Shown here: positions 1 to 64,000 of the stretch, piece by piece
How the letters are laid out: every line of letters begins with the position of its first letter
Position numbering within the stretch: position 1 is the first letter of the stretch
Source: Candidatus Nomurabacteria bacterium RIFCSPHIGHO2_02_40_30
GTDB taxonomy: Bacteria; Patescibacteriota; Minisyncoccia; Phycocordibacterales; UBA9973
DNA length: 64,000 nt
Reading direction: 5' to 3'
NCBI GenBank assembly: GCA_001785445.1
Contig: MFTV01000016.1
Location: forward strand, 95,653 to 159,652
Made by a program: the position numbers and the translations under genes
Notes under the pieces: generated by a model
What the model saw: only the letters and a program-made list of their open reading frames with translations
Databases searched by the model: none
What the model was told of the DNA's origin: nothing

Positions 1-103
1 TGTCATAGGATTTTGGTTGATTTTTAATAATAATTAGGCCGAGAAGGGGATAATATAGTTTTCCTTGTTATTACCCCCAAATGCTAAGCCTATCGGGGCT
101 ATA

Positions 104-403
104 CTAGCCCTTTTTATCTATCACGAGATCTTCAAATGACTTGAAAAGCTTTCTGATTTTCTGAGCTGTGTTTTCAACAATGATTGCGATATCTTTCATT
201 TCTTTATCTTTTCCATCTGCTATGTTTAATCTAATCATATGACTTAGAATTTCTTCAAAACAATCTCCAATAGCACGATGGTAGGTATGGTATCCATTTT
301 TAATGGATTGCGTTGGATTTGATTTAATTACCAAGATGTACTGACGATCATCTGCTAATAGCGATATAGTTGATGTTAAGTGTGCTATTAATTTCTGGTC
401 CAT
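104..403 (-). CDS. hypothetical protein (99 aa)
   Basis: Intact ORF with no recognisable motifs. It lies on the same strand as the downstream island genes. Confidence 0.3.
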   Translation of the reverse strand: MDQKLIAHLTSTISLLADDRQYILVIKSNPTQSIKNGYHTYHRAIGDCFEEILSHMIRLNIADGKDKEMKDIAIIVENTAQKIRKLFKSFEDLVIDKKG

Positions 404-993
404 ATTTTCTATTTAATTTAATTATTAAGAGAAAAAAGACGAGATTCTCAAAAATAGCCCTATATCGACTTTAAAATAGAGACTATTTAGGAGAAATAAA
501 CTAAAAAACATCTATATTAAGCTCCTGGTGCTGTTTTAGATGCCTTGAGAAACGATATGTTGTTGTTCTACGAAAATGAAAATAAGCTATTTAAAATGTT
601 TATATGTTGCTGTGTCCATGGTTAATATTTTGCTAATGAAAAATGTTCATGTTGCTGACTTATTTTTCTAATATACTCCTTTTGTTTTATTTGTCAAGAA
701 AAAAGGACTGAATTTAATTCCGAAACACAAATCTATAAGCGCACAGAGTAATACTTCCCTAATTATAGGGAAAATTTCATTTCAACTGGTCCTCCACCAT
801 TCCAAGTAGGTAAGCAGATAGATAACGAGTTCGGCGGCCGAATTGGTCCAATAACGTTGAGAAGCATCGTATAATAGCTCCTACCCAGCTAGGTAAGCTG
901 AGTAATGTATATAGAAATCACGAGTCAGGATTAATCTCGGCCGCCGAGGTTGATCATACTACTGCCAACAAATCTCAAGTTTTTCTGAAAAGG

Positions 994-2535
994 TTAAGGT
1001 TCAATTACAGATAAGATATTACCAAGCAATTGCCCTGTTGGAACGCTTAAACTTGAGAGTGACTCCACTAATTGGGCGTTGGCATTACCAGGAAGAAGAA
1101 TTATCTGAATAGTGTTGCCAGAAGCAACATCATTTGTTCCATCATCATCATAAATATCACCTCGCACTTCCACGATAACACTCTGGCTAGGCAGGAGTTT
1201 TAATGGGGCAAACGTTGCGCCTATGTCTAAATAATGGGGTTCAATGCTTTCTTCTTTCAACGAATAGGAATAAGAAATCTTAGTTCCATCAACATATAAG
1301 GCCACATTACGTAAACTATTAAGATTATCATTATTTGTTTTTAATGTTATACGAAGAGAGCCAAAACGTATCTCTTCATTAAAAGCCTCTAACTTATAAC
1401 GCGCTAAGACAACATTCGATGCGCCAGCAAGTACTGTGCCAGATGGTGAATCAGTTGATTTGGTTATGGTTAATCTTCCCGGCTCAATCGTGAATGTTGT
1501 TGCAATACTACTAATAGGTGTACCTGAAGGTGTTATTTTTTCCTTGGTATCAATTTCTACAACATTTATATCAGAACTATTTCTTAAGGAGAATTGTACT
1601 GTACGGCTATTTCCGCTTTTAATATCGCCAGTAAACCTGAAACTCACATTTCCAACACTCAATTTAATTGATGGAAAATCAAAATTGGCATAACCATTAG
1701 CATCTACAGAAGAAACGGAAGAAACAAAGTTTTCATTTATGTACAGTTTAAGATTAGAAAATGCACTAGTTTGCGCAGATCCTACATTCCGAAGTTTCAA
1801 GGAAGTTATTTCTAAATCTTTTACACCAACAGAGGCTACGGCTTCCCACAGAGTTTGTTCAATAACACCATTCTTGACTAAATTTATATTACCACCATTA
1901 TGACCTCCTGAAATAAAGGCAAGAGTTCCTATTTCTTTTTTGATTAATATTGTTGCTGGAGGAGTTGGTTTTGTACTAAAAGTAATTTCTTGATTAGCCC
2001 AGGCATTATTCGCTAGAGCAGTAATAGATCCTGTATAGGAACGACCAGCATTTAAATCTTTAATCTCCACATAATGAAGAGCGTCAACACCGTTTTTTGA
2101 TTGGTAAGCAGTTCCATTTAAAAGGAGTTTTGACTCACTTGCCATATTAGTTTGCCAGCTTATATATACAGAGGTTGTTTTAGGATCGATATTTACATTA
2201 GAGATAGACAGAGCAGCAGCTTTTGGTTCATTTATAGTTGGAGGAACTACTGGAGAAAGTGGATTGGGCTTATTTTCTTTTCCAGTTTCTTTTGTTTGAG
2301 AATTAATTGGGCTAGAAGTTTTCTTAACCGTCGGCTTACTATTTAAAATAACACCCTTCTTTTCCACTGGTTTGATAACCGGTGTTGGCTTTTGCGGCAC
2401 TTCAACTTTTATTTCCTCGACAGGTATAACTGGTTTTTTATTAAACCAAGAAAATGGGTTCCACCACGATGCTAAAGCAAATTGGGGTGATAAAAATACA
2501 ATGGAGATAAAAATTATTATTAGTGATTTCTTCAT
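994..2535 (-). CDS. secreted protein; signal peptide followed by conserved 'ASWWNPFSWF' motif, a Pro/Lys-rich linker and an FN3/Ig-like beta-rich C-terminal region
   Basis: N-terminus MKKSLIIIFISIVFLSPQFALA has a signal-peptide pattern (basic n-region, hydrophobic core). It is followed immediately by SWWNPFSWF and a low-complexity P/K/T linker. The segment 'VYISWQTN...YTGSIT' resembles a fibronectin-III fold. A paralogue is at 43309..44295. Confidence 0.6.
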   Translation of the reverse strand: MKKSLIIIFISIVFLSPQFALASWWNPFSWFNKKPVIPVEEIKVEVPQKPTPVIKPVEKKGVILNSKPTVKKTSSPINSQTKETGKENKPNPLSPVVPPTINEPKAAALSISNVNIDPKTTSVYISWQTNMASESKLLLNGTAYQSKNGVDALHYVEIKDLNAGRSYTGSITALANNAWANQEITFSTKPTPPATILIKKEIGTLAFISGGHNGGNINLVKNGVIEQTLWEAVASVGVKDLEITSLKLRNVGSAQTSAFSNLKLYINENFVSSVSSVDANGYANFDFPSIKLSVGNVSFRFTGDIKSGNSRTVQFSLRNSSDINVVEIDTKEKITPSGTPISSIATTFTIEPGRLTITKSTDSPSGTVLAGASNVVLARYKLEAFNEEIRFGSLRITLKTNNDNLNSLRNVALYVDGTKISYSYSLKEESIEPHYLDIGATFAPLKLLPSQSVIVEVRGDIYDDDGTNDVASGNTIQIILLPGNANAQLVESLSSLSVPTGQLLGNILSVIEP

Positions 2536-2710
2536 ATTTTTTTAATTATTAATTTGGCCCATCAGTATCACAATTAGGGTTACCATATATTTTAACACAC
2601 TCTGCTCTTTCAGCCGGACTGACATAAGTCGGTTCCCGTAGTCCTATCCAAAAAATTATTATGATTAAGATTATAATTACTATTGTTGTTATTTTCATGT
2701 GTTTATTATT

Positions 2711-2899
2711 CTATTTTTCTAATCCGTGCTTACTTAAGCAACCCTCAAAAGTTCTGCTGTAAAATGATCCAGAAATAGTCGCTTCTTCTCCGCATTCTTT
2801 TCTGATTTGTGTTGGCCTATAGGAATACCAGTAAAAGATAAATCCCAAAAAAACTAACATTATTAAAACTATATATTTATATAATCTTATTTTCTCCAT
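2711..2899 (-). CDS. small single-TM membrane protein (62 aa) with Cys-containing tail
   Basis: Hydrophobic stretch YIVLIMLVFLGFIFYWY. A similar unlisted small ORF (~49 aa, MKITTIVIIILIIIIFWIGL...C..C) lies at ~2548..2697 on the same strand. Confidence 0.35.
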   Translation of the reverse strand: MEKIRLYKYIVLIMLVFLGFIFYWYSYRPTQIRKECGEEATISGSFYSRTFEGCLSKHGLEK

Positions 2900-3171
2900 A
2901 GTTTTTTCTTTGTTTCTAATTTATAAACCCCGGAAGTAGGCAAACAAAAAGCCTGCAGCTAGGTTTAGTAGTCTTTCGACTACAAGTGTCCATTTCTGGC
3001 CACTGCTCGCTAAAGCAAATCCTAACTACAGGTTTTTTATGCTTTAGCGAGACTTATTCACCATGCTTTTATTTCTAAAAGTTTAGGTTACTTTCATATT
3101 AAGTTATTTATCAATAATACAACCTTTATCTAAAGGTAGCAAACCTTATAATTTCTAGCATCGCTGGGGAT

Positions 3172-3675
3172 TTACTCTAAAGCAGTTTCAAGTCCTTTTT
3201 GCGTAATATAGTAAACTGGTTTTTTATGAGACATTTTGGAAATGGAAAGAAATTTTTTCTCCACGAGAGATTTTAAGCTCCTTGTTAAACTAACCTGCCT
3301 CTTATCATAGTCCTCATGCAATTTCATTCTTTCTCTCCTGGAGTTTAATAACTCTTTTGCATCCGGAGATAATGAGTTATTTATTAATCTTATAGTCTCT
3401 TCTTTTGTTTTCTCGTCAATTGTCCCGGAGTTAAACGCTACTTCTGTTTGGGCCATAAGAAGTATTTTTTGCATTATTTCACCAGATTCTTCTTTTTCTG
3501 AGGCATATCGGTAGGGTCTTGGAATCCAATAAATTTTTTCTGTTTTATCTCCAAGACGTCTAGCTATTCTCGCCCTACCAATTCCAAAAAATCTCTTAAT
3601 GTTAAGTTTCCGAGATTCTTCTTTATATATTTCCAAAATTTGCTTTTGTAGTAAAGATAATCTTTCTTTTGCCAT
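3172..3675 (-). CDS. hypothetical basic protein (167 aa)
   Basis: Intact ORF, K/R-rich, possible winged-helix-like C-terminus. No diagnostic motif. Confidence 0.4.
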   Translation of the reverse strand: MAKERLSLLQKQILEIYKEESRKLNIKRFFGIGRARIARRLGDKTEKIYWIPRPYRYASEKEESGEIMQKILLMAQTEVAFNSGTIDEKTKEETIRLINNSLSPDAKELLNSRRERMKLHEDYDKRQVSLTRSLKSLVEKKFLSISKMSHKKPVYYITQKGLETALE

Positions 3676-3968
3676 TTAACATTAAGGATACAGCAAAACC
3701 AACGAAAAACAAGACATTTTCCCTAGATTTTTTGAAAATTTTTAGAGGTCCTTAATTTGAAAAGGCGAAAATATTCCAAACAACCCCTATCACCTTTTTC
3801 ATTTTTGGAGCTATGGACAGGCCTGCATACCTAAACCCCATACAGGCAATAGTAAGGAATTATTGATTCCAACTACCCCCCGAATCACTTATTTTAAATA
3901 CTCAATACCGCACATTAAAACTATTTTAAGTGATAGATGAATCAATATATTTATCTATTTAACCCTAT

Positions 3969-4583
3969 ATGGTCGTACTGGGGCACTTTACTAATTTAAC
4001 TAAAATTATTATGAAAACAACAACTTATAGAAATCACATAGCTTCTCCATTTCAGTTGGCGCCAAAGAAAACATTTACCAAGAAAGATCCGCTTAAAGAA
4101 GAATTGCTAAAGAATACAGGAACATTTAACCTTACCGCTATTATTGAAGAAGATATTCAAACATCATCTCAGTTTAAGCATATTCCTGGATTTTTAGGAT
4201 ATATCTGCACTCTCAAGATAGGTAATGAGGTTATAGGAATTGGTAGAGGTTCGGCAATACTAAATCGCATGAACAAATTTGTCGAACGTGGGATAAGATT
4301 TGCCTATGGCGCATCTATCGTCGATGCTGTCGTTAGGTCCACAAAAACTCTTGATGCTTTGTATCTCAAAACAAGCGGTCAAGAAAATCCTGGGGTACTA
4401 AAAGAAGAAACAGGCGAGATTGATTATACTCCTGAACTAGCTACAGATAAGCAAAAGTCTTATCTCCGAGAACTCATCAATATTAATGTTCTTGACGATA
4501 GAGAAAGAGACCAATGGGCTTCGCAAATTGACGAACTCACGAAAGATGAGGCCTCAGAAAAAATACAGTTTTTCATGAGATAA
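3969..4583 (+). CDS. hypothetical protein (204 aa; start possibly at 4011)
   Basis: Intact ORF with no diagnostic motif. It is followed by a bidirectional hairpin terminator at 4598..4632. Confidence 0.4.
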   Translation: MVVLGHFTNLTKIIMKTTTYRNHIASPFQLAPKKTFTKKDPLKEELLKNTGTFNLTAIIEEDIQTSSQFKHIPGFLGYICTLKIGNEVIGIGRGSAILNRMNKFVERGIRFAYGASIVDAVVRSTKTLDALYLKTSGQENPGVLKEETGEIDYTPELATDKQKSYLRELININVLDDRERDQWASQIDELTKDEASEKIQFFMR

Positions 4584-4597
4584 TAGTTAACATTAAA

Positions 4598-4632
4598 TGG
4601 CGAGGTCATTATTGGCTTCGCCATTTTTTGTT
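4598..4632. terminator. bidirectional rho-independent terminator hairpin between convergent genes
   Basis: aaATGGCGAggtcattattggctTCGCCATtttttg: 7 bp stem with a T-run on one side and an A-run on the other. Confidence 0.5.
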
Positions 4633-4654
4633 TCAACAATGAATCATTAAACAA

Positions 4655-7018
4655 CTAAACTTTTACCTGTACGGCATTTTCAACTAGTTCAATAAGTTGG
4701 CTTGTTTTAAGTAACTCACTTCTTAGTTTTCCTTTGTTTGATATATCTTTAATTGATAAAACTACAGCATAATTTTGGAAAATTGAGTCTTCTGCCATTT
4801 CGTTTAAGAGATGGTTTGAAACTGTCATTTGTATACCAATTTGTAAATCTAAGTAACTAAGTCGTCTAATTTTTTTCTTATAATGAATCGTATTAAAATA
4901 ATTTGATTTATAATTCTCCCAACTGTGAGAAGGAGCCAATGGTTGTACATCCATCTTACCTGTAGGTTTCCCATCTTCCATTTTAGGGAAAACAAGCCCG
5001 ACTGAACCTTGAAGGTTTGTCATTTTATATTCTTTAAAGTTTGTATTAATTGGCGGATTATATACAAGAGTGAAAGTTAGTTCCACATTCCCCCCAAAAA
5101 GATATTCAGGCAATTTTATTATTATTTTTTGTTTTTTTTCTGAAAAATTTATTGCATCTGCGTAAATGATCGTTACCGTATCTTCTGTGTCATCAAACAA
5201 AGCCGGTATATATTCAGCCTTACCGAAACCATATGCTCTCTTTACCATATCATCTTCTATTTTTGCTTGTGTAATTCTTGATGTTGAGTGAATAAGCAAA
5301 GCTTTAACAAGATTTGCTTTGTTTTGATTAAAAAGTGGTATTTGATTAGAAAGGTTTGATTTTTTAAGATAATCAAGAACGAGAGTAGCAGTTCTGGTAA
5401 CTAATGGTGCACTTAGACTTGTACCGGTATCTCTACAAAAAATATTATTTTCCATTACATCAACTCCATACTTATTAGTAGAAGCAATCATGTGAGCTGC
5501 TTCGTATTTATTTGTGGGATCTTTTTCTACATTTCCTCCATATGCAACTAATTCAGGTTTTTTAATATCGTTACGAAAACCTCCTTTTCTAGTAAAAGGA
5601 GAAGGGTAGTCTACCATATCACATATGGTGTCAGCATGATGAACAATTTCAGCAATTGAACCTACTGACAGGGCATTTATGGCATCAGAGGGGGCAGATA
5701 TGTTGCAAGTCTCATCATTAGTGTTGAATATACGGTTATACCCTAATCCGTAGTTTCCATTTTGATTTCCAACAGCAGCTATAAAAAGAATGTCCTTTTT
5801 ACTTGAAATACTATCAATTAACGCTGTGGAATCATCTATATCATTCTTTTCATTTATTGGCTCTTTAGAGGCAATTGAAAGATTGTAAAGAGTAACATCA
5901 AATTTATTAGTTGATTCTTTAATTGCTTTCATTAAGATATCTGTATCTACAGATATTGAACCATCTCTTTTCTTATTTAGAACTTGTACATCAATAATTT
6001 TAGCTACGGGTTCAAGTTTTTCATTCTTAGAGATTTTACTAAAAAAGTTATGCCCAAAAATAAATCTACTAGCAACACTTGTACCATGTTTTTTATCTGC
6101 AGTATCTGAACTTGAAAGATAATTAACTGGGTGAACTACAAAAGGATTAATTAGGGGATTATCTATTCCGCTATCAATAAGTACCACTTTTTCATCTGTA
6201 AGTAACGGCCCTATTTGCACAGAACCAAAACTTGTATTAGGAGTAGACCTTTGTACAATAAATTCTGGGTTAATCTTTATACGAGCAATATAACCATATG
6301 TAGGGTCAGTAAGAAGACTTAAAATATTTTTGATATCAATGTTAGCACGATAAGACATATTACTAATAAAAAATTCTATATCTCTTTTATGCAAATTATC
6401 CGGCCCTATTTTCTTAACTATTTCTTTAAATATGTTTTCATATTCTGATAATTTTCTTTCATAATGTATTGTGATAATGCAATCCAACTTTCCTTTATAG
6501 TCTCCCTTTATAAGTTCCTGAAGTTGCGTTGATATTCTATTTTCTATAGTTTTATTTTTGTCATAAATTTCAGTTACAGCAAAAACTTGACGAGCGATGT
6601 CTTTATTCTTACCACTACCTTGAAATGCATTATCAAATGATGCTAAGCCTGTTATGTTGTTTAATTTTTCAAAATCTTCTGGTAAACCACTTAAGGTAAA
6701 AAATATCTCTCCGTTACGCTCTCTTGTTTCGACAATTTCTAAACCAGCCTCAGCCCACAATTTTGTTGGTTCGCTTGATTTTGAAGATGATCTTTCGTCA
6801 AGTTTTATCTCAGCATAGTATCGTCTGTCAGCTTTATTATATTTTTTTCTAAAGTTATTAATAATACTATCTAGCGCAGAAATACGCTTCTTGTACTGAG
6901 AAGCATAGTAAGTGGGATTAGTTTTAACTTCTTTCTCCCAGTAAGCTTTCCAAAAAGGACCTCCTCCTGTCTTTTTCTCCCTCCTGCTTTTTTCTTTTGG
7001 TACAAGTAATGTATACAT
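4655..7018 (-). CDS. S8 family subtilisin-like serine peptidase with ~270 aa N-terminal domain of unknown function (ietS-like)
   Basis: Subtilase catalytic triad motifs are present in D-H-S order: 'VVLIDSGID', 'KKHGTSVAS' and 'DTGTSLSAPLV'. It lies 1 bp downstream of the AAA ATPase gene. Confidence 0.8.
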   Translation of the reverse strand: MYTLLVPKEKSRREKKTGGGPFWKAYWEKEVKTNPTYYASQYKKRISALDSIINNFRKKYNKADRRYYAEIKLDERSSSKSSEPTKLWAEAGLEIVETRERNGEIFFTLSGLPEDFEKLNNITGLASFDNAFQGSGKNKDIARQVFAVTEIYDKNKTIENRISTQLQELIKGDYKGKLDCIITIHYERKLSEYENIFKEIVKKIGPDNLHKRDIEFFISNMSYRANIDIKNILSLLTDPTYGYIARIKINPEFIVQRSTPNTSFGSVQIGPLLTDEKVVLIDSGIDNPLINPFVVHPVNYLSSSDTADKKHGTSVASRFIFGHNFFSKISKNEKLEPVAKIIDVQVLNKKRDGSISVDTDILMKAIKESTNKFDVTLYNLSIASKEPINEKNDIDDSTALIDSISSKKDILFIAAVGNQNGNYGLGYNRIFNTNDETCNISAPSDAINALSVGSIAEIVHHADTICDMVDYPSPFTRKGGFRNDIKKPELVAYGGNVEKDPTNKYEAAHMIASTNKYGVDVMENNIFCRDTGTSLSAPLVTRTATLVLDYLKKSNLSNQIPLFNQNKANLVKALLIHSTSRITQAKIEDDMVKRAYGFGKAEYIPALFDDTEDTVTIIYADAINFSEKKQKIIIKLPEYLFGGNVELTFTLVYNPPINTNFKEYKMTNLQGSVGLVFPKMEDGKPTGKMDVQPLAPSHSWENYKSNYFNTIHYKKKIRRLSYLDLQIGIQMTVSNHLLNEMAEDSIFQNYAVVLSIKDISNKGKLRSELLKTSQLIELVENAVQVKV

Positions 7019-7019
7019 A

Positions 7020-8135
7020 TTATTTTAAATTATCCCTTAAAGTTGTATACGCTATTCCAGAAATAGATTCAATCTCTCTTAATTTAAAACCAGCATCTTT
7101 TAATTCTTGGCTTAATTGATAAGATATTTTTTTTGAAGGTTTTTTTTGAGTATTTTCTGCATTTGCAATTGTTAAATACGATTTTGCCAACATCGCATTT
7201 GTAATTTTATCACCCCCAGACATAATAGAATACTTTTTTGCACTTTGAACAATATCAAAAATATCTGAACCATTTAGTCCTTCTGTTATTAACGATACCA
7301 AATTAAAATCAACATCATGGGGTGTTTTATCAAAATATAGTTTAAGTAGAAGTTTACGACTTTCCGTATCTGGTAGATCGAATCTTATCTTTAGGGGGAA
7401 CCTCCTCCATATGGCTTTATCTAGTATTTCATCATGATTAGTCGCACCAATAATTATTGATTTACCAGAAAAAAAATCTATATTTTGTAATAAAACAGTT
7501 ACAACTCTTTTTAGTTCTCCAAGCTCTTTTTCGTCTGACCTAAACTTAGCGATGGTATCAATTTCATCTAAAAGAAGAACAACGGACTCTTTTGATGCAA
7601 TATGAAAAATATCCCTTATATTTTTTCCTGTTTCTCCTAAAAATGAAGATATAAGTTCATCCAAACGTACCAATACAAGTGGAAAATCTAAATGTTGCGC
7701 AATAGCATTTGCAAGCAATGTCTTTCCTGTTCCTGGTGGTCCATAGAATAAAATTCTATTAGCAGGAAATAAATCGTGTTTTGATAATCTTTCAAAATCT
7801 TCCCATTCTCTAAGCAAATTTTGTACCTTAACTTTTGCTGAAGTGTTTAGCACCACTTCTTCCATTGTGACCTTTGGTCTATATTTCTTAATAAGACCAC
7901 TTTCCTTAGTAGTAGATATATCAATTAATTTTATATCATCGTTGGATGAAGCACCAGAAAAAGATTTTTTAAGTGTAGGTATTTTCTTTATAATGTTTGC
8001 AAGTTTTTTACTCGCACCCATTTTCCCATCTCTTTTTAACCTAAGAGACTCTTCGGTAAGAATATCTATTGCTTGCTGACCTTTGCCTTCAGAAAATAAT
8101 ATTGTTATTTTTTCTATTAAATTTAATGACGCCAT
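7020..8135 (-). CDS. AAA+ family ATPase (ietA-like)
   Basis: Walker A 'FYGPPGTGKTLL', Walker B 'VLLLDEID' and second region of homology 'IIGATNHDEILDKAIWRRF'. Classic AAA, not STAND. Confidence 0.8.
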   Translation of the reverse strand: MASLNLIEKITILFSEGKGQQAIDILTEESLRLKRDGKMGASKKLANIIKKIPTLKKSFSGASSNDDIKLIDISTTKESGLIKKYRPKVTMEEVVLNTSAKVKVQNLLREWEDFERLSKHDLFPANRILFYGPPGTGKTLLANAIAQHLDFPLVLVRLDELISSFLGETGKNIRDIFHIASKESVVLLLDEIDTIAKFRSDEKELGELKRVVTVLLQNIDFFSGKSIIIGATNHDEILDKAIWRRFPLKIRFDLPDTESRKLLLKLYFDKTPHDVDFNLVSLITEGLNGSDIFDIVQSAKKYSIMSGGDKITNAMLAKSYLTIANAENTQKKPSKKISYQLSQELKDAGFKLREIESISGIAYTTLRDNLK

Positions 8136-8246
8136 TTTCGTAATTCTTAATTATACTTAAATATAGGGATAATTATACTATATATTACGAAAAAAAGTTA
8201 ATATGCTTAATTCGTAATTATCCACAGGTTAAGTTATCAAACAATA

Positions 8247-9164
8247 CTATACAGCCAAATCATTTAATGGGTGTTTTGTCATCTGCCCTCGTAGGTGTTC
8301 AGCACTAGCAGATAAGTAAATTGTAGTAGTTTTAATATCGGAGTGCCCCATCATTCGGGACAGGGAATAAATATCCACCCCACCTTCAAGCATAAGAGTT
8401 CCAAAAGTATGCCTCAATTTATGAACAGTAAAAATTATTCCGGAAGATTTACGTACTTGTTCTACTAATTTTTTTAGACCATTTTCAGTAAAACCTATAT
8501 TACCGCGCAGAGAAGAGAAAAACTCTGGGTTAGTTTTATTTAATCTCTTCCTCTCTTCCTTATACTTTTTCAAACTTTGCGCCAAAGTGTAACTAATCGG
8601 CACTACTCGATCTTTGTTCCCTTTACCTTGTCGAACAAAAATTGTTAGATTTTCTATATCTACATCGGCGAATTTTAGATTTATCAACTCCATTTTACGC
8701 AGACCAGTAAATATAAATGTAGAAAATATAGCATGGTTGCGATAGCGTAAAAATTTATATTCATAAGGGTAATTATAGACAATTTCCATTAGTCGTAATG
8801 CGGTCTGTTTAGTTAGTTTTATCGGCAATTTTCTCTCCATTTTGGGTTTTTCAATATCAAGAATTGGATTTTTTTCAAGATATCCTTGCTTCATACACCA
8901 ACGAAAAAATACCAATAAAGTTTTATGATAGACAATGAATGTATTTACCGACCATTTTCTCTCTGTCCGGCCCCAATAAAACAAATTCCTGACATTATCA
9001 TCCGTTACTTTATTGATTTCACTAACTCCTGCAATCCGACAATAACCCTTTATAACATTCTTATACCTCTTTAAAGTATTCTTTGAATACCCTTTAATAG
9101 ATGCTGAATACTCACAAAACTTCTGCGACAATATTTCGATGTCCATATCATATTTACATCTCAA
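8247..9164 (-). CDS. int: tyrosine site-specific integrase/recombinase
   Basis: C-terminal catalytic region 'HKLRHTFGTLMLEGGVDIYSLSRMMGHSDIKTTTIYL' (R..HxxR..Y). It sits directly beside the 3' end of tRNA-Lys. Confidence 0.85.
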   Translation of the reverse strand: MRCKYDMDIEILSQKFCEYSASIKGYSKNTLKRYKNVIKGYCRIAGVSEINKVTDDNVRNLFYWGRTERKWSVNTFIVYHKTLLVFFRWCMKQGYLEKNPILDIEKPKMERKLPIKLTKQTALRLMEIVYNYPYEYKFLRYRNHAIFSTFIFTGLRKMELINLKFADVDIENLTIFVRQGKGNKDRVVPISYTLAQSLKKYKEERKRLNKTNPEFFSSLRGNIGFTENGLKKLVEQVRKSSGIIFTVHKLRHTFGTLMLEGGVDIYSLSRMMGHSDIKTTTIYLSASAEHLRGQMTKHPLNDLAV

Positions 9165-9273
9165 GCAGAAAATTTATTTTTGAAGTAGTTTTTAGCCCAC
9201 GACCTGTTCACCGCGGGAGGTGGTCGTTCAAAATGACCTATTTTCCAAAATAAGCTTTAGTTTATAAACAATG

Positions 9274-9346
9274 TGCGCCCGGTTGGGATCGAACCAACGA
9301 CCTTATCCTTAAAAGGGATCTGCTCTACCGACTGAGCTACGGGCGC
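9274..9346 (-). tRNA. tRNA-Lys(TTT)
   Basis: GCGCCCGTAGCTCAGTCGGTAGAGCAGATCCCTTTTAAGGATAAGGTCGTTGGTTCGATCCCAACCGGGCGCA. Cloverleaf with a 7 bp acceptor stem, T-loop TTCGATC, anticodon loop CTTTTAA. CCA is not encoded. Confidence 0.85.
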
Positions 9347-9430
9347 ATTTATACAATCTAACGACCTACCAAAACAACTACGGGCGCATATTTAAAAATA
9401 TATATGAAATAAGGCTAAAAATCAAGAAAT

Positions 9431-10087
9431 TTAGAAAACTTCCAACAAAAACTGCTCAAAAGAGGCTTCGGCGTCACGGCCAGTCTTGCGGGCTTCGGGC
9501 AGGATGTAAGATATTTTTGAAGCGAAATTTTTAAGTTCCAGCTCTTTGAACTTGCCAAAGTTCTTTTTTATCAGCATGTCTTTGACTTTCCAAAAAAGAA
9601 CCCCGACTAGCTCTTCCATGCCCACCCCCCTATCCATAGCCTGGCGGAAATAAATCCAAAGATTGAGCTTGTCTTTTTGCTCAAAAGCGTTGGCTAGTAA
9701 AAAATTGTTAAATTTTTCTTTTTTTTCTTTAGGTAATTCAAAAACATTCATCTGAAGTCTTTTGGGCCCAACTTTTTTGAAAGCATCCAATATGGGCTTG
9801 TTTAATTTTCCTTCCAAAAATATAAAGTCGCTGGTTGATTCTCCTATTAACTCCAGTTTTTCTAAAATAAAATCCCGTGTTTCTTCATTTTCAAGAATGC
9901 CAGAAAATATAACAGCTGCTTTGGCAGAGAAAAGGCTTGAGCCGGAATATAAACTTTCTATTTGAATTTTATCAAAATTATTTCTACTCACTGAAAATTT
10001 GTCTCCCCCTTTGGGCAAAGACTTTATGAACTTTTCATAAGAAAGAATTTTATTCTTAGCGTCATCCCCTGTAAAAAGGTAAATCAT
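9431..10087 (-). CDS. holA: DNA polymerase III delta subunit-like protein (short form)
   Basis: N-terminus 'IYLFTGDD' resembles the HolA start. The size is small, as in reduced genomes. Weak. Confidence 0.45.
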   Translation of the reverse strand: MIYLFTGDDAKNKILSYEKFIKSLPKGGDKFSVSRNNFDKIQIESLYSGSSLFSAKAAVIFSGILENEETRDFILEKLELIGESTSDFIFLEGKLNKPILDAFKKVGPKRLQMNVFELPKEKKEKFNNFLLANAFEQKDKLNLWIYFRQAMDRGVGMEELVGVLFWKVKDMLIKKNFGKFKELELKNFASKISYILPEARKTGRDAEASFEQFLLEVF

Positions 10088-10096
10088 TTGTAGAAT

Positions 10097-10561
10097 TTAA
10101 AATTTTACTGATTTTTTGTATTCCGTATAATGCGTGCCATATTTTTCTTCAAGCATTTTCTCTTGTTTTTCTATGAATATAAATTTGGCGGTCAAAAAAG
10201 AAATAATTGAAAATACTATTACAAAAAAAGAGTTAGTAATAACACCAAAGCCAAGCATCAAGAAAAAAAGTCCCCACTGGGTAGGAATACGAGTATAGTG
10301 GTATGGTCCGCCATGAAAATGCTCTACCCTTTTTTCTTTTATTTTTCTAAATTCATGTCCTGTCTTTTGCGCCGAGAGTATTAAGACTGAAGCAAGTATC
10401 AGAAAAAAAAGTCCGACTGGTGCCATAAAAGTATCTGGGAAAACTTTAAAACCAAAAATAGCATCAAGATAAATAGCCAGTAAAAAGAAAATCAGATAAA
10501 CTACATACGAATGTGCCAGAACCTTGTGGACACTATGTTTTTTTGTATTTATTGTCTCCAT
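10097..10561 (-). CDS. isoprenylcysteine carboxyl methyltransferase (ICMT/PEMT) family membrane protein
   Basis: Multi-TM protein. C-terminal 'HFHGGPYHYTRIP...EEKYGTHYTEYKKSV' matches the ICMT signature (RHP.Y ... EE..L...FG..Y..Y). Confidence 0.55.
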   Translation of the reverse strand: METINTKKHSVHKVLAHSYVVYLIFFLLAIYLDAIFGFKVFPDTFMAPVGLFFLILASVLILSAQKTGHEFRKIKEKRVEHFHGGPYHYTRIPTQWGLFFLMLGFGVITNSFFVIVFSIISFLTAKFIFIEKQEKMLEEKYGTHYTEYKKSVKF

Positions 10562-10594
10562 TTTTTTATTCTAGCACGAAAAATTAATTTTGCC

Positions 10595-12976
10595 TTATTT
10601 TACTTCTCCAAAATTATCCCCATAACCAGAATGTACCACCAGCGGAATGTCGGTCTTATAGTGCAAATAAGAGCGTTCTAGCACAGTCTGCATTGCATTT
10701 TTTATTATTTTATCAGTTTTTTCTAACACACCGTCTTCCACTTCATACACCAGTTCATCATGAATCTGAAGCACCAAATGCACTTTGTCTAAAAGCCCCG
10801 CATTTTTTAAGTCTTGATAACCATACCTAATGGCCAGCTTAATGATATCGGCTGTGGCTGTGCCTTGGATAGGCGCATTGGTAGCGGTACGCTCGGCCAT
10901 ATTTTTTAAAAAAGGAATTCGGGAGTTGATATTTGGGAAATATCGCCTTCGGCCAAATAAAGTCTCGGTATAAGAGTGCTCCAAGGCGAACTTTTTCACT
11001 TCTTCTAGATAGTCTCGCACTCCGGAGAATTGATTGAAATAATTATCGTAAAATTTCTGAGCTTCTTCGCGCGTGCCGCCTAAATTTTTCCGCAGAGCAG
11101 TAACTCCCATGCCATAAATGATGCCGAAGTTTATAACCTTGGCCTTGCGGCGCATCTCACTATCCACCTTGTCTATCGGCATACCAAAAACAAAAGACGC
11201 TACTCCAGTATGAACATCTTTTTTCTCTCGGAAAATCTGCGTCATCTTTTTATCGCCGGAGAGCATCGCTGCCACCCGAAGCTCTATTTGGCTGTAATCA
11301 AAGGCGTAGAGTTTGTAGCCTTTTGGCGCAACAAATCCATTTCTAATTCTGTTACCAAGTTCTGTTTTTATAGGTAAATTTTGCAAATTCGGATCTTTGG
11401 AAGAAAACCTGCCTGTAGTCGCGCCATTTTGCAGAAACTTTGCATGCAGTCGACCATCTTCGCCTGCCATTTTAGGAATTAAATCAATATAAGTAGAAAG
11501 AAGTTTTTGCAACTCTCTATACGACATTATTTCTTTAATTATTGGGTTACCCTCTTCGAGCTCTTCTAGAACTGACACTTTTGTAGAAAAAGCTCCACTG
11601 GCGCCTTTCTTCTTGCTCTTCATACCCATTTTACCGAAGAGCACTTCACCCATTTGCTTCGGCGAATTTATATTAAATTCTGTGCCAGCCATTTTATATA
11701 TTTTCGCAGTTAATTTATCTAGTTCAGCATGATACTCTTTGCCTAATTTTTCAAAATATTTTTTGTCCAGCAAAATACCATGGTCCTCCATTTCTTTTAC
11801 TATGTGCATTATTGGCCGTTCTATCTCTTCGTATACTTTTTCTAAATTTTTTTCCTTCAGTTCTTTAAAAATGTACTCGTAGGCTTTATCAAAAGAATCA
11901 GTGTGTGAAAATAATAAAATGTCATCAAGTTGTGGGTTTGAAATGTCAGAATTAATCAACCAAAGAGCTATGGAAGCCTCCTGGAGTTTTATACTATCTA
12001 CTTTAATATCTATTTTTTCTTCTTTCTCAGTATTATTGCCATTAAAAAAACTTTTAAGGCGCATAAATAGAGACCGGAATTCAAACAAAGTAAAAGTTTT
12101 TTCTATCTTTTTTATATCTGCATTCTGCCAAAAAGTTTTCTCCGGAATTTTGAAATCTACGGGCGCATCAGTGCGAATAGTCGCTAAAGTTTTAGAAAAT
12201 AAAGCTTCTTCTTCATTGTGTTTAATCAATTCAACCATACGAGGACTAATGCCGGCTTTAATAAAAATCTTTTCGTCTTTTTTAATCTTTTTGTAAATTT
12301 CTTCAATAGTTCCGAAATTAGCAATCAAATTTTCTGCAGTTTTTTCTCCTATACCCTTAATCCCTTTAATATTATCTGAAGCATCTCCTCTAAGTCCTTT
12401 ATAATCTGGTAACAAAGAAGGTTTAAAATGAAATCTCTCTATCATTTTTTCTTCGTCATATAAAATAGTATCGGTAATGCCTTTCTTCAGCGTGTAAACT
12501 TGCACTTTTTTGTCATCCACCAATTGCATAGTATCCATGTCGCCTGAGGCGATGATAATTTTCAATTCGCAATTTTCAATTTTGAATTTTTTGCACTTTT
12601 CCACAATTGTGCCAATCACATCATCCGCTTCAAAACCGGATGCGTCATATATGGGAATATTGAAGGCTTCAAATATTTGACGAGAATTTTTTAATTGAAC
12701 AATAAGAGCATCATCGGTTTTGGCTCGCCCAGCTTTGTAGGCATCATAAGCAAGATGGCGAAAAGTTTTTTGTGGCAAGTCATAACAAGCCACAATATAA
12801 TCGGGTTTCAGGTCAGAGATTATCTTCATCAGCATTGAAGAGAGCCCGTACAAGGCTCCGGTAGGCTCGCCCGAGGATGATAAAAACTCGGGTAAGGCAT
12901 GATATGCGCGATGGATTATAGCGTGAGAGTCGAGTAGTACTAGCGTTTTACTTGTATTATTTTTTGCTTTAGACAT
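10595..12976 (-). CDS. polA: DNA polymerase I
   Basis: 5'-3' exonuclease N-terminus, polymerase motif 'RRKAKVINFGIIYGMG' and motif C 'LLQIHDELVYEV'. 793 aa. Confidence 0.95.
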   Translation of the reverse strand: MSKAKNNTSKTLVLLDSHAIIHRAYHALPEFLSSSGEPTGALYGLSSMLMKIISDLKPDYIVACYDLPQKTFRHLAYDAYKAGRAKTDDALIVQLKNSRQIFEAFNIPIYDASGFEADDVIGTIVEKCKKFKIENCELKIIIASGDMDTMQLVDDKKVQVYTLKKGITDTILYDEEKMIERFHFKPSLLPDYKGLRGDASDNIKGIKGIGEKTAENLIANFGTIEEIYKKIKKDEKIFIKAGISPRMVELIKHNEEEALFSKTLATIRTDAPVDFKIPEKTFWQNADIKKIEKTFTLFEFRSLFMRLKSFFNGNNTEKEEKIDIKVDSIKLQEASIALWLINSDISNPQLDDILLFSHTDSFDKAYEYIFKELKEKNLEKVYEEIERPIMHIVKEMEDHGILLDKKYFEKLGKEYHAELDKLTAKIYKMAGTEFNINSPKQMGEVLFGKMGMKSKKKGASGAFSTKVSVLEELEEGNPIIKEIMSYRELQKLLSTYIDLIPKMAGEDGRLHAKFLQNGATTGRFSSKDPNLQNLPIKTELGNRIRNGFVAPKGYKLYAFDYSQIELRVAAMLSGDKKMTQIFREKKDVHTGVASFVFGMPIDKVDSEMRRKAKVINFGIIYGMGVTALRKNLGGTREEAQKFYDNYFNQFSGVRDYLEEVKKFALEHSYTETLFGRRRYFPNINSRIPFLKNMAERTATNAPIQGTATADIIKLAIRYGYQDLKNAGLLDKVHLVLQIHDELVYEVEDGVLEKTDKIIKNAMQTVLERSYLHYKTDIPLVVHSGYGDNFGEVK

Positions 12977-13000
12977 TTAGCTAATTGTATCATTTTAGAC

Positions 13001-13462
13001 TTATTTTTCCTTGTTTTTCATTATTTTTATTTGAAAATCTCTATGCCCATTTTTGGCATGAGAAATATGAATAAAATGAGAATTTTTGGGTATAATTTCT
13101 TTTACATTTTCCGGCCATTCTATAAAAACCAAATGCTCTTTATTGCCTACAATTTTCTCCCAATCCAAGTAAAGTAATTCTTTTTCACTACCAAGACGAT
13201 ACGCATCCAAATGAAATAAAAACTTATAATTTTTTGAATTTTTAATAGAATATTTTTTTATAATTACAAAAGTGGGGCTAATAATCTTGTTTTTTACGCC
13301 AAGATGTTTCGCTATGGCTTGAGTAAAAGCTGTTTTACCAACACCTAAACCTCCAGAAAGGCATACCACTGTGGCCCTCCTGTCCTCTCTTTTGTTCCTT
13401 AGTATTTTACTAAAAAATCCTTCAGCAATTTCAGCAGTTTTTTCTATATTTTTTGAAAGCAT
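13001..13462 (-). CDS. tsaE: tRNA threonylcarbamoyladenosine biosynthesis ATPase TsaE
   Basis: P-loop 'CLSGGLGVGKTAF', 'SPTF', 'HLDAYRL' and 'IEWPE' motifs typical of YjeE/TsaE. Confidence 0.85.
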   Translation of the reverse strand: MLSKNIEKTAEIAEGFFSKILRNKREDRRATVVCLSGGLGVGKTAFTQAIAKHLGVKNKIISPTFVIIKKYSIKNSKNYKFLFHLDAYRLGSEKELLYLDWEKIVGNKEHLVFIEWPENVKEIIPKNSHFIHISHAKNGHRDFQIKIMKNKEK

Positions 13463-15178
13463 ATGTTATACTTTAACATAATGGCTTTATTTGACGAAGA
13501 AAAACAGAACAAACAGCTGGACGACTTGCACAAGCAAGAAGAAGAGCAGTTGGTGGCAAGTCTAGCGCAGTCGAAATATAATTTGCCTTACATTGACTTA
13601 TACCGTCTTGGAATAGACAACGAAGCCCTCCGGGCAATACCAGAGAAAGACGCGAGAGCTATGAAAGTCGCCCCGTTTAAGCTTGTAGGGAAAAGCATTT
13701 ATATAGCCGTGCGCTCACCGTCGCCGGAGCTTTTAAGCAAGTTAAAAGAAGATATGGAAAGGAGAAACTTGGTGGCTGTTTTTTATATGGTGTCGATAGC
13801 CAGCTTAGAGAAAGTCTGGAGCAGGTATAAAGAAATTTCTATGGCTGAAAGTTCCCAAGTCGGCGGGTTGGAAATATCGCTCGAAATTTTGAAAGACACG
13901 GCTAAAAACATAAACCGCATGCAGGATATTGAGAAACTTATCAACGCAGCTCTGGAAGATAATAAAATTCATAAAATTTCTCGCATTCTTGAAATAATTT
14001 TAGCCGGAGCCATCGCTATCAAAGCTTCGGACATACACATAGAACCAGAGAAAGATAAATGCCGGCTAAGGCTTCGCCTCGATGGAGTGCTACAAGATGT
14101 AAATTTCTTTGAATCTGACGTGTACCAACTGCTGAATTCACGCATTAAACTTCTTTCCGGCATGAAATTAACTTCTAAGTTAGCCCAAGACGGGCGTTTC
14201 AATATTATGGAAGGAGAAGAAGAGATAAGTATTCGTAGTTCCTTAATCCCCGGGTCTTACGGCGAGTCAATAGTCATGCGTATCCTCGACCCGAAGGCTA
14301 TCCAAGTAAAATTTGAAGAGCTTGGTATCGAGCCTTATCTTTTTAAAATCGCTCAAGAAGAAATTGCGAAACCGAATGGTCTTATTTTAGTCACCGGACC
14401 GACAGGCTCCGGCAAGACTACAACTCTGTATGCATTTTTGAGAAAAATATACTCAACGGAAATAAATATAATAACAATTGAAGACCCAGTGGAATATCAT
14501 CTAGACGGCATAACCCAGACGCAAGTAAACTTGAAAAAAGAATACACTTTTCCGGAAGGACTTCGTTCCGCGCTCCGCCAAGACCCGGACGTAATAATGG
14601 TGGGAGAAATCCGAGACGGAGAAACTGCCGAAATTGCGGTGCAGTCTTCACTTACCGGACACATGGTGTTTTCTACGCTCCACACCAATAATGCCGCCGG
14701 AGTCATTCCTCGCCTTATCGACCTTGGAGTCAATCCGAAAATTTTAGTCTCAGCGCTTTCTTTGTCTATTGCTCAACGTCTGGTGCGCAAGCTCTGTGTT
14801 TTTTGTAAAAAAGAATCTATCCCAACGGGAGAAGAAGCCAAAACTATACAGACAATCTTAGAGGGCATGAAGGGGGAAGGAAAAGATTTGACAAAATATA
14901 ATATCAAAAACGAGGCGTCCTTTAAAATTTTCTCCGCTGTGGGTTGTGAAAAATGCAACAACATAGGCTACACTGGACGTATAGGCATTTTCGAAGCTAT
15001 CAAAACTGATGAGGCGATAGAAAAAATAATGCCGGAAAACCCAAGCGAGCGGGAAATCAAAAAAGTGGCTAGCGCGCAAGGAATACTCTCTATGCGCCAA
15101 GATGGTGTCATAAAAATTTTAAATGGGATTACTTCAATTGTAGAAGTGCAAAGCGTGGTAGACCTAAACGAGGAGTAA
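13463..15178 (+). CDS. pilB: type IV pilus assembly / type II secretion ATPase (PilB/GspE family)
   Basis: Walker A 'VTGPTGSGKTTTL', 'VGEIRD', 'FSTLHTNNAAG' and C-terminal Cys cluster 'CEKCNN'. The start may be at an internal Met (~13481). Confidence 0.9.
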   Translation: MLYFNIMALFDEEKQNKQLDDLHKQEEEQLVASLAQSKYNLPYIDLYRLGIDNEALRAIPEKDARAMKVAPFKLVGKSIYIAVRSPSPELLSKLKEDMERRNLVAVFYMVSIASLEKVWSRYKEISMAESSQVGGLEISLEILKDTAKNINRMQDIEKLINAALEDNKIHKISRILEIILAGAIAIKASDIHIEPEKDKCRLRLRLDGVLQDVNFFESDVYQLLNSRIKLLSGMKLTSKLAQDGRFNIMEGEEEISIRSSLIPGSYGESIVMRILDPKAIQVKFEELGIEPYLFKIAQEEIAKPNGLILVTGPTGSGKTTTLYAFLRKIYSTEINIITIEDPVEYHLDGITQTQVNLKKEYTFPEGLRSALRQDPDVIMVGEIRDGETAEIAVQSSLTGHMVFSTLHTNNAAGVIPRLIDLGVNPKILVSALSLSIAQRLVRKLCVFCKKESIPTGEEAKTIQTILEGMKGEGKDLTKYNIKNEASFKIFSAVGCEKCNNIGYTGRIGIFEAIKTDEAIEKIMPENPSEREIKKVASAQGILSMRQDGVIKILNGITSIVEVQSVVDLNEE

Positions 15179-15450
15179 AAAAGAAAAAAGCATTAATCTC
15201 TAAACAATCCTTTCGGAGCTGGGCCCCGAGAGTAACAAATTATTATAGGATAGACCCAGAAATTAATAAATTAATACCAGAACGTCCTATGCAAAGTCGT
15301 ATAACCGGTGGCTGATTGCTTAGAGATTAATGCCTTTTTAATCTCAACAGAAACTATTGTACTATAAAGAAAAAACTGTAAATGCTATAATGTGTATAGC
15401 TATGTTGATACCCTGTTGATAAACCTACCACTTTTATAATATAGCATATT

Positions 15451-16491
15451 ATGAATAAAAAGTCAAGCGAAAAAACTATAGACCCACGCCATGGCGGGGC
15501 AAGCAAGACTGAAGATGTTCTGCTAGAAATAACCTTGCGCCCCACCCGCTGGGACGAGTATATTGGCCAAAAACACATAAAAGATAATGTTAAAATCCTA
15601 CTGAAAGCTGCGCAAGAACGCGGGCACATCCCTGAACACATTTTATTTTACGGTCCTCCCGGTTTAGGCAAAACAACTCTGGCACACCTAATAGCTAAGG
15701 AAACTGGACGACAAATGAAGATAACTTCCGGCCCGGCTATCGAAAAAGTTGGTGACTTAGCTTCTATTCTTACCAATCTCGCATCTGGAGATATTTTATT
15801 TATAGACGAAATTCACAGACTAAATAAAATGGTGGAAGAAATACTCTACCCTGCCATGGAGTCCGGTGTTTTAGACATTATTATCGGCAAGGGGCCTTCT
15901 GCTCGCACCATACAGCTCGACTTGCCACCTTTTACCCTCATTGCAGCCACCACTCGCGTAGCACTTATCTCGGCGCCACTGCGCTCACGCTTCTCCGGTG
16001 GAGTTTTCCGACTTGAATTTTATTCTGACGAAGAAATTTCAAAAATTGTGGAGAGGTCCAGTAAACTTTTAGAAACTAAATTAGACGCAGGCGCTTTAGG
16101 AGAGATTGCTAAGCGCAGCCGCTTCACCCCCCGCACGGCCAACTACTTTTTAAAAAGAGTGAGAGATTTTGCGCAAGTTAATAGAAGAGATTTAGATAAG
16201 AAAACTGTTCGCGAAGCACTCGACATGCTCGCCATCGATGAAATTGGACTAAATTCATCTGACAGAAAATTCTTAGAAATATTAATTGAAAAATTCAATG
16301 GTGGACCGGTAGGACTCAAAACTATGGCCGCGGCAATGTCGGAAGAAGAAGCCACGGTGGAAGAAGTTATCGAGCCATACTTGATCCAGCTAGGACTTCT
16401 CGAACGCACTGCCCGTGGACGTGTGGCTACCAAGAAAGCATATGAGCATCTAGAATTTGAATTTAAAGGAAAACAAGATAAACTTTTATGA
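15451..16491 (+). CDS. ruvB: Holliday junction DNA helicase RuvB
   Basis: 'LFYGPPGLGKTTLAHLIA' and 'LFIDEIHRL'. Overlaps ruvC by 4 nt. Confidence 0.95.
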   Translation: MNKKSSEKTIDPRHGGASKTEDVLLEITLRPTRWDEYIGQKHIKDNVKILLKAAQERGHIPEHILFYGPPGLGKTTLAHLIAKETGRQMKITSGPAIEKVGDLASILTNLASGDILFIDEIHRLNKMVEEILYPAMESGVLDIIIGKGPSARTIQLDLPPFTLIAATTRVALISAPLRSRFSGGVFRLEFYSDEEISKIVERSSKLLETKLDAGALGEIAKRSRFTPRTANYFLKRVRDFAQVNRRDLDKKTVREALDMLAIDEIGLNSSDRKFLEILIEKFNGGPVGLKTMAAAMSEEEATVEEVIEPYLIQLGLLERTARGRVATKKAYEHLEFEFKGKQDKLL

Positions 16492-16979
16492 GAATTTTAG
16501 GCGTAGACCCCGGGTTTGAAAGATTGGGAATTGCCGTACTAGAACGCACCCCTGAGGTCTTGCCTCAGGGGCAGAAGGAAAAAATAATTTTTTCCGAGTG
16601 TTTTAAAACTTCTGCTAAATTAGAATTCTCTGTTAGGTTAAGTTTGATTGGAGAAGAAGTGCGCAATATAATAAAAAAATACAAGCCGGAAGTCTTGGCT
16701 ATTGAAACTTTATTTTTAAATACAAACCAAAAGACGGTAATGCGTGTGGCCGAAGCACGAGGCGTAGTAGTGTATGAGTCTGCACGGGCAGGACTAAAAA
16801 TTTTTGAAGCCTCTCCCCCGCAAATAAAGATAGCCACCACCGGCTATGGCAGAGCAAATAAAGAACAAATAAATAAAATGCTAAAAATATTGGTGGAAAT
16901 AGATAAAAACAAAAAATCTGACGACGAATTGGATGCTATTGCTATTGCGCTGACGGCTTTTGCGCATTTGAAGAGTTAG
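16488..16979 (+). CDS. ruvC: Holliday junction resolvase RuvC
   Basis: 'MRILGVDPGFERLGIAV' N-terminus. RNase H-like resolvase. Confidence 0.9.
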   Translation: MRILGVDPGFERLGIAVLERTPEVLPQGQKEKIIFSECFKTSAKLEFSVRLSLIGEEVRNIIKKYKPEVLAIETLFLNTNQKTVMRVAEARGVVVYESARAGLKIFEASPPQIKIATTGYGRANKEQINKMLKILVEIDKNKKSDDELDAIAIALTAFAHLKS

Positions 16980-17092
16980 TTATCCACACATTCTATTGCC
17001 AAGTATTTCATATTTTGTTACAAAGTAGGAAATCAAAAAATAAATTTTATTAATAGGTCGTTTAGTAGCAGTAAAATTTTAAAAAGTTTTAT

Positions 17093-17227
17093 ATGAGTTA
17101 CGACGAAGACGAGGAAGTGCGAGGAGGTTTTAGGGTAACTGATGGCGATGACGACGAGCCGATGGAGATGCCGCCAGAGGACTTGGATTTTGGATTAGAC
17201 GAAGAAGACCCGGACAGAGACAGCTAA
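17093..17227 (+). CDS. small highly acidic protein (44 aa, MSYDEDEEVRGGFRVTDGDDDEPMEMPPEDLDFGLDEEDPDRDS)
   Basis: ORF below the 60 aa track cutoff. It ends 1 nt before a strong terminator hairpin. No clear RBS. Confidence 0.3.
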   Translation: MSYDEDEEVRGGFRVTDGDDDEPMEMPPEDLDFGLDEEDPDRDS

Positions 17228-17262
17228 CAAAAGATGACTAGGCAAGACCTAGTCATCTTTTG
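17228..17262. terminator. bidirectional rho-independent terminator (hairpin ATGACTAGG-caag-CCTAGTCAT flanked by A/T runs)
   Basis: aaaagATGACTAGGcaagaCCTAGTCATctttt, between the convergent small ORF and tyrS. A near-identical hairpin is at 26031..26066. Confidence 0.6.
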
Positions 17263-17264
17263 TT

Positions 17265-18449
17265 TTATGTAATTTTCACGAATCTTTTCTTGCCTATCCT
17301 AAACTTCGAGCCTTTTTTGGGCACAAAATTTGTGTCTGTTACTTTCTCATCAGTATCAAGGTTGGTAATGGCTCCTTCAGATACCAACCTTCGAAACTCT
17401 GTATTCGAAGCGACCACTTTCGCCTTCATCAGCATTTCCATCAGGCTTCCACTCTGAGCAACTTCGGTCATATCTTCCGGAATTTCTTTTTTAGAAAAAG
17501 TATTCACGAAATTTTCTTCAGCTTCTTTTGCTTTCTCTTCGTCACTTAGATTGGCAACCAAAATGTGCGCCACACGTTTCTTGAGCGTCATCGCATCTTT
17601 CTTGATATTCATTTTCTCTATTTCTTCTATCGGCATATCAGTGAGCAAGGTAAACATCGGAATTATCGCATCATCTCCAAGAGACATAATTTTACCGAAT
17701 AAGTCCCTCGGCTCATCCGTGAGTCCTATTACATTCCCCTCACTTTTCCCAATCTTCAGACCTTTTGCATCTTCTAAAAGTGGTGTAGTCATTACGAACT
17801 TTTCCTTATTCTTCATTGCCTTCATTAAGTGGCGCCCACAAAGCATATTAAATGTCTGGTCAGAACCACCTAATTCTAAATCCACATCCATGGCTACAGA
17901 ATCATACCCCTGTAAAAGCGGGTAAAGAAATTCTCGAAGATTTATAGATTCACCTTTCTTTAGGCGGTCCTGAAACATGTCTCTTTCAATGAGTTGTTGA
18001 ACAGAGAAATGTTGAGCAATGTCCAGAATATCAACCAAATTAAGTTTATTTAACCAGTCAGCGTTGTAGAGTATTTTAACCGGGTTTTCTCCGTCAAAAC
18101 GGACAATTTTTTTTGCTTGAGCTAGGTAGTCTTTGGCATTTGCGCGTAGTTCTGCTTGAGTAAAGAATTTTTCTCTTGTTTTTTTTCTGCCGGAAGGGTC
18201 GCCGGCTTGACCTGTGCCGTCGCCAATAAGGAAAATAACTTCATGCCCCAAATCTTGCCACTGTCGGTGCTTCCTGAAGCCCACCATGTGCCCGATATGC
18301 AGTTTGTCTCCCGTCGGGTCAAAGCCTTGGTATAACCGGAGCTTTTTGTCCGAACGCAAAACTTCTTCCAACTTTTCCTTGGAAGGGTAAATTTTATCTA
18401 CGCCTCTGGTCAGTAATTCACCAACTTTATCTGTATTTTTAGATTTCAT
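17265..18449 (-). CDS. tyrS: tyrosine--tRNA ligase
   Basis: HIGH motif 'KLHIGHMVG', KMSKS-like 'KIGKSEG' and C-terminal S4-like domain. Confidence 0.95.
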   Translation of the reverse strand: MKSKNTDKVGELLTRGVDKIYPSKEKLEEVLRSDKKLRLYQGFDPTGDKLHIGHMVGFRKHRQWQDLGHEVIFLIGDGTGQAGDPSGRKKTREKFFTQAELRANAKDYLAQAKKIVRFDGENPVKILYNADWLNKLNLVDILDIAQHFSVQQLIERDMFQDRLKKGESINLREFLYPLLQGYDSVAMDVDLELGGSDQTFNMLCGRHLMKAMKNKEKFVMTTPLLEDAKGLKIGKSEGNVIGLTDEPRDLFGKIMSLGDDAIIPMFTLLTDMPIEEIEKMNIKKDAMTLKKRVAHILVANLSDEEKAKEAEENFVNTFSKKEIPEDMTEVAQSGSLMEMLMKAKVVASNTEFRRLVSEGAITNLDTDEKVTDTNFVPKKGSKFRIGKKRFVKIT

Positions 18450-18475
18450 ATTCGAATAATAACATACTTTCTGCT

Positions 18476-21004
18476 ATGATTAAAGGAATGAAAAAACTGC
18501 ACAGAAACAAACATTTTTGGAAAAATGTAATATTGTTCGGAGCTGGAATTTTTGTTTTAATCGCCGGAATAATAATAGTATGGCTCGCTTCTATGAAGAT
18601 TCCGGATTTTCAGTCTTTTGGTGACAGAAAAATTGAAAATTCCACTAAAATTTACGACCGCACCGGAGAAATACTACTTTACGACATACATCGAGACACA
18701 AAAAGAACAGACATAACTTTTGAAAATATGGGAGCCAATATAAAAAATGCGACGGTGGCTATCGAAGACTCTGAATTTTATAACCACAGTGGCATACGGC
18801 TCACTTCTATCGTTCGCGCAGTGCTCTCCAATATTTTGGGCACTGGCCGCACCCAAGGTGGCTCGACCATTACCCAGCAGTTAGTGAAAAATACTCTACT
18901 AACATCAGAAAAATCTTATACCAGAAAAATAAAAGAGTGGGTCTTGGCAATTAAAATAGACAACTCAATTCCAAAAGAAAAAATTCTGGAATATTATTTA
19001 AATGAAGCTCCGTATGGAGGCACTGTTTATGGAATAGAAGAAGCAAGTAAAACTTATTTTAACAAACATGCACAAGATTTAACTCTGGGAGAGGCGGCGT
19101 ATCTGGCAGCCATCCCGCAGTCGCCGACAACCCTCTCTCCATACGGCAAAAATAAAGACAAGTTGGAAGCTAGAAAAAATTTAGTCCTCGGGAGGATGCT
19201 GGAGCTTAATTTTATAAAAAAATCAGAGTTTGACACGGCAAAAAATGAAATTGTGGCTTTTGTCCCGCAGGCAACTCTGGGCATCAGAGCGCCACATTTT
19301 GTCTTTTTTATTAAAGACTATCTGGAGCAGAAATATGGTAGTGCCATGCTTGCACATGGTGGGTTGAAAGTCACAACCACTCTAGATTATGGACTGCAGG
19401 AAAAAGGCGAGCAAATCGTGAAAGACGGCGCGCTTAAAAATGAAAAGGATTGGAGTGGTAAAAATGCCGGACTAGTGGCGATCGAGCCTTCCAGTGGACA
19501 AATTTTGAGCATGGTGGGCTCCAGAGACTATTTCGACAAAAATATAGACGGCAACTACAACATAGCCACAGCAAACAGACAGCCGGGTTCTTCTTTTAAA
19601 CCTTTTATTTATGCCACAGCTTTCAATAAGGGCTTTACTCCGAGTACAGTGCTCTTTGACTTGCCTACAGAATTCCAAAGCACTTGTGATGCTTACGGTA
19701 AGGCGTTGCCTGGACACAACCAAGACGACTGCTATATGCCGGACAATTATGACGAAAAGTTCCGCGGCCCGATGAGCTTGCGGGATGCGTTGGCGCAATC
19801 AATCAACGTTCCCGCCGTGCAACTTTTTTATCTAGCGGGGCTGGGAGACTCACTAAAGACGGCGGAAGACATGGGCATCAGCACTTTGACTGATATCGGA
19901 CGTTATGGGCTCACGCTCGTTATTGGAGGCGGAGAAGTATCACTTCTTGACATGACATCGGCTTATGGAGTTTTCGCCAACAATGGAGTCAGAAGTCCAT
20001 ATACTGGAATCTTAAAAATTGAAGACTCCACTGGAAAAATTTTAGAAGAATACACTCCAAATACCAGAGAAGTTTTGCCTAAAAACACAGCCTTAACTAT
20101 CTCTGACATTCTGTCGGACGAAAAAGCCCGAGTCCCGACCTTTGGGTCGCATGGAGTCCTTTATATACCAAATAGAGATGTGGCCGCAAAAACTGGAACT
20201 ACGAATAACAACAAGGACGCTTGGACCATAGGCTACACCCCTTCTATCGTAGTAGGTGTGTGGGCTGGAAATAACGACAACACTCCGATGAAAAAAGGTG
20301 GCGCAGCTGTCGCTGGGCCTATTTGGAATAAATTTATGAATGAAGCGTTAAAAACCTTGCCGAATGAAAAATTCGAGAAACCAAATTTAGAAGTTGACCC
20401 GACTCTCGTAAAACCGGTGCTTCGCGGACTCTGGCAAGGCAATGAAAATTTTTTTATAGACAAAATATCGGGGAAGCTAGCAACAGCTAGCACGCCAAAG
20501 GAAACAACGGAAGAGAAAGTTATCACCAATGTGCATTCAATTCTTTATTGGGTAAATAGAAATGACCTTCTGGGAGCCCCACCAATGGAGCCGGGGAGCG
20601 ACTGGCAATTTAACCATTTTGAAATACCCATACAAACTTGGTGGATGCAAAACAACACAAAGTACCACATAACCACACCAGCCGAAAAACCAACTCTGCT
20701 TGACGATGTACACATAGACGCAAAAAAGCCAATACTTTCAATTCTTGAACCAAACAGCCAAATAACATATTTGCCTACTCAAAAAATAAATATAAAAGTT
20801 TCTAGTTCCGGTCCTTTCCCGCTTGCTAAGACCGATATTTTTATCAACGACACTTATATAGGAACATATAACGCCGGCTCCATTTTTTCTTTCACGCCAA
20901 ACGAGTTGGAGGGACTTCAAGTAAACAACGAGTTAAAAATAATCGCCTACGACAGTGTTTATAATAAAAACGAGGCTACTTTAACCTTTAAAGTAGCTCC
21001 GTAA
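18476..21004 (+). CDS. mrcA: penicillin-binding protein 1A (bifunctional transglycosylase/transpeptidase)
   Basis: N-terminal TM segment, GT51 'AIEDSEFYNHSGI', transpeptidase 'SSFKP' (SxxK) and 'KTGTT'. Confidence 0.9.
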   Translation: MIKGMKKLHRNKHFWKNVILFGAGIFVLIAGIIIVWLASMKIPDFQSFGDRKIENSTKIYDRTGEILLYDIHRDTKRTDITFENMGANIKNATVAIEDSEFYNHSGIRLTSIVRAVLSNILGTGRTQGGSTITQQLVKNTLLTSEKSYTRKIKEWVLAIKIDNSIPKEKILEYYLNEAPYGGTVYGIEEASKTYFNKHAQDLTLGEAAYLAAIPQSPTTLSPYGKNKDKLEARKNLVLGRMLELNFIKKSEFDTAKNEIVAFVPQATLGIRAPHFVFFIKDYLEQKYGSAMLAHGGLKVTTTLDYGLQEKGEQIVKDGALKNEKDWSGKNAGLVAIEPSSGQILSMVGSRDYFDKNIDGNYNIATANRQPGSSFKPFIYATAFNKGFTPSTVLFDLPTEFQSTCDAYGKALPGHNQDDCYMPDNYDEKFRGPMSLRDALAQSINVPAVQLFYLAGLGDSLKTAEDMGISTLTDIGRYGLTLVIGGGEVSLLDMTSAYGVFANNGVRSPYTGILKIEDSTGKILEEYTPNTREVLPKNTALTISDILSDEKARVPTFGSHGVLYIPNRDVAAKTGTTNNNKDAWTIGYTPSIVVGVWAGNNDNTPMKKGGAAVAGPIWNKFMNEALKTLPNEKFEKPNLEVDPTLVKPVLRGLWQGNENFFIDKISGKLATASTPKETTEEKVITNVHSILYWVNRNDLLGAPPMEPGSDWQFNHFEIPIQTWWMQNNTKYHITTPAEKPTLLDDVHIDAKKPILSILEPNSQITYLPTQKINIKVSSSGPFPLAKTDIFINDTYIGTYNAGSIFSFTPNELEGLQVNNELKIIAYDSVYNKNEATLTFKVAP

Positions 21005-22102
21005 TTATCTGCTAATTGGCATTATTAAATAGGTAAAGCTTGGGTCAGAAACAGGAGATACTACCAGAGGGCGAGAAGTGCCGGACAGTTTTATAGATAA
21101 ACTGTCTGTACTGATTGAAGAAAAGCAGTCTAAAAAATACTTATAATTGAACCCAAGTTCTACATTTTCTCCAGTAACGGCTCCGTCTAAGTATGTTTTA
21201 TTTTCTCCAATATCGTTATTGGTAGAAGATAAAACAAAAATCTTTTCTTTTGGGTTAATAGTCAAGTTTACTTGGTTAAATTTATCTGAAAAAATGTTTG
21301 AGAGCTTTAACGCATTTAGTAAATCCTGTTTTAATATTGTGGCGGTAGTTTTGATATCTTTGGGTATAATTTGGCGGTAGTCTGGGAAAATGCCGTCAAT
21401 GACTCGCGAGGTTAAATAAATATTGTCGGAGGAAAAAGAAATCTGGTTTTTATTGAAACACACTTTTACGACACCTGCATGTTCTCCAAAAATTCTCAAG
21501 ATTTCTCCGACATTTTTAAAAGGGATAAGAATTCCTAAAATCTCTTCCAGTCCTTTCACTTTAATCTTTTTTTCAGCAAGCCTGAAAGAGTCAGTAGAGA
21601 CAAACACTAGCCCATCGTCGTTCGAGTAGATAAAAACACTTGATATTTCTGGTTTTATATCCGATGCCGCAGAACTATAATACACTGCCTTTATTCCCTC
21701 GACGAGCTTCTTAGCTTCTATCTCAAAAATTTTTCCGGAAACTTTTGGTATGGTTGGAAAGTCTTCATATGGCTGACCCTTTAGTTTTATTTGGTTTTTT
21801 TTGCTCTTTATTAATAAATTGCCGTCAACCCCCTCCAGTGAAATACTTTCATTTTGAAAAATGTTGGAAAAAACGCCACTCAACACTGAACCAGATATTG
21901 CTACAAGTCCTTCTTTTTCTACCTTGGCTCCTATTTCAACCTCTACCCCCAAACTCAAATTTGTTGACCGAAGTTTTAAAGACTTGTTTGACGCTATTAA
22001 TAAAATAGAGTTTAAAACAGGCAGAGTTAAATTTTTCCCAGTAATTCTTTCAACTTGGGAAACGGCATTTTTTATTTCTTCTACTTTACATTCTAGTTTC
22101 AT
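21005..22102 (-). CDS. dnaN: DNA polymerase III beta sliding clamp
   Basis: Typical DnaN N-terminus 'MKLECKVEEIKNAVSQVERI...LTLPVLNSILL'. 365 aa, immediately downstream of dnaA. Confidence 0.9.
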   Translation of the reverse strand: MKLECKVEEIKNAVSQVERITGKNLTLPVLNSILLIASNKSLKLRSTNLSLGVEVEIGAKVEKEGLVAISGSVLSGVFSNIFQNESISLEGVDGNLLIKSKKNQIKLKGQPYEDFPTIPKVSGKIFEIEAKKLVEGIKAVYYSSAASDIKPEISSVFIYSNDDGLVFVSTDSFRLAEKKIKVKGLEEILGILIPFKNVGEILRIFGEHAGVVKVCFNKNQISFSSDNIYLTSRVIDGIFPDYRQIIPKDIKTTATILKQDLLNALKLSNIFSDKFNQVNLTINPKEKIFVLSSTNNDIGENKTYLDGAVTGENVELGFNYKYFLDCFSSISTDSLSIKLSGTSRPLVVSPVSDPSFTYLIMPISR

Positions 22103-22301
22103 GGGGATATTTTATATATTTAATTTATTAATACTATTAGTGTTGTGTATAAGTGGATAATCTTATTTCGCCTTATATGTTTTGAATATTTTATGGTAGT
22201 AATTTTCTTTTTAGTCTAATAACTTTTTCTAGTTTTTTGTCATTTCTAAGTAATTTACTTTTCTGTTCTTGTTGTTGTATATTCTTAACAGGTTATTAAC
22301 A
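22103..22301. promoter_or_regulatory. dnaA-dnaN intergenic region; candidate oriC segment with DnaA-box-like nonamers
   Basis: AT-rich region containing aGTGGATAA (22152..22160, 8/9 to TGTGGATAA) and TGTGtATAA. A second AT-rich region upstream of dnaA (23649..23977) contains TGTtGATAA. Confidence 0.35.
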
Positions 22302-23648
22302 TTATTTAAACAAAGTTCTTATTTTTTCTAGTTCTTGCAGTAGTTGGGGGTCATTTTTTAAATCTGCTTTAATTTTCAAGCATGAGTGTATGACTGTGGT
22401 ATGGTCTTTACCACCCAGCTTCTGTCCTATTAAAGGGTAAGAAACATTGAAATCTTCTCGAAGTAAATACATTACTATCTGTCTCGCTTTGACAATTTCT
22501 TTTTTTCTTGTTTTTTCGTAAATTGAGGCTTCTTCTAGTTGGTAGTTTTCAGCCACTAGCTTAACAACATCTTTTATTGCCATATTTTTCTTGGGTTTCA
22601 TGTTGTTTTTTAGCAAGTTTTTAACCTCGGGGAGAGTAAGAGTTCTGTTCTTAAGGCGGTACTGCATTACGAGTATGTTTAAAGAACCCTCAAGTTCGCG
22701 AATATTTCCCTCCACCGCAGAGGCGACGTACTCCACAATCTCCTTATCTAGTTCTATATTAAGCTCTTGCAGTTTAACTTTCAAAATTGCAAGACGAGAT
22801 TCGTACTCTGGCGGAGAGATATCGACAATCATCCCGGCGGCAAAGCGGGATTTTAGACGGTCTGCCAGCTCTGGAATGTAGTTGGGGTGTTTGTCAGAAG
22901 AAAAAATAATCTGCTTATTATTTTCATAAAAAGTGTTGAATGTATGGAAGAGTTCTTCTTGAATTTTTTCCATTTTACCAATAAATTGAATGTCGTCTAT
23001 GATTAATAGGTCGTATTTACGATACTTTTCTTTAAAGGAATTTGCTTTATTGTTTTGCAGTGAATTTATGAAGTCCGTGGCAAATTTTTCTAAGGTCATA
23101 TAGTGCACTTTTTTATTTTCGTGTTTCTCTTTTATGGTGTTACCTACTGCTTGGATAAGATGAGTTTTGCCAAGTCCGGTGGGGCCGTATATAAAAAACG
23201 GATTATACTTAGTTCCCGGACTGTCTATGATAGCTTGAGCCGCGGCGTAAGCCAATTCGTTGAAAGTTCCCACAATAAATGAGTTGAAGTGATAACGTGG
23301 ATTTAAGTTATCTTCCGGGTTGATGTATAAGTCTCTTAAAGGCAACTCCTTGTTTACATAAGTTTCCACAGAATTTTCTACTTCTTCCTGCTTAGTCGCC
23401 TCTATTTTCGTAATAGTGTATTCCACTGCGCGCATATTTTCGTAGGCATCGGCGATTGTTTTAGTAATAAGCTTGTGATACTTATTCATTAACCAGTCAC
23501 GAACAAATTCGTTGGGCACACCTATATAGATAACCCCAGTTTCCTCTTTTATAATTGATGTATTTTTGAACCAAGTACTGAAATTTGCCTTAGAGATGCC
23601 TGTTTCTATCTCACCTAAACAATTTTTCCAAAGCTGTTTCGTATTCAT
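22302..23648 (-). CDS. dnaA: chromosomal replication initiator DnaA
   Basis: AAA+ 'IYGPTGLGKTHL', 'LLIIDDIQF' and C-terminal DNA-binding helix 'GGKDHTTVIHSCLKI'. Confidence 0.95.
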   Translation of the reverse strand: MNTKQLWKNCLGEIETGISKANFSTWFKNTSIIKEETGVIYIGVPNEFVRDWLMNKYHKLITKTIADAYENMRAVEYTITKIEATKQEEVENSVETYVNKELPLRDLYINPEDNLNPRYHFNSFIVGTFNELAYAAAQAIIDSPGTKYNPFFIYGPTGLGKTHLIQAVGNTIKEKHENKKVHYMTLEKFATDFINSLQNNKANSFKEKYRKYDLLIIDDIQFIGKMEKIQEELFHTFNTFYENNKQIIFSSDKHPNYIPELADRLKSRFAAGMIVDISPPEYESRLAILKVKLQELNIELDKEIVEYVASAVEGNIRELEGSLNILVMQYRLKNRTLTLPEVKNLLKNNMKPKKNMAIKDVVKLVAENYQLEEASIYEKTRKKEIVKARQIVMYLLREDFNVSYPLIGQKLGGKDHTTVIHSCLKIKADLKNDPQLLQELEKIRTLFK

Positions 23649-23977
23649 CGCCCCATAGTATACTATTTAGCAAAGGAAGCAAAATTATAAAACTTACTAA
23701 CTATGTTGATAATCTGTGCAAAACTATTTTTCAACCCTCACAAATAACGGTTTTATATAAAAAGAGCAATTAGACAAATAATTTTCTTTCTGCTATACTA
23801 TTTATGTTGAAGTTTAAAAATTTATTTCTTAATTCACGTCGGGCTTAGGAGGATATTCCATATATTATGAAGTGTTCAAGAGAAAATGTAAGACGAAATT
23901 TTAAAATCTTAGTTAAAGTTTCCCGAAAAATTAATCCGCAAATATAGTGGCATATTCTTGTAAGCTGACCAAAGCTT

Positions 23978-25510
23978 ATGAGTATAACATTGATAACAAT
24001 TCTAATTAGCGCCGGAGCGCTTCTTTTGGGTGTTGGCATAGGGTATTACTTGCGTTTCATAATAGCCTTAGGCAAAAGAAGGTCTATAGAAATAGACATA
24101 AAACAAATGATGGTTGGCGCCAAAGAAGAGGCGCAGAAAATCACCGATGAAGCCAAAAAAGTATCCGAAGAAAAACTAGCCGAGTTAAAAGAAGAAGAAA
24201 AAAAGAAAGAACAAGGGTTTAAGGAAACAGAGAAAAGACTTATTAAAAAAGATGAGTTTTTGGATGCTCGACAAGTGGAAATAGACAAAGAAGTTGAAAA
24301 TATAAAAACCAAAGTAGAAGAAATAAAAAGGATTCAGGAAAAAGTTTTAAATACCGAGGCAGAAAAAAGAGCTGAACTCGAAAAAGTGGCACAACTCTCC
24401 GAAACTGAAGCCAAGGAAGAACTTCTAAGAGAAATCGAAAAGAAGTATGAAGAAGACTTAATGGTTCGTATTCAAAAGTTGGAGAACGGAAACCAAGAAA
24501 AACTTGAAAACCGCGCTAAAGACATACTGGCTACAAGTATTCAGCGCCTCGCGGCTAGTACGGCTTCAGAGCTAATGACAACAGTAGTGACTATCAGCAA
24601 TAATGAAATAAAGGGTAAGATCATCGGGAAAGAAGGCAGAAATATAAGGGCTTTTGAGCGAGCTTCCGGAGTGGAACTTATTGTGGATGATACTCCGGGC
24701 TCAATAATTATCTCCTCCTTCGATCCTATCCGCAGACAAATTGCCCGCCTTGCGCTAGAAAACTTAATTTTAGATGGACGCATTCAGCCGGCCAAAATAG
24801 AAGAACTGGTGGAAAAAGCAAAAGAAGAAATAAATAAAATAATTAAAGAAAAGGGAGAGCAAGCAGTCTATGAGTGTGGAATATTTAACTTCGACCCACG
24901 CATTGTGGCTATTATTGGACGACTTTACTTCCGCACCAGCTATGGGCAAAATGTTTTGCAACACTCCATAGAGATGGCTCACATTGCCGGCATGATTGCC
25001 GAAGAGCTTGGTGCTGATGTTGCTATCGCCAAAGCCGGAGCTCTCGTTCACGATATAGGAAAAGCCCTTACTCACGAGGTGGAAGGCACTCATGTGGAGA
25101 TAGGCATGCGAATCTTGCAGAAGTTTGGGGCCGATGAACGCATCATTACTGCCATGAAGAGCCATCACGAAGAATATCCTTACGAAACTATTGAGTCCAT
25201 CATCGTGCAGACTGCAGATGCAATCTCTGGTGGCAGACCAGGTGCACGCCGCGACTCAGTAGAGAACTACTTAAAGAGACTGCAAGAACTAGAAGCACTG
25301 GTAAATGCCTTTCCTGGGATTGAAAAGTCCTATGCCCTGCAAGCTGGTCGCGAAATCCGCATCTTCGTAACACCGGAAAAGATTTCTGATGCTGAAGCTA
25401 AGATAATGGCCCGTGATATTGCCCTAAAAATAGAGCAAGAACTAAAATATCCGGGCGAAATCAAAGTCACCATGATCCGTGAGACAAGAGTTATTGAGTA
25501 TGCAAGGTAA
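23978..25510 (+). CDS. rny: ribonuclease Y
   Basis: N-terminal TM, coiled coil, KH 'IIGKEGRNIRAFE' and HD 'HSIEMAHIAG...VHDIGK'. Confidence 0.95.
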   Translation: MSITLITILISAGALLLGVGIGYYLRFIIALGKRRSIEIDIKQMMVGAKEEAQKITDEAKKVSEEKLAELKEEEKKKEQGFKETEKRLIKKDEFLDARQVEIDKEVENIKTKVEEIKRIQEKVLNTEAEKRAELEKVAQLSETEAKEELLREIEKKYEEDLMVRIQKLENGNQEKLENRAKDILATSIQRLAASTASELMTTVVTISNNEIKGKIIGKEGRNIRAFERASGVELIVDDTPGSIIISSFDPIRRQIARLALENLILDGRIQPAKIEELVEKAKEEINKIIKEKGEQAVYECGIFNFDPRIVAIIGRLYFRTSYGQNVLQHSIEMAHIAGMIAEELGADVAIAKAGALVHDIGKALTHEVEGTHVEIGMRILQKFGADERIITAMKSHHEEYPYETIESIIVQTADAISGGRPGARRDSVENYLKRLQELEALVNAFPGIEKSYALQAGREIRIFVTPEKISDAEAKIMARDIALKIEQELKYPGEIKVTMIRETRVIEYAR

Positions 25511-25517
25511 AACCTCC

Positions 25518-25620
25518 AAAATATAAACTTTTTTCGGGTACAGATTTTTTGAAGCTTAAAAAATCCTGAAGTTTTCGCGCCGTCGCGCTCAAAACCCCCT
25601 TCAAAAGTTATATTTCAGAG
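25518..25620. repeat. ~100 nt intergenic repeat, copy A (second copy at 60598..60700)
   Basis: aaatataaacttttttcgggtacagattttttgaagcttaaaaaatcctgaagttttcg... is ~85% identical to copy B. It begins 8 nt after the rny stop. Contains hairpin cagatttttt-GAAGCTT-aaaaaatcctg. Confidence 0.6.
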
Positions 25621-25734
25621 GTTTTCTTGATTTATACATGCCCCTTGCCTTAAAAAAGCCTTGATATATAATGAATAGGTAGGAATTTAATGTGTTTTAA
25701 GGTCGAAATATTACAAATTTTTTCTTTTTAAAAT

Positions 25735-26007
25735 ATGAATAAACAAGCATTAGCTGAATGGGTACATGGAAAGCTAGGTGGCACAAAGGTGCAGGCTGAA
25801 GAAGTCGTAGACGGCATGTTTGAGGCTATCATCGGCACCTTGAAAAAGGGCGGTGAAGTATCAATCGCTGGCTTCGGAATCTTCTCTGTAAAGCAAAGAG
25901 CTGCTCGCATGGCTCGCAATCCGAAAACCGGAGAGCAAGTCAAAGTGGCTGCTAAGAGAGTTCCAAAGTTCCGACCGGCCAAAGGTTTGAAGGACACGAT
26001 TGCGTAA
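25735..26007 (+). CDS. hup: DNA-binding protein HU
   Basis: 'GFGIFSVKQRAARMARNPKTGEQV' arm motif. 90 aa. Confidence 0.95.
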   Translation: MNKQALAEWVHGKLGGTKVQAEEVVDGMFEAIIGTLKKGGEVSIAGFGIFSVKQRAARMARNPKTGEQVKVAAKRVPKFRPAKGLKDTIA

Positions 26008-26030
26008 ATTCTTTTCGCGCGAGAAGAATT

Positions 26031-26066
26031 AAAAAAATGACTAGGTAAGACCTAGTCATTTTTTGT
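26031..26066. terminator. bidirectional rho-independent terminator (same hairpin family as 17228..17262)
   Basis: aaaaaaATGACTAGGtaagaCCTAGTCATtttttg, between convergent hup and livF. Confidence 0.6.
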
Positions 26067-26070
26067 TTGG

Positions 26071-26790
26071 CTAGATTTTTCCCATAAACACTTGTTCCAG
26101 AATATCGCTCCCAGCGATAGCTCCACCTGTGTCTGAAGCCACAATTTTTCCATGAGCAAGCACGTAGGCTCGGTCAGTAATAGGAAGGAGTGAATGTAAA
26201 TTGTGCTCCACCACAAGGATAGCAGTTTTTTGGTCTTCATTTATATCTTTAATAGTTTTAAATATTTCTTTGACTACTTTTGGCGAGAGTCCGAGAGTAG
26301 GTTCATCAAGTAAAAGAAGCTTCGGCTGTGTCATAAGCCCTCGGGCGATAGAGAGAAGCTGTTGTTGTCCACCGGAGAGAGCCCCGGCATATTCGTTTTG
26401 CTTGGTAGATAATATTGGGAAAAGGTGCATTAAATGTTCTGCTCTGCGAATACATTCTATTTCATCATTTAGGGAGAAGCCACCAATCTCTATATTTTCT
26501 TTTACAGTTAAATTGGCAAATACTCGCCTGCCTTGTGGGACAAAGGCCACTCCCATTTTTACCAAATTTTGTGGTGAAGGATAAATTTTTTCTCCTTCGT
26601 ATAAAATACTTCCAGTATGTGTGATAAAACCAAAAATCGCTTTGAGTATTGTAGATTTCCCTGCGCCGTTTGGCCCCATCAATGCCACAATTTCAGCCTC
26701 ATCTATCAAGAGAGAAATATCGTGAATGACATTTTGTCCACTATATCCGGCCGAAACGTTTTTTAACTCCAATAATAATTCTTTTTTCAT
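26071..26790 (-). CDS. livF: branched-chain amino acid ABC transporter ATP-binding protein (LivF-like)
   Basis: 'LMGPNGAGKST', 'LSGGQQQLLSIARGL', 'LLLDEP'. Confidence 0.9.
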   Translation of the reverse strand: MKKELLLELKNVSAGYSGQNVIHDISLLIDEAEIVALMGPNGAGKSTILKAIFGFITHTGSILYEGEKIYPSPQNLVKMGVAFVPQGRRVFANLTVKENIEIGGFSLNDEIECIRRAEHLMHLFPILSTKQNEYAGALSGGQQQLLSIARGLMTQPKLLLLDEPTLGLSPKVVKEIFKTIKDINEDQKTAILVVEHNLHSLLPITDRAYVLAHGKIVASDTGGAIAGSDILEQVFMGKI

Positions 26791-26828
26791 ATTCTTGTCC
26801 CGTAGTGAGCCTTGCTTTACTACTGGGA

Positions 26829-27563
26829 TTATTCTCCCAAGTATGCTTCCAACACACTTTTTTCTGCAAGTATTTTCTCCGGATGTCCTTCTGCCAACAA
26901 TTTACCGGCATCCATTACTATCAAATGGTCGCACAAGTTCCGAATAATAGCCATGTTGTGTTCGACAAGCACGATTGTTTTTCCCTCCTTTTTCAATTCC
27001 AGAATTATGCCTTCGATTTTTTTCACCATCTCTGGGAAGAGGCCTGCGAAGGGCTCATCAAGAAGAATGATGTTGCTGTTCATGGCAAGCACTCTCCCCA
27101 TTTCTAGCAATTTCCGCTGGCCGTAAGATAAATCTCCCGCATGATGTGACTTTTTTTCATGGAGGTCGATCCTTTTTAAAATGTCTTCGGCTATTTTCAG
27201 GTGATAGGCGCCGTGGCGTTCGAAGAGCGCAGCCAGCGGGCTTCTTTCGGTCAGCACCACCAATATATTGTCGAGTACGCTCATCTGGTCAAAAAGCCTG
27301 ATTTGTTGGAATGTGCGGGTTATGCCATACGCTTGGTTTTCCCAAGGTAGGATTTTTTTTCTATCTACTCCAGAGAAAACAATACTCCCTTCGTCCTCTC
27401 CGGAAAACCCCGAAAGGACATTGACCAGAGTTGTTTTACCGCTGCCATTCGGGCCAACTAAGCCGGTAATGATTCCTTGTGGAATGTTAATAGAAAGGTG
27501 ATCAACGGCATGCACCCCGCCAAAACTTTTTGTCAAACTCTTTGTTTCTAAAATGTATTTCAT
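26829..27563 (-). CDS. livG: branched-chain amino acid ABC transporter ATP-binding protein (LivG-like)
   Basis: 'LVGPNGSGKTT', 'LSYGQRKLLEMGRVL', 'ILLDEP'. Confidence 0.9.
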   Translation of the reverse strand: MKYILETKSLTKSFGGVHAVDHLSINIPQGIITGLVGPNGSGKTTLVNVLSGFSGEDEGSIVFSGVDRKKILPWENQAYGITRTFQQIRLFDQMSVLDNILVVLTERSPLAALFERHGAYHLKIAEDILKRIDLHEKKSHHAGDLSYGQRKLLEMGRVLAMNSNIILLDEPFAGLFPEMVKKIEGIILELKKEGKTIVLVEHNMAIIRNLCDHLIVMDAGKLLAEGHPEKILAEKSVLEAYLGE

Positions 27564-27604
27564 GGTTCTATTTTATCACCATGACCCTGAGTTCATCGAA
27601 TGGG

Positions 27605-28471
27605 TCATAATTTATACTTGCCTAAAATTCCATTTGGTCGGAAAAGCATTAACAACACCAAGAGACTTCCGTAGATGAACTGTCTTAAAAGCCCAGCGAA
27701 TTCTGTCGGAAAACCGACAAAGCGCAAAAACTCCGGAACTATAATCAAAATAAATGCCCCCACGACGGCGCCGCGGTTCCTGCCAATACCTCCCAAAATA
27801 ATCATTGACCAAAGAAGCAAGGACTCGTTGATGGTAAAAAAATTAGAGTCAATGAATGTAATATAGCTAGCGAAAAGGACTCCAGCACAAGCGGAAAGAG
27901 AAGCCCCGAGAGTGAATGCAAGCAGTTTATAAGAAGACGTTTTGTAGCCGAAAATTTTAAGCGCATCTTCGTCTTCGCGTATGGCATTGAGTACTCGGCC
28001 GAATGAAGAACGGGAGATTCGGTAACTTATACCTAAAGTAAGAAGAAAAATAGCCAGAGCGAGGAGAAGGAAAGAAGCCGGAGTTTGAAAAGTAAAATTG
28101 AAAAGTTCGGGCTTGGAAATTCCAGCTATGCCATACGCCCCACCGGTGAGCTCTTCCCAATTCCGCACGACCGTGTGAAAGATCATCAAAAATCCCAAAG
28201 TCGCGAGCATGAAGTAGTCATCTCTAAACCGAGCAAAACTCACACCCACCACACAGGCTATGATTCCAGCCAGAATAGGTGCGAGGGCAAGACTTGCAAA
28301 AATATTCACACCGAATTTGGTCGCCAGTATAGCCGCCGTATATGCGCCGATACCGTAGAATGCCGCTCCTCCAAGAGTCAAAAGTCCAGTAGAGCCCATA
28401 ACTAAATTTTGAGCTATGGCCAAGATACCATAGATGAAGATCAATATAAAAATGTGGAAAATATATTCCAT
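27605..28471 (-). CDS. livM: branched-chain amino acid ABC transporter permease (LivM-like)
   Basis: Polytopic membrane protein in an operon with LivH/G/F-type genes. Confidence 0.8.
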   Translation of the reverse strand: MEYIFHIFILIFIYGILAIAQNLVMGSTGLLTLGGAAFYGIGAYTAAILATKFGVNIFASLALAPILAGIIACVVGVSFARFRDDYFMLATLGFLMIFHTVVRNWEELTGGAYGIAGISKPELFNFTFQTPASFLLLALAIFLLTLGISYRISRSSFGRVLNAIREDEDALKIFGYKTSSYKLLAFTLGASLSACAGVLFASYITFIDSNFFTINESLLLWSMIILGGIGRNRGAVVGAFILIIVPEFLRFVGFPTEFAGLLRQFIYGSLLVLLMLFRPNGILGKYKL

Positions 28472-29334
28472 TATCGTTTTAATATTCCTTCTGGCTTAAT
28501 AAAAAGAATTATTATAAGAATAGCAAATGGTACTGCCTGTATCCAATCACCGCCGAAAAACACGACCGTAAGCTGTTGCGCGACAGCGAGAATAAAAGCT
28601 CCAAGGATGCCGCCCCAAAAGCTCCACATGCCCCCCACCACAGAGGCAACCACAGTAGGCAGCATAATCAAAAGCCCAGAAGCAGGAATGTTTCCAAGAT
28701 CAAGTGCTTGAATGATACCGGCAAAACCCCCGATCATGCCAGAGAGAAAAAAGATTTTCATTAATGTTCCCTCTTTTGAGATTCCTACAAGTTCAGCTAC
28801 TTCGCTATCATCTTCTATCGCTCGCATAGCTACTCCAAAACGAGTTTTACGCCTAAGATATGCCAAGAAAAAAATTATAACTGGAGTAACAGTAATAGAT
28901 AAGACCTGCACAATATTAAGGGATGCGCCTAAAATATCTATTGTGTATATGTCGCTTAATTTTCTCGCCGCCAAAGAAAGCTGATTGCCAAAGAGCATAC
29001 CTAGCCCCGCTGATGTGGCCGCTAAAAGGCCGAAGGAAGCAATTAAAGAAACTAAAGTCTTTGCTTTGCGGCGAAGTAATATACTAAAGACAAATTTGTA
29101 GCATAAAAGTAAGTACAACCCCGAAATGGCGAAACTGCACAAAATTGAGACGAAAAAATTAATCCCAAGCATCCGGTACAAAAAGAATGCCATATAACTA
29201 CCGACCAGAAAAGCTCCTCCGTAGGAAAAATTAAAAAATTTTATACTTCGCAGAGTAAAGCCAAAACCAATGGCAAGAAGCGAATAGTACATCCAAGCTG
29301 AAAGTGTATAGAGAAGTAGTTGCCACAGTACCAT
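28471..29334 (-). CDS. livH: branched-chain amino acid ABC transporter permease (LivH-like)
   Basis: Polytopic membrane protein. Its start overlaps livM. Confidence 0.8.
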   Translation of the reverse strand: MVLWQLLLYTLSAWMYYSLLAIGFGFTLRSIKFFNFSYGGAFLVGSYMAFFLYRMLGINFFVSILCSFAISGLYLLLCYKFVFSILLRRKAKTLVSLIASFGLLAATSAGLGMLFGNQLSLAARKLSDIYTIDILGASLNIVQVLSITVTPVIIFFLAYLRRKTRFGVAMRAIEDDSEVAELVGISKEGTLMKIFFLSGMIGGFAGIIQALDLGNIPASGLLIMLPTVVASVVGGMWSFWGGILGAFILAVAQQLTVVFFGGDWIQAVPFAILIIILFIKPEGILKR

Positions 29335-29408
29335 ATATCTGAATTATATAACTAAACAAACAAAAAAGGCATGATGCCTTTTTTGTTTGTTATTCTTTTC
29401 ACCCATTG

Positions 29409-30536
29409 TTACTTCATTTCCTCCGCCTTGCCATTCTTTGCCACTTTAATGATGTATGCGGCAGAAACAGGGTCTCCGTTTGCGTCAAACATATGTTCTT
29501 TTGACGAGATGCCTCCGGTGTACTTGATTTTGTACAAGGCATTCTTGATCGAAGTACCGTCGGCCTTGCCGGCTTTCTTGATGGCTTCAGCAATTATCTT
29601 TACTCCGTCATATGCGTAGTTAGAACAGTAGACCAAGTCTTCCTTGCCGAGTTTTATTTTCATCTTAGCCTTGAACTCGTCGCTTGAGTTGGTTCCGACG
29701 ACTGTGAACATGGCGCCGTCACCGAGCTTGCCCAGCTCGCTCCAAATTTTTGTATCATCCCAAGCATCTGCGCCGAAGAACAGAGTCTTAAGATTAAGGT
29801 CACTCGCTTGTTTGAGTCCGGCAATAGAAGCATCGGTGTAACCGGCAAAGTATACGGCATCGGGGTTTTTAGCCTTGATGGTGGTCAGTTGAGTTTTGAG
29901 GTCTTTCGCGTCAGGATTGAAAGAATCATCCGAAACGATAGTACCACCAGCTTTTACAAATGCGCTGTTAAACGCTTTGCGCAAACCCTCCCCCCAGTCA
30001 TTCTTCACGGCGAGCAGGGCAACCTTTGTCTTGCCATTCTGCATCAGATATTTTGCGGCGTAGTCTGCTTGAAAGAGGTCAGAGGGGACATCTCGGAAAA
30101 TATAATCTCCAGCCGCAGTTATAAGCGGGCTGGTAGAACAGTAAGAAAGCTGAACGACTTTTGCCGCTTCTGCAATCGGGGCTTCACCAAGGGTTGCCCC
30201 CGAACACAAACTGCCTAAAACAGCCACCACTTTATCAGTATTAACAAGTTTGGACATGGCATTTGCCCCAGTAGCTCCAGTACATAAGTCGTCCTCGTAG
30301 ACTACTTCAATCTTTTTGCCGAGGACTCCTCCGGCGGCATTTATTTCTTCCACGGCAATCATTACTGCCGCTCGGGCATTTTCTCCCATATTGGCCAGCT
30401 CGCCGGAGAGCGGACCGACGAAACCAATCTTGATACTTTCAGAACTAGTGCTACCATTTTTAGACATAGATGATATGCCCCAAATAACAAGAATTATAAC
30501 CACTACCCACACAATAACCTTCGTTGTTGTATTCAT
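29409..30536 (-). CDS. livK: ABC transporter substrate-binding protein, LivK/LivJ family
   Basis: N-terminal TM/signal anchor. Periplasmic binding protein type I features ('IKIGFVGPLSG', 'EVVYEDD'). Confidence 0.85.
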   Translation of the reverse strand: MNTTTKVIVWVVVIILVIWGISSMSKNGSTSSESIKIGFVGPLSGELANMGENARAAVMIAVEEINAAGGVLGKKIEVVYEDDLCTGATGANAMSKLVNTDKVVAVLGSLCSGATLGEAPIAEAAKVVQLSYCSTSPLITAAGDYIFRDVPSDLFQADYAAKYLMQNGKTKVALLAVKNDWGEGLRKAFNSAFVKAGGTIVSDDSFNPDAKDLKTQLTTIKAKNPDAVYFAGYTDASIAGLKQASDLNLKTLFFGADAWDDTKIWSELGKLGDGAMFTVVGTNSSDEFKAKMKIKLGKEDLVYCSNYAYDGVKIIAEAIKKAGKADGTSIKNALYKIKYTGGISSKEHMFDANGDPVSAAYIIKVAKNGKAEEMK

Positions 30537-30733
30537 GTTTTAATAAATTAAACTAATAATAGACTACTTAATAATCAATATATAAATGCAGTATATAAAA
30601 TAAAAACAAATTGTCAAATTTTATAGTCAATATCTATGTTAATAACTCCTTAGTTTAATATATTTAAAACCAAAGTATATTATTTTGTGGAAAAGTATTG
30701 ACACAGATATACTAAATAATATATACTGTTTTC

Positions 30734-31522
30734 GTGATTCATACACCAAAGCAAGAATATAGAGAACTAGAACAATCACTGGTAGAAATAGGACTTTCTA
30801 GTAAAGAAGCCGGCGTATACCTCGCGCTACTTACTCTGGGGCACGGAACAGTGTCACAAATATCCCGCCGAGCGAATATTAACCGTACGACAGGGTATGA
30901 CATTTTAGATTCCCTTTCCGCAAAAGGGCTAGTTAGTATTTCCGGCAAGGAACCCAAGCAAGAGTACAGCGCCGAGTCGCCAGAAAACTTAAGTAAATTT
31001 ATTTCCGAAGAAATAAAAGAAAAAAATAAGATTTTAGAAAAAACGGAGGAGATTATTCCAGAGTTAAAATCAGTCCACAATATAAAAGACAGACCCAGAG
31101 TGCTTTTTTATGAAGGCAGAGGTGGGCTGGAAAAAGTCTACGAAGATACGCTTACCTCAACTGAACCGATAAGGGCTTATGCCAACGTAGAGCACATGAC
31201 TGTCGGATTGCCGGGCTATTTCCCAGAATATTTTAAAAGACGGGCGCAAAAAGGTATTTTCATTCGTGGTATTGGCCCAAAGACAGAAGACAACCTCGAG
31301 CTGGCAAAGCGTAACACTGACGAAAAACGTGAAACAGCCTTGGTGCCGAAAGACAAGTACGACTTTGTCCCAGAGATAAATATTTATGACAATAAAGTTA
31401 TGATAGCTTCGTGGCGGGAACAGCTCGGCATCATTATTGAAAGCACAGAAATAGCCAATGCCATGAAAGTTATTTACGAACTAGCTTGGGCCGAAGCTAA
31501 AAGACTAGAAAAAGAAAGCTAA
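30734..31522 (+). CDS. TrmB-family HTH transcriptional regulator
   Basis: N-terminal 'LVEIGLSSKEAGVYLALLTLGHGTVSQISRRANINRTTGYDILDSLSAKGLV' (TrmB HTH). Divergent from the liv operon. Confidence 0.6.
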   Translation: MIHTPKQEYRELEQSLVEIGLSSKEAGVYLALLTLGHGTVSQISRRANINRTTGYDILDSLSAKGLVSISGKEPKQEYSAESPENLSKFISEEIKEKNKILEKTEEIIPELKSVHNIKDRPRVLFYEGRGGLEKVYEDTLTSTEPIRAYANVEHMTVGLPGYFPEYFKRRAQKGIFIRGIGPKTEDNLELAKRNTDEKRETALVPKDKYDFVPEINIYDNKVMIASWREQLGIIIESTEIANAMKVIYELAWAEAKRLEKES

Positions 31523-31567
31523 AAAAAGAATGGCCACGCTTGCCCGTAGGGTATCCCTAATATCTCC

Positions 31568-32410
31568 TTAAGCGTTTTGGTAGGGTAATTTATTAAACAA
31601 ACTAAACTCTTGAGAAATTTTCTGTTTCTTAAATCTTATAAAATCAAGCTTATATTTATTTCTAATTTTGCCATCATGTAAAAGTCTGTCATTTATCATC
31701 TTGTAATATTCTGGATGAATTTCGCAGCTGATAAAATTGCGTTTAAGTTTTTTACAAAGTGTTAATTCACTCCCACTACCACCAAATAGTACAAAGACAT
31801 CATCGTTTACTTTAGTGCAGGACTTTATCAGCATTTCAACAAGAGATAGGGGTATTTGGCAAGCATGAAATGTCTTGTCTTTAGAAACATTTTTTACAAG
31901 ATCAAAATAAAACCAGCTGTATGGCATCCTGCCTAAATGCCCAGCTGCAATACGCCCCTTAATTCTTTTATCTTGAGGATTTTGGTATGGTAAAGCCACT
32001 TGTTCTTTATAAAAATTATTATTTTTTGATTTTGTTGCATGTAAAATAGAACGATGCGCAGTTGTAAAACGTCTTGGTGTGTGTCCAACATTAGTATTAT
32101 ACGTCCAAACATAATCTTGAACATTAAAAGCATTGTCATCTAGATACTTTACTCGCAGATGAGCATTTTGCTTGGGGTAATTCATCATAAAAAGATTGCC
32201 GGTTGGTTTCAACACCCTTATGCATTCTTGGGTCAGTTTTATATACCAATCAATGTAATCATCCCACTTTGCTTTGTAATTTTTGCCCGCGTAATTAATC
32301 CCGACATTGTAATCCGGATCGCCATATATCATATCAACCGAATTGTCCGGCATTTTAGCCAATATTTTCATTACATCATCATTGAATACTTTGTTTTTGA
32401 ATTTTTCCAT
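31568..32410 (-). CDS. beta-class DNA methyltransferase (N6-adenine or N4-cytosine), type II R-M
   Basis: Motif IV 'GDPDYN' near the N-terminus and motif I 'VLFGGSGS' near the C-terminus (beta permutation). Confidence 0.8.
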   Translation of the reverse strand: MEKFKNKVFNDDVMKILAKMPDNSVDMIYGDPDYNVGINYAGKNYKAKWDDYIDWYIKLTQECIRVLKPTGNLFMMNYPKQNAHLRVKYLDDNAFNVQDYVWTYNTNVGHTPRRFTTAHRSILHATKSKNNNFYKEQVALPYQNPQDKRIKGRIAAGHLGRMPYSWFYFDLVKNVSKDKTFHACQIPLSLVEMLIKSCTKVNDDVFVLFGGSGSELTLCKKLKRNFISCEIHPEYYKMINDRLLHDGKIRNKYKLDFIRFKKQKISQEFSLFNKLPYQNA

Positions 32411-32417
32411 AATTTTT

Positions 32418-33251
32418 CTAATTACTCTGAGTAATTAACTTATATTCGGCAGATTTTATAAAAACAATCGATGTTATGTCTAGTGGTTTCTTAAATGTAT
32501 ATGCCCACAATTTCAGTAAATCGCCACCTTTGGATTTTTCTCTCAGAACATAAACGCAAAATATATTCTTAATTTTTCCTTTTAATTCAGTCTTTCGGTT
32601 GGCATTGAAATAATATAAAAACGGATGATATAGTTGATAAATAGAAAAATTCTCAGGTCTACCATTCTTGCCTTCAAATATACCAATAATGCCCTGAAAT
32701 TCAATCGTAAGATCAATTTCAATCTGTATTGAATCAAGTTGGAGTTTTATTCCCTTTCCAACAAAATATTCGAGACTAGTTTTGGTTCTATGTGGAAAAT
32801 AAGTTTTCGGACGTTTTTCAATATCTATATCTTCAAATTCTCTATCTTGGTTAAAAATAAAATGATGTAAAATTCTTTGATTGTTTGCCACTGAAAGTAT
32901 ATTACTTTCACTCGAATTATATTGATTGAGCAAGCTTTTCTTATATTTCCAATCTATCTTTTTTTGAATTGGCTCAAATTTATGAAAAACCTTATCTATG
33001 CCTTTGATAAATTGATGTTTCCCTTGTCCTTTGTGAAGGATGGCGTAATTATTTTTTATCAAAATTTCAGGAAATTTTTTTATATTATCAAGTTTAGTAA
33101 CATCAAATGGATTACCAAACCCAACCTTTTTACAAATATTTTTAACTAAATCATTGTGAAAAATATAGTTATTTTTTCTTCTGCAAACTCGAAAAAGTTC
33201 TGTTATTACTTGGTTTTTCTTACCTATTTTCATATTCTTATTATATATCAT
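32418..33251 (-). CDS. putative type II restriction endonuclease (cognate to adjacent methyltransferase)
   Basis: Unrecognisable 277 aa protein, 7 bp upstream of the MTase on the same strand. Assigned by context only. Confidence 0.4.
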   Translation of the reverse strand: MIYNKNMKIGKKNQVITELFRVCRRKNNYIFHNDLVKNICKKVGFGNPFDVTKLDNIKKFPEILIKNNYAILHKGQGKHQFIKGIDKVFHKFEPIQKKIDWKYKKSLLNQYNSSESNILSVANNQRILHHFIFNQDREFEDIDIEKRPKTYFPHRTKTSLEYFVGKGIKLQLDSIQIEIDLTIEFQGIIGIFEGKNGRPENFSIYQLYHPFLYYFNANRKTELKGKIKNIFCVYVLREKSKGGDLLKLWAYTFKKPLDITSIVFIKSAEYKLITQSN

Positions 33252-33272
33252 TTTTTAAATTTAGAACATATC

Positions 33273-33839
33273 TTAGTATTTCCTAATCACCGCCTTGAGT
33301 ACTGCATTTATATTTAAAGAATGCACAGGGTAGATTGCTTTATAATTTTTATTGGCTGGTTCCAGCCAAGTTTTGTTTCCAACCCTACGAAAGTATTTCA
33401 TAGTAAATTCTCCGTCTACCTCGGCGATGACTATTTGCCTGTCTTTGGCGACAGTCGCCCGCTCCACGAGCACCATATCCCCCTTCTCTATATGCGCATC
33501 TATCATAGAGTCGCCATCTACTTCGAGCATGTATGTAGTGGCTTTGTTTTTTACCAGCAAATCATCTAGGTTCACTGTGTCTGCAAGTTCTTCCTCGACT
33601 GTTGCTGGCAAGCCGGCAGTAACTAATCCTGCTACTTGAATTTCTCCGAATCCTTGTGAAGGAATCAGCCTCCCGAGGTGGTCTTTGGCCACAAGTCCTG
33701 CTTCCATTAATTTTTCTACCACCTTAAAAACCGCGTTCTTGGATTTGAAACCAAAGAGCTTCAGCATCTCCGAGTAACTCGGCATCCTTTTGTTCTCGGA
33801 GTAGAAAGACTCTATCTTTATTTGGTAAATATTACGCAT
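33273..33839 (-). CDS. lexA: LexA repressor (probable true start at 33785, 'MPSYSEMLKLFGF')
   Basis: N-terminal wHTH and S24 peptidase domain 'LEVDGDSMIDAHIEKGDMVLV' (Ser) with a downstream Lys in 'TMKYFRR'. A Cheo-type box lies upstream. Confidence 0.85.
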   Translation of the reverse strand: MRNIYQIKIESFYSENKRMPSYSEMLKLFGFKSKNAVFKVVEKLMEAGLVAKDHLGRLIPSQGFGEIQVAGLVTAGLPATVEEELADTVNLDDLLVKNKATTYMLEVDGDSMIDAHIEKGDMVLVERATVAKDRQIVIAEVDGEFTMKYFRRVGNKTWLEPANKNYKAIYPVHSLNINAVLKAVIRKY

Positions 33840-34038
33840 AGATGTTTTTGCGGAAGAATAAATGAATCATTCTTTGGCTAAAACTTTGCTTGGTGTGATA
33901 ACGAACTTTTTTCAAGAGAAGTCTGTGGTCTCTCGCCTCTTTTCTGTACACTTCGCCTTTGAGGATTTTCAAGTCAATTTTCTTATTCAATTTTTGGATT
34001 TCCTTCTCAAGCATCTTGAGATATTGTGTTTGTGACAT
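33832..34038 (-). CDS. small basic coiled-coil protein (68 aa), first gene of lexA operon
   Basis: ORF immediately upstream of lexA, downstream of the LexA box and promoter. No recognisable motif. Confidence 0.4.
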   Translation of the reverse strand: MSQTQYLKMLEKEIQKLNKKIDLKILKGEVYRKEARDHRLLLKKVRYHTKQSFSQRMIHLFFRKNIYA

Positions 34039-34085
34039 ATTTTTATACTAATTAATCTACTAAAACATCGACATAAATAGTATAA

Positions 34086-34101
34086 GTGAACGCTCGTTCA
34101 C
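34086..34101. promoter_or_regulatory. LexA operator (Cheo-box type GAAC-N4-GTTC palindrome)
   Basis: GTGAACgctcGTTCAC lies ~50 bp upstream of the first gene of the lexA operon. A TATACT-like -10 sits between the box and the gene. Confidence 0.6.
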
Positions 34102-34252
34102 TGTCAACAAACCAACTGTGGATAACTAAGATTAGAAAGCCGGCACTTAAGGGTGTGCCGGCGTACCCACAGGGATGAGCCCTGTACAACATATTAGAGA
34201 TCATGCTCCTTTCCGTCCCAGCTCGACTCTTCTCAAAACCACTAGCTCCATT

Positions 34253-34465
34253 TCATATGCTTCGTCTATTGTTGATTTGACGAAGTACTTTTGGCGGTGG
34301 GAGTTGTCGTCGACTCGGACTAGTTGCTTCGTGGTACTGACTGTCTCGGAGCAATTGTTTAAGACGGGCAGTGCTTTCTCTAGACTCGGCATTTTTCCAT
34401 CCTCCAATCGAAATTCCAAGCAGAACCCCAAACAGAATAAGCGTGATTCTAACCTTCCATGACAT
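34253..34465 (-). CDS. small membrane protein (70 aa, one TM, basic C-terminus)
   Basis: Strong RBS AGGAGG 7 nt upstream of the ATG and its own promoter-like motif at 34494..34524. A hairpin terminator (CCGGCAC...GTGCCGG) lies downstream at ~34140..34165. Confidence 0.45.
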   Translation of the reverse strand: MSWKVRITLILFGVLLGISIGGWKNAESRESTARLKQLLRDSQYHEATSPSRRQLPPPKVLRQINNRRSI

Positions 34466-34589
34466 TGGGAACCTCCTTGTTGTGAACTACTAGACTTGAG
34501 TTAAGTATACTACAAATAGAAAAAGGGAGGCGACGAGTCGACTCCCCACTCGTCTTTCCGAGTTGTCAAAGAGTAGAATCACTTCCGTC

Positions 34590-34793
34590 TTAAGCCGCGA
34601 ATCTGTTAGGGGCGATTTCTCTTACTAGTTGGACACTAGTACAAAATTCTCCCTGCCATACAAACTGCAGAGTTTTTCCTGCAGCTTCGGCTTCCCTCCG
34701 CTTATCTTCTATGCATCTCCGGTGGAACTCTGTGTTGCCAATCTGGACGAGATGCGTGCCGTCCAGCTGGATTATACAAATTGGGCAATTCAT
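34590..34793 (-). CDS. small zinc-ribbon protein (67 aa; CPIC...HRRC)
   Basis: GAGG RBS, and a promoter-like motif at 34824..34852 that is near-identical to the one at 34494..34524. A hairpin terminator (GACGAGTggggagtcgACTCGTC) lies downstream. Confidence 0.45.
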   Translation of the reverse strand: MNCPICIIQLDGTHLVQIGNTEFHRRCIEDKRREAEAAGKTLQFVWQGEFCTSVQLVREIAPNRFAA

Positions 34794-34862
34794 ATTGCCT
34801 CGCTTTCTTTTCTTAGATTACATTCAAGTTAAGTGTACCACAAATAAAAATCAATAGATTAT

Positions 34863-35309
34863 TTAGCTAAACTCAGTCTTTAAATACTCGAAAGCTTGGT
34901 TTAGTACCTCTCTTGCTTCTGGGAAAGTTAGCAGTTGTTTTGCTTCATTATAATTAACCCATCTTAATTCAAGAATCTCCTTTTTAAAATTTTCAGGAGT
35001 CGTAGCAGTAATAGATGATACAAAACCAATAAAATACTTTGCGGATTTATTATATTGAATACTGGCTCGCTCAAAAGAATATTTTTCAATAAATGATTTT
35101 TTATCTAAAATAACATTATTAATACCTGTTTCTTCTTGCAGTTCTCTCTTGGCAGTTTCTTCTTCTGATTCACCTGCATCCTGATGCCCCTTCGGGAACC
35201 CCCAGTGCCCTTCAGCCTCGTGGATAAGACAAAAAAGAAAATTATTATTTTCTTTAAAAACTGGAATAACACCAAACGATTGTTCTTTTTTAGTTTCCAT
35301 ATTACGCAT
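34863..35309 (-). CDS. NUDIX hydrolase
   Basis: Nudix box 'GHQDAGESEEETAKRELQEETGI' (GX5EX7REUXEEXGU). Confidence 0.85.
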   Translation of the reverse strand: MRNMETKKEQSFGVIPVFKENNNFLFCLIHEAEGHWGFPKGHQDAGESEEETAKRELQEETGINNVILDKKSFIEKYSFERASIQYNKSAKYFIGFVSSITATTPENFKKEILELRWVNYNEAKQLLTFPEAREVLNQAFEYLKTEFS

Positions 35310-35919
35310 TCACCTTCGGACGGTATTGTATTGCCTCTAGGATATGATTACTTTCAACCTCTGGAGAATTTTCAAGGTCGGCGATAGTGCGGGCAATTTT
35401 TATGACGCGGTGATACGCGCGGGCCGAAAGCCCGAGGTGCTCGGCACTGTCGTCCAGTAAGTCGCGCACTTCTTTCTTCAATTTCACCATGGTCGATAAA
35501 TCTTTCACATTCATCTCACTATTGGTAGCTATGTCTCGGCCCAGTTTCTTAAATCTTTCTTTCTGACGCACACGGGCACCTATAACCCGCGCTTTTATTT
35601 TCTCGCTATGCTCGCCCGTTCCCTCCTCACCTAGTTTTTTATAATCCACATTGCCGACAGACACCCAGATGTCGATACGGTCTATTATTGGTCCGGAGAG
35701 TTTTCTTTTATATCTATCAAGGTCGGAAGGTTTACATATGCAAGCTTTTTTCTTGCTGCCAGCATTGCCGCAAGGACATGGATTCATCGCGGCTACTAGA
35801 ATAAAATTTGACGGGAAAATCGCCGAACCTTTAGCGCGAGAAATCGAAACAATATTGTCTTCAAGCGGTTGCCTCAATGATTCGATAACCCTCTTTTCAA
35901 ATTCCGGAAATTCATCCAG
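35302..35919 (-). pseudogene. comM: 3' (C-terminal) fragment of comM/yifB (Mg-chelatase-like ATPase) separated from its 5' half by a 15 kb insertion
   Basis: The translation resumes at 'LDEFPEFEKRVIESLRQPLEDNIVSISRAKGSAIFPSNFILVAAMNPCPCG'. This is the ComM segment that normally follows Walker B 'GVLFLDE'. There is no ATG; the ORF track begins it at TTG. Confidence 0.8.
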
Positions 35920-35978
35920 GATAGTTGTCTCACAAATAGTCATAAGTAAGTTTATAAACAAAGGAAAAACCTTGATTA

Positions 35979-36593
35979 TTAAGACGATTTTACTCTTTTT
36001 ACTTCTATTGTTCCATAGTTGTTTCTATCCCTACCTGAATAATAATCCCCAGTTAAAGAGTCCGTTTCAGCATTGTAAGTAAGTTTTGTTGAACCCTCGT
36101 GTATAGCCATTGTGGACACCGCGTCATACTCTGGTTCATTTCTGAAAAAGTAAAAGAGTGCAGTTTTATTGTCTATTTCACTCCTACCAAAATTCTCATG
36201 TATGCTAACTGATTTTGATTTGTTAAAAATACCATGTATTTTTATTTTTGTTGCAGTCTGTTTAATCACAAGTTGAGCATCTATGTTGGTTGCAAATTTT
36301 TCATAGGAAGATTTTACAATGCCAATCCACTTACCATTCAAGTCATCTGCTATAACAAGTCCAAGCGATTTAAACATTTTTAGTTTCCATAGATACTTAT
36401 CAAAAAGAAAGAAAAGGAATACATATATTGCAGGGACAGAGGGTATTGAGATAAAAATCTGCATAGAAACTGGTAATTGACTTATATACTGACTAAAAAT
36501 AGAAAAAATCAAATAAGCCAAAAGAGTACTAACACTTATTAGGACAACAATGAGGACAGTAAAGATTTTATAGTTGTTTGTATTTATATTCAT
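35979..36593 (-). CDS. 2TM membrane effector-like protein (Cap15 / S-2TM-beta-like)
   Basis: Two N-terminal TM helices (IFTVLIVVLISVSTLLAYLIF; IFISIPSVPAIYVFLFFLF) followed by a ~130 aa beta-rich soluble domain. It lies 7 bp downstream of the nucleotidyltransferase gene. Confidence 0.5.
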   Translation of the reverse strand: MNINTNNYKIFTVLIVVLISVSTLLAYLIFSIFSQYISQLPVSMQIFISIPSVPAIYVFLFFLFDKYLWKLKMFKSLGLVIADDLNGKWIGIVKSSYEKFATNIDAQLVIKQTATKIKIHGIFNKSKSVSIHENFGRSEIDNKTALFYFFRNEPEYDAVSTMAIHEGSTKLTYNAETDSLTGDYYSGRDRNNYGTIEVKRVKSS

Positions 36594-36599
36594 AAAAAG

Positions 36600-37514
36600 T
36601 TAGATAGTATTCCAGTTATCCCATAAGTTTACAAGTGCGTTGATTGTTGTGTTTGCGTCTGTTATGTTCCATTGATGTTTTGAAGTACCAAAAAGTTGAT
36701 GTTGATTACTCTGTGTTACGAAACTGCTTATGTCATGTTCGTTGAGATACTTTAGTATATTAAAAACTGCTGTGTTGTTATCTCCAGTAAACATTTCATT
36801 CGGTACATTATAAACTAAACTTTGTAGAAAATATGAAGGGGCAGTTTCTTCTGACAAAAGACCCTTTTCAACGGCATAAGACCTAGCATTTTTAATAATG
36901 CGTACAACTCTCTTAAATAGATTTGAAGTTGCTTGATGTTTAGCAACTCCATTATTGTAGTGTTGGTCAGGATAATTTATTATTGTCTCTCCTGTTGCCT
37001 TATGATTAAGTAATATCCCTTCTACTTTTGAGTGATTATGTAATCCTAAAAAATATGAATATGTCCGATGTGCAATGACTGGAACAATGTCTGCCTTAAG
37101 ACGACCAGAATTTTTCAATAGTTTTATAGATTTATTACCAGTTTCATCTATAAAAGCATTCCCATAGTAGGCCTTTAGGGCAATAAGTACATCTCTGCGT
37201 AAATGAGCCAAAATGTAATCTGCAGTAAAGTAGGTTTGTTCGTGTAATAAATATTGTTCTCTGGGTAATAATAACTTGTTTGACTGAAAGACATCCAATC
37301 TAACAAGAACATCAACATCACTATCCCCTCTGGTATTTGTATCGTTTGCATATGACCCCTGTAGGTCAATTTTTACCTTGCCTGATGTTATCATTTCACG
37401 GATAGGCGAACTACTACCACTTAGGGCATTCCTAACTGACTGATATGTTGTACTTGAAAGGTCTTTTGACCCCTGTTTTGCCCAAGTATCTAATTGGTTT
37501 GCTGGTATAGACAT
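36600..37514 (-). CDS. CD-NTase/SMODS-like nucleotidyltransferase (pol-beta superfamily)
   Basis: 'DLQGSYANDTNTRGDSDVDVLV' fits GS-x(9-13)-[DE]h[DE]h, and a later 'KADIVPV' supplies a third acidic residue. At 304 aa it is far larger than minimal MNT toxins. Confidence 0.5.
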   Translation of the reverse strand: MSIPANQLDTWAKQGSKDLSSTTYQSVRNALSGSSSPIREMITSGKVKIDLQGSYANDTNTRGDSDVDVLVRLDVFQSNKLLLPREQYLLHEQTYFTADYILAHLRRDVLIALKAYYGNAFIDETGNKSIKLLKNSGRLKADIVPVIAHRTYSYFLGLHNHSKVEGILLNHKATGETIINYPDQHYNNGVAKHQATSNLFKRVVRIIKNARSYAVEKGLLSEETAPSYFLQSLVYNVPNEMFTGDNNTAVFNILKYLNEHDISSFVTQSNQHQLFGTSKHQWNITDANTTINALVNLWDNWNTI

Positions 37515-37674
37515 ATCTATAAGTGGAGTTTACCCCTATGTAATAAATAAATCAAACTTATGTGGATAAAGTTGAAAAAAGTAATGAAACTGTTAACTTA
37601 CTTACTTGATTTTTTAGAAAAAAGGAGTATATTCTCATTTATATAGAAACCGTGTAAAAATTATTTTAATTATT

Positions 37675-38043
37675 ATGAAGCTCAAAAAAGTAAAAATGTC
37701 AGACATACAGGAAGGACCAATAAGACATCTAACTTTGCCTGATGGCTTTATCCAGCGTGTAAAGGAGTTCAAGCAAGCATTAGCCGAGGTTGAAAAAACA
37801 TCACTAGAAAGCACACTTGAAAACTTTCAAAGAGATACAAACCCTGAAAATGAACTAAGGGTATGGGAAAAAATAGCATCAACTTATCAATGGGCTGTAA
37901 TAGACAATGTTGGGCTTATAGAAGCAGAAAAAAAGGATGTCTTTGGTATCTTGCTTGGTTTATCTATGGGTATGAAGGATTTTAGTAATTTCAAGAACTT
38001 GAGTAAAGAAAAAGTTGCTGAAGTTGTTAGTCATTTTTCATAA
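37675..38043 (+). CDS. hypothetical protein (122 aa)
   Basis: Intact ORF on the opposite strand, between the NTase and the recombinase. Confidence 0.4.
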   Translation: MKLKKVKMSDIQEGPIRHLTLPDGFIQRVKEFKQALAEVEKTSLESTLENFQRDTNPENELRVWEKIASTYQWAVIDNVGLIEAEKKDVFGILLGLSMGMKDFSNFKNLSKEKVAEVVSHFS

Positions 38044-38185
38044 AAATACGAAAGCAATTATTTTAGCAAGCGAGTCAGATAAAAATCAGAGTTCAAATGT
38101 ATCTCTTAATCTAATAAAAGGGTGTTGCGTGATTCTGTGTTCACATCTCGTGAATGTTTCTTTATTAGTTGGTGGTCTATACCAT

Positions 38186-39976
38186 CTATAAAACAAATGT
38201 CTTAGGAAAATACATTAGAGGGTTTAATTTGATTATCTGTTGTCTTCTTTCCGTTTCAGAAATCGTCTTTAAGTCTAGTATAAGTGGGAATGACTCTTTT
38301 TGTTCTTGTGAAACTCCGTTAACTAAACTAATGTTTGTTGTCTTCGTATAACTGGGGAACCTGAAAACAACATTAACATAATCCTCTTTTGCATAGAGGG
38401 TAATTCGTTCAATGAATAGAAATACGATTTTTTGCTTTTCTTCATACGAAACATTTTCTAGTCTATTTTTTATTTGTTCGTATACTTTTTTAAGAGACAC
38501 CTCTCTTTCTTCTTTTTCTTTTTTAGTAGTAGACAACTGGTGTAAATGTATCGTTTCATCCTTGAGTTTTTGTTCGTCATTTTTATATTGACTAACATAC
38601 ATTTCATATTGTTTTTTAGAAATCTGTCCATTCACATAAAGTTCATTGGCTCTGTCTCTCTTTTCACTGATTGAAGATGACTCAGTTTCAATTTCTGTTA
38701 ATCGTATTTTAGTTAACTTGGGGTTTTCTGTTTTATAGATGTATTGTTTTAACGGATGAAACATATTTTGTGGATTTTTGAGTATTTCTTTTAAACAATA
38801 CCAGATGGGTTCTAATCTTGCCTCAGAGTATTGAGGACACCACTCACATCTTTTTGTAGTGCCAACAGCGTCATCTTTTCTATAAATACCATGATAGTAT
38901 CTTCCATTACCGTGCTCCCAGTTTTTTCGTGGGGGTTGAAACCCACTAAACATCTTATAATTGCATTTACCACAATAGATAAGTTTTGAATACAAATACT
39001 CTCGTTTCTGATTTCTTTTTGAAAATTCCCTATTTCTCATTAGTTGTTGTTTTGCGAGTTCAAAAGTTTCTGGTGAAATAACCACGGGTGTTTCTATTTG
39101 TACCCAGTCTTCTTTTGGTCTCAATTTATTTTTATCTGTTATACTTGTAAGATTGTTAAAAGGTCTCTTGTATTTTCTATAATAGAAAACTCCAGTATAA
39201 ACTTCGTTAGTTAAAATTCTTCCTATCGTTCGTTTATACCAATAGTTGTTAGTGGTTCGTTTTTTGACTTTAGTAAAATACGGAGTGGGTATTTTCATTT
39301 GGTTCATTCTTCTCTCTAATTCATTTAGAGACAATCTTTCGTCAATGAGCCATTTAAAAAGTTTCTGAACTATTTTTACTTCTTCTGGAACAAGAAGAAG
39401 TTTTTTTGTTTTTTTGTCAACTTTAAAACCAAAAGGAGGCACACCAGTCACCCACTTTCCTGCTTTAGCGGCACATAATTTTCCATTTGATGTCCTTTCT
39501 CTGATAGTTTCTCTTTCCATTTCTGCGACAGCTCCTAAAAGAGTAGTCATAAATTTTCCTGTACTACTTGTAGTATCAAATGCTTCAGTTGTTGAACGGA
39601 AACCAACATTATAATTTCCAAGAAGTTCAATGGCTCCCAGTAATAATGTGGTCTTTCTAAAAAATCTATCTAATCTATAAACAAGAACAACATCAAACTC
39701 CTTGTTTTGTGCGTCAGTAAATAATTGTTTTAGTTGTGGTCTAGAATCAACGGGTAAAGTACCAGAAAAACCTTCTTCAGAATAGATGTGTTTTTCTTCT
39801 AAAGAATAATCTTGAGACTGGACAAAGGCGAGTAGTTTTTCTTTTTGTACTTCAAGTCCGTATCCTGAAATTTGTTCCCCTGTCGATACTCGGAGATACA
39901 AGGCGACTCTTATTTTATTTTTTGTTTCAGTTTCCATTTTCATAATTCTTTTGACGACAGAGTTTAAAGAGTTCAT
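38186..39976 (-). CDS. large serine recombinase (probable start ~39943/39937)
   Basis: Resolvase-type N-terminal catalytic domain 'IRVALYLRVSTGEQ' with catalytic Ser. Large recombinase C-terminal domain with Cys-rich zinc ribbon (CGKCNYKM...C..C). Confidence 0.9.
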   Translation of the reverse strand: MNSLNSVVKRIMKMETETKNKIRVALYLRVSTGEQISGYGLEVQKEKLLAFVQSQDYSLEEKHIYSEEGFSGTLPVDSRPQLKQLFTDAQNKEFDVVLVYRLDRFFRKTTLLLGAIELLGNYNVGFRSTTEAFDTTSSTGKFMTTLLGAVAEMERETIRERTSNGKLCAAKAGKWVTGVPPFGFKVDKKTKKLLLVPEEVKIVQKLFKWLIDERLSLNELERRMNQMKIPTPYFTKVKKRTTNNYWYKRTIGRILTNEVYTGVFYYRKYKRPFNNLTSITDKNKLRPKEDWVQIETPVVISPETFELAKQQLMRNREFSKRNQKREYLYSKLIYCGKCNYKMFSGFQPPRKNWEHGNGRYYHGIYRKDDAVGTTKRCEWCPQYSEARLEPIWYCLKEILKNPQNMFHPLKQYIYKTENPKLTKIRLTEIETESSSISEKRDRANELYVNGQISKKQYEMYVSQYKNDEQKLKDETIHLHQLSTTKKEKEEREVSLKKVYEQIKNRLENVSYEEKQKIVFLFIERITLYAKEDYVNVVFRFPSYTKTTNISLVNGVSQEQKESFPLILDLKTISETERRQQIIKLNPLMYFPKTFVL

Positions 39977-40205
39977 CGTTGGTTAAGACCTCAATTCTTT
40001 CGGTCTTTAGGGTAATAAGTTCATTGGTCAACTCCTCCCTAGAAAGGGTCTGTATTCTTTGAATCTCATCTGAGATTAAACAATCTTTAAGTTCTGTGGT
40101 GTCATTCATATTTTTTGAAAACAATACTGTGTGTGTCTTACAATAAGTTTCCTTATGCATATTGTTATAGGTGTGTATATAAAAGTACAACAAATATGTT
40201 AACAA
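39927..40205 (-). CDS. small hypothetical protein upstream of recombinase (possible recombination directionality/regulatory protein)
   Basis: ORF overlapping the recombinase start in another frame. The real start is likely internal (MNDTTELK...). No motif. Confidence 0.3.
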   Translation of the reverse strand: MLTYLLYFYIHTYNNMHKETYCKTHTVLFSKNMNDTTELKDCLISDEIQRIQTLSREELTNELITLKTERIEVLTNDELFKLCRQKNYENGN

Positions 40206-40313
40206 CTGATGAGACCATTAGAACGATTGGTTGTTTTTGACCTACTGATGTGTGCAAAATTTTAGTTCTATATATAGATTGCATAGTTGCAACGATGAGT
40301 ATTAAGTAAGTAT

Positions 40314-42170
40314 TTATTCAAAAAGGTGTTCCATCTCTTCATCCTCTTCGTCTATTTTTACGATTTCTTCATCGATTTCAATAGTAGATTTTGTAATGGA
40401 CTCTTTTGGTGTTGTTAATTTTTCGTCCTCTCTGGGGAGTCTGTAAATGTTTCTCTTTCCTGACTTGTCGACCACTATCTTTTTCTCTTTTGTTAGTTCT
40501 TTAAGTGCATCTACAACATTCCTCCCACCTGCTTGTGCTTTTACTGCTTCTTGTAATGCTTCCTTTATGTGTGGACCATCCTCCAGTACGATTAAGATAG
40601 CCATTTTTGCATTTTCTTTTTTGCTTTTTTCCTCTTCAATTTCTTGATAATCCCCTAAAGATACTTTTCCGTCTACTTCAATCAACTTCACACTAAAGGG
40701 GTCAGCTGCTTTACTTCGTCTTGACTTCACATGCTCAATTTCCATAATAAACGCTTTTGTATTTTTTTTATCTTTTTTAACTGTTATGTGTGAATCTAAT
40801 CTTCCTGAAATAGCAGACGAACCACGAAGACTTTGTGCTCCTTTTGGTTGTCCGATTCCATCTTTTCTGTGGTGATGGATAAATAAAACAGAAGCACCTA
40901 CTTTATTTATTTCTTGCATAGCTTGCATAATCTGTTCTGCTTGTTCAGCACTATTTTCTTCTTTTGAATGTAGTGCTGCGAATGGGTCAAACATAACCAA
41001 AGAAATATTGTTTTGTTGAACTATGTTTTTAAGTTGGTCTAAGTCTTTTCTATTATCAATTTTGAAGTGTTGAAGAATACTAAACATAATTGGTAAATCT
41101 TTTTTGAATGACATTCTTTCTATTCGTCTTTTTGTCTCACCCTCACCTGACTCTTCATCAACAAGAAGTATTTTTCCAGTCATAGTTTCAAAATGGTCAA
41201 ATACTTTTTTACCTGATGCTATTGCTTTAGCAATATGCAACATTACCCAACTTTTTCCATGACTTGGTTGTCCTGAAAGAGCAATAATGCCTTGCCTTGG
41301 GATAAGTGGATTGACTAAAAATTCCTGTTCTTTGGTCTCTAGTTTTAAAACATCACTAACAGAAAGTATTTTTATCAATCGTTGTTCCGTGTTTTCGGGT
41401 TCTTTCCCATCTTTTCTTTGTTTTCTTTGAGATTCTGCAAGACTCTCGAAAACTTCAAATAAGTGTTTGTCTTCTAATGGTGGATTGTTGTTTTTGTTCC
41501 ATGACTGGACTAACGGGAAACAAAAAGTAAACCAATCCTTTTCTGAATATTGGTATAACAATTTTCCAGAAATTCGAGTTAAAACATCATGACGAGAACC
41601 TGTCTCAACTCCACTAAATAGAACATCCCATTTTTGGTCTGACTGGTTGTGATTTTGAGTTGTCTTTTTTTCGTCAAGAACCATCCACTTTGGAACTTCA
41701 GCAAGGGGTAGTTTGTCTAAATCAATTTCCCATTCGTAATGATTCCCAGATAGATGAAGAGATGGGGGGACAACTATGTATCCCCCATCACCTCTAATAT
41801 CTATTTTACGACCCAAAATACGAGTGGCATTTTTTATACCAGTCTCAGGATATTTGAAGTAGAAATGTTTCCCTCCCCCTCCAGATTTCACAGTCGGGGT
41901 GTTTGGTATCTCTAATCCAGTTGTATCTCCGTCATGTTCAACATCTAAAACAACTATCCCAGAAATTTTTCCTGTCACTAATGCAATACCATCTGGGATA
42001 TTGTTCTTAAACCATGATTCTATTTCTTCTTTACTGGCTTGTCTTTCTTGATACTCTTTCCAAGACGACAAGAGTGGTGTTTTGTCTCTTTTGATGGGGA
42101 TAACAGAGAGCCCCTTTTCTTGAAGTCGGAGAGCGGCCTGAAGTAGAACACTTCTTTTTTTTGTTTGCAT
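40314..42170 (-). CDS. bifunctional primase-polymerase (Prim-Pol) N-terminal domain fused to RecA-like/DnaB-like helicase (AAA_25-type) replication protein
   Basis: N-terminal 'GLSVIPIK...GIALVTGKISGIVVLDVEHDGD...GGGGKHFYFKY...DIRGDGGYIVVPPS' is a prim-pol signature. Central P-loop 'LSGQPSHGKSW' and 'ILLVDEESGEG' are also present. Confidence 0.75.
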   Translation of the reverse strand: MQTKKRSVLLQAALRLQEKGLSVIPIKRDKTPLLSSWKEYQERQASKEEIESWFKNNIPDGIALVTGKISGIVVLDVEHDGDTTGLEIPNTPTVKSGGGGKHFYFKYPETGIKNATRILGRKIDIRGDGGYIVVPPSLHLSGNHYEWEIDLDKLPLAEVPKWMVLDEKKTTQNHNQSDQKWDVLFSGVETGSRHDVLTRISGKLLYQYSEKDWFTFCFPLVQSWNKNNNPPLEDKHLFEVFESLAESQRKQRKDGKEPENTEQRLIKILSVSDVLKLETKEQEFLVNPLIPRQGIIALSGQPSHGKSWVMLHIAKAIASGKKVFDHFETMTGKILLVDEESGEGETKRRIERMSFKKDLPIMFSILQHFKIDNRKDLDQLKNIVQQNNISLVMFDPFAALHSKEENSAEQAEQIMQAMQEINKVGASVLFIHHHRKDGIGQPKGAQSLRGSSAISGRLDSHITVKKDKKNTKAFIMEIEHVKSRRSKAADPFSVKLIEVDGKVSLGDYQEIEEEKSKKENAKMAILIVLEDGPHIKEALQEAVKAQAGGRNVVDALKELTKEKKIVVDKSGKRNIYRLPREDEKLTTPKESITKSTIEIDEEIVKIDEEDEEMEHLFE

Positions 42171-42209
42171 AACATATTTTTTTACTAAAGATAAACTCTA
42201 ATACTAAAA

Positions 42210-42566
42210 CTACTTTTTAGTTTGAGTATTATTAAACCAATAATAAGTTTTGTGGGTAAATTTAGCCTCTAAGGGATTAAACTTACCTGAACAAGTAAAC
42301 CGAGTAATAAAATCAGTCATTTGAATAAACATTGTTATCTTCTTTTTTGGTATGTCGTAACGACATCTAAGAACAATTTCTTCTTTGTCTTTCAAGCCAC
42401 TAACATGTCCAGTGTTTATCGACTCTGCACTTATTTTTCTTTCCACAATAGATTCTAATTCTTCACAAATATTTTCCATGCTGTCTTGAACCGCCACTCT
42501 ATATTTGTCTCCAGGTTGTCTAGTATTCTTCAGACTTATATCTCTTACTTTATTTATTTTTTTCAT
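42210..42566 (-). CDS. hypothetical protein (118 aa)
   Basis: Intact ORF with no motif. Confidence 0.4.
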   Translation of the reverse strand: MKKINKVRDISLKNTRQPGDKYRVAVQDSMENICEELESIVERKISAESINTGHVSGLKDKEEIVLRCRYDIPKKKITMFIQMTDFITRFTCSGKFNPLEAKFTHKTYYWFNNTQTKK

Positions 42567-43308
42567 CTTCTAATTCGTTATCACTTATAATTTCGCTGGA
42601 TTTTATTTCATCTGACGATAAAATAAGCTGAAAGAAAGCATTAAATACTGCAGATATTTCTTGCTCAATTTTTTTATCATTTTTAGACATAGAAAAGGCC
42701 AGCTACAAGATTGTGCCTAATACATTGAATTTTTGAGTATGACCACTACTACAAAAAATAAATGCCAAGCAAATCTTTTTTTGCAGTTTTTTTTGGTAGA
42801 GTGAGAATGTCACCGCTGGTTCGACCTGAAGCGACAACACAATTTAGATTAAACTGACTACATATTAAGTATGGCATGCAGAAATACCAAAAGTGTCAAA
42901 ATAAGATATAAAAAAAGAGAAAAGTAAACAAGAAATAAAAAACTCTTATTTTTAAAGACTCTTTTGGATTTATATAACAGTATGTTGATTACTTGTCAAT
43001 TTTTTTGACACTTTTTTAGCCCTTTTGAGCAAAAAAGGCTACACAAAAATGACCCAGTTTTAGTAAAAAATTGTATGGATATAGAATACCACCTCTTTCA
43101 CGGGGGAAGGCCTCTAAAAGGACTCTAGAATGGCCAGACACCCAATTAGGGTGTTGGTTGTCCTAGTTTATACATGTGCATGCTAATCCAAAACACAGTT
43201 CTATAAACTTTACTATATAAACTCGTAAATCATTATGAATCTCGTAGAAGCTATAATGGGTTGCTACTCGTAGCGTCGTACACAATTTTTCCATTAAAAA
43301 TCATTCAG

Positions 43309-44295
43309 TCAAGGAATTAAATAGACCGAGTACTCTAATTGCCTTCTTGCATCTACATCTCCTGGTTGAACACAATTAAAATCATCCTGATTATCAATTC
43401 CAATCGTGACGATATGAACCCCTGTTGAACTATTACTCACATCGAGAGTGAAAGTATTCTCAAGTGAAAAGACCTTCCAACCAGACTCACTAGACCAGTC
43501 GGCTGGTGTATCATGTGTAAAGTAGACAGGAAGTCCTTGTGGGTCAGTAGCTGTTATCTCTAATGTGATAGAGTTAACTGTCCCCTTAGCGAAACCGCCT
43601 CTAATGCCAAAACCTTGAAACGGATAATTGCCAACATTGCCAAGACTATCTTTAATCATAGTAATCTTTGGACAATGAAGTTCTTTGTAAGTTAATGGGG
43701 GCGTAGGTGTTGGAGTTGGAGTCTGTCTTTTTCTAGTTATAATTGCAGGAGGAGTAATTGGAGTTATGCTTGGTATAACAAGAATTGTGTCGTTGCATGA
43801 CTTACCAGTTATTGAACTAAACTTATTGCCTGAATCACACCCTGCATTTACTGGAAGTACCTGACTTGAAGTTGAATTATCAATAATAACAGGCGGTGCA
43901 GTACATGGTCCCACTATTGGGCATGGTCCCACCATAACTCCAGGACTTGCTCCACCACCTGCGCTACTGGAGGGGGTAGTCAATGTTGTTGGTTTTGTTG
44001 GAGTGATTTGTTTTGATGTAGACTTAGTGTCCTGTTTTTCTTTTTTGAGTACAACTTTTTCTTTTTCAACTTTTTTATCATTAACGGAGTTAGTAGTTGG
44101 AACAGAAACTTGAACTACTGGAGGTTGAACAACTTGTTTTTTAAACCATGAAAACGGATTCCACCAAGAAGCAAAAGCAATAGAGGGAGTTAAAAATACT
44201 ATTAAAAGTAGACACAAGGAATATCTTTTCATAAAATTATTTAAGACAAAAATTGCTAATAATTCCATGAATGGGAAACAAAAAGCCCACCACAT
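43309..44295 (-). CDS. secreted protein with 'ASWWNPFSWF' post-signal motif (paralogue of 994..2535); likely start at ~44232 (MKRYSL...)
   Basis: 'MKRYSLCLLLIVFLTPSIAFASWWNPFSWFKK' is a signal peptide plus the same motif. It is followed by a P/T/S-rich linker and a C-terminal globular domain. Confidence 0.6.
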   Translation of the reverse strand: MWWAFCFPFMELLAIFVLNNFMKRYSLCLLLIVFLTPSIAFASWWNPFSWFKKQVVQPPVVQVSVPTTNSVNDKKVEKEKVVLKKEKQDTKSTSKQITPTKPTTLTTPSSSAGGGASPGVMVGPCPIVGPCTAPPVIIDNSTSSQVLPVNAGCDSGNKFSSITGKSCNDTILVIPSITPITPPAIITRKRQTPTPTPTPPLTYKELHCPKITMIKDSLGNVGNYPFQGFGIRGGFAKGTVNSITLEITATDPQGLPVYFTHDTPADWSSESGWKVFSLENTFTLDVSNSSTGVHIVTIGIDNQDDFNCVQPGDVDARRQLEYSVYLIP

Positions 44296-44490
44296 GGGTA
44301 GAGACCGAAGTCTCTCATATTAGTTTCCTAATATGGCCTGACGGACACCCCATATGATGGGTTCTTTATGTCCGTCAGGACTCTTTCACCATGCTATTGA
44401 AAAATCAATAGTTTAGGCTACTTTTAAAATATTCAGTTGTATCTATATAGTATTACTTGTCTAAAGAAATGTAAAATAAAGAGGTCATAA

Positions 44491-45309
44491 CTACATGATA
44501 AGAGTTGATAATTCCTTTGCATTATTGAGTGGTAATGATAGATATAATGCCTTTTCTGATTTGCCTGCTTGTACCATCTTTTTTAATGTAAAGTTTTGCG
44601 AGAAGAAGTTTTTATCAATATATCCAACTATGTATGCTTTTCGAGTTGATATATCAATATAAATTCTTACATAAAAAAAACGCATATTGATTTGCTCTTC
44701 ATTGCGCATTTTTAATATACACTCAGAATTAGATAAACAATTAAAACTCCTGTATGTTTTACAAAAATTTATATAGTCCATCAAATTGTTTATTTTATCA
44801 AATTCATCTACACGGAGATATTTAGGGTACTCAAGAAAATCATCACTCATGATAATACTAGAGATGTTCTGGTCACTGCTTCCTGTTCTTTTGTGCCGCT
44901 CTGCAACTCTTGTAGATTTTATTTCAACCGTATAAATACCATTACTTTCAAGACCAATTTTTGTCCCATCACTTATCTTCCCATAGTCACTATTTTTAAC
45001 CTCATAATTGATTTGTTCTATATATTTATTAACTATTGATTGGTCTTTATTTGATACGAATATTATTCCATCAAAAGGAGCATGCTTTTCAAAATTATTA
45101 GACCTAAACTCATCATACGATAAGTATTTATAATTCGGAAAATTCTGAATTATAAATTCCTTAAACACTTTTTCAGCAATTTTACCTAGTGATGTATCTG
45201 AAGCTTTTTCTTCGTTAGAACGACCTAGTTGCCATGTATTTGCTGTGTTTTCAACAATCTTTTTGAAACTACCAGAATTGTTAATTGTTATATCATTAAT
45301 TATTATCAT
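44491..45309 (-). CDS. hypothetical protein co-transcribed with type III res; possible PD-(D/E)xK fold
   Basis: Overlaps the res stop by 4 nt. 'PFDGIIF...YEVKNS / VEIKST' weakly resembles a PD-ExK nuclease core. Confidence 0.4.
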   Translation of the reverse strand: MIIINDITINNSGSFKKIVENTANTWQLGRSNEEKASDTSLGKIAEKVFKEFIIQNFPNYKYLSYDEFRSNNFEKHAPFDGIIFVSNKDQSIVNKYIEQINYEVKNSDYGKISDGTKIGLESNGIYTVEIKSTRVAERHKRTGSSDQNISSIIMSDDFLEYPKYLRVDEFDKINNLMDYINFCKTYRSFNCLSNSECILKMRNEEQINMRFFYVRIYIDISTRKAYIVGYIDKNFFSQNFTLKKMVQAGKSEKALYLSLPLNNAKELSTLIM

Positions 45310-47849
45310 TGCTTTTTCAATTCTTCAAATAATCTTACCTGCTCACGCTGGAGTGAAGCATTGAAAATGATATGATATTCAAAGTTTTTATTTATACTCT
45401 TAAAATCAGAGAAGCCGATTTCTTTTGCTAGTATTTCGTTTGTGAGATTTTCCATTTTGCCTTTGTATGATTTTTTATTTGCTTCATAGTCAGCTTGTTC
45501 GTCTCCTCCTTTCGTTTCAATCACTAAAAAACGTTCCTTTGATGTTTCAATGAGAAAATCTGGAAAGTATCGCCCCATACGCTTTTGCTCTGGACTCCAA
45601 TATTCAAAGTAAAAATCGGTTCGGCTCGGGTCTGCACAAACACGAGCTCCTGTAAAATATATATCTTTGATAGTTTCTTTTTTTTCAAGCACACTTCTCA
45701 AGTATCGAAATAAATCCTTTTCATCACTACTATCAAAAGCATACGGATTGATGTGAAAACCGATACGACCCTTTCGTCCTTCTTCTGCTTCAGTTTCTTT
45801 GTATACTACTAGAGTATTTCTACCCTGTTGAACACTAATTTTAAACGGAAAGAGTTTTGTAAGTTCAAGTTCTTCTTCTACAATCTCAGTCTTTTCTTCA
45901 TACTTGTAAGCACTTTTTAGGATTTCTTGTACTATAAATGGAACGAGGGCGAAATTCTCATTTGTCATTTTTACAAACTCATCCCGTTTCTTGCTACTAG
46001 AAATAATACTACTAATCACAATACACGATAGGTGTGTATAGCGATTGATAATTTCTACTATCTCGTAGAAAGTAAAATCGTTTTTGTCTTCTATTTTTCG
46101 GACTGCTCTAACTTCACTGTATCCAGCATTTCCCTCATCACCAAGAAAGATACCCCCCTCACTGACAAATGACTGGTATCGCTCTGGCTTGAACTTCTTA
46201 AAATCTACTTTTATGTTCTCTGCGTTCGCCTCCTGTACTGCTAAAATCTCTTTAAGCACCTTCTTAACTTTGATGGTCTTTCGTTTCTCAACTTCTAGTG
46301 TATGTTCTACCATTTTCTGGTCTTGTGTATTCAACTCGCTTATGCTGGAAGCAAAGTTATTCTTAAGTTCTTTATCAAGTATTTTGTAATTTTCCTTTGA
46401 AAGAAAGATGTGAGCACGAGTAGAATTGTCACCAATAGCACGGAGACATCTTGTTGTGGATTGAAGCACAAGGATAGTGCTTTTTGGCTTTTTATACAGA
46501 GCAACTGAAACAAGCGAACGACAATTCCATCCTTCAGTTCCTTTACCTACGAGCAGTACAAATCGCTTTTTGCTTTCTGCTGTATCAAGCTGTCTAAAAT
46601 CATTAATGTTTTCTTCTGCTCGTGTGTGATATTCCAGAATAGTGCTTGGCGAGATATTTCTCTCTGTGAGAATACGCTCCAGTTTTGGCTTCAAGTCAGT
46701 TTGTAAATCATTAATGTTTGATGCGTAAAAAGCAATCTTCGGCAATCGTCCTTCAAGTCTCTTCTTGTCATACTCAGCAATAAAAGTATCAATGACTTCT
46801 TCAAGAAATTTTTGTGACCGCACTATACCATAATCTAAGATGCGAACCTGTTTCAAAATTCCTTTCTCTATACCTTGCTTAAGACCGAAGTGATACACTA
46901 CATCAGAAATCATCTTATTGTTTACATAGGGAGTTCCTGTGAGGTTCACTACAGATATAAGTGGTGTGTGCTTGTGTAAATAATCAATCGTTTGACGTGT
47001 TTTCTTCAAAGTTCCTTCAAGAGTTTTGCCATATGAATGATGGGCTTCGTCCACAAAAATTTGAAGTGAACCAAGTTGTCGTATGGCTTGCAATCGCATA
47101 TTCTCAACCTCTCGTTTCCCGAGCTCATTCTTATCGCCAAAAAGACGCTTTGTGGCATTGTTTTCGTCCCCATTTCTTGTCTTCAAAATTATCTTCTGTG
47201 AGTTGGAAACAATGACATTATAGTTCCCATTTGGAGCTAGAGGAGTGTCAGTACTTTCAAGGTAATGGTATTTTATATTCAAAATGATATTCTCGTATTC
47301 TTTCGGAAGCACTCGTGAGTAGTCAAAAGTCTTGATTTCTTTCAAGCTCTCAATGATGGTTGTATCAGGAGCAAAGACTAGAGCATTTTTCGCAAAACGT
47401 TCGTCATCATTGTGATAGAACGAAAGCACAAAATCATAGAGCATCATCACGGCCATCAAAATTGTTTTACCCGAACCCATTGTGAGAGCATAGACCTGAT
47501 TTGCATAATCCGAAGTCCCGAACTTATCATCAAGAATTAGCTGTATTTTTTCATCTTTTTTCTTATCGTAGGCAAGCTCAAACGCTTCTTTGTCAGAAAT
47601 ACCCAGAGCACGGATGAGTTCAATTTCATTTTCAAATGATTGTCGGAACACTTCCACTGACGGCTTGTTGCCTACTACTTCTTTGAGGTAGATATAAGTT
47701 TCCAATGCTTCAATCTGTGGCTCGTGCAAAAAAGCTACTCGCTTGATGTGAGTGAGAATGTTCTCCGTCTCTTTGTACACGCTTTTATATCCATCAGCAC
47801 GCCAGAGAGCTACTTGTTTTTGTATGTTTTGAAGAAAAAAACTATCCAT
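45306..47849 (-). CDS. res: type III restriction enzyme Res subunit (SF2 helicase + C-terminal PD-(D/E)xK endonuclease)
   Basis: Walker A 'LTMGSGKTIL', DEAH 'IFVDEAHHS', motif VI-like 'VGKGTEGWNCRS' and C-terminal 'FPDFLIE...LVIETKG'. Confidence 0.8.
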   Translation of the reverse strand: MDSFFLQNIQKQVALWRADGYKSVYKETENILTHIKRVAFLHEPQIEALETYIYLKEVVGNKPSVEVFRQSFENEIELIRALGISDKEAFELAYDKKKDEKIQLILDDKFGTSDYANQVYALTMGSGKTILMAVMMLYDFVLSFYHNDDERFAKNALVFAPDTTIIESLKEIKTFDYSRVLPKEYENIILNIKYHYLESTDTPLAPNGNYNVIVSNSQKIILKTRNGDENNATKRLFGDKNELGKREVENMRLQAIRQLGSLQIFVDEAHHSYGKTLEGTLKKTRQTIDYLHKHTPLISVVNLTGTPYVNNKMISDVVYHFGLKQGIEKGILKQVRILDYGIVRSQKFLEEVIDTFIAEYDKKRLEGRLPKIAFYASNINDLQTDLKPKLERILTERNISPSTILEYHTRAEENINDFRQLDTAESKKRFVLLVGKGTEGWNCRSLVSVALYKKPKSTILVLQSTTRCLRAIGDNSTRAHIFLSKENYKILDKELKNNFASSISELNTQDQKMVEHTLEVEKRKTIKVKKVLKEILAVQEANAENIKVDFKKFKPERYQSFVSEGGIFLGDEGNAGYSEVRAVRKIEDKNDFTFYEIVEIINRYTHLSCIVISSIISSSKKRDEFVKMTNENFALVPFIVQEILKSAYKYEEKTEIVEEELELTKLFPFKISVQQGRNTLVVYKETEAEEGRKGRIGFHINPYAFDSSDEKDLFRYLRSVLEKKETIKDIYFTGARVCADPSRTDFYFEYWSPEQKRMGRYFPDFLIETSKERFLVIETKGGDEQADYEANKKSYKGKMENLTNEILAKEIGFSDFKSINKNFEYHIIFNASLQREQVRLFEELKKQ

Positions 47850-47854
47850 AATTT

Positions 47855-49846
47855 TTACGCATTTACTTCAAATGTCTCAAAGTATTCTTCCCCAAGCACA
47901 TCTACAATCTTGATTGCGACAGTGTATTTACCTTTCTTTTGGTACTCCCACGAATACTTGGCTTTAATAATTTCTTTCTTGTCTGGCAGGTCTATCACTT
48001 CAGCATTAAATAATTTGCTGTTATAATCCACGTCAATAGCAACACTATCAATGATTTGCTTGAAGTCATTAACTTTTGTTTTATGCTCTTTCTTGAGTAC
48101 CTTCTCGTTTTCAATCTCTAGCTTTCGCATTAGTATAGGAGAATAAAAATCATTGAGCTCAACAGTAAGCTTTTTATCTTTCACTTTCATTTCAATTTTC
48201 GCTTCTGGTTTTTTCTTAAAGATAAGGTTTTTCTTATCAGTCAAAATATCTCTAACTTCAATTTTAACACCCGTCTTGTTTTCCTTCTTAATAAAATCCA
48301 TTACATCAAGTTCCATTCCTGAACAAACAACGAGTACTCCTTCTTCGTAAACTGCATCTCTTGCTTTTGATTTTATCTTCACAGTAAAGCTATCTAGTTT
48401 ATCTCCTATACTCTTGAGCATTGTGCGAATGTCCATCTTGTTTAAAACTCGATTAAGAGACATTATCTTAACAAAGTTCTTGTCTAAAACACCATCAAAG
48501 TAAATTCGCTTTACTGGTTCTATCCCATACATCTCCATCACGATTTCTTTTGCCTCAAGCTCGTTTTTAAACACATCATAATCGTTCACATTGAGTATTT
48601 TGAAACCAAGTGAACCTTTAAAGTTCTTTGTTTTTTCTTTTTGCTGGTCTGTAATAATTTGACCGAGCCGTTTTGTGCTTGTTTGTATTGCCCCTATGTT
48701 AATATCGCACCCTATCCATCGTCGTCCGAGCTTCTGTGCAACAGCACAAGTAGTACCAGAGCCGAGAAAGAAATCCGCAACAAGGTCTTTCTCATCTGAG
48801 GATGCTTCTATTACTCTTTTGAGTAAAGCTTCAGTTTTTTGTGTCGGATAACCTGTATCTTGACCTGGAGTCGTACCAAGTCCTGCTATATCTTCCCATA
48901 TATTATCCACGGCTCGTTCTGCAATATATTTACTCCCCTTCTTTTTTAGATAATACTTCACACCAACACTACCACCATTACTACAAGAAACTGTTTTCGT
49001 CTCTTCATTAAAAACAACTTTACCACCAAAAGGCGCATATAGACGTCCTTCTTTATGAAGTTTTTTCAGTGTCTCAAAGCCAGAAGAACCTGGGTCAGAG
49101 GAATGGAAATACCCTCCCTCATCTTTCCTATACTCACTCGCCGCTTCTTCTTCCGTTAGCTTTGTTTCTTTCTTTTGAGAATGCCAAGTCGTTGGATACT
49201 TTTTATTTTTTGCATAGATGTTTAAAAAATGTGTACTATAAGCATAATAAAAAGCATTGACCTTTGCCCCACGAGCAACCTGACTTCTCCATGAGATAGT
49301 ATTTAAATAGCTGTCCTCACCAAAAACATCATCTAATAAAAGTCGTATATGATGTTCTTTTCTATGGTCGCAGTGAACATATATTACCCCCTTTTCCGAA
49401 AGAAGTTCTTTCATAAGAAGGATGCGCTCATACATAAACTGCAAGAACTCGTCATTTGCCCAAATGTCGGAATATTGTTTTTCTTCTAGCAAGCCTTGTT
49501 GTATACCCTCTATTTTCTCCCCTCGTATTTTCACACGCCTCACATACTCTGCTTCACTAGCAAATGGAGGGTCAATGTATATCAAATCAACCTTACCACG
49601 ATAGTTCTTTAAAAGGTGAGAAAGGACTTGGAGATTATCCCCCCAAAATAGTTTGTTGAAATCCTCTGCACTCTTATCGCCATACACCTCAGTTTCTTGT
49701 GCAGGATAAAATTGTACACCCTCAAGGGGTTTTTTACCTACCCACTGGAGAAGCGGACGACCTTTTGCTTGTTCTACTTTTTGATACTGTTGTTCTTTTT
49801 GATTTTTCATAACATTTTTTTCACTCTTACATTCCATAAATAGCAT
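47855..49846 (-). CDS. mod: type III R-M Mod subunit (beta-class N6-adenine DNA methyltransferase)
   Basis: Motif IV 'DLIYIDPPF' precedes motif I 'DFFLGSGTTCAVA'. Lies 5 bp upstream of res. Confidence 0.8.
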   Translation of the reverse strand: MLFMECKSEKNVMKNQKEQQYQKVEQAKGRPLLQWVGKKPLEGVQFYPAQETEVYGDKSAEDFNKLFWGDNLQVLSHLLKNYRGKVDLIYIDPPFASEAEYVRRVKIRGEKIEGIQQGLLEEKQYSDIWANDEFLQFMYERILLMKELLSEKGVIYVHCDHRKEHHIRLLLDDVFGEDSYLNTISWRSQVARGAKVNAFYYAYSTHFLNIYAKNKKYPTTWHSQKKETKLTEEEAASEYRKDEGGYFHSSDPGSSGFETLKKLHKEGRLYAPFGGKVVFNEETKTVSCSNGGSVGVKYYLKKKGSKYIAERAVDNIWEDIAGLGTTPGQDTGYPTQKTEALLKRVIEASSDEKDLVADFFLGSGTTCAVAQKLGRRWIGCDINIGAIQTSTKRLGQIITDQQKEKTKNFKGSLGFKILNVNDYDVFKNELEAKEIVMEMYGIEPVKRIYFDGVLDKNFVKIMSLNRVLNKMDIRTMLKSIGDKLDSFTVKIKSKARDAVYEEGVLVVCSGMELDVMDFIKKENKTGVKIEVRDILTDKKNLIFKKKPEAKIEMKVKDKKLTVELNDFYSPILMRKLEIENEKVLKKEHKTKVNDFKQIIDSVAIDVDYNSKLFNAEVIDLPDKKEIIKAKYSWEYQKKGKYTVAIKIVDVLGEEYFETFEVNA

Positions 49847-49936
49847 TGTAAGAAATTGATAATGGCTTCCGTTATTCCTAGTATTCAGTATATTATAGTT
49901 TCAAGTATTTATACATATTTCCATATTAAGCTTCTA

Positions 49937-49976
49937 CGCTTTTTCTGCGAAAAGTATCTGCTACACTATATCACAC
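49937..49976. promoter_or_regulatory. ~40 bp conserved upstream motif (copy 1) shared by two element operons
   Basis: cgctttttctgcgaaaagtatctgctacactatatcacac lies upstream of mod. A similar motif at 51006..51045 lies upstream of the HEXXH/CPBP genes. Confidence 0.4.
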
Positions 49977-50028
49977 TATTTTAGTCAGTTTTTTTATTAG
50001 TTTTTAACCTTTTAAGAACTAATACAAA

Positions 50029-50475
50029 TCAAGCTTTTACTATAATGTTGTAGAGTAAATGCAAGTAGACTGGAATTAGTAAAGCAAATGAATACCAAAT
50101 ACTCTTAAAAGATAAGTATTTCGGGTTGGTTGCTAAGTAAAAGAAGTAAGCCATTACAAGTCCAAGTATGACATGAACCCAAAAAGGAACTATACTAGCT
50201 TTTCCATAAGCCATTAAATGGTAAATTCCTTCCATGAAACCAAAACCAATACTTACGAATGGAATTGTAGAGGGTGTTAAATAAGCAATTCTTATTAAGA
50301 GTAATGCTGTTCCGAACTTTAATCCCTCTTCTAGCCATGGACCATAGGATATTGAGCTATAGGATGAAAGAAAACTAGGAAATAAATGAAAAAATAAAAT
50401 AATGAGACAAAGCAAACTTCCTCCAGCAAAAAAAGATGCTATTGCTTGAAGAAATAATAACTGCTTTTGAGACAT
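50029..50475 (-). CDS. CPBP-family (CAAX protease/Abi-like) intramembrane protein
   Basis: Multi-TM. Motifs 'PWLEEGLKFG' (EE), 'FMEGIYH' (FxxxH) and 'HLLYN' (HxxxN). Confidence 0.55.
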   Translation of the reverse strand: MSQKQLLFLQAIASFFAGGSLLCLIILFFHLFPSFLSSYSSISYGPWLEEGLKFGTALLLIRIAYLTPSTIPFVSIGFGFMEGIYHLMAYGKASIVPFWVHVILGLVMAYFFYLATNPKYLSFKSIWYSFALLIPVYLHLLYNIIVKA

Positions 50476-50493
50476 TTTACAAAATTTTTATTG

Positions 50494-50958
50494 TTAATTG
50501 CTTTTCTTCCCCGACTGTAGTTGCCAACTTTTATATACATACCTTTTGAATGACCCAGTGAAATGAGGTTGCAACCATTGAATAGCTTGCTTATCAGCAC
50601 TTCTTTCTCGTTTAATGTTTACCGCAGGATTTGTATCATTAATACTTACAAATCCATGCCTAAGATATGCATGTGCAACTTCATGAGCAACGACAAATGT
50701 TATAGCTTTTTTATTTTCAAACCAAAGTACATTAGACAACAATATTATATTTTGTTTGCTTTTAAGACGAAAATCACTGAGAGATAAATGTATTCCCCTG
50801 TAGTCTTTTTCTAAAGAAACAAAAACACATTTCTCAATAACAAAATCTATGACTTTTTCTGGCAAGTAAGACAAAGCTGTGGAGAGAGGAACTCTTGCAT
50901 ATTCAGGGATGAAATCAGTATCTCCCAATTCATAGTCAATCTTTTCTAGTGTGTGCAT
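50494..50958 (-). CDS. HEXXH zinc metallopeptidase-like protein (ImmA/IrrE/SprT-like)
   Basis: 'FVVAHEVAHAYLRH' HExxH motif. 154 aa. Confidence 0.55.
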   Translation of the reverse strand: MHTLEKIDYELGDTDFIPEYARVPLSTALSYLPEKVIDFVIEKCVFVSLEKDYRGIHLSLSDFRLKSKQNIILLSNVLWFENKKAITFVVAHEVAHAYLRHGFVSINDTNPAVNIKRERSADKQAIQWLQPHFTGSFKRYVYKSWQLQSGKKSN

Positions 50959-51005
50959 AAGAATATTATAATAATTATACTTCAGGTATGTTCTTTGGTT
51001 TCTGG

Positions 51006-51045
51006 CCTTTTCACACGAAAAGTATCGGCCTACCTATATGACACA
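51006..51045. promoter_or_regulatory. ~40 bp conserved upstream motif (copy 2) near right end of element
   Basis: ccttttcacacgaaaagtatcggcctacctatatgacac is similar to 49937..49976. It overlaps hairpin GGCCTAcctatatgacacaaacaTAGGCC followed by a T-run. Confidence 0.4.
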
Positions 51046-51074
51046 AACATAGGCCTGTTTTTTTTATTACTTTT

Positions 51075-52103
51075 TTAAGCATAATAAGGTTCTATTTGTG
51101 GGACATCTATTAATGTGTAAGTCCTGCTATATGGACTTTTTACACTTAGCGGAACACCTTTTAGAAACAAAACTCCTCTGTGAGCCAGTGTCACTTCTCC
51201 TGGTTTAGGGTATGTTCCTCCACCAACGATAGATACGTAAGAAGATGTATGATGTGGAGCACGAAAAGGCGGAAAGCAAACCAATTCCCCTCGAATATTT
51301 CCTGCCACGGAGTGAATGCCTGTTATCTCCAGCACTTCTTCGGTACTTAAGTCTGGCAATAACCCAGAGAATACTCTGGCCAGCATGGTCTTGCCTGTGC
51401 CCGGCGGGCCATACATGGCTATGTTGTGCCCGCCGGCAGCCGCTATCTCGAGCCCGCGCTTGGCGCCTTCTTGCCCTCTGATATCAGCGAAATCCCCGCT
51501 CTGATTCTCTTTGGTTTCTTTTTTATAATTTATTTTAGTTCTTGGCTGAGGAATAATTTTCTTCTGTTTACGTTCCGGATTTTTTGTTTCGTCAATATGC
51601 GAAATAACGTTTTTGAGGCTTTCAGCGCCAAAAATTTTTATACCTTCCACTAAGGCTGCTTCCACTGCATTTTCTTTCGGCAAATATATTTCTTCGTAAC
51701 CTTTTCTCTTTGCTTCTTCCGCCAAAGGCAATGCCCCACGAATACTACGCAGTGTGCCGTCAAGACCAAGCTCGCCAAGGAAAATTTTTTTTTCTGAATT
51801 AAATTTAATTTCTCCTGCTGATTTTAAGTAGGCCATAGCGATAGCCAAATCGAAAAACGGTCCTTCTTTCTTCAGGTCAGCCGGCGAGAGCGACACGGTG
51901 ATTTTCTGATTTTTAGCCTTAGGAGATTTATAACCGGAATTCTTTATGGCCCCACTTACCCTGTCTTTCGACTCGTCCACAGCTTTGTCCGGCAAGCCCA
52001 CCACAGAAAAAGTATGTAGACCTTTCGACAAGTCTACTTCTATGGTCACGATAGCTCCTTTTAACAAATTTACTTGTGCTGAATAAACTTTAGCAAAGCT
52101 CAT
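51075..52103 (-). pseudogene. comM: 5' (N-terminal) fragment of comM/yifB; comM-derived part is 51162..52103 and the last 28 codons are read-through into the inserted element
   Basis: Lon-like N-terminal domain, Walker A 'IAMYGPPGTGKTML', '...RAPHHTSSYVSIVGGGTYPKPGEVTLAHRGVLFL', then unrelated 'KGVPLSVKSPY...*'. Confidence 0.8.
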
Positions 52104-52104
52104 T

Positions 52105-52461
52105 TTAATTTTCTAAGTGTTTCTTGCAGGTTCGAGCAGCAGGGTTCGCTTCTAGGCGGGCTATCTCAATATCTTTTTTACATACTTCGCATTTGCCGAA
52201 AGAATCTCTATTTAGTCCCTTGAGCGCCTTCAGAATATTATTAAGTCTTGGTTCCAATGTTCGGAGCATTGAGCTTCGAGCTTCGAAGTCCTCAAATCTG
52301 TCGGCCATGTCGTTTTGGTCTGACTCCGGGATGTCTTGCTCTTCTGGAGTAGCCTCCCATTCACCTGTGTCAGTATTCAATTTCCCCATGTCGCGCAATT
52401 CTTCAAGCAGAATGTCCCTTTCTATCTCTAATTTTTCTTTTATTTTTTTCTTATCTAACAT
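52105..52461 (-). CDS. DksA/TraR-family C4-type zinc-finger protein
   Basis: Coiled-coil N-terminus and 'CEVCKKDIEIARLEANPAARTC' resembling the DksA/TraR zinc finger. Confidence 0.65.
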   Translation of the reverse strand: MLDKKKIKEKLEIERDILLEELRDMGKLNTDTGEWEATPEEQDIPESDQNDMADRFEDFEARSSMLRTLEPRLNNILKALKGLNRDSFGKCEVCKKDIEIARLEANPAARTCKKHLEN

Positions 52462-52548
52462 CCCAGTATGAAAATTTTAGCTTTAATAATAATCTTTGTG
52501 TCACGTAATCAAAAATTTCATACGGGACAGGTGCCTAGATAATAACAT

Positions 52549-53493
52549 CTACTTCTTGATTTGGCTACCAGAGAGACGAAGCATTATCTCGCGGGCAGCA
52601 CTTTTAGTATTAGTAACAACAATGGAAGTATCATCCGCAAATATATACATCATTACTATTTTCCTGTCTCTGTCATAAAGAATCCGAGCGTTTTTATTTT
52701 CAATAACCCCATCTTCGAAATCTGCCGTCAACAAATACTTTGTCGTGGGGGAGATAGGAACTCCGAAGAAACCATGCAAATCAAGGAACATTTTATTTTC
52801 CCAATTATGTAAAAGGCTAAAAACATCAGAAAGCGTTCGCACTTTTAGCAGGATAAAAAAGTCTTTAGCCTCGCTATTCACAACACCCATTAAGAAGTTG
52901 TCGTTGACCAAGCTAATGCCACCATGAGTGTCATCCGGAGCTAAGTTTCCACTCAAGAGAGCAATAAACTTTCTAAGTTCCGCTATTTTTTTATTTTCTG
53001 TAATGTAAATTCCCTCTATTCCGCCAACCTTTACCTCTGTTCCTTTTACTTTATTTAAAATAGTTTGAGATATCTCGTCTTTACTAAACCCTGCCACCTC
53101 CACGAAAGAGCTTTTATCATTAAAGATTATCGGGGTAAACTGATTTCCTATTTCAACCGTTTTAACATCTGTTTTAAAGAAAAAAGATAAAACTGCCAAA
53201 GCTATTGTAAAAAGCAACATGCTTAAAAGCATAAATAACTTATTCTTTTTTGACTGCGGAGACAATTCCCTCTTTTCTTTTTCTGCTTCCTCCTCCCCGT
53301 GAATTATTTTTTTTACCAAGCCGCTTGTGTCATTTTCAATAACCCCAGCCATGTCTTCGGCATAAGTTTGAACCAGTTTGTTTTTTGCTTCCGTATCGTT
53401 TTCCATAACTGCGGAATAATTAAGACTTCTTGAAAAAATCTTTATCAGCTTCTTTGATTGATAAGCCGATTCTCCCCTTCTCTCTATCCACAC
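52549..53493 (-). CDS. membrane-anchored hypothetical protein (probable start at 53406)
   Basis: One TM ('LFMLLSMLLFTIALAVLSFFF') followed by a soluble domain. The upstream Met would overlap pnp, so an internal start is likely. Confidence 0.4.
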   Translation of the reverse strand: MWIERRGESAYQSKKLIKIFSRSLNYSAVMENDTEAKNKLVQTYAEDMAGVIENDTSGLVKKIIHGEEEAEKEKRELSPQSKKNKLFMLLSMLLFTIALAVLSFFFKTDVKTVEIGNQFTPIIFNDKSSFVEVAGFSKDEISQTILNKVKGTEVKVGGIEGIYITENKKIAELRKFIALLSGNLAPDDTHGGISLVNDNFLMGVVNSEAKDFFILLKVRTLSDVFSLLHNWENKMFLDLHGFFGVPISPTTKYLLTADFEDGVIENKNARILYDRDRKIVMMYIFADDTSIVVTNTKSAAREIMLRLSGSQIKK

Positions 53494-55531
53494 TTATCAC
53501 CTTTACAGGGACAATCATGCCTTCCTTTATTATATCGATAACTCTCTCTACACGCCATGGGGCAATCTCGGAAATATGTACCATGCCATCCGTAGAAGCA
53601 TTTAGTTTAACAAAGGCTCCAAAGTCAGCAACTTTAACTATTTCCCCTTTCAAGATTTCTCCAACTCTAAACTCGCGTGTCATATCTAGAACTATAGCCC
53701 TTGCTTCTTGTGCCGATATCCCTTTACCGGTGAAGTACACTGTGCCGTCGTCTTCAATAGTTATTTCCGCGCCACTTCTTTCCTTTATTTCTTTAATGGT
53801 CTTTCCACCACCGCCAATAACCAGTCCTATTTGGTCGGGATTGATTTTAATAATTAGTATTTTCGGAGCATTTGCAGATATATCCGGTCGAGGAGATGGT
53901 ATTTCTTTTTCAATTCTGTCTATTATGGCCACTCTCGCAGCCTTGGACTGAATCATAGCTTCACCTAGTATTTTTATCGGCACTCCCTCCACTTTTACAT
54001 CAAGCTGGATGGCCGTCACACCCTCCTTCGTGCCTGCAATTTTGAAATCCATATCGCCATGATGGTCTTCGGGTCCTTGGATATCGGTGAGGATTTTATA
54101 ACTGGTATCATTTTTGTACATTAATCCCATGGCAATACCGGCCACCGGTGCTTTTATTGGAACTCCGCCGTCCATAAGCGCTAGTGTGGAAGCGCAGATT
54201 GAAGCTTGAGAGGTCGAACCATTAGAGGCCATTGATTCAGATACAACTCGAATAGTGTAAGGAAAATCTTCAACTGCCGGCAATACCATAGCTAGAGCTT
54301 TTTCAGCTAATGCTCCGTGTCCCACTTCTCGGCGATTGGTAAAGCCGGCTCTGCCGACTTCGCCCCCAGAATAAGGCGGAAAATTATAATGGTGCATGAA
54401 CCTTTTTTCAGTTTTAGTTTGCATGCCGTCCACCATGTGTCTGTCTTCCGGACCACCGAGAGTGAGTACCGAGAGTACGTGTGTGCCACCGCGATAGAAA
54501 ATTCCGGAGCCGTGCAAAACAGAAGAAATTCCTCCAGCTTGCGCATATAGGTCTCGAAGTTCGTCCATGGCTCTGCCATCCGCACGTTTATTTTCGTTGA
54601 TAGCTTTCTCGTGTAAGATGTCATTTTCTGTGTCATCAAATAAATTATCTTCTATAGCGAAATCTTCGCGCTCTGGATATTTTTCCGCCACTAGATTGTT
54701 CCATTCTGTGTGCAGGTTGTCTATTTTTGTCTTGCCCGCTCCGGAAAAAATAGCGTCTGCCATTTTTGGTAAGATATTTTCGTTAAAAAGCTTAACGGAA
54801 GTATCAGAAATTTTTTCCCTGTCTATTACCCTCTTCTCCTTGCCTAAGTCGATAGCTATTTTCTTTTGGAAATTTTCCAATTTGGTAATTTCTTCGCTGG
54901 CTTTGCTTAAAGCATCCTCTAATTCTTTTTCGTCCGTCTGGTGCGCTGACGCCTCGATCATATTTATGTTGCCATCTTTACCGCATACAGTCAGGTCAAA
55001 TTTATATTGGTCGTCGTTTTCACGTAATTTTTGAGATGGATTTATTTGTAAAGTATCGGTGTCATATTTTCCGATTCGAACACAGCCGATAGGCCCATTC
55101 CAAGGAATATTTGACACCGCCAAGGCCAAAGAGGCCGCATTTACGGCCAAAATTGTAGGGTCGTTGTCGTCTACGGAAATAACTGTCACTATTACCTGCA
55201 CTGCATGGCGAATTGACTGTTCGAAAAGTGGGCGAAGAGTGCGATCGATAACCCGACTAGCCAAAATAGCGTCCTCGCTTGGTTTACCCTCTCTCTTTAC
55301 AAATCTTGAGCCTGAAATTTTTCCTGCAGCGTAAAATCTTTCCACATAGTCAACCGTTAAATTAAAAAATCCTAAGCCTTTTTGCTTGTCGTGTGACATG
55401 CAAGTGGTGGCGAGGACTATCGTCTCGCCATATTTTAACATTACGGAGCCATGAGCTTGCTCTGCCAAGTCTGTAAAAATAGCAGTTAAAGTTTTTCCAC
55501 CAATCTCTACACTATATTCTTTTTTTTGCAT
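53420..55531 (-). CDS. pnp: polynucleotide phosphorylase
   Basis: Two RNase PH domains, KH 'VIGGGGKTIKEIKE' and S1 'VGEILKGEIVKVADFGAFVKL'. 703 aa. Confidence 0.95.
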   Translation of the reverse strand: MQKKEYSVEIGGKTLTAIFTDLAEQAHGSVMLKYGETIVLATTCMSHDKQKGLGFFNLTVDYVERFYAAGKISGSRFVKREGKPSEDAILASRVIDRTLRPLFEQSIRHAVQVIVTVISVDDNDPTILAVNAASLALAVSNIPWNGPIGCVRIGKYDTDTLQINPSQKLRENDDQYKFDLTVCGKDGNINMIEASAHQTDEKELEDALSKASEEITKLENFQKKIAIDLGKEKRVIDREKISDTSVKLFNENILPKMADAIFSGAGKTKIDNLHTEWNNLVAEKYPEREDFAIEDNLFDDTENDILHEKAINENKRADGRAMDELRDLYAQAGGISSVLHGSGIFYRGGTHVLSVLTLGGPEDRHMVDGMQTKTEKRFMHHYNFPPYSGGEVGRAGFTNRREVGHGALAEKALAMVLPAVEDFPYTIRVVSESMASNGSTSQASICASTLALMDGGVPIKAPVAGIAMGLMYKNDTSYKILTDIQGPEDHHGDMDFKIAGTKEGVTAIQLDVKVEGVPIKILGEAMIQSKAARVAIIDRIEKEIPSPRPDISANAPKILIIKINPDQIGLVIGGGGKTIKEIKERSGAEITIEDDGTVYFTGKGISAQEARAIVLDMTREFRVGEILKGEIVKVADFGAFVKLNASTDGMVHISEIAPWRVERVIDIIKEGMIVPVKVISVDREKGRIGLSIKEADKDFFKKS

Positions 55532-55681
55532 TTTTTTCTCGCCCCGAGTTTACCCGAGGGGTAGTTCGTATCCAGACTACAGTGTTGTTCTATATATAGA
55601 ACACTACTTTGTGTCTAGACGCGAACGGATTAACTGGTAATTGTCTAGTATCCTAGCACTTTGAGCGAAGAAAGCAAGAAT

Positions 55682-56191
55682 TTATCTTGAGCCTATCAGA
55701 TATTTTCTGGGATTGTCTCCCAAGTCTACAAAGTCGTCTACGGCTTCACGGAGTTTGCCGGAAGTTGATTTACCAAATGAAACCACTTCTACTTGCACGC
55801 CGATGGTCTGTAAGTATTCTACAAGTGGCACAAAGTCTCCGTCACCGGAAACTATTACCACAGAATCTAGGCGAGGAGACATTTTAATAGCGTCCACAGC
55901 CAGCCCCACGTCCCAGTCGGCCTTTTTTGTGCCACCGGCAAATATTTGCAAATCTTTTGTTTTGGTTTCAATGCCTAGCTTAGAGAGCGCTTCAAAAAAG
56001 TTTTTTTCATCTCCGGCTTCAGTGGTGATGACGTAGGCTACTGCCCGCACCAGCTTCCTGCCGGCCACAGCATCTTTCAAAACCGCGCCGAAATTAACTC
56101 GTGCTTTGTATAAGTTGCGAGCGCAGTGATATAGATTTTGAGTATCGATAAATACCCCAACTCTTTGTTCTTTATGTTTTATGACTGTCAT
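55682..56191 (-). CDS. NYN/LabA-like domain protein
   Basis: 'RVGVFIDTQNLYH' and 'VVIVSGDGDFVPLV' match the NYN (PIN-like) signature. Confidence 0.7.
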   Translation of the reverse strand: MTVIKHKEQRVGVFIDTQNLYHCARNLYKARVNFGAVLKDAVAGRKLVRAVAYVITTEAGDEKNFFEALSKLGIETKTKDLQIFAGGTKKADWDVGLAVDAIKMSPRLDSVVIVSGDGDFVPLVEYLQTIGVQVEVVSFGKSTSGKLREAVDDFVDLGDNPRKYLIGSR

Positions 56192-56229
56192 ATGTTTAAT
56201 TGTAGCACAAAAGAAAATTCGGAGAAAAA

Positions 56230-56493
56230 CTAAACTAGCTCCATTTTCTTGACCAATGCGTTGTAACGAGTCTTATTTGTTCTTTCTAGGTACTTCAAAT
56301 GAGTGCGTCTGTCGGCAACCATCTTTATTAGACCTCTCCTAGAATGATTATCTTTCTTGTGTTTCTTTAAATGTTTAGCTAATTCATCAATTGCGGCAGA
56401 AATAACAGCTACTTGCACTTCAGTAGAGCCTGTATCTTTGTCATGAATCTGATTTTTCTTAATAATTGACTGCTTTTTCTTGGTTGCTAACAT
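56230..56493 (-). CDS. rpsO: 30S ribosomal protein S15
   Basis: 'DTGSTEVQVAV...KKDNHSRRGL'. 87 aa, upstream of pnp. Confidence 0.95.
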   Translation of the reverse strand: MLATKKKQSIIKKNQIHDKDTGSTEVQVAVISAAIDELAKHLKKHKKDNHSRRGLIKMVADRRTHLKYLERTNKTRYNALVKKMELV

Positions 56494-56567
56494 TCATATA
56501 TAGTAGCATAAAACGCTTAAAAATGCAACCTGCATCGTGTCGCACAATATTATGCTAAAATGTAAGC

Positions 56568-57473
56568 ATGGCATCGCTGAAACAGCTAAAAAATCAATTT
56601 CTAGAATATATAGAGATAGAAAAGGGGCGGTCGCTAAAGACTGTGGAGAATTACGACCACTACCTGACTCGTTTTTTAAGTTTTTCAAAAAATGACAATC
56701 CGGCAAATATTACCGACACATCCGTTCGTGAATTTCGCCTTTGGCTCAACAGGCAGTCAACAGGTAACAATAAGGCTAATGGTGAAACTTTGTCTAAGAA
56801 AACCCAAAATTATTATCTGATAGCCTTGCGCGCGTTTTTGAAATATCTAGCTAGACAAGAAGTGAAGTCTCTGCCGGCTGAACGCATAGAACTGGCTAAA
56901 GTTTCTGAACGAACACTTGACCTTATTACAAATGAAGAATTAAATAGACTACTAAATTCTCCCAACGGCAAGGAACTAAAAGACTTGCGAGATAAGGCCA
57001 TACTAGAGCTTTTGTTTTCTACCGGACTGCGTGTCTCCGAACTTTGCTCTCTAACTTCCGATATTGACTTGCGTTCAGATGAGCTTTCAATCCGTGGGAA
57101 AGGCGGAAAAGTCCGAGTGGTATTTCTTTCAGAAGATTCAAAAAAATATTTACGTGTATATCTTTCTGCCCGCAAAGACATGAGTGATGCACTCTTTGTG
57201 CAATTGGAAAAAAATAAAAATAATGGAGCGCTGACTAGGAGGTCTGTAGAAAGAATTGTGAAACAACATGCCATCAAGGCGGGAATTTCAAAAAAAGTCA
57301 CTCCGCACGTGATGCGCCACATGTTCGCCACTGATCTTTTGGGTAACGGCGCCGATCTGCGCTCGGTGCAGGCCCTCCTCGGGCATTCCAGTATTGTTAC
57401 CACTCAAATATACACTCATGTCACCGACAAACACTTGCGCGACATACATAAGAAATATCATAATAAGGGCTAG
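56568..57473 (+). CDS. xerC: tyrosine recombinase XerC/XerD
   Basis: 'HVMRHMFATDLL...ALLGHSSIVTTQIYTHV'. N-terminal SAM-like core-binding domain. Confidence 0.9.
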   Translation: MASLKQLKNQFLEYIEIEKGRSLKTVENYDHYLTRFLSFSKNDNPANITDTSVREFRLWLNRQSTGNNKANGETLSKKTQNYYLIALRAFLKYLARQEVKSLPAERIELAKVSERTLDLITNEELNRLLNSPNGKELKDLRDKAILELLFSTGLRVSELCSLTSDIDLRSDELSIRGKGGKVRVVFLSEDSKKYLRVYLSARKDMSDALFVQLEKNKNNGALTRRSVERIVKQHAIKAGISKKVTPHVMRHMFATDLLGNGADLRSVQALLGHSSIVTTQIYTHVTDKHLRDIHKKYHNKG

Positions 57474-57475
57474 TA

Positions 57476-58243
57476 ATGAAAATAATTTCTTGGAATACAA
57501 ATGGTTTACGGGCTACAGCGAAACAAGGACACTTCACTCCCCTATTTAAACAAGAGAGGCCGGATATTCTATGTTTACAAGAAACCAAAGTTGAGCCAGA
57601 CCAATTACCGGATGATGTGCGCAATGTTTCCGGATACTTTTCTTACTTTTCACATCCGAAATTAAAAAAAGGCTATAGTGGCGTAGCAATTTATTCTAAA
57701 GAAAAACCACGAGAAGTTTTTTACGGTATGGGAGTGAAAAAATTGGATGATGAAGGTAGGTTAATTGGCGCAAAGTTTAAAAACTTCACAATTATAAATG
57801 TTTATTTCCCAAATGGCGGGCAAGGTCCACACAGACTGAAATACAAATTGGAATTCTATGATGCATTTTTAAAATTTATCAACAAGCTCCGAAAAAACGG
57901 CGAAAATGTAATTTTTTGCGGAGATGTGAATACGGCACATGAAGCTATCGACCTTGCTCGGCCGAAAGAAAACGAAGAAAATACGGGTTTTCTGCCTATA
58001 GAGCGAGCTTGGATAACTAAAGTGATAAAAAATAATTTTTTAGATGTATGGAGAGTTTTGAATCCAAACAAAAAAGATGTTTATACTTATTGGGATATAA
58101 AAACGAGAGCTAGAGACAGAAATGTCGGCTGGAGAATCGACTATTTTTTTGCCGATGCCAAGATTTTAGGAAAAATCAAAAATGCCGGCATGATGGCGGA
58201 CTACATGGGCTCAGACCACTGCCCTATTTTTATTGAAATTTAA
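57476..58243 (+). CDS. xth: exodeoxyribonuclease III
   Basis: 'ISWNTNGLRA', 'LCLQETK', 'SDHCPI'. EEP fold. Confidence 0.95.
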   Translation: MKIISWNTNGLRATAKQGHFTPLFKQERPDILCLQETKVEPDQLPDDVRNVSGYFSYFSHPKLKKGYSGVAIYSKEKPREVFYGMGVKKLDDEGRLIGAKFKNFTIINVYFPNGGQGPHRLKYKLEFYDAFLKFINKLRKNGENVIFCGDVNTAHEAIDLARPKENEENTGFLPIERAWITKVIKNNFLDVWRVLNPNKKDVYTYWDIKTRARDRNVGWRIDYFFADAKILGKIKNAGMMADYMGSDHCPIFIEI

Positions 58244-58261
58244 ATATGTTATATTTGTGGG

Positions 58262-58894
58262 ATGAGCCACGCACGACTAGACCAGCTTTCAGACGGAATT
58301 TTCGCCATTGTCATGACGATTCTTGTTTTCGAAATAAAGGTGCCAACTATCTGGGGGCCGATAGACAATACGGGGTTGTGGCTTGAAATAAAAATGCTTC
58401 TGCCTCTATTTTTGAGCTATATTTTGAGTTTTGCCTTGCTCTTTACTTACTGGCGAGCGCACCACTTTTTTATTTCAGTCTATGCTAAAAATATTGATTC
58501 CAAACTTACAAATATAAATGCTTTCTTTTTTATGCTTGTAAGCCTCATTCCTTTTTCAGCAAGTATTTTGGGTCAGTTCAGTAGAAACGAACTGTCGGTT
58601 ATCATATTTGGCATACACATTATTTTAATCGGCTTAACTCTCTACTGGATGCGAAGCTATGTCTTGTATTCTCCTCATATTCAAAATCCAGAAATAACTA
58701 AAAGAGAAATTCATGGCAGCACTGTCCGCACTTTGGTGCCTGTTGTCTTCGCGTTGATCGCCATCCCTCTGTGTTTTTATAGCATTGAGCTTTCTCTATT
58801 TTTATTTACTATGGCTGTAATTTTCAACCTCTCTTCATACAGCACTCACCTGTTTGAAGGCACCTTCAAGATGCTGTACCCAAAAGAGAGCTAG
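58262..58894 (+). CDS. DUF1211/TMEM175-like membrane protein (putative K+ channel family)
   Basis: N-terminal signature 'RLDQLSDGIFAIVMTILVFEI' and multiple TM helices. Confidence 0.7.
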   Translation: MSHARLDQLSDGIFAIVMTILVFEIKVPTIWGPIDNTGLWLEIKMLLPLFLSYILSFALLFTYWRAHHFFISVYAKNIDSKLTNINAFFFMLVSLIPFSASILGQFSRNELSVIIFGIHIILIGLTLYWMRSYVLYSPHIQNPEITKREIHGSTVRTLVPVVFALIAIPLCFYSIELSLFLFTMAVIFNLSSYSTHLFEGTFKMLYPKES

Positions 58895-58900
58895 ACTTTT

Positions 58901-60589
58901 TTGAGTTCTATGCAAAAGACTTGCCAAACATGCAAAAAAGATTTTGAGATAAGAAAAGAAGACCTTATTTTTTATGAGCAGGTAAAAACAGTGCCACCAC
59001 TTGATTGTCCGGATTGTCGTGTCATGAAGCGCCTCGCCTTCAGAAACGAAAGAACATTTTACAAAAGATCTTGCGACCCATGTAAGAAAGATATTATTTC
59101 TTTATATCCGAAAAGTAGCCCATACCCTATCTACTGTAATACATGCTGGTGGAGTGATAAATGGGATCCAAAAAGTTTTGCTCAAGATTACGACTTCAAG
59201 AAAACTTTTTTTGAACAATACAGAGAGCTACAAATAAAAGTGCCTCGTTTGGCATTGATGATGCTTAATTCCGTGCGAAGTGAATATACAAATGGCGCAT
59301 CAGACAACAAGGATTGTTATTTGATTTTCGCCGCCGAATACAACGAAGACTGCATGTATAGTAGGCTCATTCAAAAATGCAAAGGATGCATTGATTGTGC
59401 CTTTATTCACCAATCTGAGCTTTGCTATGAGTGTATAGATGTTCGTGAGTGTTTCAAATGCATGTTCTGCCAAGAATGCCAGTCATCGACTGACTTAATC
59501 TTCTGTTACAATATGCGTAATTCAAACAATTGTATTTTTTGCACAAATGGCAGAAATCTTTCCAACGCAATTTTCAATGTAAAATACTCAAAAGAAGAGT
59601 ATGAGAAAAAGAAAAATGAAATTTTCTCAAGTTATGAAAATCTTGAAAAGGCAAAAAAAGAATTTAAAGATTTAAAGAGTAAGACAATAGTAAAATATGC
59701 TTCTGCCACAAAATGCAATAATGTGACCGGCAATTATCTGCACAATTGTTATGATGGCGTAAGGGTTTTCGATACCACAGGTACAAAAAATTGTTCCTAC
59801 ATGGCTGACACCGAAGAATCCATAGATAGCATGGATTGTAATAATTTTTATTACAAAAATGAACTCTGCTACAACATGATGGGAGTGCTCCAGAGTAGTA
59901 AATCCAAAAATTGCGCATACGTGTTTTATTGCAACGAAGTTGAATACTCAGAAAATTGTCACAACCTCGCAAGTGGGATAGGATGCAATGCAATACGCAA
60001 AGGGCAATACATGATTCTCAATAAAGAATATTCCAAAGAAGATTTTTACAAAATCAAGGAACAGATTGATGAACAAATGAAAAAGGATACAACATATGGG
60101 AAATTTTTCCCGCCCGAACTAGCACCTTTTGGTTTTAATGAAACTCTCGGGTACGAATACTTCCCCATAAATGAAAAAGAAGCAAAAGAAAAAGGTTTTA
60201 ACTGGCAAGAACAAGTGACTGGCACCTATGGCAAAGAAACAATAAAAGAGCCGGAGATGCCAGCGACTATTGGTGAAGTTACAGAAGATATTTTGAATCA
60301 GGTTTTAGTTTGCAAAGATTGTAAAAAGAATTTTCGCATTACAAAGGGAGAATTTGATTTTTATAAAAGGATGAATCTGCCTCTTCCCCACAAAGACTTC
60401 GAGTGCAGGCATCAAGATCGCATGAAGAAAAGAAATCCGCGCAAGCTTTGGCACCGAAATTGTATGTGTGAACTCAAAACTCACCAACATGGCGCCCAAA
60501 AATGCGCTAACGAATTCGAAACCTCCTACTCCCCCGATAGAAAAGAAATAGTCTACTGTGAGACCTGCTATCAGCAAGAAGTTTCCTAA
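58901..60589 (+). CDS. cysteine-rich protein with duplicated N- and C-terminal zinc-ribbon modules and central Cys-periodic repeats
   Basis: N-terminus 'CQTCKKDFEI..FYEQV...CPDC...CDPC...YCNTC' parallels C-terminus 'CKDCKKNFRI..FYKRM...C...NCMC...YCETC'. The middle region has ~9 aa CxxC repeats and ~13 aa 'NC' repeats. Confidence 0.6.
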   Translation: MSSMQKTCQTCKKDFEIRKEDLIFYEQVKTVPPLDCPDCRVMKRLAFRNERTFYKRSCDPCKKDIISLYPKSSPYPIYCNTCWWSDKWDPKSFAQDYDFKKTFFEQYRELQIKVPRLALMMLNSVRSEYTNGASDNKDCYLIFAAEYNEDCMYSRLIQKCKGCIDCAFIHQSELCYECIDVRECFKCMFCQECQSSTDLIFCYNMRNSNNCIFCTNGRNLSNAIFNVKYSKEEYEKKKNEIFSSYENLEKAKKEFKDLKSKTIVKYASATKCNNVTGNYLHNCYDGVRVFDTTGTKNCSYMADTEESIDSMDCNNFYYKNELCYNMMGVLQSSKSKNCAYVFYCNEVEYSENCHNLASGIGCNAIRKGQYMILNKEYSKEDFYKIKEQIDEQMKKDTTYGKFFPPELAPFGFNETLGYEYFPINEKEAKEKGFNWQEQVTGTYGKETIKEPEMPATIGEVTEDILNQVLVCKDCKKNFRITKGEFDFYKRMNLPLPHKDFECRHQDRMKKRNPRKLWHRNCMCELKTHQHGAQKCANEFETSYSPDRKEIVYCETCYQQEVS

Positions 60590-60597
60590 TAATTTCA

Positions 60598-60700
60598 AAA
60601 ATACAAACTTTTTTCGGTACGGATTTTTCGAAGCTTGAAAAATCCTGAAGTTCTCGGCTCGTCAGCCTCGAAACCCCTTCAAAAGCTTTATTTTTGAAAT
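60598..60700. repeat. ~100 nt intergenic repeat, copy B (see 25518..25620)
   Basis: aaatacaaacttttttcggtacggatttttcgaagcttgaaaaatcctgaagttctcg... begins 9 nt after the stop of the Cys-rich gene, between convergent genes. Confidence 0.6.
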
Positions 60701-60703
60701 TAA

Positions 60704-62266
60704 CTACTTCCTCACTCCATGTTTTTTATGCAGTTTTGTGACTTCTTCTTCTTCGAGTTCATCTTTTTTTTCTCTACCACGCTCGCCGAGAGCTTTTAAT
60801 TCTTGGTCGTCAAGCATGTTCAGAGACTTTACCAGTTCAGATAAATGTTCCACTGTATTTTTTTCCGGAGCATCGAGTACTTCTTCAAGTAATGCATGGA
60901 GCATCCACCCCATTCTTGGTCCCGCTTTAATGTCTAGCTCTTTAATCATGTATTCTCCATTAATTTTTAGCTGTCCTACGGATATAGGGTCGCGGAGGGC
61001 CTCCTCTATCATGGCATGATACTTACGCAAACGATACGAAGTCTCTTTTTTATTTGTGCCGACTCTGTCGCACTCACGCAAATTCATAAGTGACCAAATG
61101 TTTTCTTCCCCAATTTTTGTAATAATTCTACGAACAGCGGAAAGTGTAATTAATTCCGTGTCAGAGAAAAACATGTGGTAACGAACTAATTTTTCCACCA
61201 GTATAATTTCTTTATTAGAAAATTTTAGTCGCTCCATTATTTTTTTAGTCATGCGGGCGCCCACAACTTCGTGGCCGTAGAATGTGTATTGTTTTTTAGC
61301 CAAATCTTTTGCTGACTTCACCTCTCTCTGCCTTTTAGTTTTTGGTTTTCCCACATCGTGAAAAAGAGCCGCAAGTCTTATAGATAATGGCCAGTTTTTA
61401 TCTGCTGCGTGTTGCAAAGAATATAGCGCATGATTCCACACATCGTAAGCATGCTCCCCAGACTGGTCGCAACCTATTCCCTCCTCGAGTTCCGGTATTA
61501 TATTTTTTAGTAAATTCAATTTTTGAAGCATAACAATTCCAGTAGCAGGGTTTGCAGACATTACTATTTTTACCAATTCCTCACGAATTCTTTCTCCGGA
61601 AATTTCTTTTATTAAATCTGAATTTTTTACAATACTTTCAGTTGTTTCCTGTGAAATAGAGAAGTCAAGTTGGACGGAAAAACGCACTGCTCGAAGCATC
61701 CGGAGAGCATCTTCCTTGAAACGTGCATCAGGGTCTCCTACTGCTCGCAGCACTTTGTCCTTAATGTCCTTTATACCATCATATATGTCCATTACAGAGC
61801 TTTTTCTATAAGCTATGGCGTTTACTGTGAAATCACGCCTCTTTAGGTCATCTTCAAGTTTATCACTAAATTTAACCTCGTCAGGGTGTCTAAAGTCAGT
61901 ATATTCTGCTTCAATTCTATATGGAGTAACTTCTACAATCACATATTCTAGTGTTTCATGAATAACATTACTATTAGATGTTTCACGCGAAACGTTTTCA
62001 GTAAGTGTTTCACGATTAACATCTCTAGGGATACAAACACCTACCGTGCCGAAAGTATTCTCGTATACAGTCTTCTCAAAAAGGCCAATAATTTGTTCGG
62101 GCTTAGCATTTGTAGTTACATCCCAGTCTTTGGGCTCCCTGTCCATAAGCATATCCCTTACACAGCCACCGACTAGGTAGGCATCAAAACCAGCTTTTTC
62201 TAATATATCTGTTACATGTGAAACTTCTGGGGGTATTTTATACGATAGGTCTTTTTTTATCTCCAT
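60704..62266 (-). CDS. cca: CCA-adding tRNA nucleotidyltransferase with HD domain
   Basis: 'YLVGGCVRD', 'RRDFTVNAIAY' and HD 'LAALFHDVGKP'. The start is taken at MEIKK (62266), because the longer ORF would run through the tRNA-Arg gene. Confidence 0.9.
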   Translation of the reverse strand: MEIKKDLSYKIPPEVSHVTDILEKAGFDAYLVGGCVRDMLMDREPKDWDVTTNAKPEQIIGLFEKTVYENTFGTVGVCIPRDVNRETLTENVSRETSNSNVIHETLEYVIVEVTPYRIEAEYTDFRHPDEVKFSDKLEDDLKRRDFTVNAIAYRKSSVMDIYDGIKDIKDKVLRAVGDPDARFKEDALRMLRAVRFSVQLDFSISQETTESIVKNSDLIKEISGERIREELVKIVMSANPATGIVMLQKLNLLKNIIPELEEGIGCDQSGEHAYDVWNHALYSLQHAADKNWPLSIRLAALFHDVGKPKTKRQREVKSAKDLAKKQYTFYGHEVVGARMTKKIMERLKFSNKEIILVEKLVRYHMFFSDTELITLSAVRRIITKIGEENIWSLMNLRECDRVGTNKKETSYRLRKYHAMIEEALRDPISVGQLKINGEYMIKELDIKAGPRMGWMLHALLEEVLDAPEKNTVEHLSELVKSLNMLDDQELKALGERGREKKDELEEEEVTKLHKKHGVRK

Positions 62267-62277
62267 TGACTTTTCCG

Positions 62278-62352
62278 TGGTGCACCCGGCAAGACTCGAA
62301 CTTGCAATGACAGTTCCGAAGACTGTTGTGATATCCATTTCACTACGGGTGC
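62278..62352 (-). tRNA. tRNA-Arg(TCG), CCA encoded
   Basis: GCACCCGTAGTGAAATGGATATCACAACAGTCTTCGGAACTGTCATTGCAAGTTCGAGTCTTGCCGGGTGCACCA. All four stems pair. Anticodon loop CTTCGGA. Confidence 0.85.
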
Positions 62353-62481
62353 AGAATTAATTAATAATCTATGTATTTTACACTATTTTTAAAATGTTGG
62401 CAAATAATGCTTATTTTACAAGCTATTTTTGCAATTGCATTAGTTTATAAAAAATAATATAATAAAAAAGTATTTTTCTTT

Positions 62482-62552
62482 GCGGCCATGGTTTAATGGT
62501 AGAACGAGTGGTTGCCAATCATTCGGTGGGAGTTCGATTCTCCCTGGCCGCA
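62482..62552 (+). tRNA. tRNA-Gly(GCC)
   Basis: GCGGCCATGGTTTAATGGTAGAACGAGTGGTTGCCAATCATTCGGTGGGAGTTCGATTCTCCCTGGCCGCA. Anticodon loop TTGCCAA, T-arm GGGAG/CTCCC. Confidence 0.85.
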
Positions 62553-62852
62553 CAAATATGATGTCCCTTAGTTGTACCCTTGCTTTTAAAGGTTTTATTG
62601 AAATCTGTGGATAACCATGTTGGTAATGTTTATAAAGGACATCATGAAAAGTTGTCTTTTAGGACAAAAATAGCTAAAATATGTTGCTAAATAAGAATTA
62701 TTTTGTAAAAGACATAAAGTTGCTTATAATTGTTTCATGTGAAACAATTATAAGCATGTTATTCGTGAAACATTGATATACTTGTCCCGTACTAAATTTT
62801 TGATTAAAATAAATAACCACTATGATTAAAAGTTTAAAATTTTAGTACTGGG

Positions 62853-63260
62853 ATGCCTAAAGTATTTACTTCGGAGACACAAAAGACAGGAGAAATTGGA
62901 GAAAACATAGCTGTTAAGTTTCTCGTGAAACAGAGTTTCTCAATACTAGAGCGAAACTACACTAAAAAATGGGGTGAGATAGATATAATAGCTAAAAAGG
63001 ACAAAAAACTCTATTTTGTAGAGGTCAAAAGTGTTTCTCGACCTGACCTCGAGAATGTTACTCGTGAAACATTAGATCAATATCACCCAGAGGACAACAT
63101 GCACCCGTGGAAGTTAAAAAGACTCTCAAGGACAATTCAGACTTATCTTTTGTCTAAAAATCTGGATGATATAGAGTGGCAGGTAGATTTGCTGGTTGTT
63201 TTTTTGGACTTAAAGGGGAAGAAAGCCAGGATAAAAGTAGTAAGTGATATTATTCTGTGA
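62853..63260 (+). CDS. yraN: YraN/UPF0102 family endonuclease
   Basis: 'GEIGENIAVKFL...ILERNYTKKWGEIDIIAKK...LYFVEVKS' (PD-(D/E)xK core of YraN). Confidence 0.8.
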   Translation: MPKVFTSETQKTGEIGENIAVKFLVKQSFSILERNYTKKWGEIDIIAKKDKKLYFVEVKSVSRPDLENVTRETLDQYHPEDNMHPWKLKRLSRTIQTYLLSKNLDDIEWQVDLLVVFLDLKGKKARIKVVSDIIL

Positions 63261-63280
63261 TATATTAGAGCGTGCGAACA

Positions 63281-63351
63281 CGGGCTGTCGTATACCGGTA
63301 GTACGTCTGTTTTGGGAACAGATAGACTGGGTTCGATTCCCAGCAGCCCGA
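63281..63351 (+). tRNA. tRNA-Pro(TGG)
   Basis: CGGGCTGTCGTATACCGGTAGTACGTCTGTTTTGGGAACAGATAGACTGGGTTCGATTCCCAGCAGCCCGA. Anticodon loop TTTGGGA. Confidence 0.85.
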
Positions 63352-63366
63352 CAGTTTTTTGATTTT

Positions 63367-63437
63367 GCGGGATTAGTTTAGTGGTAGAATAAGAGTTTTC
63401 CAAACTCTGGGCAGGCGTTCGATTCGCCTATCCCGCA
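63367..63437 (+). tRNA. tRNA-Gly(TCC)
   Basis: GCGGGATTAGTTTAGTGGTAGAATAAGAGTTTTCCAAACTCTGGGCAGGCGTTCGATTCGCCTATCCCGCA. Anticodon loop TTTCCAA. Confidence 0.85.
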
Positions 63438-63478
63438 CAGAATCTTTTATTTATTAAACAATAAACAAATACAAAATT

Positions 63479-64000
63479 ATGACCACAACTTATATTTATG
63501 CCTTTGCTAGTGTTGCAGTAGTGAGCCTAGTTTCTTTAATTGGGGTTTTTGCTCTTTCCCTGAAAGAAGAGTTGATGCGAAAATATGTTTTTACTTTTAT
63601 TAGCCTCGCCATAGGGGCGCTTTTAGGGGATGCTTTTATACACCTTATACCGGAAGCATTGGAAAAATCAACAAATCCAACTCTGACTAGCACCTTGGTT
63701 ATTGCGGGGATTCTTTTATTTTTTATTTTAGAAAAGTTTTTGCACTGGCACCACCACGGTGAAGATCAAGAAGAAACACAAATTCACCCAGTAGGGAAGT
63801 TAGTACTAGTGTCGGACGGAGTGCATAATTTTATAGACGGAGTAATTATCGGCGCTAGTTTCTTGATTAGTTTGCCTGTCGGCATTGCTACCACCTTGGC
63901 AGTAATTTTACATGAAATTCCTCAAGAAGTAGGCGACTTTGCGGTGTTGTTGCATTCCGGCTATTCTAAAACTCGCGCTCTGTGGCTCAATTTTCTTTCG
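63479..64000 (+). CDS. zupT: ZIP-family zinc transporter (ZupT-like), 3' truncated by window end
   Basis: Own translation: MTTTYIYAFASVAVVSL...HWHHHGEDQ...HNFIDGVIIG...ILHEIPQEVGDFAVLL (ZIP signature). The ORF runs off the window end. Confidence 0.7.
   Translation, partial: MTTTYIYAFASVAVVSLVSLIGVFALSLKEELMRKYVFTFISLAIGALLGDAFIHLIPEALEKSTNPTLTSTLVIAGILLFFILEKFLHWHHHGEDQEETQIHPVGKLVLVSDGVHNFIDGVIIGASFLISLPVGIATTLAVILHEIPQEVGDFAVLLHSGYSKTRALWLNFLS

Follow-up and report, generated by a model that had tools for sequence, protein, structure and literature searches.

Short peptide signatures are placed on exported proteins by several described systems. Gram-positive lipoproteins combine a short motif at the cleavage site with a disordered tether, and retain diverse exported passengers at the membrane surface. 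LPXTG/sortase, SrtB NPx[TS]x, PEP-CTERM, PGF-CTERM and MYXO-CTERM are C-terminal sorting tags that put one short signature on many unrelated surface proteins of a lineage. The YSIRK-G/S, KxYKxGKxW and Bacteroidota lipoprotein export signals each mark a subset of surface proteins through a variant of the Sec region, the last with its information just past the cleavage site. Trp-rich juxtamembrane, interfacial or terminal membrane-targeting segments occur in the HIV gp41 MPER, FtsA and MinD, and Trp belts at the ends of transmembrane (TM) segments are well established. A W-x-N-P-x-x-W segment lies inside M56 (BlaR1/MecR1), a polytopic membrane protease. Finally, the 'Pam' pilus of CPR bacteria uses donor-strand exchange via N-terminal strands located behind Sec signal peptides, and the paper that describes it mentions no Trp motif (bioRxiv 10.64898/2026.03.03.709456).

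Two genes of the window, i.e. the whole 64,000-nucleotide stretch of Nomurabacteria DNA that was analysed, carry an N-terminal cassette that is reminiscent of these systems. Both open reading frames are present where the original prediction placed them, and both lie on the minus strand. Their parts are as follows.

994..2535, minus strand: P1, exported surface protein of 513 aa (ORF read directly)
2470..2535, minus strand: P1 signal peptide, residues 1-22, with MKK, a hydrophobic core, P17 and A20-L-A22 (direct reading and position statistics)
2443..2469, minus strand: P1 motif S23-WWNPFSWF31, predicted N-terminus of the mature protein
2212..2442, minus strand: P1 stalk, residues ~32-108, K/P/V/T-rich and disordered (AF2 pLDDT)
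997..2211, minus strand: P1 passenger region, one Fn3-like domain (residues ~110-190) and two more beta-sandwich domains
43309..44232, minus strand: P2, exported surface protein, 307 aa with MKRYS as its start (the listed ORF extends to 44295)
44170..44232, minus strand: P2 signal peptide, residues 1-21, with MKR, a hydrophobic core, P16 and A19-F-A21
44143..44169, minus strand: P2 motif S22-WWNPFSWF30, predicted post-cleavage tag
43699..44142, minus strand: P2 stalk, residues ~31-178, beginning KKQVVQPPVVQVSVP, with a Cys-containing GPCPxVGPC segment and mostly disordered
43312..43698, minus strand: P2 C-terminal beta-sandwich passenger, residues ~179-307 (pLDDT >90)

P1 is a 100% match to hypothetical protein A2W67_01105 of Candidatus Nomurabacteria bacterium RIFCSPLOWO2_02_40_28, and its N-terminus reads MKKSLIIIFISIVFLSPQFALA up to the predicted cut and SWWNPFSWFNKK behind it. 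The corresponding halves of P2 (ORF 43309..44295) read ...MKRYSLCLLLIVFLTPSIAFA and SWWNPFSWFKKQ; translation most likely starts at 44232, because the orthologues P0010-P0012 begin with MKRYS, and the 21 codons upstream are probably non-coding. The AF2 models give pLDDT values below 50 for residues 14-104 of P1 and for most of residues 46-160 of P2, consistent with the low-complexity linker that had been proposed to follow the motif in both proteins. In these models the motif itself is a low-confidence, irregular segment undocked from its own passenger, as expected of a linear motif that acts in trans. The passengers are unrelated Ig/Fn3-like beta-sandwich domains. Foldseek returns generic Ig/Fn3/S-layer/adhesin matches for P1 (best E 5e-6) and weak CARDB/S-layer matches for P2 (E>=1e-3), so that the C-termini resemble generic surface domains (Ig/Fn3/CARDB-like), and the initial suggestion of a phage receptor-binding type is not supported. 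The two proteins had also been called paralogues with differing C-terminal domains; the difference is borne out, whereas the paralogy is not, as only the modular N-terminal cassette (signal peptide, motif and K/T/P/E-rich disordered stalk) is common to both.

The W/F-rich stretch behind the two signal peptides is indeed identical, although it extends over 10 residues (ASWWNPFSWF) rather than the nine first reported, and it directly follows the A-x-A site in P1 and P2. In the six-frame translation of the window it occurs in these two proteins only, and a degenerate DNA pattern of the motif gives 2 matches against 0.00 expected from 100 shuffles. Seven of its codons allow a synonymous change, and at five of these the two DNA copies differ (gca/gct, tcg/tct, aac/aat, cca/ccg and tct/tca); the copies share no DNA similarity past what the amino acids force. 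The synonymous differences rule out a recent duplication, gene conversion or other recent DNA copy, and the identity of the motif is therefore held at the protein level by selection.

The features of a Sec/SPase I signal peptide are all found in the two N-termini (MKK/MKR start, hydrophobic region, helix-breaking P, small residues at -3 and -1). Among the 174 homologous N-termini examined, WW starts exactly one residue past A-x-A in every case. Relative to the cut between A and S, P stands at -6 and A at -3 (82%) and -1 (100%), which counted from WW corresponds to P-7 (100%), A-4 (82%) and A-2 (100%); residue +1 is S (96%), A (2%), V, Q or T (1% each) and never Cys, and the tag columns are W100, W97, N99, P100, F82, S/T99, W100 and F73 (%). 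Patescibacteria genome matches that adjoin a signal peptide keep the same one-residue spacing, and in the complete genes that the genome scan gave for Patescibacteria and DPANN the tag begins at residue 23-31. Among homologues the tag is constant, and both the linker and the hydrophobic signal-peptide core vary. The motif is conserved and fixed in position, and the outcome that would have spoken against the original prediction, a common signal-peptide sequence with no enrichment at this position, is therefore not what was observed. The full layout of these proteins is a basic start, hydrophobic core, P-x-x-A-x-A, one residue and W-W-N-P-F-[S/T]-W-F, followed by a lysine pair or a second aromatic cluster, a K/T/P/E/V-rich disordered stalk of 60-160 residues, and a variable passenger. 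An extended form, SWWNPFSWFNGWTFHK, places aromatics at the alternating positions 1, 5, 7, 11 and 13. Some proteins carry a second copy of the tag ~36 residues downstream, and in orthologues devoid of the tag (P0022, P0026) the stalk is missing as well.

Read from these positions, the precursor would be cleaved by an SPase I-type cut between A and S, so that the tag would remain on the mature protein and form its N-terminus. The same positions bear on a reading in which the signal peptide is not cleaved and serves as an N-terminal membrane anchor, with WWNPFSWF as an aromatic belt and helix-terminating turn at the outer interface. Trp belts are typical of TM ends, AF2 runs the signal-peptide helix of P2 on to residue 23, and the tag is found directly behind hydrophobic helices in M56-like proteins and before them in RHS toxins. 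Nevertheless, conservation of a textbook SPase I c-region to this degree is hard to explain without cleavage, and the tag is also found at the very C-terminus of proteins and as a second, internal copy where no TM helix is adjacent, such that we consider an uncleaved anchor improbable.

The claim that the motif belongs to no described system holds against the classes of signal compared. A lipobox (L-[AS]-[GA]-C) is dismissed by the lack of Cys at +1, and a Tat signal by an n-region of MKK, MKR or MKN with no twin arginine. Type IV prepilin and archaeal class III signals do not fit, as the conserved site lies behind the hydrophobic segment and a G/F..E (slash, cut) is missing. Tags for exosortase, archaeosortase, rhombosortase or myxosortase would require a C-terminal signature with a TM helix and an Arg/Lys cluster, which is missing, as is any NCBIfam match. 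Sortase signals (LPXTG, or NPx[TS]x for class B) are rejected because the tag lies at precursor residues 23-31 or ends 0-4 residues before the stop codon, and a hydrophobic span behind it is missing. A signal of the class B sortase type, cleaved and wall-linked, merits separate mention, since NPF[S/T]W superficially matches NPQTN/NPKTG and sortases are reported in CPR genomes; however, the tripartite C-terminal layout of motif, hydrophobic span and basic tail is absent, and this assignment is barely credible. More broadly, the tag shares with the C-terminal sorting tags its occurrence on many unrelated surface proteins, but it is mostly N-terminal and no cognate enzyme was found. YSIRK-G/S, KxYKxGKxW and the Bacteroidota signal differ from the WW tag of Patescibacteria and DPANN in both sequence and lineage. 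Neither Pfam nor NCBIfam has a model for the N-terminal region, NCBIfam gives no match to P1 or P2 at E<=1, and a full-text literature search on the motif and on Patescibacteria signal peptides returned nothing relevant.

We infer that the tag acts as an anchor or sorting signal. The explanation that we tentatively prefer, at slightly short of an even chance, is that it is a self-contained, non-covalent envelope tether for Sec-exported surface proteins, most likely at the membrane interface. The tag would hold its passenger to the cell envelope through the flexible stalk, most likely because its aromatic residues (three Trp, two Phe) would partition into the interface on the outer side of the cytoplasmic membrane. 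It would then be a functional analogue of the lipid anchor and linker of Gram-positive lipoproteins, with neither Cys nor lipid; it differs from that anchor in its A-x-A SPase I site, in that no lipid modification is expected, and in its occurrence at C-termini and as internal repeats. Both surface retention and the membrane as binding partner are what we infer. On the Wimley-White interfacial scale the free energies of SWWNPFSWF add up to about -6.7 kcal/mol, and the two copies rank 4th and 5th by interfacial energy among the 17,157 nonamers of the long ORFs of the window; the three nonamers above them are one hydrophobic segment and two from the probably non-coding extension of P2. This favourable energy, and an aromatic cluster beside a TM segment or at a terminus, recall the MPER, FtsA and MinD, whereas the tag is only 7-8 residues long, extracytoplasmic, not amphipathic and far more sequence-specific (WWxPx[ST]W). 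Hydrophobic moments at 100 and 170 degrees, calculated for the tag and for the sequences that replace it in some DivIC proteins, are no higher than those of shuffles. The idea of an amphipathic helix or strand was dropped on this basis, and the result also weighs against a tether. A peripheral anchor of eight residues is weak for a monomer, and the second copy that some proteins carry may be needed for avidity.

The occurrence of the tag in other protein contexts provides further evidence on its function. In Patescibacteria DivIC (PF04977), the order is TM segment, coiled coil, linker, basic residues and WWxPx[ST]W at the external C-terminus, which is the anchor-plus-stalk arrangement in mirror image and favours the tether. 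In the DivIC orthologues, which were fetched without use of the motif and thus form an unbiased sample, the core is W-W-x-P-x-[S/T]-W, with W1, W2, P4, [S/T]6 and W7 nearly invariant, and R, T or S tolerated at position 5. Three of 30 distinct DivIC tails replace the tag after WW, two of them with a hydrophobic 15-mer (IPILKGILAGILENL) and the third with WWASLQNVYDSIIGK; the exchange for a hydrophobic segment again favours a tether. The same holds for large Fn3/LysM proteins and small SAR116 lipoproteins, in which the tag is also C-terminal (in C-terminal cases at a distance of 0-4 residues from the stop codon and not followed by a hydrophobic span). In Firmicute and Planctomycete RHS toxins the tag opens the toxin domain 2-5 residues past the Rhs_assc_core domain and is directly followed by a Gly-rich TM-like segment; in phage tape-measure proteins it is internal; and in Bacteroidota M56/BlaR1-like proteins WWNPFVWF directly follows a hydrophobic helix and aligns to IIMSYNPLVHIVKRK of S. 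aureus BlaR1 (8exp), where the segment is part of the protease and no terminal tag. This recurrence beside TM-like segments, beside a hydrophobic helix and in tape-measure proteins argues for a tether, as do the fixed position, the protein-level selection, the modularity and the diverse extracytoplasmic passengers. On the other hand, simple membrane partitioning would not need conservation this strict, which suggests that the tag adopts a defined conformation or binds a specific partner. The charges that flank the tag are basic in Patescibacteria and acidic in DPANN and SAR116, and so fit no single electrostatic model.

A serious rival is a specific recognition peptide in place of a lipid-binding one, which a conserved envelope protein would read as a signal for docking or sorting, with diverse passengers mounted on one scaffold. 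That protein could be a receptor whose groove takes up the tag as an added strand, in the manner of donor-strand exchange pili, a component of an S-layer or pilus, or a dedicated processing enzyme. In its favour, W-W-x-P-x-[S/T]-W is nearly invariant in the motif-independent DivIC set, P and S/T included although neither is hydrophobic, R, T or S can stand at position 5, the spacing to the cleavage site is fixed, and many unrelated passengers stand under the tag, as with known sorting tags. The alternating aromatics of SWWNPFSWFNGWTFHK would suit a beta-strand, and the tag is not amphipathic. A donor-strand-exchange pilus has been described in CPR (bioRxiv 10.64898/2026.03.03.709456), in which a short post-Sec N-terminal segment on Ig-like proteins could similarly dock into another subunit; unlike in such chaperone-usher-like pilins, the tag and the Ig-like domains are set apart by a long disordered stalk, and no acceptor, chaperone or operon was found. 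Neighbour clustering (~4 kb, 31 loci) revealed only recombinases and small unknown proteins as recurrent neighbours of motif genes. The co-occurring peptidase or transporter that the original prediction proposed to look for is not among them, nor is a receptor, and no candidate partner of the recognition peptide was found within this range. A common partner is also unlikely given that the octapeptide is found in proteobacterial lipoproteins, Firmicute/Planctomycete RHS toxins, tape-measure proteins and archaea, and the tag repeatedly abuts membrane segments. We regard the recognition peptide as possible, if rather unlikely. More doubtful is the wider proposal that W-W-x-P-x-[S/T]-W marks a sorting/attachment system so far undescribed and common to the two radiations of ultra-small episymbionts, Patescibacteria and DPANN archaea, in which a conserved envelope component or host surface would recognise the tag and so display fast-evolving, mobile-element-borne surface proteins, with tape-measure proteins and RHS toxins making use of this recognition to engage membranes. 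Should there be a dedicated partner that recognises the tag, the sorting system would be a new one, on a par with the sortase and exosortase families.

The cassette is widespread. A 36-position profile matches 1,741 cluster representatives at E<=1e-3, nearly all at residues 1-36, and as profile and pattern searches favour exact motifs, degenerate variants are under-sampled in these counts. The 44-residue N-terminus used as query gave no match owing to a word-index limit, the identical protein being in the database. More than 130 of 146 passengers have no Pfam domain, and those with a match (fn3, Pur_ac_phosph_N, Trypsin_2, LysM, thioredoxin and NosD) are of types that are usually extracytoplasmic. 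DPANN archaea have the same motif behind signal peptides. Two sets of hits were set aside, namely P0055 (8 profile matches), a translated repeat array that is probably an artefact, and a Nitrospira family (36 loci) with the motif internal to a conserved protein, which was treated as an unrelated occurrence. A large part of microbial diversity belongs to Patescibacteria and DPANN, which live attached to other cells; little has been described of how they display and retain surface proteins, and most of the proteins they secrete carry a hypothetical annotation. A tag readable from sequence would identify the members of more than 1,700 protein clusters as probable surface-tethered proteins and give a handle on the surface proteome involved in host contact, and as a simple peptide it lends itself to lipid- or partner-binding tests.

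Both genes had been assigned to mobile elements. The relevant features of the window are listed below.

35962..51074, no strand assigned: integrative element of ~15 kb that splits comM and contains P2 (cargo genes and split comM halves)
35302..35961, minus strand: comM C-terminal half (Mg_chelatase profile positions 111-206 and Mg_chelatase_C)
51075..52103, minus strand: comM N-terminal half (ChlI and Mg_chelatase profile positions 1-116)
38186..39976, minus strand: large serine recombinase of the comM element, a gene class that recurs beside motif genes elsewhere
8247..9346, minus strand: tyrosine integrase (8247-9164) adjoining tRNA-Lys (9273-9346), which marks an island

The assignment is correct for P2, which lies inside the comM element. 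P1 is 5.7 kb from the tyrosine integrase that adjoins tRNA-Lys, whereas its position inside the island is unproven, as a direct repeat of the tRNA-Lys end bounding the island was not found and the left boundary was not located. The association of motif genes with mobile elements is general: a large serine recombinase lies within 0.3-4 kb at 11 of 31 related loci compared with 0 of 102 other loci. Such numbers could also suggest that the tag is functionless, and that the cassette is a constant 5' region kept alike by mobile-element recombination that swaps variable 3' parts. In agreement with this, both window copies are in or near integrative elements, and identical N-termini carry shuffled C-terminal domains. 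Against it stand the synonymous differences and the lack of DNA similarity between the two copies, and cassette exchange cannot account for a tag that is kept in the housekeeping gene divIC, in archaea and at C-termini, which makes this reading very unlikely. The cargo of the comM element comprises, besides P2 and the large serine recombinase, a CBASS cyclase with a 2TM/Cap15 effector, Prim-Pol/AAA_25 and a type III restriction-modification system, and the link of tagged proteins to elements with defence systems (CBASS, Iet, restriction-modification) suggests a role of these elements in surface remodelling, e.g. exclusion or adhesion.

Two exported proteins, P1 and P2, carry the tag WWNPFSWF one residue after the predicted signal-peptide cleavage site:

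994-2535, minus strand: P1, 513 aa, beginning MKKSLIIIFISIVFLSPQFALA before and SWWNPFSWFNKK after the predicted cut
43309-44295 as listed, minus strand: P2, beginning MKRYSLCLLLIVFLTPSIAFA before and SWWNPFSWFKKQ after the predicted cut

The start of P2 likely lies at 44232, since its orthologues P0010-P0012 begin at MKRYS. The 21 codons upstream (44233-44295, minus strand; MWWAFCFPFMELLAIFVLNNF), themselves very aromatic, are included by some database gene calls (P0009, P0019, P0053) and are probably non-coding. In agreement with the original prediction, both open reading frames contain a common W/F-rich motif, and ASWWNPFSWF is identical between them, with no further copy in a six-frame translation of the window; a degenerate DNA pattern for the motif gives 2 matches versus 0.00 expected. 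Of the seven synonymously variable codons of the motif, five differ between P1 and P2, which rules out a recent DNA copy as the origin of the identity and indicates that it is maintained by selection on the protein. P1 has an identical counterpart in Candidatus Nomurabacteria bacterium RIFCSPLOWO2_02_40_28, annotated there as a hypothetical protein.

AF2 models reveal a common layout in which signal peptide and tag are followed by a long low-confidence stalk and then by beta-sandwich domains. In P1, residues 14-104 are modelled at pLDDT <50, ahead of an Fn3-like domain (110-190) and a further pair of sandwiches. The P2 model has a signal-peptide helix at residues 3-23 that leads into an irregular tag (pLDDT ~60) and a stalk largely disordered over residues 46-160; its C-terminal domain (180-307) attains pLDDT >90. 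The passengers, i.e. the domains C-terminal to the stalk, are unrelated, as their predicted difference implied; P1 and P2 therefore have in common an N-terminal cassette (signal peptide, tag and stalk) and are not the paralogues initially proposed. Fold searches with both passengers returned generic Ig/Fn3, S-layer and adhesin matches only, and the suggestion of phage receptor-binding-like domains was not borne out. Directly upstream of P1 (2550-2899, minus strand) lie two small single-TM, paired-cysteine proteins (~49 and 62 aa) for which no family match was found. Between P2 and the gene upstream (44325-44400, minus strand) is a stable hairpin whose stem pairs perfectly over 12 bp (GUCCUGACGGAC/GUCCGUCAGG; MFE -27.4 kcal/mol, z = -4.4 versus shuffles), with no T-run after it.

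Among P1 homologues, found via the passenger domains, [SAV]WWNPF[ST]W is kept directly after A-x-A while the stalk diverges, and two have an altogether different N-terminus. P2 homologues likewise keep the tag; those free of it (P0022, P0026) are also without the stalk. The motif thus holds a fixed place in homologues and is not merely common signal-peptide hydrophobic sequence unenriched at this position. Among homologues, the P2-type cassette precedes three or more different C-terminal regions. That the cassette is a functionless recombination module is very improbable. Of 1.84 billion cluster representatives, a 36-position profile built from 27 N-termini picked out 1,741 proteins at E<=1e-3, of which 203 reach E<=1e-10; nearly every match spans target residues 1-36.

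Residue frequencies in 174 N-termini, a sample biased to close matches, numbered from the first W.
-7: P 100%
-6: S 91%
-4: A 82%
-2: A 100%
-1: S 96%
+1 to +4: W 100%, W 97%, N 99%, P 100%
+5: F 82%, L 10%, I 6%
+6: S 87%, T 12%
+7: W 100%
+8: F 73%, K 16%

Beyond +8 the sequence is variable, the following 60 residues comprising K 14%, T 12%, V 9%, E 9% and P 8%. In a wider genome scan the tag spacing is unchanged and the signal peptides are more varied. In some proteins the tag comes twice, the second time as W[WFL]NPx[ST]W and 22-38 residues past the first. By Pfam, more than 130 of 146 representatives have no domain, the remainder containing fn3, Pur_ac_phosph_N, Trypsin_2, LysM, thioredoxin, NosD and similar domains. 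The 401 aa database protein P0055, with seven WWQPFSWL repeats inside a longer tandem repeat, probably arises from translation of an array of DNA repeats rather than being a real relative.

Scanning one genome per species for WWNPFxWF gave at least 119 matches, against a chance expectation that we estimate at roughly 10. Among the matches listed, 35 immediately follow a signal peptide (31 in Patescibacteria, assigned by record titles of which three name no lineage, 3 in DPANN archaea and 1 in a gammaproteobacterium), 15 occupy the extreme C-terminus, 6 open RHS toxin domains and 36 belong to a single Nitrospira family with an internal motif; others listed comprise BamA/POTRA, M56, further internal motifs and ~10 short out-of-frame chance matches. 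The DPANN loci are genuinely archaeal, one (L018) encoding TBP and an ATP-dependent ligase and another (L117) prefoldin. In the Nitrospira family (loci L002, L003, L007 and 33 others), the internal WWNPF[TS]WFGSR (..VKYVKERVWWNPFTWFGSRADSGRCGPFQDRL..) is an unrelated globular context of the same octapeptide.

The C-terminal class in Patescibacteria consists of DivIC/FtsB-like proteins (PF04977) with an N-terminal TM, a coiled coil and the tag at the external C-terminus. DivIC orthologues were recovered from metagenomes by query patterns that excluded the motif (REQGLY[QK]K, plus a stretch close to the TM) and provided 30 distinct tails: 26 keep [K/R]..W-W-[N/K/D]-P-[F/W/T/R/L/S]-[S/T]-W, often with W as the terminal residue, three are substituted after WW (IPILKGILAGILENL twice, ASLQNVYDSIIGK) and one is a frameshifted copy (L148). 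These motif-independent tails point to W-W-x-P-x-[S/T]-W as the core. Outside Patescibacteria, the class comprises large secreted Fn3/LysM proteins and small SAR116 lipoproteins. Three lipoproteins of 59-71 aa (loci L090, L112 and L114; SAR116 and other Pseudomonadota) combine an N-terminal lipobox with an acidic linker and terminate in the octapeptide WWNPF[ST]WF, and so, judging by sequence, could be anchored through both termini. TIGR03696 (Rhs_assc_core) was scanned in four of the six RHS loci and in all four stops 2-5 residues short of WW, so that the tag opens the variable toxin domain, which is released through autoproteolysis; Gly-rich TM-like segments follow the tag. Two phage matches are tape-measure proteins (PHROGs), where the tag stands immediately ahead of a GG..G..GEFV-type segment, and the other phage matches fall in S/G/T-rich linkers of large proteins without assigned function. 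In these phage proteins (L128:11869-14892, L131:3719-5185, L120, L121 and L130), WWNPF[ST]WF lies in linkers that are disordered.

The cassette has the sequence characteristics of an SPase I signal peptide, and an uncleaved signal anchor is improbable. It lacks the hallmarks of lipoprotein, sortase, exosortase-type, prepilin and Tat signals, as the original prediction had stated for lipobox, prepilin and sortase, and a sortase B signal is scarcely credible. The tag is best described as a putative terminal surface-tethering peptide. In presumed function it comes nearest to lipoprotein anchors and Trp-rich juxtamembrane segments, in concept to lineage-specific sorting tags, and no description of the motif was found in the databases or literature searched; that the motif denotes a truly novel sorting system is rather doubtful. 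A tether is suggested by the recurrent order of anchor, stalk and passenger, mirrored at C-termini, by the extracytoplasmic position of the tag at termini made by proteolysis (SPase I, RHS) and adjoining membrane segments, and by a computed interfacial free energy of ~ -6.7 kcal/mol. Of the mechanisms considered, we tentatively favour partition of the tag into the outer membrane interface, at somewhat less than even weight. The strict conservation of P and S/T, together with a position 5 that is sometimes polar (DivIC tails), and the lack of amphipathicity count against a purely physicochemical anchor. As these traits would suit a definite fold or a dedicated binding partner, a docking or sorting signal read by such a partner is retained as a lesser possibility; however, neighbour clustering of 31 loci found no partner gene near motif genes, and no sign of the co-occurring peptidase or transporter initially considered. 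The uncleaved anchor, the functionless cassette and the sortase B signal are all less likely than the membrane-interface and docking readings.

The mobile context proposed for both genes holds for P2, which lies inside the comM element, and in part for P1, which is 5.7 kb from a tyrosine integrase adjoining tRNA-Lys; the far end of this island was searched for and not found.

51075-52103: comM N-terminal half
35302-35961: comM C-terminal half
35962-51074 (~15 kb): comM element, between the comM halves, carrying P2
36600-37514: type I CBASS cyclase, comM element
35979-36593: Cap15/2TM CBASS effector, comM element
comM element: large serine recombinase and Prim-Pol/AAA_25
45306-47849 (Res) and 47855-49846 (Mod): type III restriction-modification, comM element
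50494-50958: SprT/U49-like protein (weak match), comM element
7020-8135, minus strand: IetA (AAA ATPase; PADLOC E 3e-91)
4655-7018, minus strand: IetS (subtilase; PADLOC E 8e-67)

The IetA/IetS anti-phage pair lies between P1 and the tyrosine integrase, directly beside integrase and tRNA-Lys. A 32 nt segment that overlaps tRNA-Lys in its 5' part recurs after a further 41 nt (9325-9397; 75% identity), possibly as the relic of a tRNA or of a former attachment site. In neighbour clustering of the matches listed, a large serine recombinase lies 0.3-4 kb away in 11 of the 31 Patescibacteria signal-peptide-adjacent loci and in 0 of 102 other loci, a control that is not matched for taxonomy. Surface proteins with the tag thus often travel on integrative elements in Patescibacteria. 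Small conserved proteins of 83-107 aa without assigned function (e.g. MRGGYRENAGRKQGFS..) recur between the serine recombinase and the tag gene (fam2 at loci L030, L067, L081 and L011; fam10/11 at L083 and L106), and could belong to the core gene set of these elements.

Follow-up and report, generated by a model that had tools for sequence, protein, structure and literature searches.

A predicted CPR member of the IetAS family in an att-bounded tRNA-Lys island of a Nomurabacteria-like genome

The 64-kb stretch of DNA analyzed here (the window) comes from a Nomurabacteria-like (CPR) genome and contains, on the minus strand, the two ORFs that had been described in an earlier note based on the sequence: an AAA+ ATPase (371 aa) followed by an S8 subtilase (787 aa). 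We refer to these genes as ietA and ietS (Table 1). They are separated by 1 base, with the stop codon of ietA, a single T, and the start codon of ietS forming the junction (...AAA TAA T ATG...). The arrangement, an AAA+ ATPase gene and then an S8 peptidase gene, adjacent and co-directional, is that of IetAS systems, and the spacing is operon-like. A hairpin with a 14-bp stem, found in a terminator scan between the stop codon of ietS and that of the convergent gene, is likely a bidirectional terminator. The claim that the pair lies in AT-rich DNA was correct in that the GC content of the cassette (30-32%) is at the low end of the range in the window (30-46%), but other stretches of the window are equally low.

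Table 1. Features of the ietAS locus and its surroundings, in window coordinates.
Feature	Position	Strand	Remarks
Variable island cargo	1..4583		six ORFs below; island runs on past position 1
Cargo ORF, 99 aa	104..403	-	
Cargo signal-peptide protein, 513 aa	994..2535	-	
Cargo ORF, 49 aa	2549..2698	-	
Cargo ORF, 62 aa	2711..2899	-	
Cargo ORF, 167 aa	3172..3675	-	
Cargo ORF, 204 aa	3969..4583	+	convergent with ietS
Hairpin	4595..4626		likely bidirectional terminator
ietS	4655..7018	-	S8 subtilase ORF
IetS C-terminal all-beta domain, aa 601-787	4658..5218	-	IetS-specific; PADLOC, AF2 model
IetS subtilase (S8) catalytic domain, aa 277-600	5219..6190	-	Pfam Peptidase_S8, Foldseek
IetS N-terminal region, aa 1-276	6191..7018	-	propeptide-like
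ietA	7020..8135	-	AAA+ ATPase ORF
IetA C-terminal tail, aa ~331-371	7023..7145	-	conserved G-I-P/A-Y-T-T-L-R-D-N motif; candidate helix-turn-helix
IetA classic-clade AAA+ module, aa ~116-330 including lid	7146..7790	-	Pfam AAA and AAA_lid_3
IetA N-terminal region, aa 1-115	7791..8135	-	family-conserved; aligns across CPR and non-CPR IetA relatives
ietA promoter/operator region	8134..8221	-	promoter scan and ATTACGAA boxes
ATTACGAA box 3	8137-8144	-	immediately before ietA ATG
ATTACGAA box 2	8184-8191	+	inverted, within promoter spacer
ATTACGAA box 1	8211-8218	-	
int1, tyrosine integrase	8247..9146	-	299 aa from ATG; 305 aa from upstream TTG at 9164
tRNA-Lys(UUU)	9273..9346	-	ARAGORN

IetA has the properties of a classical AAA ATPase that had been claimed for it, and it matched Pfam AAA (PF00004) with an E-value of 2e-31. 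The Walker A motif is GPPGTGKT (residues 132-139, with K138/T139), the Walker B motif is LLLDEID (D190/E191), and the second region of homology is GATNH...WRRF, with sensor-1 N233 and arginine fingers R244/R245. The pore-1 loop is F165-L166-G167. Walker A/B, the F/Y-L-G pore loop, sensor-1 and the arginine fingers were invariant in an alignment of 15 IetA relatives, and all the features of a classic-clade AAA+ protein unfoldase (Walker A/B, pore-1, sensor-1 Asn, arginine fingers) are present. The nearest PDB relatives were the D2 modules of Cdc48/p97 (E = 3e-56). Because its catalytic and pore-loop residues are intact, IetA is predicted to be a competent ATPase. As in Vps4/CdvC, PAN and Cdc48 D2, there is an N-terminal non-ATPase domain in addition to Walker A/B, an aromatic-hydrophobic-Gly pore loop and a two-arginine second region of homology. 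In contrast to these unfoldases, IetA has a family-specific block (A196-K-x-R-x-D...E204-LGELKR-VVT-LLQ217) and an apparently helix-turn-helix (HTH)-like C-terminal tail, and its partner is a subtilase rather than the proteasome or ESCRT-III.

Neither the N-terminal nor the C-terminal region of IetA alone had an independent PADLOC or Pfam match. The Y, T, T and L of the tail motif were invariant in 34 tails. Sub-threshold Pfam matches of the tail were almost exclusively to HTH families, and a PDB profile search aligned it with the HTH of AspA (E = 0.05). Based on these sub-threshold matches, we consider the tail a candidate HTH.

The S8 subtilase motifs listed in the earlier note were all found in IetS: DSGID (D282), HGTSVAS (H311) and GTSLSAP (S534), together with oxyanion residue N418, all within a match to Pfam Peptidase_S8 (PF00082, residues 277-599, E = 7e-29). 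D282, H311, N418 and S534 were invariant in an alignment of 28 IetS relatives, and with these residues intact the protease is predicted to be competent. In Foldseek searches, an AF2 model of IetS (pLDDT 87) matched subtilases with E-values down to 2e-24. The best PDB match, over 630 aligned columns, was pro-Tk-SP, an enzyme built with a propeptide and a beta-jelly-roll domain. The N-terminal region of the model consists of a helical hairpin (24-59), two beta-alpha-beta-type modules (67-147 and 148-249) and a low-confidence linker (250-276), and is predicted to fold as tandem ferredoxin-like modules resembling subtilase propeptides. In the pro-subtilases pro-Tk-SP (3afg) and KP-43 (1wmd), the propeptide is retained and the C-terminal domain is a beta-jelly-roll; these enzymes are secreted and shed the propeptide. 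Unlike them, IetS is paired with an AAA+ ATPase and has an additional ~150 aa (the helical hairpin and the second module) before the propeptide-like module. Its N-terminus (MYTLLVPKEKSRREKK...) had no signal peptide, and there was no membrane anchor or TM segment in the protein.

The ~275-aa N-terminal and ~190-aa C-terminal regions of IetS had no match in Pfam. The latter region had not been mentioned in the earlier note. The C-terminal 188 aa alone matched the PADLOC IetS model PDLC02197 (positions 561-744 of 749, E = 3e-8), and this segment is all-beta in the AF2 model. The BLASTP alignment with annotated IteS also extends into it, as far as aa 771. The N-terminal region had been called an unknown domain of ~270 aa. 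This is accurate to the extent that the N-terminal 275 aa alone had no PADLOC or Pfam match, and no BLAST match to annotated IteS, but the region is probably related to that of canonical IetS: N-terminal-only profile-profile alignments gave probabilities of 90-94.5% (E = 1.5e-6 to 1.5e-8, 191-234 columns).

The profile searches that had been proposed for both proteins supported the suggested ietAS-like identity, with IetA and IetS as the top, near full-length matches in PADLOC. IetA matched PDLC02196 with an E-value of 3.2e-91 (residues 32-370 of 371; model positions 32-368 of 374), and IetS matched PDLC02197 with an E-value of 8e-67 (residues 44-786; model positions 40-744 of 749). Three more IetA models and six more IetS models matched the respective proteins. 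Because these E-values are so low, chance resemblance is excluded. The top NCBIfam models were IteA (NF042959) and IteS (NF042956), with scores below the equivalog cut-offs (280 vs 510 bits for IetA; 175 vs 900 bits for IetS). The cut-offs leave little room: with 456 vs 510 bits, the ATPase paired with a PGAP-named IteS falls short as well. Compared to an equivalog-level pair, the PGAP-annotated IteS pair on a Dongshaea plasmid, the CPR proteins are only about 27% (IetS, aa 278-771) and 40% (IetA) identical. The relatives with 34-79% identity were all from Patescibacteria, and the next tier had ≤27% identity. Within the CPR clade, the N-terminal regions of the ATPase and the peptidase are conserved together, which the earlier note had proposed to check. 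Judged by these sequence comparisons, the pair is a divergent, separate, CPR-only clade of the known IetAS family.

IetAS was reportedly described by Yamamoto et al. in 2009 for Agrobacterium pTiC58, and the anti-phage ietAS (PADLOC 'ietAS', NCBIfam IteA/IteS) is said to come from Gao et al. in 2020. The CPR pair has the gene order of these systems, similar sizes (~370 and ~750-800 aa) and the same three-part IetS, with an N-terminal region, an S8 domain and a C-terminal beta domain. Toxin-antitoxin behavior is known only for family members from pTiC58, SGI1 and E. coli (PMC13069673; PMC5006074). The toxin of the pair is IetS, which IetA counteracts as antitoxin; defense requires protease activity, and an ietA mutant could not be cloned (PMC13069673). 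In the systems that have been tested, a competent ATPase is required as well as a competent protease. When expressed in B. subtilis, a homologue from B. cereus protects against phage by abortive infection, for which a phage protein is the trigger (bioRxiv 10.1101/2022.08.27.505566). How IetAS works at the molecular level has yet to be explained even for the model systems (PMC13069673). In ietHAS (Liu-DS4), which has the same A and S core plus an SNF2 helicase, defense also needs the protease and the ATPase is antitoxin-like (PMC13069673). In contrast to ietHAS, there is no helicase gene at the CPR locus, where the neighbors are an integrase upstream and a convergent hypothetical gene downstream. 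Our literature search found no paper joining ietAS with Patescibacteria or CPR, and we infer anti-phage activity of this pair from family membership only.

There were also weak NCBIfam matches to T7SS mycosin (E = 5e-10) and EccA (E = 1e-6). Together with the signal-peptide protein encoded in the island, these would fit a secretion or maturation pair similar to type VII mycosin and EccA that processes the secreted 513-aa cargo protein. We rejected a type VII MycP/EccA pair, and consider such a role very improbable, because the matches are far under the family cut-offs (39 vs 279 bits for mycosin; 27 vs 467 bits for EccA), IetS lacks both a signal peptide and a membrane anchor, no ESX or other secretion genes are nearby, and ietAS is kept between sister islands (below) whereas the cargo is not.

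The surroundings of the pair are as had been noted, with a tyrosine integrase gene (int1) and a tRNA-Lys gene on one side and hypothetical genes on the other. Int1 matched Pfam Phage_integrase (E = 1e-30), a SAM-like N-domain and a PHROG integrase (E = 1e-51). The 3' half of the tRNA-Lys gene (9273-9321) is attL, one copy of a 49-nt direct repeat. In L002 coordinates, the two copies are at 7698-7746 (window 9321-9273) and 18151-18199, identical at 47/49 positions and 10,453 bp apart. The second copy, attR, is outside the window, 7 nt before uvrB. The island is thus ~10.45 kb, with int2 and attR just past window position 1. Neither the cassette nor either of the integrases was found in any of 80 polA-anchored syntenic relatives. 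In these relatives the tRNA-Lys gene abuts uvrB (the empty site) and the holA-uvrB gap is 121-3596 bp, compared to 10,621 bp here. The locus has the hallmarks of a genomic island integrated at a tRNA gene: the integrase is beside the tRNA gene, the 3' end of the tRNA is repeated directly at the opposite boundary, and the site is empty in relatives. The cargo ORFs had no significant family in Pfam, PADLOC, NCBIfam or PHROG, and no similarity to the cargo of sister island L155.

With one operon encoding a protease and an AAA+ unfoldase whose pore loops are intact, the pair could also serve in protein quality control, as a housekeeping couple of ATP-dependent protease and chaperone similar to two-component AAA+ proteases. 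The earlier note had set against its own proposal such a couple, syntenic and without a link to mobile elements. The distribution already contradicts it: the pair was missing from all 80 of the closest syntenic genomes, lies within an island bounded by the 49-nt att repeats, and elsewhere is found in non-syntenic, mobile or defense contexts. In addition, the best profile matches were IetA and IetS and not Lon, Clp or FtsH. We regard a housekeeping role as highly unlikely.

We compared about 20 homologous loci. The ietA gene was immediately upstream of ietS at every CPR-clade locus with enough DNA and at most of the distant loci. The neighbors of the pair included type I R-M systems and serine recombinases, and three further tRNA islands with two integrases (L155, L099 and L096) carry it as well. 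The four related islands, which target tRNA-Lys or tRNA-Thr, have a common backbone, int1 - ietAS - variable cargo - int2, with unrelated cargo genes between ietS and int2. Int1 is 76% identical to that of L155. Across the sister islands, identity was 61-76% for int1 compared to 38-47% for IetS, and IetA and IetS diverge much faster than the integrases. The proposal of a defense-island setting needs modification: there is an att-bounded mobile island, but the pair is part of an integrative island backbone, not of a classical multi-system defense island. A similar case is SgiAT (S026/S025), an IetAS homologue that promotes maintenance of Salmonella Genomic Island 1 (PMC5006074). There too, going by the published description rather than a sequence-to-sequence comparison, the pair is on an integrase-bearing integrative island. 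SGI1, however, is a 43-kb mobilizable resistance island at trmE in Proteobacteria, whereas the CPR islands are ~10 kb, with two integrases, at tRNA-Lys or tRNA-Thr.

The best promoter match within positions 3600-9400 was a -35/-10-like site upstream of ietA (TTAACT-18-TATAAT, at 8201-8196 and 8177-8172). This region contains three of the six occurrences of ATTACGAA in the window. Of 17 distinct CPR-clade loci that we examined, 16 have three conserved TTACGAA boxes overlapping the ietA promoter; the boxes were absent upstream of Dongshaea ietA. The hexamer TACGAA was 40-fold enriched at fixed positions in 13 loci, and this was confirmed in three held-out loci. The boxes are probably an operator for autorepression by IetA.

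At one homologous locus (L157), IetS is split into 545 and 245 aa, raising the question of whether the pair described here is what remains of a transferred cassette that is decaying and no longer functional. This seems most improbable given that neither ORF is truncated and no catalytic residue has been lost, that the promoter and operator architecture is conserved, and that an identical IetS is indexed in 138 assembly-collection blocks, with the same neighboring genes in 21 of 24 contigs read.

An island-maintenance (addiction) role fits the setting as well as defense does. The pair could be first of all a post-segregational killing module that stabilizes the island, like sgiAT of SGI1 and ietAS of pTiC58, with phage defense absent or secondary. 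Pointing in this direction are the position of ietAS in the conserved backbone of four tRNA islands with unrelated cargo, the first descriptions of family members as plasmid- or island-stabilizing toxin-antitoxin systems (PMC13069673; PMC5006074), and the putative autorepression (boxes and HTH-like tail), which is typical of antitoxins. On the other hand, the CPR-clade pair is also found without an int1/int2-type tyrosine integrase in the stretch examined, directly beside type I R-M and Fic/NERD/helicase genes, which is how defense-island genes behave. The difference in divergence between IetS and int1 is arms-race-like. We consider a primary addiction role possible but the less likely case; the two roles are not mutually exclusive.

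The explanation that we favor, with a probability of roughly 75% including the mechanism proposed below, is a CPR-specific IetAS toxin-antitoxin/abortive-infection module in the backbone of a tRNA-Lys island. In this module IetA would be the antitoxin and IetS a cytoplasmic S8 subtilase toxin. IetS may be made in a zymogen-like form, its subtilase silenced by the tandem propeptide-like N-terminal modules and the C-terminal beta domain. IetA, as a single-ring Cdc48/Vps4-type unfoldase, could use ATP to hold or remodel IetS, or to unfold activated molecules, and would probably repress its own synthesis by binding of the HTH-like tail to the three TTACGAA boxes at its promoter. A phage product that disables or diverts IetA, or loss of the island followed by decay of IetA, would then free IetS, and proteolysis by the freed toxin would cause cell arrest or death, aborting the infection or punishing island loss. 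A broader combination is tentative and rather doubtful as a whole: that CPR IetAS is the conserved addiction/defense backbone of undescribed ~10-kb two-integrase islands at tRNA-Lys/tRNA-Thr in Nomurabacteria/Paceibacteria, with IetS a zymogen gated by IetA, and IetA an HTH autorepressor acting on three TTACGAA boxes that bracket its promoter and start codon.

IetAS is an experimentally validated anti-phage and plasmid-stabilizing system, and the locus extends it by a divergent subfamily from CPR bacteria, which are ultrasmall and host-dependent. The propeptide-like (zymogen) build of the toxin, the HTH-like tail of the ATPase and the conserved three-box operator are leads for the whole family, and the CPR pair, if it is a gated zymogen with an autorepressor, may reveal how IetAS works. 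The compact, recurrent island type (int1 - ietAS - cargo - int2) could mark horizontal transfer in CPR genomes. The new details leave the basic classification unchanged, that of an otherwise ordinary IetAS member in a groundwater bacterium, and PADLOC or DefenseFinder, used in the standard way, would very probably report this pair as ietAS.

The two minus-strand open reading frames (ORFs) described in the earlier note, ietA and ietS, were recovered with the same limits. A single base separates the TAA stop of ietA from the start of ietS, and every motif that the note had quoted was found in the two proteins. IetA has a classical AAA domain with a lid (Pfam, E 2e-31), and IetS has a Peptidase_S8 domain at residues 277-599 (Pfam, E 7e-29). 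Across 15 aligned ATPase relatives, Walker A (G132...K138-T139), Walker B (D190-E191), sensor-1 N233 and the arginine pair R244-R245 were invariant, as was L166-G167 of the pore-1 loop, with F or Y in front of it in every sequence except one. Among 28 peptidase relatives, the catalytic D282, H311 and S534 and the oxyanion N418 were invariant, together with F22, W27, K80, P84, G111, A131, R143, R161, Y193 and P260 in the N-terminal region and Y653-N-P-P656 and W700 in the C-terminal region. The possibility that the pair is a decayed remnant is contradicted by the intact active-site residues of both ORFs.

The proposal that this is an ietAS pair, made in the earlier note, was borne out by profile searches. 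The top PADLOC matches were IetA (E 3.2e-91, covering residues 32-370 of 371) and IetS (E 8e-67, residues 44-786 of 787). The best NCBIfam models were the equivalogs for the anti-phage proteins IteA and IteS (the NCBIfam names for IetA and IetS), with scores of 280 and 175 bits. These scores do not reach the equivalog cut-offs (510 for IteA and 900 for IteS), which are narrow: on a Dongshaea marina plasmid, the ATPase adjoining an IteS named by PGAP likewise falls short, with 456 bits. Identity to the Dongshaea proteins was 27% for the window IetS (residues 278-771) and 40% for the AAA core of the window IetA. The last 188 aa of IetS were enough for a match to the IetS model (PADLOC, E 3e-8); the N-terminal 275 aa of IetS and the ends of IetA, each searched alone, had no match in Pfam or PADLOC. 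Profile-profile comparison of only the IetS N-terminal regions from the Patescibacteria (CPR) and canonical clades gave 90-94.5% probability over 191-234 columns; PF27210 and PF27160 are precomputed annotations on canonical IetS relatives. Based on the profile matches, the C-terminal match and the N-terminal profile similarity, we classify the pair from its sequence as a divergent IetAS member, whose toxin appears to have the same three-part architecture as the canonical one. It would very probably be recognised by standard defence-finding pipelines. A reading as a type VII mycosin/EccA-like maturation system was contradicted by the scores and by the lack of a signal peptide in the IetS sequence.

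Searches of the PDB by sequence and by fold yielded no IetA or IetS structure. The AlphaFold model of full-length IetS was confident (pLDDT 87.2, pTM 0.84), and its best PDB match was pro-Tk-SP (3afg; E 2e-24, 630 columns), a protein with both a propeptide and a beta-jelly-roll domain. The next matches were KP-43 and unprocessed pro-subtilisins. Foldseek matches to the N-terminus were of tandem BMC/ACT type and weak (E > 1e-3). Together, the model segments, the pro-subtilase fold matches and the missing signal peptide moderately support IetS as a cytoplasmic, zymogen-like subtilase. For IetA, the nearest solved relatives in a PDB sequence search were Cdc48/p97 D2 rings (E 3e-56), and because its aromatic-hydrophobic-Gly pore loop is intact, IetA is best read as a putative substrate-threading unfoldase.

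Beyond window position 1, the parent contig encodes a second tyrosine integrase (int2, 309 aa), followed by uvrB and uvrA. A 49-nt direct repeat of the 3' half of the tRNA-Lys gene (47/49) lies 7 nt before uvrB, and 10,453 bp separate it from the copy in the tRNA gene; no repeat of the tRNA-Lys 3' end was found within the window, the attR copy being located ~1.1 kb past its left end. Here, holA and uvrB are 10,621 bp apart, compared to 121-3596 bp in 41 syntenic relatives, and ietA, ietS and both integrases were absent from all 80 syntenic loci anchored on polA, every one of them from a MAG of Candidatus Nomurabacteria, Paceibacterota or Patescibacteria. The att repeat, the long holA-uvrB interval and the absence from 80 loci therefore place the cassette in a strain-specific integrative island. 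The earlier note had named a housekeeping protease couple in conserved synteny as the competing case; a housekeeping protease is contradicted by this att-bounded island, with neither ietA nor ietS in any of the 80 relatives. The identical IetS protein is encoded on a JGI contig of 258 kb as well as on MFVQ01000007.1 (NCBI, GCA_001786145.1).

The cargo genes of the island had no significant family in Pfam, NCBIfam or PHROGs. The product of the largest is Ser/Thr/Asn-rich and beta-rich, without a family match, and is missing from the sister island L155. A 20-nt repeat (D3) at 3630 and 9242 was judged to be due to chance. Among Nomurabacteria-like genomes, the holA-uvrB interval holds its tRNA-Lys gene in either orientation, which suggests that this gene was inverted or re-inserted there repeatedly.

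IetS relatives at 34-79% identity were all full length (~785 aa), and every one with a named source belonged to a CPR lineage; relatives in the following tier were ≤27% identical. An IetA homologue was immediately upstream of ietS in all CPR-clade loci with enough upstream DNA, and most of the distant IetS loci also had an IetA-like gene upstream. The pair was found beside a type I restriction-modification (R-M) system and a GIY-YIG/DUF4357 gene (L005), flanked by helicase-Fic-NERD genes on one side and a type I R-M system on the other (L154), and among large serine recombinases (L007, L156 and L157). In the Patescibacteria contig L157 (8001-10385), the IetS homologue is split into ORFs of 545 and 245 aa, likely a frameshift or pseudogene, and adjoins an ADP-ribosylglycohydrolase and a serine recombinase. 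A phage-borne origin was rejected, with only one distant relative (22% identity) in IMG/VR viral contigs.

Three further islands (L155, L099 and L096) have the same design. The window island, whose int2 end lies left of window position 1 (parent contig L002, 17032-18199), has a different tyrosine integrase at either end, both in the same orientation, and this pairing recurs in the three others, of ~9-10.4 kb, at tRNA-Lys or tRNA-Thr. In L099, another att copy, the third, lies 1.6 kb beyond and may be the remnant of a tandem element. Identities between sister islands were 61-76% for int1, 42-61% for int2, 47-53% for IetA and only 38-47% for IetS, and the cargo between ietS and int2 had no similarity in the two islands compared. 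Thus, ietAS is part of the island backbone, yet fast-evolving.

The region's best sigma-70-like match lies in the 111 bp that separate int1 from ietA, together with three of the six copies of the octamer ATTACGAA in the 64-kb window. We scanned 13 non-redundant CPR loci, with proteins 44-79% identical to those of the window, for the hexamer TACGAA/TTCGTA in 103 nt per ietA start (the start codon and the 100 nt before it). There were 26 copies compared to an expectation of 0.64 based on the remaining sequence of these loci, a 40-fold enrichment that was equalled in none of 2000 shuffles, and their positions were fixed at -79 to -86, -54 to -60 and -7 to -10. The pattern was found again in all three loci fetched later, in one of them only after correction of an over-long gene call. 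In L156, the deposited IetA homologue (5425-6639, 404 aa) is probably too long; from the ATG at 5539 it has ~366 aa, and its three TACGAA boxes then lie at -81, -56 and -7, as is typical of the family. The three-box pattern is absent upstream of the Dongshaea ietA.

Because the boxes accompany ietAS even at loci with no int1/int2-type integrase in the stretch examined, the factor binding these putative operator boxes is most simply encoded by the cassette. The C-terminal tail of IetA is conserved (...G-I-P-Y-T-T-L-R-D-N), with Y54-T-T-L57 invariant in 34 sequences. Its sub-threshold Pfam matches are nearly all HTH families (HTH_23, HTH_20, HTH_psq, HTH_28, HTH_7, HTH_8 and others; best E 0.004). 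The first single-stretch match in a PDB profile search was the AspA HTH (E 0.05), the two entries above it scoring through short internal repeats only. Given boxes that travel with the cassette and an HTH-like tail, it is reasonable to regard IetA as a putative repressor of its own promoter.

In relatives, IetS acts as the toxin and IetA as the antitoxin, defence needs protease activity, and an ietA mutant was not clonable (PMC13069673). A B. cereus system causes abortive infection upon expression of a phage protein (bioRxiv 10.1101/2022.08.27.505566), and an SGI1 homologue stabilises its integrative island (PMC5006074). Combining this published behaviour with the anatomy found here, we propose that IetA, in an ATP-dependent manner, would hold a zymogen-like IetS silent and would also limit expression of the operon. 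IetS would be freed when a phage factor inactivates or titrates IetA, or when the island is lost, and the resulting proteolysis would stop the cell. The sequence data show that the pair belongs to the family, has intact active sites and is mobile; from these and the published work we infer the unfoldase-gated zymogen step, the autorepression and such a role in the CPR host. A serious alternative, compatible with defence, is that ietAS primarily stabilises the island, as its backbone position would favour; the R-M, Fic and NERD genes beside other pairs, and the rapid divergence of both proteins, speak for defence instead. The window locus is a divergent newcomer to the already known IetAS system, to which it adds a CPR-specific clade, a recurrent two-integrase island and three mechanistic leads: the propeptide-like N-terminus of IetS, the HTH-like tail of IetA and the three-box operator.

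Positions of features in the window, in the IetS model and in the sister islands
Feature	Position	Remarks
Largest cargo gene	994-2535	513 aa; N-terminal signal-peptide-like segment
ietS	4655..7018 (-)	787 aa
ietA	7020..8135 (-)	371 aa
Sigma-70-like match	8201-8172	TTAACT-18-TATAAT
ATTACGAA box 1	about -81 from ietA start	forward
ATTACGAA box 2	about -56	inverted; within promoter spacer
ATTACGAA box 3	-7	forward; abuts ietA ATG
Partial tRNA-Lys copy	9366-9397	32 nt, 75% identical to 5' part; 20 nt upstream of tRNA gene, on side facing away from island
dnaN	21005..22102	
dnaA	22302..23648	
N6_N4 DNA methylase	31568..32410	directly followed by 277-aa ORF
277-aa ORF	32418..33251	
Nucleotidyltransferase-domain ORF	36600..37514	
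Large serine recombinase	38186..39976	
Prim-Pol + AAA_25 primase	40314..42170	
ResIII helicase	45306..47849	
N6_N4 DNA methylase	47855..49846	adjoins ResIII helicase
IetS helical hairpin	residues 24-59	AlphaFold
IetS beta-alpha-beta-type modules	residues 67-147, 148-249	AlphaFold
IetS linker	residues 250-276	AlphaFold; low confidence
IetS subtilase core		AlphaFold; after linker
IetS all-beta C-terminal domain	residues 614-777	AlphaFold
L155 island	tRNA-Lys	att spacing 10,375 bp
L099 island	tRNA-Lys	att spacing 10,073 bp
L096 island	tRNA-Thr	

Elsewhere in the window, a second low-GC mobile/defence region extends from 36600 to 49846, and its helicase and adjoining methylase (45306-49846) look like a type III R-M pair. 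The methylase and 277-aa ORF at 31568-33251, within the lowest-GC kilobase of the window (0.30), are possibly a type II R-M pair. With dnaN and dnaA at 21005-23648, the chromosomal replication origin region is only ~14 kb from the island.

Follow-up and report, generated by a model that had tools for sequence, protein, structure and literature searches.

In the window, as we call the whole 64-kb stretch of DNA that was analysed, two copies of an element of about 115 nt are located at gene ends. Copy A (25509-25625, 117 nt; identified from sequence, covariance model and fold) lies between the stop codon of rny and the hup promoter, and copy B (60590-60702, 113 nt) lies between a plus-strand gene for a Cys-rich protein and a minus-strand gene of the CCA-adding/poly(A) polymerase family. 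The first-pass annotation had pointed out two look-alike stretches at 25518-25620 and 60598-60700, directly after rny and after the Cys-rich gene, and both were found at these positions. Their similarity holds, although the ~85% identity given for them is 83% over the same coordinates and 79% when the full elements are aligned. The limits of ~100 nt were too narrow. Flanks of about 20 nt on each side, AAAACCTCC...GGAGGTTTT in copy A and TAATTTCAAAAATA...TATTTTTGAAATTA in copy B, pair within each copy although their sequences are unlike, and for this reason the element was widened to the coordinates given above. It begins at, or one base past, the stop codon and not 8-9 nt beyond it: copy A starts within the stop codon of rny (TAA, 25508-25510), and copy B starts one base past the stop codon of the Cys-rich gene (TAA, 60587-60589). 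At its other end, copy B stops 1 nt short of the stop codon (60704-60706) of the minus-strand gene; thus, the two convergent genes have their stop codons 114 nt apart, and copy B occupies all of this spacer.

Both copies fold on both strands far better than their dinucleotide shuffles (z from -3.9 to -6.6; for copy A, -5.9 on the plus and -6.6 on the minus strand). In copy A, inverted-repeat, folding and pair-count analyses define a closing stem, P1, whose 5' arm AAAACCTCCAAAATATAAACTTTT (25509-25533) pairs with the 3' arm AAAAGTTATATTTCAGAGGTTTT (25603-25625). Based on the alignment, the junction GGG at 25536-25538 pairs with CCC at about 25597-25599; an extra G in this junction and an extra C co-occur in copy A and in its ortholog at the rny site of locus L017. 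The internal hairpin described earlier is indeed present in both copies, copy A having the form CAGATTTTTT-GAAGCTT-AAAAAATCCTG and copy B the GGATTTTTC...GAAAAATCC form. This hairpin, P2, was delimited from sequence and folds as AGATTTTTT / GAAGCTT loop / AAAAAATCC in copy A (25542-25566) and as GGATTTTTC / GAAGCTT / GAAAAATCC in copy B (60621-60645), with a compensatory change from T:A in A to C:G in B. Base 25542 of copy A is an A variant, which gives an A.C mismatch on the plus strand and a G.U pair on the minus strand. The GC-rich segment that had been noted after this hairpin is a second hairpin, P3, with fully compensated stems. It reads TTT-TC-GCGC-CGTC-GCGC-TC-AAA in copy A (25572-25593; sequence and covariation) and TTC-TC-GGCT-CGTC-AGCC-TC-GAA in copy B (60651-60672; sequence and pair counts), so that GCGC/GCGC and GGCT/AGCC differ and yet are complementary in each copy.

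Several features of the surrounding DNA were recorded. The dnaA gene is on the minus strand (22302-23977), with dnaN beyond it and a gap of 329 nt between dnaA and rny; this layout indicates that the window probably spans the replication origin, which would place copy A ~1.5 kb from it. The plus-strand gene upstream of copy B (58901-60589) codes for a 562-aa protein that is very rich in CxxC pairs, matches no Pfam family at E <= 0.001 and has paralogue-like relatives of 32-47% identity in loci L020, L024 and L044. Beyond copy B, four tRNA genes, Arg-TCG on the minus strand and Gly-GCC, Pro-TGG and Gly-TCC on the plus strand, lie at 62278-63438. Since this cluster begins inside the 5' end of the CCA-enzyme ORF (60704-62338), the start of this ORF is probably over-extended.

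A repeat family of Nomurabacteria and Paceibacterota

A search of the 64-kb window returned copies A and B only. The first-pass annotation had proposed a family specific to this lineage; it had named a copy count and a covariance-model search of the hairpin as ways to check it, and the existence of these two copies alone, with no compensatory substitutions, as what would speak against it. An exact two-anchor pattern was scanned against the GTDB species representatives and gave 36 true loci in 26 Nomurabacteria/Paceibacterota/Minisyncoccia assemblies, with up to five matches per genome, and one chance match in a Thiodiazotropha genome. A second pattern, anchored on another part of the element and scanned against JGI metagenomes, gave at least 120 stretches. 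The covariance model, built from 29 copies, identified 44 copies in the genome loci and 95 copies in 80 metagenome loci, that is, at least 139 model-confirmed copies in the DNA examined, including diverged forms and a second subfamily; it matches copy A at 25510-25629 with 115.4 bits and copy B with 132.4 bits. The window itself belongs to a Candidatus Nomurabacteria bacterium, in line with the name under which its RNase Y is recorded, and its locus is also found in GCA_001786145.1 and GCA_003488805.1. Both the pattern scans and the model thus give a large family beyond the window, present in 26 assemblies and in many metagenome contigs, which excludes chance, and the covariation of paired positions is very strong; both observations named as speaking against the family are thus contradicted. 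That the two window copies are a recent local duplication without a wider family has next to no probability: the count of two within 64 kb would fit it, but the many copies in other genomes and metagenomes already refute it, and copies A and B belong to different P3 subtypes.

The copies thus form a family of interspersed palindromic repeats, ~115 nt long, that is restricted to CPR bacteria of the Nomurabacteria/Paceibacterota. Its density is about one copy per 30 kb (window and loci L041-L045), and about one gene end in thirty carries it. Rfam 15, searched over the whole window at the gathering threshold, returned two LOOT RNAs and five tRNAs only; a permissive scan of 25450-25750 gave chance-level matches (E of 2 to 6, far below gathering scores), and ARAGORN reported five ordinary tRNAs and nothing else. 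No description of the element was found in the searchable literature. It is a previously uncatalogued element, of a kind already known but in a form absent from Rfam. The first pattern had no match in the viral contigs of IMG/VR, by which a phage origin was ruled out. A small protein-coding ORF was also rejected: five of the six frames contain stop codons, separated single-base insertions in copy A and L017 break the remaining open frame, and P3 has changed in a compensatory and not a synonymous manner.

The copies share a Y-shaped fold in which a long closing helix, P1, encloses a conserved and asymmetric core of two hairpins, the A/T stem P2 and the G/C stem P3. P1 has about 22 bp, almost purely Watson-Crick, and its base usually reads 5'-AAA...TTT-3'. 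Its outer 8-14 bp vary from copy to copy, while the inner 8-10 bp are semi-conserved within subfamilies, typically as AAAATCAAAC...GTTTATTTT with a bulged C. P1 is followed by a small internal loop and a helix of 2-3 bp, CGG/CCC. P2 is a 9-bp stem with the loop GAAGCTT, which is swapped in some copies for CTGGTG-like loops or insertions of 40 nt. P3 contains a conserved 2x2 internal loop and is closed by a conserved CGTC loop. Whereas the stems covary, there is almost no variation in the junction sequences or the P3 loop. In the 44-copy alignment, standard pairs fill 95% of the cells and 32 of the 40 pairs have changed on both sides, with 308 double-changed cells versus 88 in shuffles. None of 500 shuffles matched the observed value on any of five measures, and shifting the partners by one column abolished the signal. 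In the 95-copy alignment, the column pairs with the highest mutual information all belong to P1 or P3, and no tertiary or pseudoknot covariation was found outside the helices. Unguided RNAalifold recovered the Y shape on either strand.

Variants of this architecture were also observed. In L024 (5356-5505), the P2 loop is replaced by a GC-rich insertion of ~40 nt, AGTCGCACCAAAAGGACTTGCGCGACATGATTCCGCAGAATC, and similar expansions occur in L066, L084, L110 and L114. The second subfamily (L018 1198-1312, L029 2163-2277, L100 4412-4527, L109 4839-4943 and L122 51-166, all on the minus strand) retains P3 with its CGTC loop, as well as an A/T hairpin whose loop is of the CTGCTG type, with different junctions, GCACG...CTCGTG...CAAG; its L029 copy has a GC-rich closing stem with A4/T6 runs.

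Gene-end positions and flips at orthologous junctions

In both orientations, the copies fill the interval from a stop codon to the next gene. Stop codons are mostly located -10 to +20 nt from the element edges, often within the 5' arm, and most copies have the 3'-end location of intrinsic terminators. Based on simple ORF calls, about 38 copies lie between convergent genes and about 10 between divergent genes; between tandem genes, where the plus orientation is commoner, about 35 copies are co-directional with the upstream gene and about 12 are opposed to it. A bias with respect to GC skew (32 vs 12) vanishes once the strand of the neighbouring gene is considered, and an orientation tied to the direction of replication was rejected.

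Between tandem genes, the second gene begins at a distance of 20-40 nt from the core, with an extended -10 box a few bases before its ATG. Just 3' of copy A, the hup promoter TTGCCT-16-TATAAT (25645-25672, plus strand) is kept in L041 and L042, and its presence indicates that the rny transcription unit ends at copy A. Up to a distance of 60 nt, extended -10 motifs directed away from the element were counted next to 12 of 126 copies per side and motifs directed towards it next to only 5 of 126, and a motif scan of the core identified no promoter-like site or other directional signal. A promoter of its own was ruled out by these outward-facing neighbours and the promoter-free core, so the element would be transcribed only by read-in from neighbouring genes. 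The first-pass annotation had considered a structured 3'-UTR element, a small-RNA gene or a MITE-like repeat. An independent small-RNA gene disagrees with promoter-like sites that point away from the element, while the 3'-UTR option fits the gene-end position and the covarying fold; a 3'-UTR element of the plus strand only is nevertheless too narrow a picture, since both orientations occur and copies have flipped in place. The MITE-like option fits as well, as the orthologous junctions show.

We compared these junctions by protein and flank similarity. Presence or absence of the element differs at at least eight of them, as in MITEs, and at three the element is flipped in place. At the rny site, the window copy is in plus orientation with respect to rny, and the L017 and L041 copies are flipped, with homologous arms; there is no element in L042/43, where only the rny-side arm is left, nor in L044/45. 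The ortholog of copy B, between the Cys-rich and CCA-enzyme genes, is flipped in L012, and a third site has opposite orientations in the genomes of L013 and L015 and no element in L023. One stable site, 3' of a gene for an R3H-domain (Jag-like) protein (BLAST and Pfam), has a single orientation in five genomes (L004, L027, L033, L024 and L038). Presence or absence also varies 3' of pyrH, of map, of an RNase J-like gene and of smpB, just before ssrA, and at a dksA-like junction. In the window, the latter is an empty site, an 8-nt spacer between two minus-strand genes (52103-52111), and the element is present in the related L099 and L111. As for the smpB site, a sequence GGGGATG(A/C)AAGGCATAGACAG directly after smpB (L014 2545-2600, L034 2500-2560) looks like the 5' end of tmRNA (ssrA), and in L014 an insertion of the element separates smpB from this putative ssrA.

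Such polymorphism is also what would be expected of selfish, non-autonomous, MITE-like DNA that is tolerated at gene ends only, has no host function and depends on a transposase encoded elsewhere. Some insertions split genes that formerly overlapped or were spaced by 8 nt. At the dksA-like and map junctions, the copies of different genomes are unrelated in their arms and unlike in P3 type, which points to independent arrivals, and near-identical full-length arms are found at non-orthologous loci. Short direct repeats flank the insertions at smpB-ssrA (CAAAAT) and at the dksA-like site of L111 (ATTAT(T/C)), and the adjacent inverted pairs of the two subfamilies in L100 and L109 resemble BIMEs. 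Nevertheless, target-site duplication is not consistent across the other insertions, with no direct repeats at window copies A and B, L006 and L018a, and the termini are the least conserved part of the element, the opposite of inverted repeats recognised by a transposase. No transposase adjoins any copy inspected in these partial genomes, and viral contigs hold no copy. Furthermore, the retention of orthologous copies across species, the conserved core and the compensated stems indicate constraint rather than decay. We consider a purely selfish origin of this kind unlikely.

Two routes of insertion were also considered. Insertion into the loop of a pre-existing terminator was rejected as a general rule, since the sites without the element at pyrH-map, smpB-ssrA, the dksA-like junction and rny are free of any corresponding hairpin. 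The sequences of L042 (rny site) and of L014/L018a suggested that the second arm may be formed on insertion by inverted copying of the flank; this route was unsupported at smpB-ssrA and the dksA-like site, and arms that are near-identical over their full length were found at loci with no relation to each other.

The flips invite a reading at the level of DNA, with the element as a hairpin or cruciform site for recombination, replication or topology, or as an invertible switch whose arms recombine. The orientation is independent of transcription, the arms are almost purely Watson-Crick, and three orthologous sites show an in-place inversion of the core together with the proximal arms. However, the core has no promoter or other directional signal to flip, and inward -10 motifs, as a promoter-bearing invertible segment would require, are as rare as 5 of 126 copies per side. 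The inverted repeats are unlike at each locus, which would not be expected of the sites of one invertase, and the orientation follows neither GC skew nor the majority gene strand when the neighbouring gene is accounted for. Additionally, a 70-bp segment is very short for recombinase-mediated inversion. A DNA-level site is thus a highly improbable explanation.

Constraint on the core and a proposed role at transcript ends

At the rny site, orthologous cores are 82-94% identical, compared with 42-51% at the third codon positions of rny; the cores differ from one another only in the P2 loop and at P3 pairs with compensatory changes. Conservation so far above synonymous sites means that strong purifying selection or homogenisation must act. 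Genome-specific variants were also found: all six copies of JAPLXU01 have A at the first P2 position (variant A43), three of them being orthologous to G-bearing copies elsewhere, and both copies of L018 have a GAAGTTT loop that is absent from the ortholog of one of them. These variants indicate homogenisation, or co-evolution with a common partner.

The helices of the genome set contain 1613 Watson-Crick cells, 14 plus-strand G.U cells and 32 A.C cells, a near purity that fits selection on both strands or correction of palindromes at the DNA level. Over all copies, A.C mismatches, which are G.U pairs on the minus strand, number 115, versus 45 plus-strand G.U pairs; these counts are not independent, since subfamilies inherit mismatches, and one subfamily has, in 17 copies, a conserved A.C within an otherwise perfect helix. 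The excess of A.C persists where the element is co-oriented with tandem genes. The minus-strand counterpart of the UC/UC loop of P3 is a tandem G.A/A.G, and the minus-strand fold is the more stable in 29 of 34 copies, with a consensus better by ~9 kcal/mol. This preference conflicts with the higher number of copies whose plus orientation is co-directional with the upstream gene (about 35 vs 12).

These strand differences, together with the near-invariant junctions and P3 loop, the covarying stems and a core conserved far above synonymous sites, are the case for a dedicated structured RNA, in which a three-way-junction core would be recognised sequence-specifically on one active strand, probably the minus strand, and termination would be secondary. 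Such an RNA could be, for example, a protein-binding or processing signal freed from 3' UTRs by cleavage of the long stem, and the same base changed in six of six JAPLXU01 copies is what co-evolution with one partner would produce. Against it, the element occurs in both orientations relative to the only available transcription and flips at orthologous sites, and such sites are often without it. Its P2 loop is replaceable, insertions of 40 nt are tolerated, and it has no match to an Rfam family or known motif. We regard a dedicated RNA as possible but doubtful.

The outer end of P1 is terminator-like. In its outermost 3-4 pairs, A (5'):T (3') is found in 22-34 of the 44 copies, versus T:A in 5-9, while the mid-stem pairs have no A/T polarity. 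An A-run, a stem and a T-run read alike on both strands, which is the design of a bidirectional intrinsic terminator, and many copies have T4-T7 at the end of the 3' arm. In a test for a directional U-tract, the two sides of the element did not differ: beyond the palindrome, the mean is 3.1 T in 8 nt on either side, with no excess in the direction of transcription. What we take as the best evidence for the role of the slot comes from the rplT-LOG junction, where L018 and L014 have the element and L034 has, between the same A- and T-runs, a canonical bidirectional terminator, AAAAAATCCCC-ACTC-GGGGATTTTTTTT; the element is thus replaced by an ordinary terminator.

Other observations argue against a simple terminator. 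The closing stems are AT-rich, and with no additional T-run many copies would be weak terminators by E. coli rules; a scan with a terminator consensus did not call copies A and B. Some copies are found at junctions where, in related genomes, the two genes overlap (pyrH-map) or are separated by 8 nt, and full termination at pyrH-map would cut off the downstream gene. No more than about one gene end in thirty has the element. Most terminators of the window genome are plain hairpins, so the core is not needed for termination, and a pure hairpin function leaves the near-invariant junctions and the CGTC loop unaccounted for. The bias of mismatches and folding energy towards the minus strand speaks against this reading as well.

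The usual intergenic hairpins of the window genome appear to be long and AT-rich. Those at 29355-29391, 62721-62756, 17226-17264 and 4589-4632 have 17-20 bp, perfect or near-perfect, and loops of 1-5 nt. A second kind of terminator in this genome consists of short GC hairpins with T-runs, for example behind both LOOT RNAs (RF03000), which are located on the minus strand at 2968-3089 and 44300-44419 (76.7 and 85.7 bits, respectively); these canonical hairpins indicate that the organism uses ordinary intrinsic terminators. Another structured insert within a terminator-like stem was observed at 15184-15339, directly 3' of a gene for a type II/IV secretion ATPase (13463-15178). Its outer stem, AAAAAAGCATTAATCTCTAAACAATC / GATTGCTTAGAGATTAATGCCTTTTT, has 26 bp with 92% complementarity and encloses ~104 nt of GC-richer sequence, and it has no Rfam match even at E = 1.

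Considering all of the above, we favour, with a probability of about one half, the reading that the element is an interspersed palindromic repeat like REP, ERIC and TRIT, which works as a bidirectional transcript-end hairpin and spreads like a small mobile repeat. Transcripts entering from either side would fold the long P1 helix, which the compact two-hairpin core would allow to close over a 'loop' of ~70 nt, and the folded helix would end the transcript or protect its 3' end, as a bidirectional intrinsic terminator does. The family would persist via duplication, insertion and homogenisation of copies, as in REP, ERIC and MITE repeats. The arms may be kept complementary since both strands must fold, or by correction of palindromes through template switching, or both. 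A shared trans-acting partner and gene conversion are candidate causes for the conservation of the core sequence.

A more speculative extension, which we consider distinctly unlikely, is that the Y core is the recognition module of a trans-acting CPR system, with the minus strand as the active one. Such a system could consist of a termination or processing factor that binds RNA, or of an enzyme acting on nucleic acids by which the repeats are copied and homogenised, and inversion of the core in place would decide whether the upstream transcript carries the active or the inactive strand. If so, gene ends would carry, in the element, a switch that works over evolutionary time or even by phase variation.

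The genomes of CPR/Patescibacteria are tiny, with almost no spare DNA, and their transcript ends and non-coding elements are little known. That ~115 nt per site are kept far above synonymous positions in dozens of uncultured species indicates that something maintains the element. RNA-motif databases gain a new and very well-supported family, and the element is a candidate lineage-specific terminator or transcript-end module that is testable in vitro. It is also a tractable case for studying how palindromic repeats of minimal genomes maintain the perfect pairing of their arms, invert at a site and undergo concerted evolution. A dedicated binding factor, should there be one, would be a new component of the CPR gene-expression machinery.

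Comparison with known systems

LOOT RNA is the other multi-copy CPR RNA in the window and, like the element, is found in several copies per genome in the same organisms. However, LOOT is unrelated in sequence and structure and has its own terminator and an apparent promoter, whereas the element has neither. Canonical bidirectional intrinsic terminators share with the element the A-run, stem and T-run and the position between convergent or tandem genes; in the element, the loop is a structured core of ~70 nt and the stem is long and AT-rich instead of short and GC-rich.

The REP/BIME and ERIC sequences of proteobacteria are short non-coding interspersed palindromes of transcribed intergenic gene ends, found in either orientation and sometimes as adjacent inverted pairs. 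They are present or absent at orthologous sites and are credited with roles in termination and mRNA stability. The element resembles them in being a gene-end palindrome in either orientation, in its inverted pairs and in its polymorphism at orthologous sites. REPs have 20-40 nt and a conserved GTAG and are tied to RAYT transposases, and ERIC is conserved throughout its ~127 bp. In contrast, the termini of the element vary by locus and its interior is invariant and branched; it is ~115 nt long, is without a GTAG head, and shows no RAYT link at the loci inspected in partial genomes.

Correia/NEMIS, RUP and Coxiella MITEs are ~100-150 bp long, fold into a long hairpin, lie near gene ends and are polymorphic between relatives, and they can act as terminators or processing sites. 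The element is like them in size, foldability into a long hairpin, insertion at gene ends and polymorphism. MITEs have conserved terminal inverted repeats and regular target-site duplications, whereas in the element the terminal parts are the most variable, no terminal inverted repeat is common to all copies, and direct repeats are found at two insertions only.

The Tuberculosis Rho-independent terminator motif (TRIT) of mycobacteria, described in the RNIE paper (PMC3152330), is a lineage-restricted hairpin with conserved sequence and structure and many copies per genome. It is located at or overlapping stop codons and is largely bidirectional, and its authors inferred a possible extra recognition factor (PMC3152330). 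TRIT is a simple palindromic hairpin of a GC-rich actinobacterium, whereas the element has an asymmetric two-hairpin core and a variable stem and belongs to AT-rich CPR bacteria; with another taxon, another core and no relation in sequence, it is not a member of TRIT. The likeness is functional only and consists of lineage restriction, conservation of sequence and structure, placement at stop codons and bidirectionality; by this analogy, the mycobacterial TRIT motif can be taken as the closest published analogue of the element in behaviour.
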